Shown here: positions 1 to 64,000 of the stretch, in pieces
How positions within the stretch are numbered: position 1 is the stretch's first letter
How the letters are laid out: the number at the start of each line of letters is the position of its first letter
NCBI GenBank assembly: GCA_964016885.1
Contig: OZ024745.1
Coordinates: forward strand, 76,384,001-76,448,000
Length of the DNA: 64,000 nt
Origin: Eledone cirrhosa
Lineage: Eukaryota
Direction: 5' to 3'
Program-made: the position numbers and the translations under genes
The notes under the pieces: generated by a model
What the model was told of the DNA's origin: nothing
The model's database searches: none
The model's input: the letters and a program-made list of their open reading frames with translations, nothing else

Positions 1-1231
1 GCGGAATTACCTTTAATAAATAGTTTCCACACAGACAAAATATACATGAAACAAAATGTACAGGAGCTATGGGAGAGATAGCGCACCCCTGTTAGGCGTG
101 TTATTTAAAACGCCTCCAATAGGTTGTCATTCAGACTGACAACCAAATAGATGCTGTTTTACAAAGAAGTAATCCACCTTCTAAAAACGGGACCGAAACT
201 TTACGCACTTAGGTCATATACCAGGTAACTGTGGTCGATCGTATCGAAAATAAGTCAGACTTATTGGCAATCTTCTCTGCGGTATATCGGATGATTTGCA
301 GTTTGTCTTTAACAGATCTGTCGGGAAATGGACGAGTCTATAAATACCTATGGCAAGCACCAGCATGTTTGTGATAACAGTATAGTATAATTTAGAAGAT
401 TGAAGCAATGTTATAACATTTGACTTCTAAGTGGTTTATAAGAAAATGTAGTAAAATAACTAACGATTGCAGTGTAGTGTAGATTAGTGCAGCGTATGAA
501 AGCAGACAACTGTGTGGATTTTTAATATATTTGTGTTGACGTGATTAGTTCGAATATTTTCGAACTTCAGGGTCAATGCCCGTTCTTAACTGAATTGCTC
601 AACTCGCTATTTCTATATACATTACTATTAATTATTCCTTATTTCATAAGAAACTGTTCATACACAGTCGTGCTGCGAGATGGCTGAAACATTTTCCATT
701 CTGCAGTAACTAATATTGCTCATATACCGTTAAAATTGTCCATTTATAATATAAATATCGTCGTTGTCGTTTCAAAATCATTCTGTCATTGATTATATAA
801 TTGTTATTGTTGCTGTCGTTTAGGAGTTTTTTTTTCTCTCAGAACCAACATAACTAAGGGGTCATAGCTTCGTTCACTAATTTATTAAACAAATAAAATA
901 AATTAATAATATCACACAATGTTATTTAGAAGGAAAGAAAATGAAACCAATAAATATAATAAATATATTAAATTTGGAAATAGAAAAATACACTTCAGAC
1001 GGAATTCATTGATTGAAATAAATTACTGTACGATTTCCGCTCTGCATAGTTATGGTAGAATATTAAAAACAAACAGAAACAGAACACACGAAAAAAAATA
1101 CAGACCAACAAAATAAGTATCAATGTCGTGATGATCATTGTAGAATTGTTACATTGATAGTAACTACTAGAAACAGTTGCCTTAATAAAATCCATCACAG
1201 AAACAGCAATGCAACATTAATAACATACATT

Positions 1232-1557
1232 GGGGACACTCGGTCGATTACGACGACAAATGTTCCAGTTGATCCGAGCAACGGAACAGCCTGCTCGTGA
1301 AATTAATGTGCAAGTGGCTGAGCATTCCATAGACATGCTTACCCTTTACGTAGTTCTCAGGGATATGTAGTGTGACACAGTGTGTGGCAAGGTTGGTCCT
1401 TAGAATTACAGGTACAACTCATTTTTGCCAGCTGAGTGGACTGGAGCAACGTGAAATAAAGTGGCTTGCTCAAGGACACAACGTGCCGCCGGGAATCGAG
1501 CTCACGACCTTACGATTGTGAGCTGAATACCCAAACCACAAAGCCACGTGCCTTCAC
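1232..1557 (-). mobile_element. tRNA-derived SINE (family B, ~325 bp; CORE-like middle)
   Basis: Minus strand starts GTGAAGGCACGTGGCTTTGTGG (A-box-like) ... GAGCTCGATTCCCG (B-box-like), then TGTGTCCTTGAGCAAGCCACTTTA, a CORE-type motif; resembles octopus SINEs from memory. Confidence 0.75.
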
Positions 1558-2072
1558 AAACATAAATTACAACTTTAATATCAAGGAATAACTTTTACAA
1601 TCGCAAATTATAAAAACAACTCAAAACAAACAAAACAAACATCACAGCTATAAAAACCACAAAAATACAATCCCTTCCACAAAAAACAAAAATAAAGGAA
1701 AATCAAAGAGTCTCAATAAAGTTATCCCAACAATAACCAACACAAACTGCAACATCGACCACGATGACAATTACGATACCAATGACGTCGATGATAAAAG
1801 CAAGGATAGTAGCAATGCAACTGTATAAATTGCTGTTGCATTTAAAAGCTATTTAACAGAATAACAACAACAACAGCTACAATCCAATAAATGAAAGTAA
1901 ATCATCTATCTAACGCTAAAAACATTAAATCAGAGCACCCATTCCACCAATGCTTTCTATTTTATTAATCTCTTTTTTGCTCAACTGTTAAAATAGATTC
2001 ACTGGTAACTTTGTTCAATATACTAGTGGGAAAAATTATGAGATCACTAGGTGTCAGATAATGATGATAATG

Positions 2073-2748
2073 ATTGTTTCTACTTTAGGCACAAGGCCAG
2101 CAATTAACCAGTGCATTACTGGTACTTTATTTTATCGATCCCGTAAGGATGAAAGGCAAAGTCAACCTCGGCGGGATTTGAACTAAGACCGAAAAGGGAC
2201 GTAACTATGCTGGAATAATGATGATAACAGTAATGGTTTCTACTTTAGGCACAAGACCAGACATTTTGGGGGAGAGGAAGTCGATTAAATCGACCCCACT
2301 GTCCGACGCTCTACCGGTACTGCCAATACACCGCCCTTGCCAATAATGATTTCTACTTTAGGCACAAGGCCAGCACTTTGAAGGGGAGGGGAAAGTTGAT
2401 TAAATCGACCCCAGTGCATTACTGGTGCTTTATTATCGACTCCCTAAGGATGAAAGGCGAAGCTAACCTCGGCGGGATTTGAACTCAGAATGTAAAGGAC
2501 CGTAAAGTAATAATTGTTTCTACTTTAGGCACAAGGCCAGCAATTACCCAGTGCATTACTGGTACTTTATTTTATCGATCCCGTAAGGATGAAAGGCAAA
2601 GTCAACCTCGGCGGGATTTGAACTCAGATCGTAAAGGGACGTAACTATGCTGGAAAGCATGGCGTCAAACCCTCTACCGATACTGCCAATCCAAAAGTAA
2701 TAATAATAATTATTATTTCTACTTTAGGCACAAGGCCAGCAATTTGAA
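2073..2748 (-). mobile_element. Cluster of ~5 full/partial copies of tRNA-derived SINE family A
   Basis: Repeated TTTCTACTTTAGGCACAAGGCCAGC...AAGGATGAAAGGCAAAGTCAACCTCGGCGGGATTTGAACTC; reverse complement has TGGCAGTATCGG A-box-like and GAGTTCAAATCC B-box; ATT-type tails. Confidence 0.85.
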
Positions 2749-3738
2749 GGTTTTACGACGTTAGGTTAAAACTGCAACATAGTTTTCGAACAAGCCTTGA
2801 ACGCGCCTTTTGTTATTCTACGCGAAGGACAATGTGATATGATTGCTTTTATTGCATCTGACTAGGTTGCAGGTTTTGGTGGTCTTATTTGCACCAGTCA
2901 CCAATTCGTAAATTTTCACAGACCCATAAAGACTAGGCTTTTTTTAGAGGCGGCTCTTATTCGCCTCGTCGTAACTATAACGCTGGGTTGTGAGAATTTC
3001 TTGAGAGTTAACAGCTACTCTATCTCCTTTAGTATCTTAATGCTGTTTGGTGCTGGATTACTTATTCATCCAGCAGGAGCCCACTTATATCGCAACTAAC
3101 CATCATACCTGGTGACCGTATCGCTATCTGCCACCTGCGACCTGTTCTCTAGCAGAAGAGCTCTGCTGAAAATTTGTTAGTTAAAAAAAAAAAATTTCTA
3201 AAGATTGCATGTTGTTGTCGAGTGAATGTTATATGTTCATCTAAATTCTGTGTAGAATTTATCTTTTTTTTCTCCTATTTCCATCATTTCCTGCTTTATG
3301 CTCAGCTACACCAGAGGTTCTTAAAGGGGGCGTTGAGAAGGTCCAGGGGGCTCTGGGCCTAAGGATTGGAGAAGCTGTATCATTCTGCCCATGCAAGTGA
3401 ACGCACCCGTTAAGTGTGAAAACTTATGTCACTTTTTTTTTCACTTAATATTTTACCGAGCGTCGGATTAATCCGAATTACAGATCGTGGAGATCTCAGA
3501 CTTATTCTTAGTACAATTCAGTCTGAGACTGAGAGGCTACTTTCACTTCACCAAACCCATCCTTCTCATTGAACCTCCTCCCTTAAAAACCTACCTGGAT
3601 GGGCTGTTTTAACGTCTCCAATAAACCTTGTAAATTTGTACATTATTTTATTGAGTAAGAATATATCTGCGTATGTAGAAAGGTCTGCTTTTTGGCGGTG
3701 AATTGGGGGACGCTATGAACTTATTATTTATAATATTA

Positions 3739-4973
3739 CTAGCAGAGGTACCCGGCGTTGCTCGGGTATTAAATACCAGTTATGTATACCATTTATGTCA
3801 ATACTTCAGTGCTACTTGGAAAACTATACTTTTACAAAATCATCGGCTTTTTCCAAAAGGGGGCTTCTGCCCCCCAGGGGTCCCCTACTCAATATGTGCC
3901 AATTCTGAGGGTTCACATTCATCTGTCGAACAAACGTAGCCCATGTGTCAAGTTTTGTGAAAATCGGTTGCGAACTCCAGAAGTTATAACGTTTTGTTGC
4001 ATTGCACTGCAGTGCTTCAGTCGACTCCAAGGAAGTGATTAAAGGGGGTTATCTGCCGGGAGGCCCTATAATCAATATCTGGAAAAATGAAAGTGCCCAT
4101 GATCTTCCGGAGTACATAAGTAACCTATGTCTTAAGTTTGGGGAAAATACTGTAGAAATGCATAAGGTTTACACACACAGACGTGCGCGTGTGTGTGTGT
4201 TTGTGTGTATATGTATGTGTATGTCCGTCGGCGCATACGTATGTACTGGCCTAAATCTTCACTATTTACTTTTACTATTTTAAGGCAAAGTTAAAATCCC
4301 GTCGAGGTTAACTTTGCCTTTCATCCTTACGGGGTCGATAAAATAAAGTACCAGTAATGTACTGGGTATTTTGATGGCCTTGTGCCAAAAGTAGAAACAA
4401 TTATTATTATTATAATTATTTTATATAACTATATATATAACTATTTTAATAACCTGTGTCATTTTCGTTTACAATTTTATTTACACCATTCGTTTATTTT
4501 AAATAGAATATTAGTCTAACGACTCCATTTACACCATAAACTTGGTCTTGTCTTTGCATGAAATTGTTCTTCTCGGTCCACATAACGACGTATTATCCTC
4601 GCTTTTTTTCCGTTCATTACCAGGGAACGTCTTCACGAACCAAAATATCGTCTTCCTGATTTCCTTCGGTTGCAACGTTTCTCGAAATATTTAATTCTGC
4701 GTCCACAGATAGAATTTATTAGTTTAAGAAGATCCCGTTAATGTTGAAAGCAGCGATTCTTTGCTTAAAATTTCTTTCTTTCTCAACCCCTCTGCATTTT
4801 TTCTCATACCCTCTCTCTCTCTCTCACTCATACCCCCTCTCTCTCACTCATACCTCCCTCTCTCTCTTCCTCCTACAGAATGGAGAACAATAAATAACGC
4901 GCAGATCTCTCTCTCTCTCTCTCTGTCTTTATATATATATGTGTTTGTGTGTGTGTGAACCAGCGTTCGTCGC

Positions 4974-5035
<62 letters not shown>

Positions 5036-5828
5036 TGTACCTCTCTCTGTATAACGACCTATCTCACTCTCTCTCTCTACATCTCCCTTTCTCTCTTTAG
5101 ATGTATATGTATATGTGTGTGTGTGATATATAGATATAGAGAGAGTTGCAACATGTATGTAGTTTCATAGATTTTTGAGGGTATAAACAGAGCATATAAA
5201 TACATTTACAGTAGAATAACATAACAAATATATTTTAAATATATACATAAACTACAATATTAAAGAAAATGCAAAGGAAGGGATGAAAAACGGAGCCAAC
5301 ACCAGAGCAAAAGTCAGCAACGTCGCGAGTACTGGGCAACCTCTCTAATTTTGAGGCAAGCCAGCACACTCGCAGCGTTGCCTCGGGTGATGTCGGGTGA
5401 TGGTGAGGCTGATGCGCTGAAATATTGTTTTAAAATACTTTTTAATGGAAATGAAGCAAAATGGAAGCTTAATGTTGAAACTTCGAACTCATGAATTTTG
5501 CAGGTTAACATTGCAAGATAACTGTTCGCGTATTTTTGTACGCGTACTTTATTCGTAACGTAAATAGATAAACAAATGACGCCATAAAAGGGAAATAACT
5601 TGTCTCTCATCTCTATTTATACATTTGAACTGAAAAATCAATACATTACAAATTCGATTTTTGCACTTGGCGTGGGTCGATTTGAAAAATGTTTTGACCG
5701 ATGTCTCCGCCGGACCTTCATCTATAAGTGTAGCAATTTCACCGAATTTTGAACGTACGGTTTAAGAGATGTGTGCAGACCGTTTTAGTAGACAGACAGA
5801 CAGACAACCTCAGTTTTATATATATAGA
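3739..5828 (-). mobile_element. Non-autonomous Helitron (possibly several nested pieces)
   Basis: Minus strand begins TCTATATATATAAAACTGAGG+(TGTC)n at 5828 and ends CCCGAGCAACGCCGGG hairpin + CTAG|T at 3739; 3739-4700 is an inverted homologue of 32500-33425; interrupted by a SINE piece at ~4283-4400. Confidence 0.7.
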
Positions 5829-6405
5829 CTAGCAGAAAACCACCCGAGGGCGGTTTTCTGCTAGTCTATATATCTAAAACAGAGAATGTCTGTCTGTCAG
5901 CTCACTAAAACTTGAGAACCATCCAACCGATTGTTTTCAAACTTTAGACATGTAATACTTATGGTCCTGTGAGTGTTTTGAGCAAAAATTATTTCAAATT
6001 TTCAATGCCCTAGGGACCGCATTAGGCAATTTAGCGTTCTCACTATATAACTCTTAGTCTTTCTTTTTAGATAGATACATTGCGCCCTTATAATATCTGT
6101 CTGTATGTCTGGCTGTCTGCATTACGTCATTATGACGCGCTCAGCGCGATTCCCTCGGCCTCAGTGACCAAAGTCAGTGGAGAGGGGAAGGTAATGTTTC
6201 TGTAGCACGTGTTTTAGCGTCTATTCACTCTCTCTCTCTCCCTCTCTCCCGCCCACTATCCCCCTCTCGTAGTCTGTCTCTTTCTTTCACTCTCACTCTC
6301 TCTCTACGCACGTGTTTCCACTGTCGGACAGACAGACAGAGAAATTGCTGGTTATATATATAAGTAGACTAGCAGAAAACCACCCGGTGGGTGGTTTTCT
6401 GCTAG
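5829..6405. mobile_element. Helitron-like unit with palindromic CTAG hairpin at both ends
   Basis: CTAGCAGAAAACCACCC-loop-GGG(C/T)GGTTTTCTGCTAG at 5829-5864 and 6369-6405; TC-start+(TGTC)n ends point inward from each hairpin. Confidence 0.65.
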
Positions 6406-6406
6406 T

Positions 6407-6501
6407 ATATATATATATATATATTACACATACAGAAATGTATATATATTTCTGTGTGTATATATATATATATTACACACACAGAAATGTATATATATTT
6501 C

Positions 6502-6544
<43 letters not shown>

Positions 6545-6570
6545 CACACACAGAAATGTATATATATTTC

Positions 6571-6617
<47 letters not shown>

Positions 6618-6715
6618 CACACACAGAAATGTATATATATTTCTGTGTGTATATATATATATTTCTGTGTGTGTATATATATATTACACACACACAGAAA
6701 TGTATATATGTTTCT
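6407..6715. repeat. Minisatellite of self-complementary units separated by (TA)n
   Basis: ~5 copies of TTACACACACAGAAAT-GTATATAT-ATTTCTGTGTGT. Confidence 0.9.
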
Positions 6716-7010
6716 GTAGCACTCCTCAATTCCCCTCTCTCTCCCTCCCGCTATCCCCCTCTTTCACTCTCACTCTCTCTCTATGCGTGCGCAAAAAACA
6801 TTCGCACGCGCGCACGTGTTTTAGCGTCTATTCACTCTCTCTCTCTCCCTCTCTCCCTCCTGCTATCCCCCTCTCGTAGTTTGTCTCTTTCATTCACTCT
6901 CACTCTCTCTCTACGCGTGCGCAAAAAACATTCGCACGCGCGCACGTGTTTCCACTGTCGGACAGACAGACAGACAAACAGAGAAATTGCTTGTTATATA
7001 TTATAAGGAG
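6710..7010 (-). mobile_element. 5' part of non-autonomous Helitron, paralogous to 6195-6368
   Basis: Minus strand starts TCTCCTTATAATATATAACAAGCAATTTCTCTG+(TCTG)n; internal duplication of CTACGCGTGCGCAAAAAACATTCGCACGCGCGCACGTG. Confidence 0.6.
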
Positions 7011-7424
7011 ATTATAGCATTGAATACATATGATATAATAGAATATTAAATATCAAATGATACATGTTATATAAATATAGTAAAATAAAAAATATATAAT
7101 ATTTATTTGTACATAGTATATATTATTTATTATATAATATTTATAATTTGCGTTTAGGCAGGTCTCTCTGGAAATGAGGGTGGGGCGGTGTCCCCAAAAG
7201 TTTAAGAACCTCTAAGCTATACCGTTAACTTGCTTTGTATGAAATGTTTCAACTAAAAAAAAAAAAAAAAATTAAATATCTAACAATAAAATATTGCACC
7301 GAAAACGAATTTCTCTCTTTCACTCCGTAGGTCAGCAATAATTGACTTAACGTTTACAGGAAAAGGAGGAGTTATAAAACCAGATGATGTTCTTATTATT
7401 TGAAGTCATGGTATTAGGATTGTA

Positions 7425-7600
7425 AGATCTCTCAATTCGAGGAAATAGCGGCTTTACCTGGAGTTATGCACTCTATCGAGTAACGTTACTCAAAAGACCC
7501 TTCGGAGAATTCCCATTTTGGCTGCTTGTATTCACAATCGTATTCTTTCGGTCATTACGTAAGATTAATGACCAAGGGTTGGCACGGATACCGAATTTAT
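7425..7600 (-). mobile_element. RTE-clade LINE fragment
   Basis: Homologous to 30668-30850 (shared CACTCTATCGAGTAACGTTACTC, TTTCGGTCATTAC). Confidence 0.6.
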
Positions 7601-7746
7601 CTATAATTACATTTAGGCTGACATATAAAAGCGGTATCATACTGAGGCTGCTTATCCTTAAGTCGAAATTTTAAACAGAACATAACAGAATTTGTAGAAT
7701 GTATGACAAATTTGCCTTGCAGTATTAGTTGCTTTTCTTTACGTTC

Positions 7747-7990
7747 TGAGAGAGAGCGGAGAGAGAGACTGGGGAGACAGAGAGAGGATGAGAACGAAAG
7801 AGAGAAAGTGAGCGAGATAAAAAGAGAGAAAATGTAAGATAGGGAAGAGAGAAAAAGAGAAAGAGAAAAAAGACTGAGTGAGAGAGAGAAAAAGAGAAAT
7901 ATAGGAGAGAAAGAGAGAGAAAGAGAGAGAAAGAGAGAGAAAGAGAAAGAAAGAGAGAGGAAGGGGAGACAGAGACAGAGAAAGAGACTA
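7747..7990. repeat. (GA)-rich low-complexity tract
   Basis: Imperfect GA/GAA purine run. Confidence 0.9.
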
Positions 7991-9394
7991 AAATACTACA
8001 AGCTAAAATAATAAAATACATAGTTTTGTAAAATTGGTTTCTGAATAGATTTAATATTTTTATACCAGCGAAAAGTTATCTGAAAGTTTGCACGCTAGGT
8101 TAACTGCAGTTGCTTACATTTATAGACATTACAAGATACAATATTATGTAAATGTAAGCAATTGCAGCCAACTTAACGTGCGATCCTTCAGATTAGTTAT
8201 ATACCAAATATAACAAATATCGAATCTATTCAAAAGTCAATTTTACAAAATTCTGCATCATGTTCTTTTAGCTTTTTTTTATAGTAATTTTAATTTATAT
8301 TTCTCTCTCTCCCTCTTTTATGTTTTTATTTTAATTTATCTTATTTCAATTTTTCTTGTTGTTATGTACTCATCTCACTTATAAGATACATTTGATATAA
8401 CTGTACATTTTGCAGTGTCTATTTTAAAAGCTGTTTCAAATATCACCACATATGTTTTTTTTCTCTATAAACAAATCAATAACTGCTTAAAAGCTTTTTC
8501 TCCATATTTGCTCTCTCTCTGTCTTCCTCGCTACCCATTACTTTCTCCCCTTCTTTAGAGATTACGAATGTCCTGATTCAAGTTTGAATGGTTTAACGAT
8601 AGATAATGTAAAGTTTATAATTATATTCCTTTTGCAAAGTGATATACAAGTGCAACGTTTAATCTAATAAAATGTAATAAGCTACCCGTGGTGAGGTTTT
8701 CTCAGATGACTGGCAAAACTAACAAACCTTATGGACTCTGGAAAATTCTCTTGTAAACAGCTATTTACGTTTTTGAGTTCGAATGTTCCTAATTTCCAAA
8801 ATGGCAAAAAAGGGTAGTTGTAACGTTCAAATGTTTCCAAAGAACTATAACATAATTATAAGGATTAACATTCCTGTTAGTTAGAGATCTTTGGTTAAGT
8901 TCAGGCCGAGAACGAAGTTGTAAATGTCTATGTAATGCCACTATAGTTAATATATGTTATGCGAATATAGTTAATATATGTTAATAATATTTATATAAAA
9001 TTATGAGGTAATCTAATAAACTTCCTACATCCTTTTTGTTCCCTTGGTAGTAATTATTTCTGTGACAGAAAATTATGTCTTCTCCGCAAATAATTTATAA
9101 TTTAATCGTTACTCAATTTACATGAATAACTCGCAGATCAAAAGAAAATACCTTGTTTATATTAACATCAAATAAAATATGATCTGCAGCAATTTGAGTT
9201 AAACTTAATTATTCCTTTATTATTATGTTTATTGGTAATAATTTACAAAATCTGATCGTTTCATGAACAATTATATTTGCCATTTGGCTTGATTATCAAA
9301 GTAATATTTTTAAGTATGTAAATTGCCTTAAAGCTGCATTATTTGTACTTTTAAGTGGACAATGGAGAAAAGGCTGATCGAGAAGCACTGAACA

Positions 9395-10022
9395 TGACAA
9401 AATACGGAAGAGTGGATTCCATACAGTAATAGAGCAGCTAAAACAGAGAATTCTTTTGAAAAGTAAGAATATAAGGAGATGTATAAATAGAAACAAACAG
9501 TTTGAGGAGAATAGATTGTTTCCAAATAATGCAAAACAATTCTTCCACACTTTGGAAGGAAACAATGGGAATGGAAAGGACGCTATCCTTAATATTGATA
9601 ATGCCAAGGAGTTCTGGAATGGGATATGGGAAAACAGTATAAGTCATAGAAAGGATGCCAAGTGGATTGACACCATCAAGGCAGAATTGCAAGGAGGAAA
9701 TATACAAAAAGATATTATCATAAGCACAGGTGATGTGAAGGATCAAGTAGCTATATACCAAATTGGAAAGACCCCGGACCAGGTGGGATCCGTGGATTTT
9801 GGTTGAAAAGATGCAATGCAGTACATAAAAGACTGACCACACAATTGAATGAATGTATCCAAAGAGATGCAGTCCGTACATGGGTGGTTACAGGGAGGAA
9901 AACGTTTGTGATAAAAGATAGATGTAAGGGGAATTTGATGGGGAAACTACCGCCCTATAGTATGCTTAAACATAATATGGAAGGTTCTCACTGGGATATT
10001 TGCGGGGAAGATATATGCTTTT
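9395..10022 (+). mobile_element. R4/Dong-clade non-LTR retrotransposon fragment (pre-RT and RT start), frameshifted
   Basis: Peptides IEQLKQRI..KNIRRC..QFEENRLF, KEFWNGIW, WK(T)PGP-like, WVVTGRK..IKD..KGN and NYRP-like motif are typical of this clade. Confidence 0.75.
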
Positions 10023-10326
10023 CTGTCACTATCTCCGAATTGGGAGATCACAGCTCCAATACGATGAGCATGTGGTTAGAATAGTTGGACAGATTTTACG
10101 GGCAAAACCAATCGGTAGAAGACCCAGGGGTAGACCCCGAGCAAGATGGTTGGATAACATCCATGATCTTGGCTTGTCCCGCTTGTGGATCCAGCCGGAT
10201 CAGTTGGAGACGGTTACTTCTGACAGGACCCGTTGGAAGGAGTGTTTGAGGACTCTGCCCCCACAACCTTCCCAGGAATAAGTGGGCGAAGAAGAAAAAG
10301 AAGAAGAAGAAGAAGAAGAAGAAGAA

Positions 10327-10362
<36 letters not shown>
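10023..10362 (+). mobile_element. RTE-clade LINE 3' end with (GAA)n/(GAC)n tail
   Basis: GRRPRGRPRARW...DRTRW C-terminus, stop at 10281, then simple-repeat tail. Confidence 0.8.
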
Positions 10363-11014
10363 AAGGTTTGTTCTCTCCGAACAACATTTATTTGAACTGA
10401 AAAACCGAAATGTTTAGAGAATGCCTCCATCTCCAAAACCCTACTGCATGCTCAGTGTAAATACTAAAAAAACTCGACTGATTTTCAACCACCTTAATTT
10501 GATGTATATACATCCGTTATATCTTTTCTTTCTGTCTCCTTTTCCACACTTACATATTACAATGAACTTTCTGTACTACTGTACCCCATACCAAAATACA
10601 TTTTACCATCTCTGTATTACATTCCACTACATAATACAATTCTTCTCTCATAGCATACAAACACTGACACGTAAATGATCTTGCTTTTCAAATTTACATC
10701 TTGGAGTTATTTTCCTTTGTTATCCTAAACGGACGGTAGTCCGTTTAATAACATTGTTGTGGTCGTGTTTTCGTTGGCAATCGTCTGTTTACGACAGTAC
10801 AGCGCGGCTCTACTTTATTTAACTGAGATAAAACGATAAAACTTATATGAGCATGAACAGTAGATCATTACGCATCTGTTGGCTTAAAAATCTAGAAATT
10901 TGGTCCAGCGGGAAAAAGTTTATAATCAAAGTTTGCTGATAAATCTTGTGTTCAAGTGAGTGAGTAGTAAGCGTGACGCTAGGGGAGGTAATCCAGAAAT
11001 GACGACGTTTGGAA

Positions 11015-11618
11015 TATGTATATTTGTGTACGTCGCCATATATGTATGTATGTATATGTGTATATGTATATTTGTGTATGTCGCAATATATGTATGTATG
11101 TGTGTATATGTATATTTGTGTACGTCGCCATATATGTATGTATGTGTGTATATGTATATTTGTGTATGTCGCAATATATGTATGTATGTGTGTATATGTA
11201 TATTTGTGTACGTCGCCATATATGTATGTATGTGTGTATATGTATATTTGTGTACGTCGCCATATATGTATGTATGTATGTGTGTGTATGTATATTTGTG
11301 TACGTCGCCATATATGTATGTATGTGTATATGTATATTTGTGTACGTCGCCATATATGTTTGTATGTATGTGTGTATATGTATATTTGTTTACGTCGCCA
11401 TATATGTATGTATGTATGTATGTGTATATGTATATTTGTGTACGTCGCCATATATGCAGTATGTATGTGTGTATATGTATATTTGTTTATGTCGCGATAT
11501 ATGTATGTATGTATGTGTGTATGTGTGTATATGTATATTTGTGTATGTCGCCATATATGTGTGTATGTATGTGTATATGTATATTTGTGTACGTCGCCAT
11601 ATATGTATGTATGTGTGT
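11015..11618. repeat. ~42-50 bp minisatellite, ~13-14 copies
   Basis: Unit TATGTATATTTGTGTACGTCGCCATATATGTATGTATGTGTG with variant ..GTATGTCGCAATA..; explains all ORFs at 10843-11679. Confidence 0.95.
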
Positions 11619-12469
11619 ATCGGGCTCACATAATTCTCTATGCGTGATTTGGCTCAGCTCAGCCAATCAGCGCCAGTAGAAGAGGATGTATCCCTACGCG
11701 TTCGGAGGGAGAAATAGCCCGCAAAGATTTGAGGACGCTATCACTTCCAGGCTAGACCGTGTTAAGGTAAACAACACTTGTTCTTTTGCTCCGTAAGCAC
11801 AAACAATATGTAACGACAAAACATTACCTACGTGCCTGACCAAACACCTTCAGCCAGTCGCCCGTATTTTCTCTTGTAATCTTAATTGAATTATTTCATT
11901 ATTCTTGGCATGCCAGCTTAATTCACTTCTAAACATTTTATTAATAAATAATGTAAAAACAAACTAAAATTCGTTGTCGATATTCCTAACCTGGTTCCTC
12001 GAGGCAACAACACAACAACTCTCTAAATATTCTTCTCCGCTAAATTCGAATTTATACCTAAACCAAATTGGTGACAATATATCTACACCAAATTTGTGAC
12101 CCTCGACGATTAAGTATGAAAACGCAGCCTATTTGAATTCGCTAGTCGTTTTAACGGAAATGTGGAGTGGCTTAACATTTGGAATATTCGAATCGGGTTT
12201 CTAGACTCGCTTAGCGTAAGTCCATAAAATTCATAATATTCCATTCGTTGAAGCACGCGACCTACACAATATTTCTGTTATAACTTTCATGGTAACACAA
12301 GTAACTCACGCATACAGACGAACACAAAAATACTACACAAAAGAAAGAGTTTTTTCGACGTCTAACAAAAAATTTCTCTTTTGGATTGAAAATTATTATT
12401 GCGAGCATAGTTTGATAAAAAAAAAAAAAGAATTAAAAAAAAAAAAAGAATTTCTCTGGATATAGAATT

Positions 12470-13396
12470 TTGCTCGGCTTATTCAGTTTTTCCATGGCAC
12501 AGAAATGGAGTATTTCCATTTCGAATCAATACCTTTCACTAAAATCGGGCAATTGGACTGATCAAATTCACATTCATGCCAGTTTTTACAAATCCAAAAA
12601 ACGAAATTATCCTATTTCCAATCAGAAATATAGAACGCGCGAGTTAATCTTATCATTACTCATAATCGGTTGTGTCGAATTGAATCCTGGACCTGAATTT
12701 GAATTCAATGAGACTGACAAAGATCAAAACATTGATAAACAGAATGAAAAACGGAGAAAAACTGCAATTAGGAATAGGGAGTACAGGCAACCGAAAGCTG
12801 CAGAAATAAGAGAAAAAAGACAATCAGACGAAGCAAAATTTAAAAATAAGGCATGGCAAAAAGCATATAGACTGAGAAGAGGCGATGAGGGCAAAAGTCA
12901 GGAGGCATCGTATCAAAAAGTGCGCAGACTGAGGGCAGGTGATGAGGGCAAAAATCAGCATGCATTGAATCAAAAAGAGCACAGAGTGAGAGCAGGCGAT
13001 AAGGGCAAAAGTCAACAGGCATTGTATCAAAAAGCACACAGATTGAGAACAGGAGAAGAAGGAAAAGAAAAAGATGCCATATATTTTTCACATTATTATT
13101 TTACAAATGCACGGTTGATACAACAAAAACACAAATTTTTGTACAGAAAAAAACGAATTCAACGATTTAAAGACATTCGCATGCAAAGGGAAATCATGTT
13201 ACACAAATTCACAAAATCATATTTGGCTTCGAAAAAAGAAAAACCAAAAAATCGGACACAGTATAGGAAGAAATTCAAGCAGGGCCTTGAAAAAGTTTCC
13301 AAAATCTACAGAGAAGCACAGGGAATTCGAAATTTCATATTTAATGAATTGAAAAAAAACAATGGCTTCAGTTTATGCACACATCAAATTAGCTAA
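12470..13396 (+). pseudogene. N-terminal ORF of Helentron polyprotein: 2A-like motif, basic region, 4x19-aa repeat
   Basis: LILSLLIIGCVELNPGP at ~12644-12694; Lys/Arg-rich; continues by frameshift at an A-run (~13360) into 13362..13862. Confidence 0.6.
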
Positions 13397-13566
13397 GAAG
13401 GAGGGGTTGACTGCATACTGGGGGGAAATATTTTACCATACTTTCACAAATGAACGCTTTCTATTCCCCAAAAGTACAGTTGATTATTTTCCTCTAACAG
13501 AACTTGAAAACCACAAATTTCTGATTGATGACTGTCCAACAAATGAGTGCAGGTGTAAAGATGGTG

Positions 13567-13962
13567 ATGAGCCAAGTGAGGGAGGTGCACAAGGAGAGGG
13601 AGGTGAGCAAAGTGAGAAAGGTGCACAAAGTGGGGGGGATGAGCCAAGTGAGAAAGGTGCACAAAGAGGGGGAGATGAGCCAAGTGACGGAGGAGCACAA
13701 GGAAAGGGATGTGAGCAAAGTGAGAAATGTGCACAAAGAGGGGGGGATGAGCCAAGTGAGACAGGTGCACAAAGAGGGGCAGATGAGCCAAGTGAGGAAG
13801 GCAAGCAAAGAGGGGGAGATGAGCCAAGTGAGGGAGGTGCACAAAGAGGGGGGGGGGGGTGAGCCAAGTGAGAAATGTCCACAAAGAGGGGTAGATGAGC
13901 CAACTGATGGAGGTGAGCAAAGTGAGACAGATGCACAAAAAGAGGGGGGTGAGCAAAGTGAC
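13567..13962 (+). repeat. 36-bp coding minisatellite (~11 copies, DEPSEKGAQRGG)
   Basis: Unit GATGAGCCAAGTGAGAAAGGTGCACAAAGAGGGGGA; frameshift in G-run at 13848-13859. Confidence 0.9.
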
Positions 13963-14519
13963 CAGGAAGATTTTGATGGCAGAAAATGTACAGAACTTCT
14001 GACTTTGGCTAGATTGTGCAAATTTGGTCCCCCATCAAATTGCCCAGATCCCACTGCACGTCTAAAGCTAGCTAAACGAATGCACAAGGCCATACATGAA
14101 CTTTCACCTGATTTGACTGTGTCCCAAATTCGGAAAAAAATGGAAATCTCTGAGCAGTGTAAAGGATTCCATAGGGACAACATCTATTGCATAGGACAGT
14201 CTGACTGCACAAATGGACTTGAACTGATTCGAAGTATGGCTCCTCACTCTCCTCGCATCCGTACAATTCTGAGATGTGTGTACAAAGTGAGATCAGTCTG
14301 TGTCTGGCTAGACTCCTATGACATTTCAATCTTGGAAGGAAATTGGTCAATGTTTGATGATCTAGTAAATCCCCAAAACATGTCCAACAATCTGCTAAGC
14401 CGTTTGAATGAGATAGTGGAAAATGAAAATGAGAGCTTGCATTCAGAATCCTCAATCATGGCCAATTTTGCATCCATTATCAAATATTTTAATAAAGAGA
14501 TTCAAAAAATGAAAATCAA

Positions 14520-16380
14520 CTCCTGTGACATTTGCAAACAACGAGAATTAGATGCTAAACTCAAAGTCTGGGAGGATTGGAGCCCTTTGACAAATCCCTA
14601 TCTCCTGGAAACCATTCAACAAAACTACTCTCTACCATGTACGATTTGCTCTACATGTAGAAATAGTCTTGTCAAAAGTCGATAGTGGTCAAAATTCCAA
14701 ATGTGTTGTCAAAGTTGAACATGTATGAGCAGATTTTGATCCAAATGGCCAATTGCTTCATCAATGTCATTAAATTGTCACCCTATCGTTTCAAAGGTGC
14801 ACCATCACATCTAGTAGCTGCTATTAAAGGATTAGCAACTCACATGCCACTACCAGTAGAAAACACAATCAATCATGTAATGAAAAAACTTCCATCGAAT
14901 CAAAATGATGCATTTGAAATAATTGTTGATAGTCTTCCAACTAAAAAGGGCACAATTTGGCGATCGCTAGTGAATATGCAAAATGTCTTTGATGCCTTGG
15001 AGTGGCTGAAAAACAACAATGACATTTACAATGACATTTTGATAGACAGAACCACAAATTTAGAGGACATTGTTACATGCACTGGTGAAAATGTTTCCAT
15101 CAATTTTCCACACATTCTCACACAAACTGGTGCTGAAACAGTCTATGAACAGCATACTGTACAGCAAATCAAGCCTGCACTCCCAAATCAAAAGGACCTT
15201 GAACTGTTTCGCATGAAACGAGTTGAAGGTATTCTTCTTCCGGACAATGATCCAAACCTGGATCTGATGTGCTTCCCCCACTTATTCCCTAAAGGAAAAT
15301 TTGGAATGATGCACATGAACAGACCCCATGGTAGAGTAAAGCCCTACATGTTCATCAGAAACAGACTCAGACATGAGGACCCCCGGTTTCGTAGAGACAT
15401 TCAGTAAATTCTCTACAATTTGGACAAGGCTGACAAACGAGCACTAGATTATGGCATTTATGCCGTAATGAAATCAGTCAAAATTCCAAAATTGACACTT
15501 GCTCAATTTTATAAAAGATTGGAAGACAATGATGAACAATTGGAAAGTGGTTTGTCAATGATGATGGCGAGTGTTCGTGGAACAAAGCCATTTTGGGAAC
15601 GCAAGTGCTCCGACTTGAATGACATAGATGAGAAATTCAGTCCTGCCCATTTGTTTATCACTCTTTCATGTGCTGAATACTTTTGGCCAGGCTTGAGGGA
15701 ATTTTTGGAAAAACTCAATAAAGACATTACAAATGTTGAAACAAGGCCGATAGGGAATCTCTGTGCAAATGATGTTGTGGCTGTCAGTGAGTACTTTCAC
15801 CATCGTTTTAGTGCTGTTTTTCATGATGTAATTTTAAATAAAAAAGGCCCATTTGGGGAAATTATTCATTACTTTTGGCGACTCGAGTATCAACAACGTG
15901 GTGCCCCTCACATTCACCTTAAAGCCTGGGTTCGGGACAGTGTAATTTTTGACAAAGATCCTAAAGAAAAAATCAAGCAATTTATTGAACGCTGTATTAC
16001 TTGCCGGCTACCATCCCCTGTGGCCAGCCCAAACTTGGCAAATCTCGTTAGACGGTTCCTAGTCCATACTTGTGGCAAAGCATGCTGGAGAATAGTTAGG
16101 AGAGGGAAACATTTTCGTAAAAAATGCCGTTTTGGTTTTGCACGTGCAGTGGGGCCATTTCGGTTTTTCTCAGTTTCTGAAAGTATCAAATCACGAAAAA
16201 ATGGTAATGGGACAAAAAAATTGTACCAATTGGAAAGAAAAGAATCAGAAAAGTACATAAATGACTACAATCCATGTTTACTTCTAGCCTGGCAAGCAAA
16301 TATAGATGTGCAATACATTGGTGAGAATAGTATGATTTTGAATAGATATGTCACCTGCTATCAGACTAAGGCTGAAAAAA
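14520..16380 (+). pseudogene. Helentron Zn-cluster/DUF6570-like region and HUH replication initiator (Rep) domain
   Basis: ALEWLKNNNDIY, LDLMCFPHLFPKG, VRGTKPFW, HUH motif PHIH, HTC..C..CRFGF, NDYNP..LAWQANIDVQY, YxxxYxxK. Confidence 0.92.
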
Positions 16381-17027
16381 AATGAGGCTGAGGGAGTGTG
16401 GGCGAATCTGGATCATTCCAAAACAAAATATGGGAAATACAAAAGTGCTGGACTGCAATTGCTTGGGAAAAGGGATACAGGAGGGCATGAAGCTGCTGAC
16501 AAACTTTTGGGGCATCATTTTTACGGGTCATCAGATCATGTTATTTGGGTAGGTGCAGACATTCCCAGTAGGCGCGGCCGCAGATTGAAATCTCAAAATG
16601 ATCTCGATGAACTGAGTGAACACTCAATGGACTTGTTCTACGAGAACATGGTGGAAACTTTTTACAAAAACCGGCCAAAATTCCTGGAAGATTCCTCCTT
16701 ATATGAAGTTGCCAGCAAATATGAGAGGACACAAAAAAAACCTGTTGACAAAGATGTGGCTACAAAAATGAAATTGCTCAATGACAAGGTATTTTCATAG
16801 TGTAAAAGAGCGGGTAGTTAAAGCACCGAATATACAGCTCAAAAATGACACAAAAGAACGTTATTACCACAATCTTCTAATGCTGTTCAAACCCTGGCGC
16901 GATGAGGACAAAGATTTATTGGGGGGCTGCAAAACATTTGAAGAGTCCTTTCATCTGTGTGCAAACAATTTGCCTGATATGGTGAATTTTCAAAATGTGA
17001 GGAAAAAAAATCACTGATGCAGTTGAG

Positions 17028-18240
17028 ATGGGGAAGAGGTTGGAGAAGGAGAGTGAAAAGGAGGGAGAGGTCGGAGAAGGACGGAGAGAAGAGGGGGAGA
17101 AGGAGGCAAGAGATGAGGCTGGTATTGATGTTCCCCAAATTCGAGATGTAGATGAAACTGTTCTACAGACAAAAGAAACACAGCTTAATACAGATCAAAT
17201 ATCCATATACAATCTAATTGTATCAGAAATTGAAAAACAGGAATTGCATTGGAATTCGGAAAAACCACTACCAAGGTGCAGATGTGATGATTGCCCACAA
17301 TTTCTCAAATTTGTCTCTGGTGTAGGAGGTACAGGGAAAAGTTTTCTCATTGATATAATTTCTGACAAAGTTACTCAAATTTGTTGCAAGAGAAATGGGG
17401 CCCGAGTAGTCATTTGTGCACCAACTGGTATGGCTGCTTTCCAAATCAGGGGGACTACTTTGCACAGGCTCTTGAAACTCCCAGTCCAACATGGAAAGTC
17501 ACCATCATATAGGGAATTAGAAAGTGATGAACTCAAAATTTTGCGATCCACTCTAGCGGGTGTCCGTCTGATAATTATCGATGAAATAAGTATGGTCAGT
17601 CATCTGATGTTGGCATTTATCCATAGGCGTCTAGATGAGATTTTTGGGGACCAGAGTCAAATGACCAGCCCTTTTGGAAAAATAAATATTCTGGTTTTTG
17701 GCGATCTACTTCAACTTTCACCAGTAAATGAAAAAACACTCTTTTCCAGTATTTCTGCATATGATGCTAAAAGGACTGGTCTGGGAATAAGTGGGCAGTC
17801 ACTGTGGAAATTTTTCGACTATGATGAACTCACTATAAACATACGGCAAAAAAATGACAGTGAAAACTATTCTGAAATGTTGGGTCGAATAAGAATAGGA
17901 TCACGTACAGACATGGACATCAAGACTTTGAGTGAACATTGCCTATTCCCAGATCCCAGGGCAACAATGAGAGAGGCAACTGAGAAACTAATGCAACTTT
18001 GCACATTACCTAGTCAAAAATTTGTCTGTATTTTGCCTGTCAATGAATCTGTAGATGAATTCAACAAGGAAATGCTTAAGCATGCCAACATCAGTACAGT
18101 TGTAGTTATTGCTGAGGACTCAGGAATGCGCCAGAAAGGTCGTAAAAAAAAGTCAAAGTCAAACAAATTTTCCAAACCAAAAATGGCATCAGACACTGCT
18201 GGACTTGAGACTGAATTGCAAGTTGGAGTTGGGGCCATTC
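17028..18240 (+). pseudogene. PIF1-family SF1B helicase domain, 3' truncated
   Basis: Walker A GVGGTGKS, APTGMAA..IRGTTLH, Walker B IIDEISMV, GDLLQLSPV, LTINIRQ, RIRIG; homology stops after LQVGVGA, so motifs V/VI are absent. Confidence 0.92.
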
Positions 18241-18474
18241 CCTATTATGCACTAATCATCTCAAATGCATTCATGATTTACTAGCTTTGTCATTAAGCCA
18301 GTTGCCTCAACTAGATTGCAATTATACTCAAAAGAACTTTAAAATGTCAATCACTTGTCAGTAATTCACTATGATCATTTAATTATTAGATAGTTGTTGC
18401 TTGCATTGCCTTAAAAAATAGTAGACCAGATAGAAAAATGCGTACAGCAAAAAAAAGTAATATTGTTGGAATAT

Positions 18475-19366
18475 AAACCTTTAAAAATACAGGACAAGAA
18501 ACTAAAATAAAACTTTAAAGAATTGGACAAGAAATAAAAAAATTTACAATAATATTAGTGGCAACATTTTTTTATTCGTTTCCTGTGCTATGCCCCAGTA
18601 TCTTCTTGATTAGTGCATAATAATTGTCATGCTCTCATTGTGCGTTGCCCCTGAGCGGTTTGTTCTGGTTGGGGTTGGTTGGCTGAGCAGTTCTGCTCCG
18701 TCAGAATGACCATTGCAAGAAGAATTGGCAGATGCAGCTGCAGGTCTCCTCCAAGAATGCACTTCTGGTCCCGCAACACCAGACGAAGATGAAGAAGACG
18801 ACCGGGACAAGATGTCGACTCTGACCACCGACTACGGCACCTCCCTCAACCACCGGTCCTCCCTCCCTCTGTCCCGTCATCCCTCCAGTCCTCCTGCTCC
18901 CCCTTCCTGTACCAGAAAGCTGTGGCACGCATTCATCTGGACTGCCGGACTTGAACTCAAGGACAAGATGCAAGGAGAAGATGGACGGGTTGGTCAAGAT
19001 CAAGGATGAGCGGGACGACAAGACCGTCCGCTGCTGCTCAAGATCTGTGCTCATGGGCCCATGGGTCCATTCACATTATGCATGACACATGAGGCGTGTC
19101 GCCGAATGATGAAATAGGGGTATGGTTATGGCCCAATTGGTGTTCAAACCAGGATCAAATTATCCCCCGGTCTGACGACGACCTCTGAATGTGGAACCCA
19201 GAGCCTATGAATGTGGAACTCGATTTTTTACCAATAAAAATTTTGCCACTAATATTATTGTAACATTTTTTATTTCTTGTCCAATTCTTTAAAGTTTTAT
19301 CTTAGTTTCTTGTCCTATTCTTTTAAAGTTTTATTTTAGTTTCTTGTCCTGTATTTTTAAAGGTTT
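18475..19366. repeat. ~100/130 bp inverted repeats enclosing a GC-rich ORF-like cassette
   Basis: 18475-18576 is the reverse complement of 19233-19366 (arms built from a ~30 bp GGACAAGAAACTAAAATAAAACTTTAAA subrepeat, 2 vs 3 copies). Confidence 0.85.
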
Positions 19367-19845
19367 CCTCTGTCTTTCTGCATGTCATTCCATCTGTTTA
19401 CAACTGAGAGCAAAAAAAAAAAAAAAAAAAAAAAAGAAAGAAATGGCTTGTTTTTCTGATGTTATTTTTTTTCCTGCTAATTTTGGTTTGTTTAACAAAA
19501 GCTGTATGAATTCCCACACAAGACGCCTAAAAAAATATGTTTCTCTATCTATTTCTTTTTCTATTAAAATAATTAATATAATTAATATAATTAAAATAAA
19601 AAAAAAATCTACCAAACTTGACTGTTTGTTACTAGTCTGAAATTATGACAGAAAGTAGAATTAGTCTCCTTCTATCTAGGGATAAGTCATCCAAATTAAT
19701 AAAAAAATAATTTTAAAAATGTCTGAACCTCATATGCTTTCATTATGTACTGTAACGAGCTGTAACTACCTGCAGCAGCGAGGCCTTTTCTTCAGCACTT
19801 TAATAAACTTGTTAATCCACCACCACCGTACATATTTGTACATAA

Positions 19846-20021
19846 TTGTTTCTACTTTAGGCACAAGGCCAGCAATTACCCAGTGCATTACTGGTACTTT
19901 ATTTTATCGACACCGTAAGGATGAAAGGCAAAGTCAATTTCGGCGGGATTTGATCTGAGTTCAAATCCCGCCGAGGTTGACTTTGCCTTTCATCCTTACG
20001 GTGTCGATAAAATAAAGTACC
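19846..20021. mobile_element. Two back-to-back SINE family A fragments
   Basis: Minus copy 19846-19952 abuts plus copy 19952-20021 at GATC. Confidence 0.8.
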
Positions 20022-20215
20022 TGTCACGGACGTACATACTGGATTTGATATAATCGACTTTCACTTCTTTCCCTCTTAAAACAAATATATATATATCGAG
20101 TGCACACCCGGGTGAACCTACAGTAACTCCGCGTTACACTCCTTGTATATATCATCATCATCGTTTAACGTCTATCTTCCACGCTAGCATGGGTTTGTAT
20201 ATATATGTATGTATA

Positions 20216-20268
<53 letters not shown>

Positions 20269-20271
<3 letters not shown>

Positions 20272-20680
20272 GGGCGGGTTAAATTTCTGAGATCCATGGA
20301 CGAGTTCTCTCCAGCGGTCTCTGTCCCTCATTATTGCTGCCATGTCGTGCGTCTCAAAGAGACCAGTGTCTGTCCTTAGGGCATCAACATATGTTAACCT
20401 CGATCTTTCTCTTCCAGTGTGTCCATGCAGGGGCTCCCACAGGAGCACCGAGTGGAGTGTCAACTCTGGATATCGGTGAGCATGTCCAGCTAACCTCAGT
20501 CTCCTCTGTGCTACTCTTGAGCTGACTTTTGGGAGGCTCCCGTACAGCTCTGAGTTCTTCATCCTCAGTGTATACTGATTAATGTTCAGAGCCATCCTCG
20601 GCATTCACTCAGCATCCACCATCTGAGTGAGTTTCTTGGTCAGTGTCCAAGTCTCAGACCCGTACAGCAGCACAGCCAAG
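20269..20680 (-). mobile_element. RTE-clade LINE 3' fragment (second family)
   Basis: VLLYGSETWTLTK...RRLRLAGH...VLLWEP...DRDRWR. Confidence 0.85.
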
Positions 20681-20842
20681 TACTGTTATATTCGGGGAGA
20701 GTCATGTTGTTATAATATTGCCAAAAATATATAGTAAAACACACTCACTGTTTTTTGGGGGTTGGTTTTCGCTTCAGTATATTTTATATTTCTATAATTA
20801 ATTCAGCTGGCAATCAATGTTTGTCATTGATTGACCAACCGT

Positions 20843-20907
<65 letters not shown>

Positions 20908-21188
20908 AAATAAGCAGAACAAGTAAAATTCAACCAATTTTTCAAAATAAATCAAAATTAATTTAAAATTAAAATTAATCAAAATAAAAAATATAATATA
21001 AATATTTACCTATTCAGATGGCCCTTACTGTACAGTTTCACTTTGCAAAACATTAGATATCCTATATCAGTTGCTTCTACGGTTAGTGAGAGTAGGGTTA
21101 TTCAACCTAAGCAGTTGGTCCGTGCTAGAAGGATTAGATGGGGGAGGTGTGCTACTGAGTAATTATTGGTGTAGTGGCGTGGTGTATT

Positions 21189-23225
21189 AACCGAAAAGCC
21201 CAGGCTTTGGTTAAGGACTTGCATTTGGATAGATTTACCCACCCTTATGTACCAACAACCCCAAGGTTCTCTCTCAAGGACCACAAGCCAAACTTTATAG
21301 AGAACCCATCCATTAGACTCATAAGCCCAACCACATCTGACCTGGGTCGCATCAGTAAGAACATCCTCGATAGGATAATCCCTGGGCTACGGGATGATAC
21401 CATCTACAAGTTGTGGTCCAACACCGGCCAAGTCATCAGATGGTTCTCCGATCTAAGGTCCAAGCAACCTATGAGGTTCATCCAATTTGATATAGACAGA
21501 TATTACGCGTCAATAACCCCGGAACTGCTCAACAAAGCACTAGCCCTAGCAACCACCAACTCTGACATAACCAATAATGAGATTAACATCATACTCATGG
21601 CTAGGCAGACTATCATTGAATTCAACGGAGCACTCTGGACTAGAAAAGATAGAACAGATAACTTTGACATTACGATGGGCTCAAGCGATTCCGCGCAAGT
21701 CACCGATTTAGTTGGGATTTACCTATTACGTAACATCAGAGCCCAAATCCAACCCATGCAAGGTGGAATATACAGGGACGACGCCCTATTTGCAGTCCAC
21801 AATTGCACTAATCGGGGAATCGATTTGCTTAAGAAACAACTTCATAGATTCTTAAAAAATAACGGTCTCTCTATCACCATCGAGCTGAACCATAAAGTAG
21901 TAAACTTCCTAGACGTCACCCTTGATCTCAACAATAACCTTTATAACCCTTACCACAAACCAGGCGAAATACTCACATATTTTAGCCCACACTCTAACCA
22001 CCCACCAGCAGTCATCAGAGCAGTAATCAAATCTATCTCCTATAGGATCTCAATGCTATCAGCAAATGAAGAGATATTTATAAACCACGCACAATATTAT
22101 AATAAGGCTCTCTCTGAATCTGGTTATAAACAATCAATTTATTACATACCAAAATGCCATAACACAGCAACTCACCATAATAAAATTAACACTAGAACTA
22201 GTAATACCTTAGCATATAGCCAGATTCGCCGGAATGTTAGCAGTAACAGCACCTATACAGGGAACTTTAATGGTGGCAGCGGCCTGCTCCCCACTCCTAG
22301 TAGCAAACAAAGAATCAACCCCAGAATAGGAATGAGAAATGAGATGACAAATAACAAACCCCCAGGTAATAATAACCCTAGGAAGGCCCCTACCAACTCC
22401 ACTAGAACCCCTAGAAAGAATAGGCCTAGAAATATCACCTGGCTTAACCCACCATTCTCATCTAATCTAGCCACTAATATCCCCAATCGCTTCTTCTCTA
22501 TCCTATCCAAACACTCCCCCCCTAACCATAGATATTACAAACTCTTTAATAAAAACAACATTAAAATCTCATTCTCCACTACACCTAACCTAGCTAGCCA
22601 CATCGCGTTCAGTAACCATCATAAGCTAAGACACTATAACTCCCACACCGCGGTACCACCACTCCTATCAAATACACCACGCCACTACACCAATAATTAC
22701 TCTAGTAGCACACCTCCCCCATCTAATCCTTCTAGCACGGACCAACTGCTTAGGTTAAATAACCCTACTCTCACTAACCGCAGAAGCAACTGCAACTGCC
22801 GCTACCCCAATGCATGCCCATTAAATGGACACTGCCTGACACCCAACATAGTCTATAGGTTCACAGTTGAGACTGCTTCGAATACCAGCTCGAATACCAT
22901 CGGGTCTACCTCTAACCCTTTTAAGGTACGCTATAACGCGCACTCTTTTTCCTTCCGAGATCCTAGCAACAGATGTTCGACATCGCTAGCTAGGCTCATT
23001 AAAAACCTTAAATTAAACAAAGTTCAACACTCACTAAAATGGGATATCGTGGCTAGGGCACAACCGTTCAATGGACGAAGGAAATCTTGTGATCTCTGTG
23101 TTACGGAAGCGTATTACATAACTCTATCAAGACCTCTACCAATTAACGATAGAACTGAGGTAACCATTAGCTGTCAACATCGAAGGGCTAATTACTTCGC
23201 CAATAGAGTTTTTGACCCAACTTAG
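21189..23225 (+). CDS. Penelope-like reverse transcriptase + GIY-YIG endonuclease (uninterrupted but N-truncated)
   Basis: RT motifs FDIDRYYASI, ITMGS, YRDD, FLDVTLDL, SNHPP; CNCR..CPL.GHC linker; IVY..TIGST, FKVRYNAH, CDLC..E nuclease motifs. Confidence 0.9.
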   Translation, partial: NRKAQALVKDLHLDRFTHPYVPTTPRFSLKDHKPNFIENPSIRLISPTTSDLGRISKNILDRIIPGLRDDTIYKLWSNTGQVIRWFSDLRSKQPMRFIQFDIDRYYASITPELLNKALALATTNSDITNNEINIILMARQTIIEFNGALWTRKDRTDNFDITMGSSDSAQVTDLVGIYLLRNIRAQIQPMQGGIYRDDALFAVHNCTNRGIDLLKKQLHRFLKNNGLSITIELNHKVVNFLDVTLDLNNNLYNPYHKPGEILTYFSPHSNHPPAVIRAVIKSISYRISMLSANEEIFINHAQYYNKALSESGYKQSIYYIPKCHNTATHHNKINTRTSNTLAYSQIRRNVSSNSTYTGNFNGGSGLLPTPSSKQRINPRIGMRNEMTNNKPPGNNNPRKAPTNSTRTPRKNRPRNITWLNPPFSSNLATNIPNRFFSILSKHSPPNHRYYKLFNKNNIKISFSTTPNLASHIAFSNHHKLRHYNSHTAVPPLLSNTPRHYTNNYSSSTPPPSNPSSTDQLLRLNNPTLTNRRSNCNCRYPNACPLNGHCLTPNIVYRFTVETASNTSSNTIGSTSNPFKVRYNAHSFSFRDPSNRCSTSLARLIKNLKLNKVQHSLKWDIVARAQPFNGRRKSCDLCVTEAYYITLSRPLPINDRTEVTISCQHRRANYFANRVFDPT

Positions 23226-23576
23226 TCATGTAGCCCCATCAATAATTGTAGCTAATAAGTTAAATTGCTATGAACAACTCGATAATTATAAGTTACCTCC
23301 CCTACATTGTCTCTCAATTAAATAATTTAAATACTAGCGCTTAACTATAAAATACACACAATCTCTAATCTCTCGAGAAGTTACTTCCCCTGAAACCACC
23401 CTCTAAATATGCCCTTTGGCAGCCATCTTGTTACCCATAGGCAGATCTCACACAATGCAGCCTCGACAGATGAGTACTGCTTGATTATGGCTGACAGCTG
23501 ATGAAACAAAGGCACCATAGTAAAAACTAATATATGGAACATTATATTATGTAACATTATTTTAATTTATATTAAG

Positions 23577-23760
23577 GGCGGTAGATTGGCAGTATCGGTA
23601 GAGAGTCGGACGCCATGCTTTGAAGCATAGTTACGTCCCTTTACGATCTGAGTTCAAATCCCACCGAGGTTGACTTAACCTTTCATCCTTACGAGGTCGA
23701 TAAAATAAAGTACCAGTAATGCACTGGGTAATTTCTGGCCTTGTGCCTAAAGTAGAAACA
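23577..23760 (+). mobile_element. SINE family A with 18-bp target-site duplication
   Basis: ATTATTTTAATTTATATT at 23556-23573 and 23761-23778. Confidence 0.9.
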
Positions 23761-23785
23761 ATTATTTTAATTTATATTCCTTTGA

Positions 23786-23906
23786 GTTCCGATGAGCCAC
23801 TCTGTTTTTTTAAATATGTTAATTATTTTCAACTGAACCAGATCAATTATGATACATAGTCATCTGATCCAGAAATATTATACGGAGTAGCGAAACAATT
23901 GTAAAC
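23786..23906 (+). ncRNA. Degenerate type I hammerhead-like motif with long stem II
   Basis: gtt CCGATGA gc.actctgt...acggagt.gc GAAAC AATT GTA aac; palindromic loop III; stem I only 3 bp. Confidence 0.45.
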
Positions 23907-23924
23907 GGGCATTATTATTATTAA

Positions 23925-24112
23925 CGGTGGATTGGCAGTATCGGTAGAGGGTCAGACACCATGCTTTCCAGCATAGTTACGTCCCTTTACGATCTGAGTT
24001 CAAATCCCGCCGAGGTTGACTTTGCCTTTCATCCTTACGGGGTCGATAAAATAAAGTACCAGTAATGCACTGGGTAATTGCTGGCCTTGTGCCTAAAGTA
24101 GAAACAATTATT
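23925..24112 (+). mobile_element. SINE family A
   Basis: Full-length match to family consensus seen elsewhere in window; (ATT)n tail. Confidence 0.9.
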
Positions 24113-24408
24113 ATTAATATTATTATTATTATTATTCTCTACATTCTTTGCATCAAACTAAATATGTTGACAATCTTTTAATAATGTCTTCCTTGTGAAA
24201 TTTGTGGTCTTGTTTTGCTTAACTAATGAATATTTCCAGCTCTGCGCAACTAACCTCTGCATGAACCCAGCCACCTAGCTGCTTTCTTCTGCATATTGCA
24301 CATTGAGCACATGCCTTTACGCTTTGGCTTCTAACTAACTCACCAATCTTTCCTCTCATATCTCCTCTACTATCTCAATCTCTCTCTTTAAGATTGGTTA
24401 CTCTTGAA

Positions 24409-24493
<85 letters not shown>

Positions 24494-24497
<4 letters not shown>

Positions 24498-25250
24498 CGA
24501 AACATAAGTCAATTGCATGAACTCATAATCCTTTATTTACTGCTATATGTATTTCGATGATAGCCATTGAATGGCTATCACCTCATCAGGCAGTTAGTCA
24601 GTTCTTAGATATGCCAGCTCTGTGTTTATAGTGTTGATGGTATCAGAGCCTTGGGACATATGAGCTTGTTAGGAATAATTTAATGTTATCAGCAGGAATA
24701 GTCTTGATTCTCATTGGTCAGTTTGTAGATGGTAGTAGGGTTGGTATTTGACCTCAAAGAGGCAGGTGGTTTTGTAAAGTTCAAACCGTCAGGCAAGATG
24801 ACAATAGTTCCATATGACTGATTTTCACAAAAGGCATTCTTGGTCAGATATATATTCAATTAAGGTTAATAGTATGAAATAGATACTACAGGCCATTCTT
24901 AAATTGAGGAATTTATGTGGGAGGCCGCAACCGGGGCTTATCCATATAGCTTGAGGAAAGTTCCCGTCCTTAGGTGTCTGCAGGCACCGAATAAGTAGGC
25001 CCTTCTGTTTAATAGCTTGGTTCCGCCATGAAGAATCTCGAGTGTCTCACTAAGACAGAGGTTGCAAATACCAGACCCACCTCTGTCTGGGGGAACCTTT
25101 CTAACCACGAACCAGACCAGAGAGTGCGGGGTATTTTCAAGTTTCAGCTTCCAGATCAATTCAGAAAGGGCCGTACATTTCCTCTTATCTATTCTGTTAA
25201 AGGAATGGCGATGGTTATACCACCGATCTTTGAAGCTCGTCACTGTGGAA

Positions 25251-25253
<3 letters not shown>
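24494..25253 (-). mobile_element. Penelope-like element 3' fragment (GIY-YIG C-terminus + 3' UTR) within (TA)n
   Basis: IGST..FKDRWYNH..TALSELIW..CNLCLSE..LLNRR..CRH; flanked both sides by (TA)n. Confidence 0.85.
24539..24594 (-). ncRNA. Minimal type I hammerhead ribozyme
   Basis: Minus strand: actgc CTGATGA ggtgatagccatt-c-aatggctatcatc GAAA t-acat-a TA gcagt; complete core, 5-bp stem I, ~12-bp stem II, AUA triplet. Confidence 0.8.
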
Positions 25254-25337
<84 letters not shown>

Positions 25338-26414
25338 TCTATCAGCGTTCTTTCGTCACACACCTGTGATATCATCAGTGATATCATTATGTTCCCCCCC
25401 CCCCCCCCCTAGAAATATAAAATATACGTACAGCCCTCTGATTCCTATCTCTGTATAATTTTGTCCTTACAGTTTTGACCACTTCTCCAAATTCTATTTC
25501 AACTTACTAACATCTGTTGATTTATTTTTCTGGTAAACTTTCCTCCTCCTCCACATTTGTCTATGGCCCTAATAGTCCCTATATGTTTTGTCTCCCGCTC
25601 CCTTGCTGAACCTTCTATCCTTTAATCTCACTCACCTGATCCACACCGTTTCAACTTCTACTTTGGTCACTCCACATTTTGATTTTTCTCCAAACACTCA
25701 CACCATCGCACATTTGCTTTTTCCTTGCTCTTTTTCCTTCGCATCTGACCATAAGACACTACTTTAATTTTCTCATTCGCTGTTTTTTTTGTCTAGTGAT
25801 AAGACTATTTTTTCTCTATCTCCGAAAGACGAGCATTCGAAATGTTAGGCTTCTCTTTATCACATAAAATATATTCCACTGTTTGTTTATTGAAGTGCAG
25901 CAATCTTTCATTCTTACATTCGTTTGCAATATTTATTTTGTATAATCACTAGCATATTTGCTCTCATAATCACTTTAATGTACTGGGATTTTATCAGATT
26001 TATATGTAGGCTGCTTTTCATTGATTTTTGTCATTTTTGGGTACGATGAAAGGAAGAGAAAAAACCTATTAACACGCATGCACACACACTCACGCACACA
26101 CACACACCCACACACACACGCACACACACACACCAACACACACACACAATATGTGTTATCAAACTTGGACATCAATGTTATGATAATATGGTATGTTTGT
26201 ACTAATGTCCTACATGGTTATTACTTTGGGAAGTAGGTTTGGCATAAATACGTGATTTCAGTATTTTTTTTATAGATATTTATCAATAACTTTTATTTCT
26301 TAGTCAAAATATTTCAGTGTTCCTAATCTCTTTCACCCACTACTTTATAATAACCAATTGAAAAATCGGCTCGTCTGTATAACTATATTTGTATTTATTA
26401 TTTAGTCTTTATAG

Positions 26415-26610
26415 AGCAGTGGATTGGCAGAATCGGTAGATCGTCGGACACCATGCTTTGCCGCGTTTACGTACAGAGTTCAAATCTCGCCGGGGTTAGC
26501 TTTGCTTTTCATCATTACGGCGGCGATAAAATAAAGCACCAATAATGCACTGGGGTCGACTTTTCCCTCCCCTTAAAATTGTTGGCTTTGTGCTTAAATC
26601 AGAAACCATT
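26415..26610 (+). mobile_element. SINE family A, diverged
   Basis: GGATTGGCAGAATCGG..GAGTTCAAATC..GATAAAATAAAG. Confidence 0.75.
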
Positions 26611-27487
26611 ATTTAGTCCTTATATTCTTGCTTTGCTTTGATTTTTCTACCTTTGATTCAAATGATTAGGATTTTGTTTTCTTTATTTGCCTGTGCAACT
26701 TTTATATTTTATTTAGTATTTGATTGGTGGACTACAAATTTTGCGACAACTAATATGAAGTATCTAAATCGTGATAACTAGTTTATGACATTTAGTTTCC
26801 AAAATCTTGCTGACGAAATATTTTATTAATCTCACTTATGGAATCTATCTTCTAACATTTTCTAGCTTTACTATCTTGTTTGTTCAATATTCAAATAATG
26901 TTTCTATCTTGTAACATCTAATCTGTGCAACTCATTGTGTTGTATCTAGTTTGTGGTACAGCATCTGCTTTTGTATCCCTTAATTTCCTCTTCACCTCTG
27001 ATATTAATCTTTTCTTAGCATTTAAAAGAAGCTACAGTGCTTCTCAAAGATTGTATTTCTAAAGCGATGAACATATGAGTTAGAATTAAAACTCTGAATA
27101 CCACTAACATTTAATTCTGATGACAATTTCACATATAATTATGGCCAAGTTATCATAAATGGCTCTTTATTGAATTCACTTTTTAAATAAGTTGTCAACT
27201 TTGAATTAACCACTAAACCTTACATTGCTCACTATTTACTACAAGTTATTTGCTTTGATTTGTTAGATTTCAATAAGAACTGGGAGCACTGCTAAGTTAT
27301 TTTACTTTACTTTTCATTTACCAAGTTGTTTTTAAGGAGTATTTACTTAAAAACAAAAACAAAAACCAATCCAAGAATTGTTCTTTTGGATGAAAAACCA
27401 TACTCGATACGAATCAAAAATTAATATATCAATAGATTAATCCTACTAAAATGGTGGAATATGATTATTTTAATAATCATATTAATA

Positions 27488-27678
27488 GGGCAGTGGATTA
27501 GCAGTATCGGTAGAGGGTCGGACGCGCCATGCTTTCCAGCATAGTTACGTCCCTTTACGATCTGAGTTCAAATCCCGCCGAGGTTGACTTTGCCTTTCAT
27601 CCTTACGGGGTCGATAAAATAAAGTACTAGTAATGCACTGGGTAATTGGTGGTCTTGTGCCTAAAGTAGAAACAATTA
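27488..27678 (+). mobile_element. SINE family A
   Basis: Full-length consensus match. Confidence 0.9.
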
Positions 27679-28512
27679 TTTTAATAGAGATGAAACGAAC
27701 TAGAAAATCCAGCATCAATATGACCATGAAGAATTCATACCTACGCAGTTTCTTTCTACGACCAAAGTGTTTGTAATGTTCTACCTGCTAATCTCTAGTT
27801 ACATTGGTTTGTCAGATATACTGAAATATCAAAAAAACAACAAAAACCCTCCATAAAAATCACAAAGCAAAAACAAAAAAAAAAAACGTTCGTTATTCTG
27901 TGAATTCCACATCCTTAGCTTCAAAAGGTAACCATATGCTATGGATATTTGATATTTAGTGAATTTTCATCTTCACAATGGTACACTGCATCTTTAAGTA
28001 CTGCTGTATATATGCTATTATACACTTTTTCGTTCATATTAATCAATCCTAATTTGATTTAACTTTACGTGTTCGGAGCAACAGGAGACGCACTCACAAA
28101 ACTAGACTAAGTGTTCATTGGAAAAGAAACGGTTGAAAGTATTTGTACAAATCGTTTTTACACAAAAAATCAATTATCTAATATTTTATACATTTTCATT
28201 GCAAATGTGACACGAATTAAATGTTTAAAGAAGGTTATATTAATACCTTTTGTTGTTGTCATGACAATCAATTATGTTACAGAACACACGCAATAGGTAG
28301 TTAATTGGCTGAAAATGTGGAATATCAATGATGCATTTTCAAATAATAACCAACAATAACTTCTATCCCTTTCTTTAGATTAGTTCCCGGTAGTTGGTGT
28401 TTCGCATGGAATATATATCACTAACAAGTGATATATATTCTAAAATTCAAATCCTTATATGTGTATGATTATGACGAAATATACGAAATATCTGTATGAA
28501 AATGATGAAAAT

Positions 28513-29122
28513 AATTGTTTCTACTTTAGGCACAAGGCCAGCAATTACCCAGTGCATTACTGGTACTTTATTTTATCAACACCGTAAGGATGAAAGGCAA
28601 AGTCAACCTCGACGGGATTTGAACTCAGATCGTAAAGGGACGTAACTATGCTGGAAAGCATGGCGTTCGACCCTCTCCCGATACTGCCAATTGAAAATAA
28701 TGATGATGATGATATCGATAATTATCAATGCCAGCAATTTTGGGGGAGAAGAAAGTCGATTAAATCGACCCTAGTGCATTACTGGTACTTTATTTTATCG
28801 ACCCCGTAAGAATGAAAGGCAAAGCTAACCTCAGTGGGATTTGAACTTAGATACTAAAGGGTCGTAATTCTATGCTATAAAGCATGTTTTCTGACGCTCT
28901 ACCGATACTGCCATTCCATAATAATTGTTTCTACTTTTGCCAGCAATTACCCCAGTGCATTACTGGTACTTTATTTTATCGACCCCGTAAGGATAACAGG
29001 CAAAGTTAACCTCGGCGGGATTTGAATTGAGAACGTAAAGGAACTAACTATACTGCATAGCATGGCGTCCGACACTCTACCGATTCGGCCAATCCACCGC
29101 CCTTTCTGCCAATCCACCGCCC
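28513..29122 (-). mobile_element. Three tandem SINE family A copies
   Basis: Copies at ~28513-28692, 28725-28918, 28923-29122. Confidence 0.85.
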
Positions 29123-29412
29123 ATGTTCTTCTCAGTCTAAATATTCTCTTTTTCTTTTTCTATTCATCGCATATTTATTTATCAATAAAGTTTATCCTTT
29201 AAATTCTTTAAAACAGCTGTGTATTGTAGAACCGATTTCAGATGGTTTAGTATCAAACTATATTTCAATGGAAAGGTTAGAATTTAAAATTCAACTAATC
29301 TTAAAATACTCTAATGGTTTCAATATATATTTTACCAAATCTTCATAATGGTAAATAATTTACTTATATATTAGTGGCAAGTAAACATTGTGACAAATGT
29401 TTGGCTACTTTT

Positions 29413-29590
29413 AGAAAAAAAAGAAAAAAGAAAAAAGAAAAAAGAAAAAAGAAAAAAGAAAAAAGAAAAAAGAAAAAAGAAAAAAAGAAAAAAGAAAAAA
29501 GAAAAAAGAAAAAAGAAAAAAGAAAAAAGAAAAAAGAAAAAAGAAAAAAGAAAAAAGAAAAAAGAAAAAAGAAAAAAGAAAAAAGAAAGA
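29413..29590. repeat. A-rich satellite (A5-6G)n
   Basis: Alternating AAAAAG/AAAAAAG; explains poly-K/F ORFs. Confidence 0.95.
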
Positions 29591-29609
29591 TAAGAAAAGA
29601 GAGAGATAA

Positions 29610-29950
29610 ATTTCTTTATTAGCCACAAGGGCACAAAAGAAGGGGACACATACAAATGGGGAGTTTACATACAGGTATATGAAAATAAAACTATTAATAC
29701 AATATCAAATAGCAATTGAAATTCCCAATAGGGGGGATGTGTGACACAGGGGTTGTACACACCCCGAAAAAATGTACAACCCTCATCTCCAGGAGCACCT
29801 AGAGTGAGTACTCCCTTCTTCTCTTCCTCTTTTTCCTCAACCTACAGGCTTATATAGAGAGAAGGCCCAACCACTCGGGCCATCTTTGCCACATTCACCC
29901 ACCTTTTATAAAATTTGCTGGGGTACAGCACCTCTCTCTCATCCTGAGAG
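29610..29950 (-). mobile_element. Probable L1/Tx1-type LINE 3' end
   Basis: Minus strand R(E)VLYPSKF.KR.VNVAKM-like C-terminus then UTR ending CTTGTGGCTAATAAAGAAA; family assignment from recall. Confidence 0.45.
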
Positions 29951-30168
29951 TGAGATAGAGATATAGGTAGATAGATAGAGAGAGAGACACAGAGAGGGGA
30001 GAATTTTTTAACTAACTATATATACACACAAACACATATATATATATACCCTCATACAGATGTGTACATATACACCGTATACACGACCTCCCCCTATTCA
30101 CGCCAACTGGTGTCGTTAGCAGAAAAATGTTGATAAATTGGCACAAAAGAGACATCGATTAATTACAG

Positions 30169-30356
30169 GGCGGTGAATTGGCAGTATCAGTAGAGGGTTG
30201 GACGCCATGCTTTGATGCATAGAGTTACAACCCTTGCCATTCTGAGTTCAAATCCCGCCTAGGTCAACTTTGCCTTTCATCCTTACGGGGTCGATAAAAT
30301 AAAGTACCAGTAATGCACTGGGATAATTGCTGGCCTTGTGCCAAAAGTAGAAACAA
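30169..30356 (+). mobile_element. SINE family A with TSD ATTAATTACAG
   Basis: Consensus match; flanking direct repeat. Confidence 0.9.
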
Positions 30357-30411
30357 TTAATTACAGTGTAAAAGATACAATTACGTTTATGAACAAGGTT
30401 CCTTTCCAACT

Positions 30412-30935
30412 CTTCTTCTTCTTCTTCTTCTTCTTCTTCTTCTCCCATTTATTCATCAGATGGTCGCAGGGACAGAGTCCTCAAATATTCCTTCCAGCGT
30501 GTCCTGTCAGAAGTAACCGTCTCCAACTGAGATCTCCAAGCGAGACCAGCCAAGCTTATGGATGTTATCCATCCATCTTGCTCGAAGTCTACCCCTGGGT
30601 CTCCTACCGGTTGGTTTTGCCTGTAAAATCTGTCCAGCGATTTTTTTCCACGGACAATCGGAGCCGTGATCTCTCAATCCGAAGAAGTAGCGGCTCTACC
30701 CGGAGTGTTTCTCTGATCTCCGAACTACGCACTCTATCGAGTAACGTTACTCCAAAGACCCTTTGGAGGAACCACATTTCGCGATCGTATACTTTCGGTC
30801 ATTACCCAAGATTCATGACCATAGGTAAGGGCTGGCACGAATACGGAATTAAAGTAAGCGAGTTTAGCTTTTACGCCTACCTCCTTTCTTTTGATTACCG
30901 AATAAAGCTGGCGCATTACAGCACATAAGCGATGC
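30412..30935 (-). mobile_element. RTE-clade LINE 3' fragment, same family as 10023-10362
   Basis: KAKLAYFNSVFVPALTYGHESWVMTE; RRPRGRLRARW; (GAA)n tail. Confidence 0.85.
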
Positions 30936-31675
30936 ATTTGTTACCAAATAGTTGAGGTAAAATATCATCCATTATCGAACCAAATCTTCTCATTTGCATG
31001 TTTGACATTAAGTGTCTGGTAATACTCTGCTTCACTGAGCAGGTCTAATAAAACCGAAACATGTTCAGACTTGTCACTGTACTTGATAAAGATCAAATGC
31101 TCTCTTCATTTTATGCTTCATTTAATCTAAAATTCATTTAATCAATTTACTGTTGTCTCCGTTGAACAGAATTGAACCGTCATATCTTCACTGCGAATTT
31201 AATTTTAATTAAGACTTTTTGACTAACTACATTAAGTATGTTATTTACACCAGAAGTTCTCAACCCCCCCTCCTCACGGCCATGTAATCCCCTCAGCACC
31301 CCACCCATATTTCCAGAGAGACCTGCCTACATGCAGATTGTAAATAATATATAATAAAGAAAATCGTTAATTTATATATAATAAATCTAATATATATTTG
31401 TGAAATGGGTGGTGGTTGAAATTCAGATGTGCACGGTTAAATGGTAGTAGACGTGGTCGGACGGACATGGAAATTTACACACCTATGTAAAACGTGCCAA
31501 GGAAGCAAATAGACGAGGTTTCAAATCTCTAACTTGAAAAATGTGGTCCCTGGGGCCCCAAAACGGTCTATTTACTATCGTGTTCGGTGAGTTATTTCCC
31601 CCTGTTCTAATACTTGGATCAGTTATTTTCCGTAGTTGCTTTCAATATTCATTGTGTTATTTACAATTTCATACA

Positions 31676-31721
31676 AATAAAGCAGTAAATAAAGGATTAT
31701 GAGTTCATGACTTATGTTTCG

Positions 31722-31725
<4 letters not shown>
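31676..31725 (+). mobile_element. Terminal remnant of the Penelope-like element at 24494
   Basis: GCAGTAAATAAAGGATTATGAGTTCATGACTTATGTTTCGTCAC followed by (TA)n. Confidence 0.7.
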
Positions 31726-31788
<63 letters not shown>

Positions 31789-32089
31789 TGAAAACGCTTT
31801 AATAAAAAAAAATATCAACTGTAATGTATGTATGCATGTATTTATGTGTTTATATGAGCGGGGATAAGCAAGTAAATCTTACTTTGTGGACAGCGGCCCC
31901 TTAGCATAATATTCATGCTAGAACAGCATATATTTGAAAGTTTTCAGGGAGTTGAATTACTGATTTTGGATTGGCAGCTTTATTGAAATGTGCAGTGTAA
32001 ACATTTTTTATTATTCCTCGGGGATGAATCTTCTCTGCCTTTTTCCATCTCTTTCTTTCTCCCTGGAAGAAATCAGCCTAAAAAAATGG

Positions 32090-32237
32090 TTAGATACACC
32101 ATGACGCACCGTGCATCACGGTGGAGTTGAAAAGCAGACTCAGAACATGGCGTTGTGTGGGGGTGGCTTGCAGCCCAATGTTCCAGGGGGAACAAAAGAA
32201 GAAGAAGAAGAAGAAGAAGAAGAAGAAGAAGAAGAAG
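32090..32237 (+). mobile_element. Short LINE 3' end with (GAA)n tail (RTE-like)
   Basis: GC-richer stub ending CAATGTTCCAGGGGGAACAAAA(GAA)n. Confidence 0.45.
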
Positions 32238-32350
32238 GTGTGAGCTGGAGTCCTATCAAATATGTAGGTTGTGTCTTAAATTGAAGGTTTAGTAGAAACA
32301 ATTCATGTATAGTTTTGTACTTTTCTTTTTGTCATTCATATATAAACAAA

Positions 32351-33425
32351 TCTACTATATAAATTGGAAGTGGTCGGACGTTGTATATGTAGGTGTAGTC
32401 GGATAAACGTCGAAACGGCTTGGTGGAAATGCAGCGAAAATTTACACAGTTATGCAGAATGACCCGAGGAGGCGTTGGGTCGACTTTCAAGCTACAAGCT
32501 ACAAGCTTGAAAGAAAATCGATGAAACAGGAATTTCCCATTCAAATTGAACTGAGAGTAATCTGTGAACGCAGAAGTAAATATTTCGAGAAACGTTGCAA
32601 CCGAACGAAAACAGGAAGACGATATTTTGGTTCGTGAAGACGTTCCCTGGCATTGAACGGGAAAAAGCGAGGATAATACGTCGTTATGTGGAGCGTAAAG
32701 AACAATTTCATGCAAAGACAAGACCAAGTTTATGGTATAAATGGAGTGGTTAGACTAATATTCTATTTAAAATAACAGAATGATTTCCAGCCCCGGAGTT
32801 TAAGAATGATGTAAATAAAATTCAAAACGAAAATGACAGAGATTATTAAAATAGTAAAAGTAAATAGTGAAGATTTAGGCCAGTACATACGTATGCCCCG
32901 ACGGACATACACATACATACGCACACACAAATACATACCCCCCTACCCCCACCCCACACGAACGAACGCACGCGCGTATGTATAAACCTTATGCATTTCT
33001 ACAGTATTTTTACCAAACTTAAGACATAGGTTACTTATGTACTCCGGATGGTCATGGGCACTGTCATTTTTCCAGATATTGATTATAGCCCCCCCCCCCG
33101 GCAGATAACCCCTTTAACCACTTTAACCACTTCCTTGGAGTTGACTGAAGCACTGCAGTGTAATGCAACAAAATGTCATAACTTCTGGAGTTCGCAACCG
33201 ATTTTCACAAAACTTGACACATGGGCTATGTTTGTCTTACAGATGAATGTGAACTCTCAGAATTGGCACATATTGGGTAGGGGACCCCTGGGGGCAGGAA
33301 CCCCCTTTTGGAAAAAGCCGATGATTTTGTAAAAGTATAGTTTTCGAAGCAGCACTGAAGTATTGACATAAATGGTATACACAACTGCTATTTAATACCC
33401 GAGCAACGCCGGGTACTTCCGCTAG
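32351..33425 (+). mobile_element. Non-autonomous Helitron
   Basis: A|TCTACTATATAAA start; CCCGAGCAACGCCGGG hairpin then CTAG|T end; homologue of 3739-4700. Confidence 0.8.
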
Positions 33426-33428
33426 TAA

Positions 33429-33455
33429 TCTATATATAAAACTGTTGTTGTTTTT

Positions 33456-33523
<68 letters not shown>

Positions 33524-35086
33524 CGTGTGTGCGTATGTGTATGTGTGTGTGTGTCCTCATTTTTACAAAGTCTATACAAATCCACATTTCTACTCCGATT
33601 GACTTCAAACTTGCATTTATATATTCATTGCGGTCTAAAGATATTAACTGCAGATTTTATTTTCCAATTTTCTGTTGTTAAAGGGGTGTTAAGCACCGGT
33701 TATCCATCTCCGTCGCGCTCTTATAATATCTGTCTGTATGCCTGGCGAATATTGATGACGTATTATGTTCGCTATTATCCGTTCATTGCCAGGGAACGTC
33801 TTCACGAACCAAAGTATCGTCTTCCTGTTTTCCTTCGGTTGCAACGTTTTTTGAAATATTTACTTCTGCGTTCACAGATTGATGTTTTTAGTTTCAGAAG
33901 ATCCCGTTAAGGGTGAAAGCGACGATTTTTTGCTTAAACTTTAATCTGTTATTTTAATCTATATATGTATATTTATAAAACTGAGGAAGGATGTATGTAC
34001 GGTGAGGAGGTGACTTTGGACATCCTGCAGGACTAAAAACAAAACCTGTCAAAGGGCAAAGGAGCTCTTAACAGTCAATGGCCATCCAAAATCACCGGGA
34101 GAGATGACCCCTTAGCCTTTGTCAAGGCAGAATTCTAGGAGAATGAAAACTCTGATATAACACCTGCAGCCCTGATGGTATCCAATGATGTTGACTTGTT
34201 CTTCTTTTTGGTAAATATCATCTTGGTTAAGAGCGTGGGACTGGCTTTGTGCAGTGCCTTTACTCATTATAAAATCTTCACGGCGCAGGCATTGCTTTAT
34301 ATCTGGAGATCTCTCTGCACTTGTCGTCACATGGTACCATGGGCCCAGCACTATGTGTCAATAATTGTTACAAGCGTAGTGTTTGTACCAGAGTTTTCAA
34401 GTCACTGGCTGGACTAAAAAGTCACACTTGTTCAGCGCATCGGTAGGGGTTCTCCTACATGGATATAAAGTAGTGGCCGTACTCGAAAACGAGTTGGCAG
34501 CCACCATGTATGCATGTATGTGTGTATGTGTGTATGTGTGTGTGTATGTGTGTGTGTGAAACCCGAGAAGTACCCAACCGATCTTTGTCAAACTTTACAT
34601 GTGTATTACTTATATATGCACATGAAAAAATTCAACTTTTTGAAAAACTGCGTTTTTTCCAGCTTTTTAGGAGTTTTTTTAGGCGTTACGTCAGACCGAT
34701 TTCCTTGAAATTGTAACTATATATTAGTCAGTCTCTTCTTCATACCGTTAGCAAAGAAAATCCAACTTTTTTTATGCCCATTAGGTGAAAAACTTCATTT
34801 TTTTCAGCTTTTTAGGGCTTTTTTGAGGCGTTACATCTAGCCGATTTTCCCGAAATTTCAAGGCATATTATGCACATAAAAAAATTCAGTTTCTTGATCC
34901 CCTAGTAGGTGAAAACCTGCCTTTTTCCTGCTTCATCGAAGAAAATCTTAGATTATCCAGCCATCAAAGTATTCGGTTTATTTTCTTTACATATTGTCCA
35001 GGCATGCAGTTTTTCCACGATTAGGTCTGTTGGCGGCCCGCGTTCCAAAATACCTTATCCCGTGCAACGCTGGGTACCGCTGCTAG
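33429..35086 (+). mobile_element. Non-autonomous Helitron(s), nested; second TC start at 33958
   Basis: TCTATATATAAAACTG+(TG)n; ends CCCGTGCAACGCTGGG..CTAG|T; interrupted by 34001-34505. Confidence 0.7.
34001..34505 (+). mobile_element. Interspersed repeat resembling an RTE-LINE 5' region
   Basis: Near-identical inverted copy at 39737-40240; both end at GAGTTGGCAGCCAC inside microsatellites. Confidence 0.65.
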
Positions 35087-35114
35087 TATATATCTATATA
35101 TCTATGTGTATATA

Positions 35115-35199
<85 letters not shown>

Positions 35200-35204
<5 letters not shown>

Positions 35205-35896
35205 AGATCGCTTTAACCTGTCTTTTATTATTCAAAATCTTCTTGCCAATAAACATTAACTCTTTGTGCGCCATTCATCTAACTGTAGACTAACAAATAC
35301 CAAGTAAACGGAGCGTTGACAAGAACAATGGCGAATGAATCTTCGAGGTAAGCAGTTTCCTCCCGAGCTGTTACTTCACACGGGATTCTCTGCTACACCT
35401 TTTCATAATAATACCAAACAATGTACTGCTGGTCACTCCTTCCTCCAAAAGCCGTACAAAGTGGACATGTGCATCGGGCAGATGGATCGGGTGCAAATCT
35501 ACACCAGGCCTACACGAGAAATTCGCAAGGGACTGCACCGAGAGGGATAGAGAGAAAGAGTAACTTAGTGGGAAGAGTGCTAATGAACTTTTGAGGTAAG
35601 TAGCCTACGCCTTACTGCTATGACACTGGAACCTTCTGCCAACTTAACCTGTGACTTTCTCTTTCACATTTACTGCAAAAGACCAAAACAGAGGAGTATG
35701 AAAAGAAGGGGCTCAACAATATTTCTATGAACAATGCACGTAGACAGCTAAACTGTACTTTCAACTTCTTTTTTCAATTTCAACTTCAAGTTTCCTGTCG
35801 GTATATTTTCGTGAGTTTTTAACAGGCACTCACAAATAAACATTTTTCATTGGAGGAACAATGTTCTTACCCGTGCAACGCCGGGTACACTGCTAG
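35200..35896 (+). mobile_element. Non-autonomous Helitron 3' part
   Basis: Ends TTACCCGTGCAACGCCGGGTA hairpin + CTAG|T; internal duplication of AATGAA.CTT.GAGGTAAG. Confidence 0.6.
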
Positions 35897-37913
35897 TATA
35901 ATATATACTATGTATAAATAAATGTTATATATTTTTTATTTTACTATATATATAATATGTATTAATTGATATTTAATATACTATTATATCATCTCTACAG
36001 CTCCGCCCCAGCGCCCCCTGGACTTTCTAAGTGTCCCCCCCCCTCCTGGTGGGCGGGTGGGTGGTAGCACCACTTGGAGAAACTCTGATTTACACTAAAA
36101 GTAGTTTACAAATTTTATATCTCAAATAAAGTAAAAAATATTTGTTTACTTGGCACTGGTCTCGAATGTTTTATAATTTTCCCTCACCAAAAATGCAAGT
36201 AGAGTAAAAAAATTTCGACCATCGTAATTGCTAACATGTATATTCCGTTAACGCTCACTACTAAAAGTATGGATTCATTTTAGGTAGCTCAAATTTGTTT
36301 ATTTCTCGAATTCTTCGTTATAAATATATGGCTTATTAGAACATCTTTGGTGTTTTGAATTTATAAATATGTTAGTTACTTTTTATAAATACAAGTCTTA
36401 CATACTATTAGCGTTTAAGAAGTTCTCATCACAAATTCGATATATGCATTGAAAGCTTTTTACTCTGTTGACATAACTCAAGAAATCAAATGTCCTGTAA
36501 TACAGCCACGGCTAGAAAACGACTTTGAACGACTTGACAAATTTCAGTAAACTTCGTTTAAATTGAATAATGTAACTTAATACTAAGTTGCAGTTTCTTG
36601 AAAGTTTTCTCTAAAATAAAATGATAATGTCATCAATATTTCATTCTTTACTTCATAAGTACATCGATAATGGACAGTTATCATTTTTTGAGTCTCATTT
36701 TAACTGATTTTACACTTCAAATTTCATATATCTGAAGTAGAGATTTGTTTTTTCAAATTATCCAACTCATCAATTTAAAATAAATCTAACATCGAATTAT
36801 TTTGTAGAGATTTCCAAGCAAGTATTCAAATTGACATTTCATTAGATTATATAATTTTTTAATAAGTCATGTTCGAGTAAATTATGTTATAACGCTTCAT
36901 AAAATGATGAGTTTACTGGGGATAATTGCTGAAATTTCTGGAATAATTTGTCAGATTTATGACGACAAACCAACACGTTAAAGTAATCTTAAACATATAC
37001 AATATATAACATTAGATGATCCAATGAATAAACAATATACATTAATAAAAACTTCAACTATCCTCCTACAATTATTAAAAAAACAACATATTAGTAGATT
37101 AATATAAAACCTATCATCAAATAAATGAATATTTAATAAAGTTTCCCAGCTCTGTCACCAAACTTTAGCAAGAAATAGCTTTAGTGATAATCAGAAACAC
37201 ACAAAACAACACTTACAAACACAGAATAAAAGATGTGTTAGGATCATTTACATAGCACAAACGAATCCATAAATATAACAAGGAACTTCTTGACATCCCT
37301 GATTAGATACCGGAAAATATCTAATATAAATTCTGTAAAAACCATTATGGACAACATAGGATCACAAATATCCCCCCCCCCCCAACAACATTACCACGCT
37401 TAGAAATTAGAAATCTGATAACCTTCATCCTTAACAGAATATTGGTTTTAGCAAGGGCAGATCTGCCAACCCCTAAAAACCCAAACGAAGACTACCATGA
37501 AAAAAATTGCCCCAAAACGGGGAGAAATGAGGCAAAATGAGGAGATTTTACAAAATGAAAGCTATACCCATTTTCACAAGAGAAGACATCTCTCATCCAC
37601 CCCAAAGTGGGTGGGAGATCTCTCCGTCGGATGGAGAGAGTTGACAGATGTGCAATCGCAAATGTATAGAGATAATATCGGGTTACCATAAATGGCAAAA
37701 ATACCTTTAGAACCTTCAGAACACTGCCTATCCATTATTGTAAATACTGGAATTTGAAGAAAAAAAACAACAAAAAAAACAACAACGAAACATTCATTCT
37801 TGACCCAGCCACGTACATTGTATCTATCTATCTACCTAACTATCTAGGTGTCTATCTATCTATATATCCATCTTTCTATCTATCAATCATATATATATAT
37901 ATATATATATATA

Positions 37914-39180
<1,267 letters not shown>

Positions 39181-39229
39181 AGCTCACATATTCACTTCCC
39201 TATATGCAAATATATTTATAGTCCATATA

Positions 39230-39413
39230 TATTACATACATACACACACATATCAACACACACACACACACATATATATATACACACACATACCCCCACA
39301 CAATTATATACACATACATATATATATATATATACACACACAAACACATATATACATATATACACACAAATGCATACGCATATATATACACACAAATGCA
39401 TACGCATATATAT

Positions 39414-39444
<31 letters not shown>

Positions 39445-39570
39445 CACACACATACCCCCACACAAATATAAACACATACATATATATATATATACACACA
39501 CATACACATATATACACACAAATGCATACGCATATATATACACATACACACACACACACATCTATACACC

Positions 39571-39604
<34 letters not shown>

Positions 39605-39735
39605 CACGTGCATGCACCCACACATACATGTACATACACCCACACATACATGTACATAAAGATACACACACAGATATATATATATATACATATACATACA
39701 CATATATACACACACACGCACACACATATATACAT
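39230..39735. repeat. Compound (CA)/(TA) low-complexity repeat
   Basis: Explains HTHT/VCVC ORFs. Confidence 0.95.
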
Positions 39736-39736
39736 A

Positions 39737-40345
39737 GTGGCTGCCAACTCGTTTTCGAGTACGGCCACTACTTTATATCCATGTAGGAGAACCCCTACCG
39801 ATGCGCTGAACGAGTGTGACTTTTTAGTCCAGCCAGCGACTTGAAAACTCTGGTACAAACACTACACCTGTGACAATTATTGACACATAGTGCTGGGCCC
39901 ATGGTACCATGTGACGACAAGTGCAGAGAGATCTCCAGATATAAAGCAATGCCTGTGCCGTGAAGCTTTTATAGTGAGCAAAGGCACTGCACAAAGCCAG
40001 TCCCACTCTCTTAACCAAGATGATATTTACCAAAAAGAAGAACAAGTCAACATCAATGGATACCATCAGGGTTGCAGGTGTTATATCAGAGTTTTCCTTC
40101 TCCTAGAATTCTGCCTTGACAAAGGCTAAGGGGTCATCTCTCCCGGTGATTTTGGATGGCCATTGACTCTTAAGAGCTCCTTTGCCCTTTGACAGGTTTT
40201 GTTTTTAGTCCTGCAGGATGTCCAAAGTCATCCTCCTCACCAAGAAACCTTGGTGGGGTTGCCAGTTTAGTCACCAACGACCCGACCACGAGACAGGTTG
40301 TACTGGGATACATGTTACCAGTAGCACCAACTGGTGACCTGACAT
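39737..40345 (-). mobile_element. Longer copy of the repeat at 34001-34505
   Basis: Shared ORF shadows (34112/39890 and 34175/39824) and ~100 extra 5' bases. Confidence 0.7.
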
Positions 40346-40391
40346 AATATATATACATAATATATATACATACACATATATATACACACAT

Positions 40392-40427
<36 letters not shown>

Positions 40428-40474
40428 CTCACACATACGCACGTGTATACATACACTTATATATACACACAATG

Positions 40475-40988
40475 TTTGAAAGTACGGGTGTCATCAACTA
40501 TCTTTCTTTTTCAACATGAGATTTTTTAAAGAAAAGAGGGCGGGGGGAGAATCCCGTTACTTGAAGGTGGAATATCACTTTTTTGTGTTCAGTAGTGGTT
40601 TGTATTTTCTAATAAAGAATTCTTCTTTCTATTTTCGGAAGTGTTCGTTGTCCGACCATATCTTAAAGAAGGGGAAAAATTGTGAAATTTCCCTTTCCGC
40701 ATGTTGCGAAGTGTTCACTGCATGTCGTGTTTCTGACGGAGGGGTCTCTAATTTATTGATATTGTACTCAAACTATGTCATGTAGAACCGTTCCGGTTTC
40801 ACCAATGTAGTATTCTTTACATTGTAGGCAGGTTGCACAGTAAATCAAGTTTTTGGTTTTGCAATTCATGTTTGCATTAACTGTGAAAGACTCGTTGTTT
40901 TTAAAGGAGATTTGTCCACACCCTTCAATGTGTTTGCAAGTTCCGCATCGAGGGTCCCCGTATTTCTTAACTTGCATTGCTTCATTTA
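40475..40988 (-). mobile_element. Penelope-like element 3' half (Cys linker + GIY-YIG)
   Basis: PRCGTC..MNCKTKNLIYCATCLQCKEYYIGETG; downstream KEEFFIRKYKPLLN. Confidence 0.88.
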
Positions 40989-43474
40989 GACCGTGTAACA
41001 AAAAAAAATATTTTTCTCTGTTCCTGGCTTGTAATTACTTTTTTTGTGTTGCTTAGATCCCAAATAAAAAAAAAGAGAGCTATTAAACAGTTAAAAGTTT
41101 CGGTTTGTAAAAATTCAAAGCTATTCAACATTTGTTGCATGTATTCCACTCTGTGCTTTTAATTTGAATTTGAATTTTTGTACAATTCCCGTAAAATATA
41201 TGTCACATCCATTCCACCCTGTAAATACGAAACTGTTGCTCACAACATCAATATATATGTATCTGTATTATTGTTCAGTTGAATAGGAGGTTAATTACAT
41301 GTACAAATATTGATAATGCTCCGATGACCCCCAAATGAGAGTTTGGAAAAAACGATTGTCAGCTATGAAATGATTTGAACACAACCTTGATAATTGTCTA
41401 ATTTATTTATTTATTTATTATTATATATACATATATATATATATATAGTTAAGGAGGGTATCCCAAATGTCATCGGGAAATAACCACAGCAAAATAAGGT
41501 GCTCAATACATTAGTAAAGAATAAGTATATTTATTTCTCTCTCTCCGCCAGTCTATAATCTATACACTAACACAACAGATGACACACGTATTCAAACAGA
41601 TCTCCTTCAAATATTATGGTTATAGTGGACAATATATGAAAACATATCCATGAATAGAAAGCCTTTGATCATACGTCTGCGCAATAACGGCTTACCTGAA
41701 GCCAAACAATATCAACAAATATCATTTTATTAGAAATTCTGTATTTATATGGAAACGATTGGATGTCAATAGTAATGCTCCAAGTATATTTGATGCTATT
41801 TTTAACAACTCTTATTTATTCCGTCAGTTTTAATTTGCAAATATTTGTGGTAGAATGGTAAATACTCCAACATTTCTTATTTGATTTAATTGTAGGTGTT
41901 ATTGTTTACGTTGTCATTATTAATCGTTGTCATAACTTTGCCTTTCATCCTTCCGGGGTCGATAGAATAAAGTACCAGTAATGCATAGGGTAATTGCTGG
42001 CCTTGTGCCAAAAGTAGAAACAATTATTAATAGGGGGCGGTAGATTGGCAGTATCAGTAGAGTGCCGGGCACCATGCTTTGTAGCATAGCGTTATGGCCT
42101 TTAACCTTCTGAGTTCATATTTAGTTACTAACGTTTCTTTAAATTTTGAGTTCAATTCCGCAATAGTTGACTTGCCCTTCACTGGTGGTCGGTAAATATA
42201 TATCGACTGTTCCATGTCTGAAATTGCTCTAATGCTAGAAATCCTCCTTATTGGAATATATGAGAAGATATGGTTTATAGAAGTAGTAAAACACCGGATA
42301 TTGTTACTGTAAATAATACTTTGGGGACTTCGTCCGCATGAAAAGCAACAGCTACTCAAAGATTAAGCTAGTTAATGAGAAGAACAATAAAAACTCAACG
42401 AGATATACTTAAGTATTAAACAAAAACAATGTATGCCAATTACTAATATTATTTTCATATTCCTGGCAGTTCCAAAAATGCTTCGGAATTATTGTAGGTT
42501 TCATTGCGCTTAAGTAAAATTTACAAGAATTCACATTTTTGGGGAGCTAGAATCGCGTTTGGATTGACTTTCTCTTTTATCCGACTATATATCTATTGCC
42601 AGCACTACCTCGTCTTATTTTCAAGCACAATCTATCGAGAACCAGAGTAGCTTAAGTGTCCTTCCTACGTTAAGTTATGATTTGAAGAATTTCAGCTTCA
42701 CGTTTTAGTAGCCGACTTCCTCATTAAGGAAAATAAATTTATTCCACATTTGAACTACTTATAATTACTTCCTGGAGCCTGTCATTCAGTACTGCTTACT
42801 GCTTATGACATTAATTTTCAGCTATGTTCTCAAGGAAGGCCACATAAGAAATGTTCCTAGTTGAATTTACACCGCAGTTAATTTTGCCTTTTGTGGCACT
42901 GCAGTCGCTAAAGTAAGTGTAAATCAGGTACGAAAGTCGGTTTAATCGCAACAAATTTCTGGATCTTATGACACTGAAATAAAATCATTGCTATTTGCCA
43001 TATTACATCGCAAAAGATTGTACATCTAACTACTGATATTACATTCTGGTAACTACATCAATTTAACTCACATGACTTCAGTTGAATATATCTACCAGAA
43101 TATGTAGACGGGGTGCAAGTGAGAGATGTTAACCTACAAATATTCTTTATGATGGAATAAAATATTTCATGGTAAAACAATATTTAATGTTCCCATTTCA
43201 CATATATGAACACTGTTCTTGATAAAGGAATAGACGTTGTCATACATTCTCACTAACAGGAAGCTTTTACTCGAAAACAGTAAGCTTATTTCTACATTCT
43301 CTCACTTAATAGTTTAAGCAAGTATACACTCACACATGCGTAATACAATTGTGATCCTTGCTTGAAAGAATGAAAAGTAAAACAACAGATCTTGAATTGT
43401 AGCAGTGATTTCATAAACATAGCAATTGAGTGATCAATCGGCACGTTATGTTGAATTCAAGTTTATGATTTATA

Positions 43475-43559
<85 letters not shown>

Positions 43560-43830
43560 GGAGAGAGAGAGACAGTGGAATGTTGAAAATATTTACGGTC
43601 TCTGAGATTTAAAATCTGCATTTTATTGACAGGTTTTTGAAAGAACTAGCTTGATTTATAATCATAGTTATACATTACCGTATATACTCGCGTATAGGTC
43701 GCCCCGGCAGATATGTCGCATAACCACTTTTCATTTAACAAATAGGCAATTTGCCATTGACTCGCAGATAGGTCGCACTGAAATTTGGGCCGTGAAACTA
43801 CTATTTTTTAATGATAATTGAAACTAATAA

Positions 43831-45309
43831 GACCGTGTAACAAACATTTTTTTATTCTCTGTTTCTGGCTTGTAATCACTTTTTTGTGTTGCTTAGGTCC
43901 CAAATAAATAAAAAAGTGCTATTAAACAGTTAAAAGTTTGGGTTTGTAAAAATTCTAAGCTATTCACTAGAATTATTTGTATGCTGGATTTTACGTTGTA
44001 TGTAAGTTTAATTTGCTTATGTTAAATGATTTTTTAAAATATATGTTTCAGGTTAAATTAAAATTATAAATAAAGAGTAATACCTAAAGAAAATTATAAA
44101 AGTGCAATAAAGTATAAAAAGTGGATTAAAGAGATTTATTGATACTGGGGTACCAGAAAAAGTTCCTCACTTCCCAAACCAAAAAGAAGTCAATGACTTG
44201 GTCAGGGATATGGGTCTGACCAAGTCCAATGCAGAGCTATTCGTCTCCAGGATGAAGCAGTAGAAGTTGGTCAAGAAGGAAGTGCAGGTGACAAGTCAGA
44301 GAAGTCGACACGAACCTTTCTCAGTCTTTTACACTCTTAGGAATGGCCTCTGCTTCTGCCATGACGTGCCTGGACTGTTTGACGTTATTGGGGTGCCGTT
44401 TGTGCCCAAGGAGTGGCGGCTATTTATAGACAGCTCCACCACAAATTTGAAAGCTGTCCTCCTCTACAATGGTAACAAGTTACCGACACTGCCCCTAGCT
44501 CATTAAGTCTTGCCTGAAAGAAGATTACTACAGTGTGAAAGTCCTCTTGGAAGCTCTGCAATACAACCAGTACAATTAGGAAATCATTGGAGACTTCAAG
44601 ATGGTGGCTTTCCTGCTTGGACTCCAAGGAGGCTTTATCAAATTCCAATGCTTCTTCTGCCTTTGGGACAGCAGAGCCACCTCTGACCACTACAAAAGAA
44701 AGAACTGGGAGCAGCGAACAGAATTTGTAGTTGGGACCCGGAATGTCATGTGGGAGCCACTGGTTGACCCCCAGGATTGTGATCATGCCGCCACTGCACA
44801 TTCAGTTGGGGTTGATGAAGCAGTTTGTGAAGGCTCTCAACCAAGAATCAGCCGCTTTTAAGTACCTTCTTGAGTTCTTCCCCAAGTTATCTGAGGCATA
44901 AATCAAAGGTAGAATTTTTGTTGGACCTCAGATAAAGAAGGTGTTTGAGTCTACCGAGTTCTCCAATAAGCTCAATAGGATTGAGAGAACAGCATGGAAC
45001 TGTTTTAAGGCAGTTGTTAAGGGCTTCCTGGGCAACTACAGAGCTGAAAACTACCAGCAACTGGTGCAGGATCTGATAAAGGCTTTTGGCGCCATGGGAT
45101 GCAGGATGTCGCTTAAACTCCATATGCTGGACGCTCACCTGGAAAAATTCAAGGACAATATGGGCGCCTACTCAGAAGAACAAGGCGAACGATTCCATCA
45201 ATATATGAAAGAGATAGAGCGGAGATACCAGGGCCACAACAATGAAAAAATGATGGGGGACTATATCTGGGGGCTAGTGCGGGAATGCGACCTGGACTAC
45301 AACCGCAAA
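43831..45309 (+). pseudogene. Chapaev3-like (CMC group) DDE transposase copy 1, right end missing
   Basis: EWRLFIDSS..LKAVLL.NGN, CFFCLWDSR, GPQI, MSLKLHML, EEQGERFHQ; stops and frameshifts. Superfamily call from recalled motifs plus termini. Confidence 0.8.
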
Positions 45310-47730
45310 GCTCCTTTCTCAATGCCTCTTTAATTATTAGACTATTCTCTTGTATTATCTATTGCATGTATTCCACTCTGTGCTTTTAAATTGAATTTGA
45401 ATTTTTGTACAATTATCATAAAATATGTCACATCCATTCCACCGTGTAAATACGAAACTGTTGCTCACAACATCAATATATATGTATCTATATTATTGTT
45501 CAGTTGAATAGGAGGTTAATTACATGTACAAACATTGATAATGCTCCGATGCCACCAAATGAGAGTTTGGAAGAAATGATTGTCAGCTATTTAATGATTT
45601 GAACACAACCTTGATAATTGTCTAATTTATTTATTTATTTATTATTATATATACATATATATATATATATATAGTTAAGGAGGGTATCCCAAATGTCATC
45701 GGGAAATAACCACAGCAAAATAAGGTGCTCAATACATTAGTAAAGAATAAGTATATTTATTTCTCTCTCTCCGCCAGTCTATAATCTATACACTAACACA
45801 ACAGATGACACACGTATTCAAACAGATCTCCTTCAAATATTATGGTTATAGTGGACAATATATGAAAACATATCCATGAATAGAAAGCCTTTGATCATAT
45901 GTCTGCGCAATAACGGCTTACCTGAAGCCAAACAACATCAACAAATATCCTTTTATTAGAAATTCTGTATTTATATGGAAACGATTGGATGTCAATAGTA
46001 ATGCTCCAAGTATATTTGATGCTATTTTTAACAACTCTTATTTATTCCGTCGGTTTTAATTTGCAAATATTTGTGGTAGAATGGTAAATACTCCAGCATT
46101 TCTAATTTGATTTAATTGTAGGTGTTATTGTTTACGTTGTCATTATTAATCGTTGTCATAACTTTGCCTTTCATCCTTCCGGGGTCGATAGAATAAAGTA
46201 CCAGTAATGCATTGGGTAATTGCTGGCCTTGTGCCTAAAGTAGAAACAATTATTAATAGGGGGCGGTAGATTGGCAGTATCAGTAGAGTGCCGGACACCA
46301 TGCTTTGTAGCATAGCGTTATGGCCTTTAACCTTCTGAGTTCATATTTAGTTACTAACGTTTCTTTAAATTTTGAGTTCAATTCCACAATAGTTGACTTG
46401 CCCTTCACTGGTGGTCGGTAAATATATATCGACTGTTCCATGTCTGAAATTGCGCTAATGCTAGAAATCCTCCTTATTGGAATATATGAGAAGATATGGT
46501 TTATAGAAGTAGTAAAACGCCGGATATTGTTACTGTAAATAATACTTTGGGGACTTCGTCCGCATGAAAAGCAACAGCTACTCAAAGATTAAGCTAGTTA
46601 ATGAGAAGAACAATAAAAACTCAACGAGATATACTTAAGCATTAAACAAAAACAATGTATGCCAATTACTAATATTATTTTCATATTCCTGGCAGTTCCA
46701 AAAATGCTTCGGAATTATTGTAGGTTTCATTGCGCTTAAGTAAAATTTACAAGAATTCACATTTTTGGGGAGCTAGAATCGCGTTTGGATTGACTTTCTC
46801 TTTTATCCGACTATATATCTATTGCCGGCACTACTTCGTCTTATATTCAAGCACAATCTATCGAGAACTATAGTAGCTTAAGTGTCCTTCCTACGTTAAG
46901 TTATGATTTCAAGAATTTCAGCTTCACGTTTTAGTAGCCGACTTCCTCATTAAGGAAAATAAATTTATTCCACATTTGAACTACTTATAATTACTTCCTG
47001 GAGCCTGTCATTCAGTACTGCTTACTGCTTATGACATTAATTTTCAGCTATGTTCTCAAGGAAGGCCACATAAGAAATGTTTCTAGTTGAATTTACATCG
47101 CAGTTAATTTTGCCTTTTGTGGCACTGCAGTCGCTAAAGTAAGTATAAATCAAGTACGAAAGTCGGTTTAATCGCAACAAATTTCTGGATCTTATGACAC
47201 TGAAATAAAATCATTGCTATTTGCCATATTACATCGCAAAAGATTGTACATCTAACTACTGACATTACATTCTGGTAACTACATCAATTTAACTCACATG
47301 ACTTCAGTTGAATATATCTACCAGAATATGTAGACGGGGTGCAAGTGAGAGATGTTAACCTACAAATATTCTTTATGATGGAATAAAATATTTCATGGTA
47401 AAACAATATTTAATGTTCCCATTTCACATATATGAACACTGTTCTTGATAAAGGAATAGACGTTGTCATACATTCTCACTAACAGGAAGCTTTTACTCGA
47501 AAACAGTAAGCTTATTTCTACATTCTCTCACTTAATAGTTTAAGCAAGTATACACTCACACATGCGTAATACAATTGTGATCCTTGCTTGAAAGAATGAA
47601 AAGTAAAACAGCAGATCTTGAATTGTAGCAGTGATTTCATAAACATTCTTCAGCTGGAATATGAGACTTAATTATTAATAGCCATTGAGTGGTAAATCGG
47701 CACGTTATGTTGAATTCAAGTTTATGATTT

Positions 47731-47810
<80 letters not shown>

Positions 47811-48141
47811 TAGATAGATAGAGAGAGAGATAGAGATAGAGATAGAGAGATAGATAGAGAGAGAGAGAAAGGGAGAGAGAGAGACAGCGGAATGTTGAAA
47901 ATATTTACGGTCTCTGAGATTTAAAATCTGCATTTTATTGACAGGTTTTTGAAAGAACTAGCTTGATTTATAATCATAGTTCACATTACCGTATATACTC
48001 GCGTATAGGTCGCCCCGGCAGATATGTCGCATAACCACTTTTCATTTAACAAATAGGCAATTTGCCATTGACTCGCAGATAGGTCGCACTGAAATTTGGG
48101 CCGTGAAACTACTATTTTTTAATGATTATTGAAACTAATAA

Positions 48142-49621
48142 GACCGTGTAACAAACATTTTTTTATTCTCTGTTTCTGGCTTGTAATCACTTTTTTGTGT
48201 TGCTTAGGTCCCAAATAAATAAAAAAGTGCTATTAAACAGTTAAAAGTTTGGGTTTGTAAAAATTCTAAGCTATTCACTAGAATTATTTGTATGCTGGAT
48301 TTTACGTTGTATGTAAGTTTAATTTGCTTATGTTAAATGATTTTTTAAAAATATATGTTTCAGGTTAAATTAAAATTATAAATAAAGAGTAATACCTAAA
48401 GAAAATTATAAAAGTGCAATAAAGTATAAAAAGTGGATTAAAGAGATTTATTGATACTGGGGTACCAGAAAAAGTTCCTCACTTCCCAAACCAAAAAGAA
48501 GTCAATGACTTGGTCAGGGATATGGGTCTGACCAAGTCCAATGCAGAGCTATTCGTCTCCAGGATGAAGCAGTAGAAGTTGGTCAAGAAGGAAGTGCAGG
48601 TGACAAGTCAGAGAAGTCGACACGAACCTTTCTCAGTCTTTTACACTCTTAGGAATGGCCTCTGCTTCTGCCATGACGTGCCTGGACTGTTTGACGTTAT
48701 TGGGGTGCCGTTTGTGCCCAAGGAGTGGCGGCTATTTATAGACAGCTCCACCACAAGTTTGAAAGCTGTCCTCCTCTACAATGGTAACAAGTTACCGACA
48801 CTGCCCCTAGCTCATTAAGTCTTGCCTGAAAGAAGATTACTACAGTGTGAAAGTCCTCTTGGAAGCTCTGCAATACAACCAGTACAATTAGGAAATCATT
48901 GGAGACTTCAAGATGGTGGCTTTCCTGCTTGGACTCCAAGGAGGCTTTATCAAATTCCAATGCTTCTTCTGCCTTTGGGACAGCAGAGCCACCTCTGACC
49001 ACTACAAAAGAAAGAACTGGGAGCAGCGAACAGAATTTGTAGTTGGGACTCGGAATGTCATGTGGGAGCCACTGGTTGACCCCCAGGATTGTGATCATGC
49101 CGCCACTGCACATTCAGTTGGGGTTGATGAAGCAGTTTGTGAAGGCTCTCAACCAAGAATCAGCCGCTTTTAAGTACCTTCTTGAGTTCTTCCCCAAGTT
49201 ATCTGAGGCATAAATCAAAGGTAGAATTTTTGTTGGACCTCAGATAAAGAAGGTGTTTGAGTCTACCGAGTTCTCCAATAAGCTCAATAGGATTGAGAGA
49301 ACAGCATGGAACTGTTTTAAGGCAGTTGTTAAGGGCTTCCTGGGCAACTACAGAGCTGAAAACTACCAGCAACTGGTGCAGGATCTGATAAAGGCTTTTG
49401 GCGCCATGGGATGCAGGATGTCGCTTAAACTCCATATGCTGGACGCTCACCTGGAAAAATTCAAGGACAATATGGGCGCCTACTCAGAAGAACAAGGCGA
49501 ACGATTCCATCAATATATGAAAGAGATAGAGCGGAGATACCAGGGCCACAACAATGAAAAAATGATGGGGGACTATATCTGGGGGCTAGTGCGGGAATGC
49601 GACCTGGACTACAACCGCAAA
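48142..49621 (+). pseudogene. Chapaev3-like transposase copy 2, right end missing
   Basis: Nearly identical to copy 1. Confidence 0.8.
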
Positions 49622-52045
49622 GCTCCTTTCTCAATGCCTCTTTAATTATTAGACTATTCTCTTGTATTATCTATTGCATGTATTCCACTCTGTGCTTTTA
49701 AATTGAATTTGAATTTTTGTACAATTATCATAAAATATGTCACATCCATTCCACCGTGTAAATACGAAACTGTTGCTCACAACATCAATATATATGTATC
49801 TATATTATTGTTCAGTTGAATAGGAGGTTAATTACATGTACAAACATTGATAATGCTCCGATGCCACCAAATGAGAGTTTGGAAGAAATGATTGTCAGCT
49901 ATTTAATGATTTGAACACAACCTTGATAATTGTCTAATTTATTTATTTATTTATTATTATATATACATATATATATATATATATAGTTAAGGAGGGTATC
50001 CCAAATGTCATCGGGAAATAACCACAGCAAAATAAGGTGCTCAATACATTAGTAAAGAATAAGTATATTTATTTCTCTCTCTCCGCCAGTCTATAATCTA
50101 TACACTAACACAACAGATGACACACGTATTCAAACAGATCTCCTTCAAATATTATGGTTATAGTGGACAATATATGAAAACATATCCATGAATAGAAAGC
50201 CTTTGATCATATGTCTGCGCAATAACGGCTTACCTGAAGCCAAACAACATCAACAAATATCCTTTTATTAGAAATTCTGTATTTATATGGAAACGATTGG
50301 ATGTCAATAGTAATGCTCCAAGTATATTTGATGCTATTTTTAACAACTCTTATTTATTCCGTCGGTTTTAATTTGCAAATATTTGTGGTAGAATGGTAAA
50401 TACTCCAACATTTCTAATTTGATTTAATTGTAGGTGTTATTGTTTACGTTGTCATTATTAATCGTTGTCATAACTTTGCCTTTCATCCTTCCGGGGTCGA
50501 TAGAATAAAGTACCAGTAATGCATTGGGTAATTGCTGGCCTTGTGCCTAAAGTAGAAACAATTATTAATAGGGGGCGGTAGATTGGCAGTATCAGTAGAG
50601 TGCCGGACACCATGCTTTGTAGCATAGCGTTATGGCCTTTAACCTTCTGAGTTCATATTTAGTTACTAACGTTTCTTTAAATTTTGAGTTCAATTCCACA
50701 ATAGTTGACTTGCCCTTCACTGGTGGTCGGTAAATATATATCGACTGTTCCATGTCTGAAATTGCGCTAATGCTAGAAATCCTCCTTATTGGAATATATG
50801 AGAAGATATGGTTTATAGAAGTAGTAAAACGCCGGATATTGTTACTGTAAATAATACTTTGGGGACTTCGTCCGCATGAAAAGCAACAGCTACTCAAAGA
50901 TTAAGCTAGTTAATGAGAAGAACAATAAAAACTCAACGAGATATACTTAAGCATTAAACAAAAACAATGTATGCCAATTACTAATATTATTTTCATATTC
51001 CTGGCAGTTCCAAAAATGCTTCGGAATTATTGTAGGTTTCATTGCGCTTAAGTAAAATTTACAAGAATTCACATTTTTGGGGAGCTAGAATCGCGTTTGG
51101 ATTGACTTTCTCTTTTATCCGACTATATATCTATTGCCGGCACTACTTCGTCTTATATTCAAGCACAATCTATCGAGAACTATAGTAGCTTAAGTGTCCT
51201 TCCTACGTTAAGTTATGATTTCAAGAATTTCAGCTTCACGTTTTAGTAGCCGACTTCCTCATTAAGGAAAATATATTTATTCCACATTTGAACTACTTAT
51301 AATTACTTCCTGGAGCCTGTCATTCAGTACTGCTTACTGCTTATGACATTAATTTTCAGCTATGTTCTCAAGGAAGGCCACATAAGAAATGTTTCTAGTT
51401 GAATTTACATCGCAGTTAATTTTGCCTTTTGTGGCACTGCAGTCGCTAAAGTAAGTATAAATCAAGTACGAAAGTCGGTTTAATCGCAACAAATTTCTGG
51501 ATCTTATGACACTGAAATAAAATCATTGCTATTTGCCATATTACATCGCAAAAGATTGTACATCTAACTACTGACATTACATTCTGGTAACTACATCAAT
51601 TTAACTCACATGACTTCAGTTGAATATATCTACCAGAATATGTAGACGGGGTGCAAGTGAGAGATGTTAACCTACAAATATTCTTTATGATGGAATAAAA
51701 TATTTCATGGTAAAACAATATTTAATGTTCCCATTTCACATATATGAACACTGTTCTTGATAAAGGAATAGACGTTGTCATACATTCTCACTAACAGGAA
51801 GCTTTTACTCGAAAACAGTAAGCTTATTTCTACATTCTCTCACTTAATAGTTTAAGCAAGTATACACTCACACATGCGTAATACAATTGTGATCCTTGCT
51901 TGAAAGAATGAAAAGTAAAACAGCAGATCTTGAATTGTAGCAGTGATTTCATAAACATTCTTCAGCTGGAATATGAGACTTAATTATTAATAGCCATTGA
52001 GTGATAAATCGGCACGTTATGTTGAATTCAAGTTTATGATTTATA

Positions 52046-52119
<74 letters not shown>

Positions 52120-52445
52120 TAGATAGAGAGAGAGATAGAGATAGAGATAGAGAGATAGATAGAGAGAGAGAGAAAGGGAGAGAGAGAGACAGCGGAATGT
52201 TGAAAATATTTACGGTCTCTGAGATTTAAAATCTGCATTTTATTGACAGGTTTTTGAAAGAACTAGCTTGATTTATAATCATAGTTCACATTACCGTATA
52301 TACTCGCGTATAGGTCGCCCCGGCAAATAGGTCGCATAACCACTTTTCATTTAACAAATAGGCTATTTGCCATTGACTCGCAGATAGGTCGCACTGAAAT
52401 TTGGGCCGACAAACTACTATTTTTTATGATAATTGAAACTAATAA

Positions 52446-54435
52446 CACCGTGTAACAAACATTTTTTTATTCTCTGTTCCTGGCTTGTAATCAGTCTTTT
52501 TGTGTTGCTTAGGTCCCAAATAAATAAAAAAGTGCTATTAAACAGTTAAACGTTTGGGTTTGTAAAAATTCTAAGCTATTCACTAGAATTATTTGTATGC
52601 TGGATTTTACGTTGCATGTAAGTTTAATTTGCTTATGTTAAATGATTTTTAAAATATATGTTTCAGGTTAAATTAAAATTATAAATAAAGAGTAATACCT
52701 AAAGAAAATTATAAAAGTGCAGCAAAGTATAAAATTGTTAAAAAGTGGATTAAAGAGATTTATTGATACTGGATTTTCGCACCCTGAATAAAGGGTAAGT
52801 TGTGTTTTAAGCACGAATTTTCATTAGTATGATTAGTGTTCTTTTATATTATTTAAATATGTATTTCCCTTTCCGATATTTATTTTGTATTGCATATCAA
52901 ATTTATTTTCCAAGACAAGTATTCTGATGAAGAGGAGGATATGGATGCTGAGGACTTGGATTACCTGCATGAGGTACCAGAAAAAGTTACTCACTTCCCA
53001 AACCAAAAAGAAGTCAATGACTTGGTCAGGGATATGGGTCTGACCAAGTCCAATGCAGAGCTATTCGTCTCCAGGATGAAGCAGTGGAACTTGGTCAAGG
53101 AAGAAGTACAGGTGACAAGTCAGAGAAGTCGACACGAACCTTTCTCAGGCTTTTACACTCTTAGGGATGGCCTCTGCTTCTGCCATGACGTGCCTGGACT
53201 GTTTGACGTTATTGGGGTGCCGTTTGTGCCCAAGGAATGGCGGCTATTTATAGACAGCTCCACCACAAGTTTGAAGGCTATCCTTCTCCACAATGGAAAC
53301 AAGTTCCCGACACTGCCCCTAGCTCATTAAGTCTACCTGAAGGATGATTACTACAGTGTGAAAGTCCTCTTGGAAACTCTGCAATACAACCAGTATAATT
53401 GGGAAATCATTGGAGAATTCAAGATGGTGGCTTTCCTGCTTGGACTCCAAGGAGGCTTTATCAAATTCCAATGCTTCCTCTGCCTCTGGGACAGTAGAGC
53501 CACCTCTGACCACTACAAAAGAAAGAACTGGGAGCAGCGAACAGAATTTGTAGTTGGGACCCGGAACGTCATGTGGGAGCCACTGGTAGATCCCAGGATT
53601 GTGCTCATGCCGCCACTGCACATTAAGTTGGGGTTGATGAAGCAGTTTGTGAAGGCTCTCAACCAAGAATCAGCCGCTTTTAAGTACCTTCTTGAGTTCT
53701 TCCCCAAGTTATCTGAGGCATAAATCAAAGGTAGAATTTTTGTTGGACCTCAGATAAAGAAGGTGTTTGAGTCTACCGAGTTCTCCAATAAGCTCAATAG
53801 GATTGAGAGAACAGCATGGAACTGTTTTAAGGCAGTTGTTAAGGGCTTCCTGGGCAACTACAGAGCTGAAAACTACCAGCAACTGGTGCAGGATCTGATA
53901 AAGGCTTCTGGTGCCATGGGATGCAGGATGTCGCTTAAACTCCATATGCTGGACACTCACCTGGAAAAATTCAAGGAAATTTGGGCGCCTACTCAGAAGA
54001 ACAAGGCGAACAATTCCATCAATATGTGAAAGAGATAGAGCGGAGATACCAGGGCCACTACAATGAAAAAATGATGGGGGACTATATCTGGGAGCTAGTG
54101 TGGGAATGCGACCTGGACTACAATCGCAAATCCAGGAAATCCAGTCATTTCTGACGTGTATAAGTTGCTGTATAAGTGTTATTTGTTTTTACTTGTTTGC
54201 TTTTGATAAGCTTGTGTAATAAAATAAATATATACTCTGTTGATTTAATTATATGAACTGATACATTTTTAGAAAATGTGTTTTTTCTTGAAAAATATGA
54301 AAATTTCGAAATATCAAACTCCTTACCACAAACCCAAACTTCTGATTAAATAATAGTGTTTTTTTTATAATAATGGGATATAACAAACCATGAAATGACA
54401 CTTAGGACCGGGGAACAAAAAGTATGTTACACGTC
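52446..54435 (+). mobile_element. Chapaev3-like element copy 3 (longest, both ends, candidate intron 52795-52914)
   Basis: CACCGTGTAAC left end; MPPLHIKLGLMKQFVKA; GTAAGT...TTTTCCAAG intron-like segment absent from other copies. Confidence 0.82.
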
Positions 54436-55219
54436 TAATTATTAGACGTAAATTTGCCTTGGTAAGCAGTTTCTTTAGGTTGGGTGCTTGGCGTCTACTA
54501 TATATAATTTGTGCGCCTTTCATGAGTGCATTCATCTTAGGGGACTGCTGGAGAATCGAGAGATATTGTTTGGCAGCTTTCACAATGTTGAAGTTCCTTG
54601 GATTGTGAGTGATGACAAAAGGGATAACTGTTTTTTACATTCTATTTTGTTGCTTTGTTTTTCTCAGTGTTGTCACTGGAATGTTCTGGGCTTTGGAGAT
54701 GGTTGTGTTGATGAGGTTCACCGGATATTCTTGTCTTTTAAGGGACTCTTTTAATTCATATAATCTTTTTTCCTGTAGTGTGGGGTGTGTTACTATGGTG
54801 CAGATGCGTCTTGCCATGTTAAAAGGAATGTTCCTTTTGGTATGTGATGGGTGTGCTGAACGGAAATTTAAGTATTGGTGTGTGTCTGTTGGTTTGTAAA
54901 ATAAGTCCGTTTTGATATTTTCCCTTTCCTTAATGATAAGGATATCCAGAAACGGTAGTTCCTTTTTATTACATTCCATGGTGAATTTTATTTCTTTGTA
55001 AAGATTGTTTATGATGGAATGGAATCTTTGCAGGTCTTCTTGGCTTCTATTCCAGAAGATGAAGCAGTCGCCTAGGTAGCGTTTCCAGTTGTGATTAATG
55101 TAGGTGGCGAAGTCATGACTGAATGTTTCCTGCAGTTAGGAATGTAATTTTGCCTCTAGGTGGCCCATAACGAGTGTTGCATATGTTAGGGCCACTTTGG
55201 TGCCCATGGCCGTTCCTTT

Positions 55220-55220
<1 letters not shown>
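54436..55220 (-). mobile_element. Penelope-like element RT/thumb half (continues at 40988)
   Basis: GTAMGTK..YA.LVMG, WKRYLGD, LPFLDI, YKPTDTHQYL, HPSHTKRNIP, RRQAPNLKKLL. Confidence 0.88.
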
Positions 55221-55253
<33 letters not shown>

Positions 55254-55394
55254 CATAATAATAATACTATTTATAGTTATGTATATAGTATAAACAACTA
55301 TAAACAGGAAAGGTCATTAATTTCCTACTACCTTATTACCAGTAAGAGAAATAGCTCAATGTAAGAACATCAGTTGTTTTACAGAGCAGGAAAA

Positions 55395-55722
55395 TAAATA
55401 AATTAGACAATTATCAAGGTTGTGTTCAAATCATTTAATAGCTGACAATCGTTTCTTCCAAACTCTCATTTGAGGTCATCGGAGCATTATCAATGTGTGT
55501 ACATGTAATTAACCTCCTATTCAACTGAACAATAATATAGATACATATATATTGATGTTGTGAGCAACAGTTTCGTATTTACAGGGTGGAATGGATGTGA
55601 CATATTTTACGAGAATTGTACAAAAATTCAAATTCAAATTAAAAGCCCAGAGTGGAATACATGCAACAGATAATACAAGAGAATAGTCTAATAATTAAAT
55701 AGGCATTGAGAAAGAAGCTTTG
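55395..55722 (-). repeat. Inverted copy of 56951-57285 (probable Penelope pseudo-LTR)
   Basis: Reverse-complement match over ~330 bp; contains hammerhead-like motif 55441-55485. Confidence 0.75.
55441..55485 (-). ncRNA. Hammerhead-like motif with CCGAUGA core
   Basis: gct CCGATGA cctcaaat-gaga-gtttggaa GAAAC gatt GTC agc; plus-strand paralogues at ~41318, 45544, 49856, 57190 carry extra core mutations. Confidence 0.45.
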
Positions 55723-55756
55723 AGAATATGTAGAGACATTTAATGTAATATGTAAT

Positions 55757-56140
55757 AATTGTTTCTACTTTAGGCACAAGGCCAGCAATTACCCAGTGCA
55801 TTACTGGTACTTTATTTTATCGACCCCGTAAGGATGAAAGGCAAAGTCAACCTCGGCGGGATTTGAACTCAGATCATAAAGGGACGTAACTATGCTGGAA
55901 AGCATGGTGTCCGACCCTCTACTGATACTGCCAATCCACCGCCCTTGTATAATTGTTTCTACTTTAGGCACAAGGCCAGCAATTACCCAGTACATTACTG
56001 GTACTTTATTTTATCGACCCCGTAAGGATGAAAGGCAAAGTTAACCTCGGCGGGATTTGAACTCAGACTGTAAAGGGACGTAACTATTCTAGAAATCATG
56101 GCGCCCACCCCTCTACCGATACTGCCATTTCCCCGCCCTC
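55757..56140 (-). mobile_element. Two tandem SINE family A copies
   Basis: Consensus matches; pair flanked by direct repeat AATGTAATATGTAATAAT. Confidence 0.88.
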
Positions 56141-57289
56141 AATGTAATATGTAATAATAAACTATATATACATTTATATAATTAAATTAATAACATGTAT
56201 ATAAGGATCTACCTTTAACACAATATAATAATAATAAAGTATATATACATTTATAATTAAATATATAATGTAATAGCATTGTATATAAGGATTAATTTTT
56301 AACCAATAACTTATATTATTACACAAATGATATATCTATTTGGACATATAAACAACTATACAATTGTCCATAACATATATCTTATCCAGTAATGAATAGA
56401 TAACAATCTAAAGGGACCTTTAATGTATTATAATAAAATACACTGTATTTAAAATCAAGTATAAATGTATAGCATTATGTAATAGAGATTCAACTGTATC
56501 ACATTATAATGTGTATTAGAGCAAAGATTTTGAATAACTGAATTTAATTAACTAGTTACCTCCCCTTACTCACTTCCGGAAATTAACCGTTGGAAAACCT
56601 ACCTGTTGAACAACTATAGTCCATGAATAAGAATACAATAAGACTAATTTACAATCCATTGCTTTAACTAACTTAAAACACTCAATATAAACATTAACTA
56701 AAATATAATTCAACATATGTAATGGAAGAGACTGCAATAACTTTGTTCTTCTCAACACACACAAATTCAAACACTATCAACATACTACGTCCACCATAGA
56801 TTTTAATACATTACATATTTGCTTAAAATACGGTATTTATTTATCTATATATGCATAATAACTTTGCTTATTTGCTTCTCATATATATGACTAACGCATG
56901 TGCACTTTCTACACGACTGCATATGTATTGCTAATGTACTATTTCTTTCTCAAAGCTCCTTTCTCAATGCCTCTTTAATTATTAGACTATTCTCTTGTAT
57001 TATCTGTTGCATGTATTCCACTCTGTGCTTTTAATTTGAATTTGAATTTTTGTACAATTCTCGTAAAATATATGTCACATCCATTCCACCGTGTAAATAC
57101 GAAACTGTTGCTCACAACATCAATATATATGTATCTATATTATTGTTCAGTTGAATAGGAGGTTAATTACATGTACAAACATTGATAATGCTCCGATGCC
57201 ACCAAATGAGAGTTTGGAAGAAACGATTGTCAGCTATTAAATGATTTGAAAACAACCTTGATAATTGTCTAATTTATTTATTTATTTAT

Positions 57290-57388
<99 letters not shown>

Positions 57389-58382
57389 AGGAGGGTATCC
57401 CAAATGTCATCGGGAAATAACCACAGCAAAATAAGGTGCTCAATACATTAGTAAAGAATAAGTATATTTATTTCTCTCTCTCCGCCAGTCTATAATCTAT
57501 ACACTAACACAACAGATGACACACGTATTCAAACAGATCTCCTTCAAATATTATGGTTATAGTGGACAATATATGAAAACATATCCATGAATAGAAAGCC
57601 TTTGATCATACGTCTGCGCAATAACGGCTTACCTGAAGCCAAACAATATCAACAAATATCATTTTATTAGAAATTCTGTATTTATATGGAAACGATTGGA
57701 TGTCAATAGTAATGCTCCAAGTATATTTGATGCTATTTTTAACAACTCTTATTTATTCCGTCGGTTTTAATTTGCAAATATTTGTGGTAGAATGGTAAAT
57801 ACTCCAACATTTCTTATTTGATTTAATTGTAGGTGTTATTGTTTACGTTGTCATTATTAATCGTTGTCATAACTTTGCCTTTCATCCTTCCGGGGTCGAT
57901 AGAATAAAGTACCAGTAATGCATCGGGTAATTGCTGGCCTTGTGCCTAAAGTAGAAACAATTATTAATAGGGGGCGGTAGATTAGCAGTATCAGTAGAGT
58001 GCCGGACACCATGCTTTGTAGCATAGCGTTATGGCCTTTAACCTTCTGAGTTCATATTTAGTTACTAACGTTTCTTTAAATTTTGAGTTCAATTCCACAA
58101 TAGTTGACTTGCCCTTCACTGGTGGTCGGTAAATATATATCGACTGTTCCATGTCTGAAATTGCGCTAATGCTAGAAATCCTCCTTATTGGAATATATGA
58201 GAAGATATGGTTTATAGAAGTAGTAAAACACCGGATATTATTACTGTAAATAATACTTTGGGGACTTCGCCCGCATGAAAAGCAACAGCTACTCAAATAT
58301 TAAGCTAGTTAATGAGAAGAACAATAAAAACTCAACGAGATATACTTAAGCATTAAACAAAAACAATGTATGTCAATTACTA

Positions 58383-58570
58383 GTGAATTGGCAGTATCGG
58401 TAGAGGATCGGACGCCATGCTTTGCAACATAGATTTACGGCCCTTCATGATCTGAGTTCAATCCCGCCGAGGTTGACTTTGCCTTTCATCCTTACGGGGT
58501 CGATAAAATAAAGTACCAGTAATGTACTGGGTAATTTGCTGGCCTTGTGCCAATAGTAGAAACAATTATT
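58383..58570 (+). mobile_element. SINE family A present only in the fourth unit copy
   Basis: Absent at the orthologous positions ~42445, 46670, 50982. Confidence 0.88.
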
Positions 58571-59817
58571 TTCAGTTCCAAAAATGCTTCGGAATTATTG
58601 TAGGTTTCATTGCGCTTAAGTAAAATTTACAAGAATTCACATTTTTGCGGAGCTAGAATCGCGTTTGGATTGACTTTCTCTTTTATCCGACTATATATCT
58701 ATTGCCGGCACTACCTCGTCTTATTTTCAAGCACAATCTATCGAGAACCATAGTAGCTTAAGTGTCCTTCCTACGTTAAGTTATGATTTGAAGAATTTCA
58801 GCTTCACGTTTTAGTAGCCGACTTCCTCATTAAGGAAAATAAATTTATTCCACATTTGAACTACTTATAATTACTTCCTGGAGCCTGTCATTCAGTACTG
58901 CTTACTGCTTATGACATTAATTTTCAGCTATGTTCTCAAGGAAGGCCACATAAGAAATGTTTCTAGTTGAATTTACACCGCAGTTAATTTTGCCTTTTGT
59001 GGCACTGCAGTCGCTAAAGTAAGTGTAAATCAGGTACGAAAGTCGGTTTAATCGCAACAAATTTCTGGATCTTATGACACTGAAATAAAATCATTGCTAT
59101 TTGCCATATTACATCGCAAAAGATTGTACATCTAACTACTGATATTACATTCTGGTAACTACATCAATTTAACTCACATGACTTCAGTTGAATATATCTA
59201 CCAGAATATGTAGACGGGGTGCAAGTGAGAGATGTTAACCTACAAATATTCTTTATGATGGAATAAAATATTTCATGGTAAAACAATATTTAATGTTCCC
59301 ATTTCACATATATGAACACTGTTCTTGATAAAGGAATAGACGTTGTCATACATTCTCACTAACAGGAAGCTTTTACTCGAAAACAGTAAGCTTATTTCTA
59401 CATTCTCTCACTTAATAGTTTAAGCAAGTATACACTCACACATGCGTAATACAATTGTGATCCTTGCTTGAAAGAATGAAAAGTAAAACAGCAGATCTTG
59501 AATTGTAGCAGTGATTTCATAAACATTCTTCAGCTGGAATATGAGACTTAATTATTAATAGCAATTGAGTGATAAATCGGCACGTTATGTTGAATTCAAG
59601 TTTATGATTTATAGAGGGAGAGATAGATAGATAGATATATAGATAGAGAGATAGATAGAGAGAGAGAGAGATAGATAGATAGAGAGAGAGAGATAGAGGG
59701 AGAGAGAGAGAGACAGCGGAATGTTGAAAATATTTACGGTCTCTGAGATTTAAAATCTGCATTTTAATGACAGGTTTTTGAAAGAACTAGCTTGATTTAT
59801 AATCATAGTTCACATTA

Positions 59818-61916
59818 CCGTATATACTCGCGTATAGGTCGCTCCGGCAGATAGGTCGCATAACCACTTTTCATTTAACAAATAGGCTATTTGCTATTGA
59901 CTCGCAGATAGGTCGCACTGAAATTTGGGCCGTGAAACTACTATTTTTTATGATAATTGAAACTAATAACACCGTGTAACAAATATTTTTTTATTCTCTG
60001 TTCCTGGCTTGTAATCACTTTTTTGTGTTGCTTAGGTCCCAAATAAATAAAAAAGTGCTATTAAACAGTTAAAAGTTTGGGTTTGTTAAAATTCTAAGCT
60101 ATTCACTAGAATTATTTGTATGCTGGATTTTACGTTGTATGTAAGTTGCTTATGTTAAATGATTTTTAAAATATATGTTTCAGGTTAAATTAAAATTATA
60201 AATAAAGAGTAATACCTAAAGAAAATTATAAAAGTGCAATAAAGTATAAAATTGTTAAAAAGTGGATTAAAGAGATTTATTGATACTAGGGTACCAGAAA
60301 AAGTTCCTCACTTCCCAAACCAAAAAGAAGTCAATGACTTGGTCAGGGATATGGGTCTGACCAAGTCCAATGCAGAGCTATTCGTCTCCAGGATGAAGCA
60401 GTGGAATTTGGTCAAGATGGAAGTGCAGGTGACAAGTCAGAGAAGTCGACACGAACCTTTCTCAGTCTTTTACACTCTTAGGGATGGCCTCTGCTTCTGC
60501 CATGACGTGCCTGGACTGTTTGACGTTATTGGGGTGCTGTTTGTGCCCAAGGAATGGCGGCTATTTATAGACAGCTCCACCACAAGTTTGAAAGCTGTCC
60601 TCCTCCACAATGGAAACAAGTTCGCGACACTGCCTCTAGCTCATTAAGTTTGCCTGAAGGAAGATTACTACAGTGTGAAAGTCCTCTTGGAAGCTCTGCA
60701 ATACAACCATTATAATTGGGAAATCATTGGAGACTTCAAGATGGTGGCTTTCTTGCTTGGACTCCAAGGAGGCTTTATCAAATTCCAATGCTTCCTCTGC
60801 CTTTGGGACAGCAGAGCCACCTCTGACCACTACAAAAGAAAGAACTGGGAGCAGCGAACAGAATTTGTAGTTGGGACCCGGAACGTCATGTGGGAGCCAC
60901 TGGTTGATCCCAGGATTGTGCTCATGCCGCCACTGCACATTAAGTTGGGGTTGATGAAGCAGTTTGTGAAGGCTCTCAACCAAGAATCAGCCGCTTTGAA
61001 GTACCTTCTTGAGTTCTCCCCCAAGTTATCTGAGGCATAAATCAAAGGTAGAATCTTTGTTGGACCTCAGATAAAGAAGGTGTTTGAGTCTACCGAGTTA
61101 TCCAATAAGCTCAATAGGATTGAGAGAACAGCATGGAACTGTTTCAAGGCAGCTGTTAAGGGCTTCCTGGGCAACTACAGAGCTGAAAACTACAAGCAAC
61201 TGGTGCAGGATCTGATAAAGGCTTTTGGCGCCATGGGATGCAGGATGTCGCTTAAACTCCATATGCTGGACACTCACCTGAAAAAATTCAAGGAAATTTG
61301 GGCGCCTACTCAGAAGAACAAGGCGAACGATTCCATCAATATGTGAAAGAGATAGAGCGGAGATACCAGGGCCACTACAATGAAAAAATGATGGGGGACT
61401 ATATCTGGGAGCTAGTGTGGGAATGCGACCTGGACTACAACCGCAAATCCAGGAAATCCACTCATTTCTGACGTGTATAAGTTGCTTTATAAGTGTTATT
61501 TGTTTTTACTTGTTTGCTTTTGATAAGCTTGTGTAATAAAATAAATATATGCTCTGTTGATTTAATTATATGAACTGATACAGTTTTAGAAAATGTGTTT
61601 CTTCTTGAAAAATATGAAAATTTCGAAATATCAAACTCCTGACCACAAACTCAAACTTCTGATTAAATAATAGTGTTTTTTTAAAAATAATAATGGGATA
61701 TAAAAAACCAGTAAATGACACTTAGAACCGGGGAAGAAAAAAATGTTACACGGTGTAATACAAAATATTAACAAAGTTATTTTTATAAATACCCATCGTT
61801 GATTAAGTCTATGAAAAATCATTGGTCAGTCTGATGTCGATCGGATAGGTCGCACCCCAAAAATTTATACTTATTTATCGTTAAAAAAGTGCGACATATA
61901 CGCGAGTATATACGGG
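59818..61916. mobile_element. Tc2/pogo-like non-autonomous element (TA target), host of the Chapaev3-like insertion
   Basis: TA|CCGTATATACTCGCGTATAGGTCGC ... GCGACATATACGCGAGTATATACGG(G)|TA; left halves only at 43678, 47989, 52294. Confidence 0.8.
59970..61755 (+). mobile_element. Chapaev3-like DNA transposon copy 4, both TIRs and TAA TSD
   Basis: TAA|CACCGTGTAACA ... TGTTACACGGTG|TAA; CAC/GTG termini with 3-bp TWA duplication; transposase pseudogene 60290-61471. Confidence 0.88.
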
Positions 61917-62244
61917 TACGTTGCTCACTCTGTGCCTTGCTAAAATAATGATAATGTAGCCCTGTGCTCTGGGAAGCGATGTTGAAACGAGTTATTATAG
62001 TGATGAAGTAACGAGATTTAAGCATTTCACAGAGACATTGGAAGCTTTTGCATAGCTATACAACTCGTTCTCTCTATTAAGCATCCCTTTTATTTATATG
62101 GCTTTTTCCACGGACACACAATTACTGCTCTCTCAGATTATTATACGGCAAGAATAGGAATAGAAAGAGGGAAAATGTTTGTATTAAGTACCCCGTAGGC
62201 GACAAATTAGAACATCGAAGTGAATGCTTTGCATTATTAATTCC

Positions 62245-62580
62245 GGCGGTGGATTGGCAGTATCGGTAGAGGGTCGGACGCCATGCTTTCCAGCATAGTT
62301 ACGTCCCTTTATGATCTGAGTTCAAATCCCGCCGAGGTTGACTTTGCCTTTCATCCTTACGGGGTCGATAAAATAAAGTACCAGTAATGCACTGGGTGAT
62401 TGCTGGACTTGTGCCTAAAGTAGAAACAATTATTAATTCCGGCTCTCTGTGCTCAGAGTTCAAATCTCATCGAGGTCAGCTTTGCTTTTCATCCTTTCAA
62501 GATCGATAATTAGAATACCAAACAAGAATTGGGTCGATTCTTCCTCTTTATCATTTTCCCTCTTTCTCGCTCTTACTCTC
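62245..62580 (+). mobile_element. SINE family A inserted into an older diverged SINE
   Basis: Young copy 62245-62432 flanked by ATTATTAATTCCGGC; diverged GAGTTCAAATCTC..CTTTTCATCC follows. Confidence 0.8.
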
Positions 62581-63029
62581 TCTTTCACTGGAATGGGCTC
62601 CCCCAAATATCACTACAACACCCCTACGACTCATTTAGGAGTTCAGAGCTAGGAGAATATCTAGTAGCGCGTGCATATTGTTTTTTTCTTTTATCACAGT
62701 ACTTGAAAATTTGAACTTAATTCAGTACTAACTTTACGGGTCCTGAATGTTCCGCGGATCCCAGGTTAGGACACATCGCCCTTTTTGAGATAAAGTTCTA
62801 CTACACGAAGAAATTTACAAAATGGGCCATTGGAATATCCATAATATCATATATTATTGTGGAATTTCCATCATATATTATTTTTTCTGTTGTAATTGTT
62901 TACAATTCTGAAGTGTTTTCGAACGAAAATTATGTCTACCTTTATGTTGTGTCCATTGAAATGATGAAATCTGGGACTTTCAGGGAAATTTTGTCCAGTT
63001 AATGAAGAAGAAGAAGAAGAAGAAGAAGA

Positions 63030-63121
<92 letters not shown>

Positions 63122-63335
63122 ACACACACACATAAATAAATAAATATATATATATATAAATCTAAGTTTTTCGAATATTAGTAATAATATTCGATTCGTT
63201 TGCAATTATTCAAAAAACCTTTTAAGCAGTGTCAGTAGGATGACCTCGTCATTCTTGCTTTTGTATTCAGCCATGTAGAGCGATAAAACCATTTCTTAGC
63301 TATTATATATATATATATATATATAAAATTTAAAA

Positions 63336-63365
<30 letters not shown>

Positions 63366-63366
<1 letters not shown>

Positions 63367-63485
63367 GGAACAAGTATGACCCCGACTGCAGAGCTCAAGC
63401 CGTTTCGACGGCTAATTATACTACCCTAAGTATTGAGTACTTTGGTGCGTTATGGTCCATCTGGTTCCTAACCACATTTCTTTCG

Positions 63486-63488
<3 letters not shown>
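63366..63488. mobile_element. Miniature Penelope-like terminus with internal inversion
   Basis: 63366-63416 matches 37995-38045 directly; 63419-63488 is the reverse complement of 37914-37983; (TA)n both sides. Confidence 0.7.
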
Positions 63489-63529
<41 letters not shown>

Positions 63530-63713
63530 TAAATTAAAGAACGGAGTTAAAGACTCACATTAGCACACGGTTGGTTAGTACACTTTAATATATTCTTTTA
63601 ATTGATTTGTATTCACCTATTGCTTCCGTAGTTAATATGTTCGGTCTCTCTGGTGGTTTTTGATGCCCTATGATTGAACACATATCTCTATGTGTACTTT
63701 TCTCTATATGCTG

Positions 63714-63780
<67 letters not shown>

Positions 63781-63784
<4 letters not shown>

Positions 63785-64000
63785 CGAAACATAAGTCAAT
63801 TGCATGAACTCATAATCCTTTATTTACTGCTATATGTATTTCGATGATAGCCATTGAATGGCTATGACCTCATCAGGCAGTTAGTCAGTTCTTAGATATG
63901 CCAGCTCTGTGTTTATAGTGTTGATGGTATCAGAGCCTTGGGACATATGAGCTTGTTAGGAATAATTTAATGTTGTCAGCAGGAATAGTCTTGATTCTCA
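63781..64000 (-). mobile_element. Second copy of Penelope-like 3' end (runs off window)
   Basis: Near-identical to 24494-24713, again abutting (TA)n. Confidence 0.9.
63826..63881 (-). ncRNA. Minimal type I hammerhead ribozyme (copy of 24539-24594)
   Basis: Same core and stems; one mismatch introduced in stem II. Confidence 0.75.

Follow-up and report, generated by a model that had tools for sequence, protein, structure and literature searches.

A 2A-like peptide under purifying selection heads the transposase frame of an HLE2 Helitron in Eledone cirrhosa

The window analysed here, a stretch of 64,000 nucleotides of the Eledone cirrhosa genome, carries a broken Helitron copy with a motif of the 2A (StopGo) type near the head of its coding region. 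The question is whether this motif is a selected part of the transposon and, if so, what it might do there. The peptide RELILSLLIIGCVELNPGP is encoded at 12638–12694 within an open frame (12437–13396). Its core, CVELNPG|P, spans 12671–12694, with the Gly codon at 12689–12691 and the Pro codon at 12692–12694. The Gly|Pro junction at 12691/12692 in the first ORF, as given in the original prediction, was thus confirmed. The core is the sole match to (D/G/C/N)(V/I)ExNPGP across the six frames of the window, with 0.0002 expected from residue frequencies. The features of the locus are given in Table 1.

Table 1. Features of the Helitron copy in the window (positions are those of the window).
Feature	Position	Strand	Remarks
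Defective HLE2 Helitron copy	10721..19366	+	6 frame changes, 1 stop, internal deletion at 18237, ~50 bp gone from the 3' end
5' terminus	10721..10747	+	(T)ATCC, then a hairpin with a 9-bp stem at 10726-10747; boundary common to copies with unrelated flanks
5' asymmetric inverted repeat	10748..10759	+	two changes in the window copy
Tandem minisatellite	10990..11620	.	in the 5' non-coding part
Leader, upstream part, predicted	12494..12604	+	from in-frame ATG 12494; 66 aa to the Gly; neutral evolution
2A-like peptide, 30 codons	12605..12694	+	basic stretch, Leu/Ile-rich tract, core CVELNPG|P; strong purifying selection
Transposase, N-terminal part	12695..14685	+	frameshift-broken; basic repeats, conserved N-terminal region, tandem-repeat stretch near 13560-13960
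DUF6570 (PF20209)	14667..15407	+	Pfam match
Rep HUH nuclease domain (Helitron_like_N)	15408..16385	+	E 2e-24
PIF1 helicase, first half	17001..18237	+	E 6e-24
Large 3' fold-back	18422..19366	.	arms 18470-18571 and 19236-19337, 91% complementary; 190-nt arms in full-ended copy

When the window was aligned to the protein of an intact copy, seven collinear segments separated by six frame changes were found, leading through DUF6570, Rep and the first half of PIF1. The frame therefore runs collinearly into Rep and PIF1 across frameshifts, as had been predicted. An in-frame stop lies at 15405–15407. The remaining helicase and the C-terminal UCH protease are missing, as ~2.9 kb is deleted after 18237 relative to the copies L039 and L040. 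The window copy is dead because of the frame changes, the stop, this deletion and the loss of ~50 bp at the 3' end.

The element was assigned to HLE2 because DUF6570 and UCH are present and an endonuclease is absent. Rep and Pif1 occur together with DUF6570, a marker of HLE2 (PMC11417382, available text). The termini agree with this class: a 5' hairpin, a pair of 12-bp asymmetric inverted repeats and an apparent insertion beside T, which flanks most full-ended copies on both sides. The partner of the 5' repeat lies ~35 bp from the 3' end of full copies and is gone from the window copy. In the stem of the 5' hairpin, a paired change from G-C to C-G distinguishes the two subfamilies. The name Helentron, used in the original prediction, fits only if it is taken loosely as HLE2 (Helitron2-type, UCH-bearing). 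In the strict sense it calls for an AP endonuclease after the helicase, whereas UCH is the last domain of the copies L033 and L034; the two L033 ORFs scanned gave no match to an endonuclease family, and the remaining 3' part has no other ORF of more than 114 aa. Canonical Helitrons (HLE1) have a 5' TC, a short 3' hairpin-CTRR and no DUF6570, and the element differs from them in its termini, in its DUF6570 and in its place in the tree, where HLE1 rows are separate.

As far as the accessible parts of PMC11417382 and PMC5148889 go, close known systems are HLE2 Helitrons, with the UCH-bearing subgroups c/d and the 'HLE2-reverse' termini of FoHeli3-5. The shared features are DUF6570, Rep, Pif1 and UCH, a 5' hairpin before an asymmetric inverted repeat of 12 bp, and a T at either side of the element. 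Unlike those elements, the one described here has an N-terminal 2A peptide, a large 3' fold-back and an animal host. The 3' fold-back measures ~1.1 kb (L050:2171-3287) and its arms of up to 190 nt consist of 34-bp subrepeats; the hairpin is at the 5' end instead, as likewise described for 'HLE2-reverse' forms from Fusarium. Full-length copies of the window's subfamily also carry a GDSL/SGNH-like fragment after the UCH frame (L039:924-1295, minus strand; also in L038 and L040). It matches PF14606 below the cut-off (E 0.00085), and none was seen in L033 or L034. Further downstream, the window holds an open frame of 688 codons (21159–23225, plus strand) with no Pfam match. Its motifs look like those of a Penelope-type reverse transcriptase with a GIY-YIG end.

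Other copies of the element were searched for in the genome with window 12450–13350 as the query, and 40 of 175 candidates were scored. Among these, 16 were near-full matches at 96–100% identity (window included), and a second subfamily was found at 78–80% identity to the query. Of 20 stretches read, one (L033) has an unbroken frame of 1904 codons with the motif (residues 126–133), Rep motif 2, Walker A and a DEISM motif; the helicase end and the UCH protease follow after one stop. A genome-wide search for the pattern GC(V/I)ExNPGP gave 46 matches (control: 0), and all 30 loci read are members of the window's family. Three of these 30 had no match to the DNA pattern; among the 27 in which the core could be read, 25 have it intact. 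At position -17, the window copy has Glu, whereas Ala stands in register in 24 of the 26 other copies read. One of the 26 has a codon deletion, and the copy in which Cys occupies -18 keeps Ala as well.

Many of the 46 matches come from a young, non-autonomous derivative (L021-L030, L050) of the second subfamily, which has kept the leader, the 2A and 89 further codons. The locus L049 (G000:C15:42860400-42870399) holds a tail-to-tail pair of short derivatives, which form a mirror image centred near position 7693.

Selection was assessed on one subfamily pair, the window against L033. The 30 codons ending in NPGP differ by 12 synonymous and 2 replacement changes (pN/pS 0.05), and three other copies gave 0.03–0.06. 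In the leader upstream, 4 synonymous and 17 replacement changes were counted (pN/pS 1.15–1.5; Fisher p=0.00014 against the 2A block). The rest of the ORF had 353 synonymous and 324 replacement changes (p=0.014). For Rep and the helicase, pN/pS was 0.14 and 0.17; together they had 202 synonymous and 144 replacement changes (p=0.051), so that the excess constraint of the 2A block over Rep and helicase is borderline. Of 1546 sliding windows of 30 codons, 11 equalled or beat the 2A block, four of them at the 2A itself and seven in the helicase. A nascent-peptide element would be expected to show this pattern, with a neutral leader before a constrained block as long as the exit tunnel.

These data bear on the possibility that the motif is a passenger, i.e. 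a piece of a 2A-bearing LINE inserted in the Helitron or a functionless chance match. Donors existed: the genome has 18 matches to the canonical D-type 2A, and 15 of them head Cys-rich ORFs of the non-LTR type with a sequence unrelated to the Helitron. PHD was found in both such ORFs scanned. The other three matches have no Leu tract and look like chance. Yet in the Helitron the frame runs into the transposase, and neither an endonuclease nor a PHD finger follows the motif. A non-LTR ORF would have APE, RT or PHD after the 2A, and Pfam found only Helitron domains in P0001. All GC(V/I)ExNPGP loci read belong to one family, purifying selection is strong and the motif is kept in a distant family. 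The passenger reading is largely refuted, and we give it hardly any weight. Had the first ORF been an unrelated LINE insertion, the original prediction would have been undone; it is no such insertion. A LINE donor of the motif was sought and rejected, as the canonical 2As here head PHD-type ORFs of unrelated sequence; no donor was found. The loci L132-L148 are non-LTR-type ORFs of about two families, with a canonical Leu-rich 2A and then a PHD finger.

The DNA upstream of the motif is exchanged between copies. Three 5' variants share no homology over 10980–12468. In the other variants, in-frame ATGs at other distances would give leaders of ~80 and ~130 codons. The leader DNA is also present in many further copies, whose match ends at ~12596–12599. 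In the window's variant, 11538–11940 has a contig depth of ~20,000, against ~100 in the coding part, which marks it as a high-copy repeat piece in the 5' non-coding region.

The same region is relevant to another alternative, namely that the block is conserved for a different protein-level reason, for instance because a protease cuts there or because a spliced exon begins with it, the likeness to 2A being incidental. All three 5' variants retain an acceptor-like CAG at 12623–12625 and donor-like GTGAGT sites near 10955, and a UCH protease is encoded by the element. However, none of the three variants has an in-frame ATG 5' of the donor-like sites, so that a spliced upstream coding exon is not supported. 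Splicing at this CAG would still keep the 23 best-conserved codons (10 synonymous changes, 1 replacement). The full eight-residue core occurs in 53 homologues among the matches listed (see below), which points to the 2A mechanism. We consider a different protein-level role very unlikely. Contigs from four runs showed no splice-type joint in 10600–14600; being of unrecorded kind, they do not bear on splicing or expression either way.

The window peptide has the sequence features of the 2A class. According to the accessible text of PMC12846837, the StopGo core has been widened to (D/G/C/N)(V/I)ExNPGP, and natural variants with Cys at the Asp position (p12=C) are >95% active. The original prediction was right about the Cys, and the doubt about activity that it drew from this residue is largely answered by those variants. 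In the data of Baral et al., as far as available, only 139 of 1969 viral 2As with one substitution were highly active. The window peptide matches the widened core exactly, with a Gly ahead of it, and has Leu/Ile-rich residues upstream, comparable to the LLLLSG-like motif of viral StopGo peptides. It differs from these viral peptides (PMC12846837) in that it lies in a chromosomal DNA transposon, that the upstream product is a neutral leader and not a functional protein, and that the case here is made from sequence. The block also lies in frame in a longer ORF, the 1904-codon frame of L033, with its amino acids conserved. As expected of a 2A, a hydrophobic, Leu-rich tract (LILSLLIIG) lies directly 5' of the core; it has four Leu at positions -19 to -10.

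This tract raises the question of how much protein would be made after the motif. In the available parts of Snell and Matreyek (bioRxiv 10.64898/2026.06.17.732966, PMC13405545), three to six Leu at -19 to -10 go with reduced protein, and 59–70% of retrotransposon 2As reduced protein. The scores there were obtained with 20-mers in human cells, with classes from a model of 86% training accuracy. With its four Leu, the window peptide is like these Leu-rich eukaryotic 'reduction' 2As; a near look-alike, WLKVITALLIIRCIELNPGP, whose source is not given, fell into the class 'skipping, reduced protein'. The other of the two C-type NPGP peptides in that table showed fall-off with reduced protein. One coral Helitron-type 20-mer, the same as in homologue P0035, received a non-skipping score in human cells; a coral Helitron-type 20-mer whose protein is filed as 'ATP-dependent DNA helicase' gave fall-off only, and a third tested match, of unchecked origin, was also non-skipping. 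The word helitron is absent from the main text and four supplements of PMC13405545, and a search of its available tables for the window core gave no match.

The peptide could accordingly be a brake only: ribosomes would stall or fall off, or protein would be reduced, with little restart, full-length or rare products would transpose, and leader trimming would not be the point. The frequent reduction by Leu-rich and retrotransposon 2As speaks for this, as do the fall-off scores of the coral and C-type peptides (PMC13405545). Self-restraint has also been proposed for non-LTR 2As, in what is accessible of PMC3708506. On the other side, the Pro after the Gly and the following eight residues are identical between the subfamilies, the nearest look-alike belongs to a skipping class (PMC13405545, accessible part) and the family did make transposase, as its young copies show. 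We regard a pure brake as unlikely, while keeping it in serious consideration.

The original prediction had offered a further role for the hydrophobic tract, that of a conditional signal. Spelled out, the unskipped product would go to the ER and the skipped one to the nucleus, as has been reported for 2As of sea-urchin NLRs. A basic stretch is indeed followed by LILSLLIIGCV, with a mean hydropathy of 3.1, and the 2A-like signal sequences of sea-urchin NLRs are a precedent, with a hydrophobic 2A-like stretch before the mature protein (PMC4981915, as far as accessible). In that precedent, however, the 2A forms the extreme N-terminus; here, from the ATGs found, it would stand after a leader of at least 50 residues and before a nuclear enzyme. 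The tract has only 9–11 residues, at 50 to ~115 residues from the in-frame ATGs, and secretion is of no evident use to a nuclear transposase. This proposal found little support and is, in our judgement, quite improbable. Another close parallel is with the 2As of APE-type non-LTR retrotransposons (L1Tc, Ingi, CR1, Crack, L2; PMC3708506, available text), which have a Leu-rich tract and GxxExNPGP near the N-terminus and stand behind a short leader at the head of a multifunctional transposition protein. The difference from these is that the element is a rolling-circle DNA transposon with Rep-Pif1, has no RT/APE domain and carries Cys for Asp.

Two further families in the genome show how far the motif reaches. 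In a third family with three decayed copies, a tract ALIILMLLII and QSNPGP are encoded across a slipped G-run of variable length; QSNPGP occurs in two copies, and one copy has Asp for Asn. The motif lies ~130 codons before the region aligning to the transposase, and the same N-terminal region follows downstream. This family is 36–67% identical over 10 aligned segments, with no DNA match to the motif region. By its sequence and place, it retains a decayed version of the motif at the same position. A looser motif pattern gave two matches, one in a copy of this family and the other due to chance, in a frame that is closed.

A young sister family (L081-L083 and further matches) has intact Rep-Pif1-UCH frames of 2230–2245 codons at 47–50% identity. 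No motif within one mismatch was found in the three copies read. The motif is therefore dispensable for the clade, and this 2A-free HLE2 family is a natural control for the 2A-bearing one. No motif was found in the stretches read of five HLE1 loci or of the HLE2 loci L084, L086, L087 and L094, the 5' parts of which may be deleted in both groups.

In other organisms, a search with the Rep region as query found 31 homologues, two with a strict core and one with a one-mismatch core. A second search was seeded with a motif-bearing homologue and listed 120 of 222 matches, so the pooled set is enriched for the motif-bearing clade. Among the matches listed, 53 of 143 pooled homologues have a strict core and two a one-mismatch core, against none in 200 shuffles. 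The strict cores always precede Rep motif 2 where this is present, with Gly|Pro at residues 11–472. Of 51 20-mers, 47 are distinct, and when Rep is clustered at 70% identity the motif occurs in 13 of the 54 clusters (again among the matches listed). Two of the listed proteins (P0056, P0057) have two tandem 2A cores ~70 residues apart, and named matches in the motif-bearing clade are mostly cnidarian among those listed. Related elements thus keep the motif in frame with Rep, which the original prediction had put forward as a check: L033, homologues, the second subfamily and, in decayed form, the third family. Neither this check nor the one for a LINE insertion refuted the original interpretation, which the data support.

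A FastTree tree of 140 rows was built after rows without Rep motif 2 or sufficient flank had been dropped. The window's family lies in a clade of 18 rows and is the sole motif bearer there, as none of its 17 close database relatives carries the motif. The other 50 motif bearers form part of a separate clade of 117 rows and are at most 27% identical to the window's family in Rep. None of 144 further N-terminal relatives carries the motif; these are mostly fragments, with ~16 long enough. Two shorter N-terminal relatives were found, neither extending to the motif position. Two separate gains of the motif are likely from this distribution, by independent origin as we infer it.

The motif, its frame into Rep and Pif1 in an intact copy, the selection on the peptide, the neutral leader and the presence in related families are all observed. 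On balance, we think it probable that the selected 2A-like peptide heading the HLE2 transposase frame acts by StopGo, trims a disposable leader and lowers output. Translation would start at an in-frame ATG supplied by the swapped 5' end, 66, ~80 or ~130 codons upstream. The Leu/Ile helix and the core would hold the nascent chain in the exit tunnel, and the Gly-Pro bond would be skipped. The leader would thereby be released, and the transposase would get a fixed Pro-Glu-Phe start. Some ribosomes would resume and make the DUF6570-Rep-Pif1-UCH protein; others would fall off. Because some resume while some fall off, the peptide may both shield the transposase from a variable junk N-terminus and work as a valve of self-restraint. 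A dampening role should be added beside the leader release of the original interpretation.

The 2A trick has so far been described for RNA viruses and retrotransposons. Among the top-ranked matches in the openly accessible literature, no report of a 2A peptide in Helitrons was found; the 2A papers checked do not use the word 'Helitron' in their main texts, nor do those of their supplements that were searched. What appears to be new here is the class of element, the recoding peptide in it being of a known kind; the sequences compared support this reading well. More tentatively, and with somewhat less than even confidence, we propose that StopGo is a recurrent, undescribed module of HLE2, gained at least twice (in the UCH-bearing lineage and in a cnidarian-type endonuclease clade), which would free the transposase from swapped or captured 5' sequence and set its dose.

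Little is known about how autonomous Helitrons express their transposase and keep it in check. A selected 2A at the head of the frame offers a 90-bp handle on Helitron transposase expression. Natural StopGo, known from RNA viruses, retroelements and a few host genes, would thereby reach DNA transposons as well. Mechanism and vector work also gains dozens of natural 2A variants, some of them of the Cys type or not rich in Leu. It is also a candidate reason for the tolerance of Helitrons to exchanged 5' ends. If the proposal is true, eukaryotic DNA transposons of the Helitron class would gain their first element for translational control.

What the first reader, a model, noticed from the sequence alone, without database searches (positions are those of the whole stretch)
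40989..54435. 13.4 kb composite insertion: transposon ends enclose triplicated neighbouring DNA and split a Penelope ORF
Seen: a Penelope-like ORF on the minus strand breaks at 54436 (..PNLKKLLTKA) and resumes at 40988 (NEAMQVKK..PRCGTC, GIY-YIG). The intervening block starts GACCGTGTAAC and ends GTTACACGTC (both GAC variants of the CAC..GTG Chapaev3-like terminus; flanks TTA/TAA share TA). A ~140 bp orphan left end is fused at ~41128 to non-transposon flank, followed by three units copied from 56951-61755, only 2.5 kb away. Inference: a local macro-transposition or alternative-end transposition carried ~2.7 kb of flank, then tandem amplification followed; a transposon-driven segmental duplication caught with its donor.
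Basis: partly seen in the sequence, partly recalled or inferred. Interest (0 to 1): 0.7.

Follow-up and report, generated by a model that had tools for sequence, protein, structure and literature searches.

The report
Broken transposon patched with neighbouring DNA
An old DNA transposon copy that splits a retrotransposon now holds three copies of a 4-kb stretch from 2.5 kb away, likely because a break in it was repaired by copying from a nearby sister copy rather than by a jump, which is a known way that transposons duplicate neighbouring DNA.

Summary
The block, the split Penelope-like ORF and the nearby donor are real. 18 of 19 other Penelope copies run straight through the site, which is an A-TTA-T Chapaev3 target. 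The single-locus part has 4 genome hits, all here. Contigs of one public sample bridge the left junction, and allele depths run 1:2:3. Macro-transposition is not supported. The donor element D carries an inherited 200-bp deletion and a right-end variant shared with its subfamily and its nested siblings. The block's last element lacks both, and the 140-bp left end is not D-type either. So both outer ends belong to a second copy, X, that sat in the Penelope, and no reversed-ends partner lies within 100 kb left or 200 kb right. Most likely X broke and was refilled from the D locus: one homologous join, one 4-bp microhomology slip and one join with filler. Unit 2 is a much younger unequal-crossover chimera (7 differences in 4,304 bp). 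This is a large, well-resolved single-copy Pack-TIR or repair-mediated duplication, with no gene captured. An 8-bp fold-back at the right terminus may be a hairpin excision scar.

The parts
40470..40988 (-). 3' part of the Penelope-like retroelement (nuclease region, decayed); ends at the left target copy, which reads TTTA where TTA is expected
40989..41127 (+). Left end of resident Chapaev3-like copy X; first base C>G; not of the donor's lineage
   Evidence: 88% to the donor's left end, lacks the donor-lineage marks
41128..41132 (.). Filler at the X-stump/flank join, giving a 5-bp fold-back CAACA-TT-TGTTG (weak evidence)
41130..45309 (+). Unit 1 = donor 57002-61447 without the donor's SINE; holds a deletion-subfamily element 43831-45309, cut short on the right; its first base is also C>G
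45306..45309 (.). Unit junction 61447>56951 on 4-bp microhomology CAAA (repeated at 49618-49621)
45306..49621 (+). Unit 2: young chimera, U3-like on the left and U1-like on the right; crossover between 47982 and 48021
   Evidence: 7 mismatches in 4,304 aligned bases; allele depths
49618..54433 (+). Unit 3 = donor 56951 onward, ending in a hybrid element
52446..54433 (+). Hybrid element: donor-type left end; non-donor 200 bp (52772-52972) and mostly non-donor to ~53276; donor-lineage tract 53329-54272; non-donor variant at 54391-54392
54431..54449 (.). Right junction: terminal GTG lost, TCTAA gained, giving an 8-bp stem around the TTA target copy (54439-54441)
54439..55219 (-). 5' part of the Penelope-like element (RT C-terminal region), ending at a microsatellite
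55241..57283 (.). High-copy repeat with inverted arms 55392-55726 and 56947-57283; both copy breakpoints (56951, 57002) lie at the inner end of the right arm; class not determined
57385..59790 (.). Donor flank (58600-59560 shown single-locus); longest stop-free frame 102 codons; SINE at about 58383-58575 is absent from all units
59814..61916 (+). Donor D: a CCGTA-ended host element carrying a deletion-subfamily Chapaev3-like copy (59970-61755); the same nested composite occurs at 3 other loci

Best explanation
The block is the remains of a Chapaev3-like copy (X) inside a Penelope-like element, likely broken and then refilled by repair synthesis from a second family copy (D) and its flank 5.5 kb away, with the middle unit likely added later by unequal crossing-over. 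Shown: X's two ends sit at the A-TTA-T target; neither outer end is D-type; the filling is D-locus DNA; the joins are one homologous switch (D to X, left of 52772), one 4-bp microhomology slip (61447 to 56951) and one join with filler (41128). Inferred: one repair event (SDSA or BIR with template switching) copied 57002-61447, slipped back to 56951, copied into D's first ~300 bp and annealed to X's right arm. A later gene conversion then exchanged about 950 bp between U3 and D. A recent out-of-register crossover between U1 and U3 made U2. Whether the first break was a transposase cut or an ordinary break is open (my estimate about 40:60).
For: Target: 18 of 19 Penelope siblings are contiguous at CA-TTA-TT; Chapaev3 makes TWA duplications between A and T (PMC4079192, passages). 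Two source copies: the 200-bp deletion junction is in 29 of 29 loci fetched with that junction as query; the right-end G variant is in 15 of 17 covered deletion copies against 3 of 27 full-length copies (p = 4e-7); 3 of 3 nested siblings of D have both; U3's element has neither. Marks shared by U1 and D but not U3 lie left of 53276 (3 sites), and marks shared by all begin at 53329 (7 sites). Single locus: 4 of 4 hits are in the window. Joins. U2 chimera. Real DNA: a contig of run X2 spans 40945-41030 with 0 differences; in run X4 the donor allele, the U2+U3 allele and the U1+U2+U3 path have depths 5.6, 11.1 and 17.3. Near-star divergence of U1, U3 and D in flank A (1.1-1.3% pairwise) and in the host-element part fits copying at about one time.
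Against: The mosaic is not clean. One U3+D mark (53237) lies in the supposed X tract, one mark is shared by U1+U3 only, and U3+D share 3 derived sites in the repeat arm, so extra conversions or two copying events are needed. X no longer exists whole, so the non-donor tracts of U3 could come from conversions with other family copies. The direction of the middle conversion cannot be told. The repeat-derived parts of the units diverged about 3 times more than the flank (U1 vs D 56 of 1,976 against 18 of 1,992, p = 6e-6), which one clean event does not explain. The same C>G sits at U1's inner left end, where no junction is expected. The tool warns that contig depth is not a copy number, and runs X2-X4 are one sample that may be the assembled individual.
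Confidence: 0.55

Rival explanations
1. Unequal crossing-over between X and D, two same-direction family copies 5.5 kb apart, duplicated the interval; further rounds and two deletions trimmed it to the present block.
For: U3's element is a D-left/X-right hybrid preceded by D's flank and followed by the Penelope right half, which is the product that such a crossover predicts. U2 shows that unequal exchange acts here.
Against: It needs two separate deletions (about 4.4 and 2.8 kb) whose right ends fall 51 bp apart, and a second crossover or conversion to make U1's element deletion-type. No piece of 54439-56950 survives inside the block.
Confidence: 0.3
2. Alternative-end (reversed-ends) transposition with re-replication, or macro-transposition, inserted D's right end with its flank and another copy's left end into an empty Penelope.
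For: Transposon ends at a proper target enclose re-copied donor flank, the donor is intact 2.5 kb away, and the inner join is non-homologous, as in maize solo composite insertions (PMC4270019, passages).
Against: The right end and the 200-bp segment are not D's. No partner copy lies in 364 kb (one 200-N gap). The donor shows no end or footprint at 57002. Rolling-circle units would repeat the end-to-target junction, and they do not. Rescue needs a lost partner plus two conversions from a full-length copy.
Confidence: 0.08
3. The triplication, or the whole block, is an assembly artefact.
For: U2 differs from its parents at only 7 of 4,304 bases, within reach of allelic differences. No long read was laid, and the right junction was not tested with reads.
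Against: U1, U3 and D differ by 0.6-4.6% by segment. The left junction is bridged by a contig with 0 differences, and allele depths run 1:2:3. The U2 join falls in a 39-bp window between diagnostic sites.
Confidence: 0.03

Closest known systems
Single-copy Pack-TIRs formed by gap filling (Tan et al. 2021, PMC8277862; abstract and one results section read)
   Same: A TIR element whose interior is filled with nearby DNA; single copy; donor under 5 kb away; microhomology at a breakpoint.
   Different: One join here is homologous (to a sister copy of the same family), the fill was copied about twice with a slip, the left breakpoint is 7% from the terminus, and both termini are damaged. The cargo has no gene that I could find.
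Repair-mediated duplications (Pace et al. 2009, PMC2671141; abstract and breakpoint section read)
   Same: Proximal donor, with filler, microhomology and deletion at the joins, ascribed to SDSA.
   Different: Those were up to 619 bp in human; this one is about 8.6 kb before U2 and includes a homologous switch.
Maize Ac/fAc composite insertions (Zhang et al. 2014, PMC4270019; passages read)
   Same: Transposon termini at a target duplication enclosing re-copied donor flank with an end-joining junction; donor retained.
   Different: These need two donor elements with facing ends, each giving one terminus. Here both termini come from the resident copy and no partner is found.
Expansion of TE-containing tandems by unequal exchange (PMC5932611; passages read)
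   Same: U2 is a one-step expansion of a dimer whose TIRs are damaged or missing.
   Different: The dimer here was not made by double insertion; its unit is mostly flank DNA.

Membership tests
Chapaev3 DNA transposon (the element family) | 5'-CAC...GTG-3' terminal inverted repeats | tested here: met
   D and most family copies; definition from PMC4079192. The block's own outer ends have lost them.
Chapaev3 DNA transposon (the element family) | 3-bp TWA target duplication between A and T | tested here: met
   Of 58 loci, 21 matched the two-end pattern and 13 of these have identical TWA on both sides in A..T context (each locus counted on both strands). Empty Penelope site CA-TTA-TT.
Chapaev3 DNA transposon (the element family) | Chapaev3-type DDE transposase | tested here: inconclusive
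   No Pfam match above cut-off for 3 fragments. Atlas: unnamed eukaryote clusters at 0.97 with low recognition, RAG1_ZnH2 at 0.89 as a lead only. No Repbase-type library was on hand.
Penelope-like element (the host) | One ORF with RT followed by GIY-YIG nuclease | tested here: inconclusive
   RT-like and GIY-YIG-like motifs are read by eye and recalled. Pfam and PDB gave nothing. Atlas gave HTH_animal clusters at 0.97, one with RVT_1 in 17% of members. Continuity of the two halves is shown.
Single-copy Pack-TIR (gap filling) | Both ends of one TIR element enclose captured non-element DNA | tested here: met
   Both ends are non-donor and sit at one target; that they are one copy is inferred.
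Single-copy Pack-TIR (gap filling) | Single copy, parent close by in cis | tested here: met
   4 of 4 hits in the window; only the self hit spans the left-end/flank join among 43 matches.
Single-copy Pack-TIR (gap filling) | Microhomology or filler at breakpoints | tested here: met
   CAAA at the unit join, 5-nt filler at 41128.
Single-copy Pack-TIR (gap filling) | Orthologous element without cargo in an outgroup | not testable with these tools
   No relatives are held for this genome; run X1 of another organism has no continuous cover of the flank.
Composite insertion by reversed-ends transposition | Termini come from two donor elements, one being the element whose flank is copied | tested here: not met
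   The right end lacks D's inherited variant.
Composite insertion by reversed-ends transposition | Partner element with a facing end near the donor | tested here: not met
   None in 100 kb left or 200 kb right.
Composite insertion by reversed-ends transposition | Target duplication around the insert | tested here: met
   TTA on both sides, altered on the left; equally expected from X's own insertion.

The most novel reading that the evidence does not exclude
The block is a fossil of one Chapaev3 excision. The transposase cut X out and left a hairpin on the flank (the 8-bp fold-back around the TTA), and abortive gap repair with template switching rebuilt X's ends and captured about 8.6 kb of neighbouring DNA. 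That would be sequence evidence that Chapaev3 cuts like Transib/RAG and drives local segmental duplication. One library search (Chapaev + excision + footprint + hairpin) found 0 papers holding all four terms.
Probability: 0.25. Interest if true: 0.5.

Novelty: new member of a known kind. Interest (0 to 1): 0.3.

Why it matters
It is an unusually legible example of how two nearby copies of one DNA transposon family seed a multi-kilobase duplication that then grows by unequal exchange, and subfamily markers let the steps be separated. It also warns that transposon ends around copied flank do not by themselves show transposition. It captures no gene and the mechanism class is published, so the value is illustrative. 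The possible hairpin scar bears on the untested cutting chemistry of Chapaev3, a group placed with Transib and RAG1 (PMC4411706, passages).

Tried and rejected
Partner element near the donor: none in 364 kb. Other genomic copies of the composite: none. I first read the 200-bp gap as a local deletion passed on by conversion; rejected when it proved to be a subfamily trait. I first read D's TAA/TAA as its own target duplication; rejected because the two flanks are about 820-850 bp apart in empty host copies and siblings share both breakpoints. I suspected the inverted arms belong to this Penelope copy; not supported, since 19 siblings stop matching at 55219, and a follow-up motif search for their upstream frame returned nothing. 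RAD-seq runs X5-X7 gave 4, 10 and 9 reads, too few to type alleles. Run X1 (small share) was uninformative. Import of private mutation clusters from other family copies: two exact patterns each hit only the two expected window units. CpG decay does not explain the excess divergence (1-4 CpG changes of 27-31). Pfam and PDB searches named neither protein. The fold-back control is crude: 9 against a maximum of 8 in 75 family right ends, where many 6-bp stems come from the terminus itself. Earlier-findings look-ups returned nothing. Paper searches were seen as listings only, apart from passages of PMC5932611 and PMC3846280. No supplements were read.

Full report
Setting. The window lies at G000:C5:76,384,001-76,448,000 in a 3.0-Gb, 1,796-contig genome. 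Self-BLAST resolves the block as a 140-bp left end (40989-41127), then U1 (41130-45309 = 57002-61447), U2 (45306-49621) and U3 (49618-54433 = 56951-61752 plus 200 bp). The donor has a SINE near 58383-58575 that all units lack.

The split host is real. The right part reads ..LKKLLTKA and the left part NEAMQVKK... Of 19 other copies, 18 are contiguous at CA-TTA-TTAG, and the three translated are in frame. This is the A-TWA-T target reported for Chapaev3 (PMC4079192, passages), and 13 of 21 family loci with both ends matched, out of 58 examined, show it. So a transposase once inserted an element here with a TTA duplication. The name Penelope rests on recalled motifs and an Atlas lead; Pfam and PDB gave nothing.

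The outer ends are damaged, not variant. On the left, TTA-CAC reads TTTA-GAC. On the right, GTG is replaced by TCTAA, which with the preceding ACG is the inverted copy of the 8 bases beyond the TTA. Five templated bases have a chance of about 1e-3; the crude family control gave 9 against at most 8 in 75 loci. A hairpin on the flank after transposase cutting would give this. So would a short replication template switch (recalled mechanism), so it is not decisive. The left change is weak evidence, because U1's inner left end has the same C>G.

The block is single-locus and present in sequencing data. The single-locus flank has 4 hits of 4 candidates, all here. Only the self hit of 43 spans the left-end/flank join. 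A contig of run X2 covers 40945-41030 with no difference. In run X4 a donor-allele contig has depth 5.6, the U2+U3 allele 11.1 and the path shared by U1-U3 17.3. X2-X4 are one sample, possibly the assembled one, and contig depth is a rough measure. The right and inner junctions were not shown by reads. RAD runs were too thin.

Key test: whose ends are these? The family has about 1,000 candidates. The left end is 88% like D's and lacks D-lineage marks. D, U1 and U2 lack 200 bp that U3 has. That gap is a subfamily trait: 29 of 29 loci fetched with the junction carry it (selected by the query). A right-end G variant goes with it, in 15 of 17 covered deletion copies against 3 of 27 full-length copies (p = 4e-7). 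D is also one of at least four copies of a nested composite, a CCGTA-ended host carrying the deletion element, and 3 of 3 siblings have both traits. D therefore arrived with them. U3's element has neither, yet it is preceded by D's flank and has a D-type left end. It is a hybrid of D and a full-length copy, most simply the resident X that gave the left end. Over 1,150 aligned columns, 7 derived marks are shared by U1, U3 and D (all from 53329 rightward), 7 by U3+D, 3 by U1+D (all up to 53276), 1 by U1+U3, and 17, 16 and 14 are private. This fits an X tract to about 53276 (one conflicting site at 53237) and a later conversion between U3 and D over 53329-54272, direction unknown.

Alternative-end transposition. 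In maize composite insertions the termini come from two donor elements with facing ends, and the donors stay (PMC4270019, passages). Here the right terminus is not D's, and no other family copy lies within 100 kb left or 200 kb right (one 200-N gap). The donor has no end or scar at 57002. I put this at 0.08.

Most likely course (0.55). X sat in the Penelope, 5.5 kb from D and in the same direction. X broke. Repair synthesis joined X's stump to 57002 with filler, ran to 61447, slipped to 56951 on CAAA, ran into D's first ~300 bp and annealed to X's right arm. Flank A is near star-like (1.1-1.3% pairwise among U1, U3 and D), as is the host-element part, which fits one event. This matches single-copy Pack-TIR gap filling, where 56.9% lie within 15 kb of the parent and 67.6% show microhomology (PMC8277862, one section read), and repair-mediated duplication (PMC2671141, abstract and one section). 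The main rival (0.3) is unequal crossing-over between X and D plus two deletions. It predicts the hybrid directly but needs two deletion ends 51 bp apart and a further step for U1.

Unit 2. Diagnostic sites switch from U3-like to U1-like between 47982 and 48021. The shifted 4.3-kb copies differ at 7 of 4,304 bases, one inside the AG run, so U2 is roughly six times younger than the flank split (0.16% against 0.9%).

Against a tidy story. U3 and D share 3 derived sites in the repeat arm, and repeat-derived parts diverged about three times more than the flank (56 of 1,976 against 18 of 1,992 for U1 vs D), at both G/C and A/T sites. Two private clusters occur nowhere else in the genome. This is unexplained.

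Verdict. A real, well-resolved transposon-associated segmental duplication of a known kind, with no gene in the cargo (longest stop-free frame 102 codons). Interest 0.3. The boldest reading, an excision fossil with a flank hairpin, has probability 0.25; one four-term search found no paper on it, and most subscription papers are outside that library.

Noticed in passing
window 59814-61916; L247, L248, L249: The donor is a nested composite: a CCGTA-ended host element whose ~820-850-bp interior is replaced by a deletion-type Chapaev3-like copy. The same breakpoints occur at 3 other loci, so the composite has likely been spread as a unit.
   Followed up: partly
window 41135-45305 against 57007-61443: Repeat-derived parts of the co-duplicated units diverged about 3 times more than the flank between them (p = 6e-6). 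CpG decay and import from two tested family haplotypes do not explain it.
   Followed up: partly
window 43831 and 40989: The same C>G at the first base of two different left ends (X's and U1's), not seen in the family copies examined.
   Followed up: partly
window 55241-57283: A high-copy repeat with 335-bp inverted arms, one ending in (TA)n and the other running into a short tail; several other loci show inverted pairs with other spacer lengths. It resembles the inverted pseudo-LTR plus tail described for Penelope elements (PMC3846280, passages), but the class was not established.
   Followed up: partly
family loci L198-L226: A widespread 1.79-kb deletion subfamily of the 1.99-kb element, with a linked right-end variant.
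   Followed up: yes
window 55755-56139: Head-to-tail pair of a 194-bp SINE-like repeat, which has many other copies in the window.
   Followed up: no
window 19842-20024, 6406-6717: Short fold-back structures: an inverted SINE fragment pair and a TA-rich palindromic array.
   Followed up: no
window 3724-4710 against 32560-33439: An inverted pair of an ~1-kb repeat at 84-87% identity, 28 kb apart.
   Followed up: no
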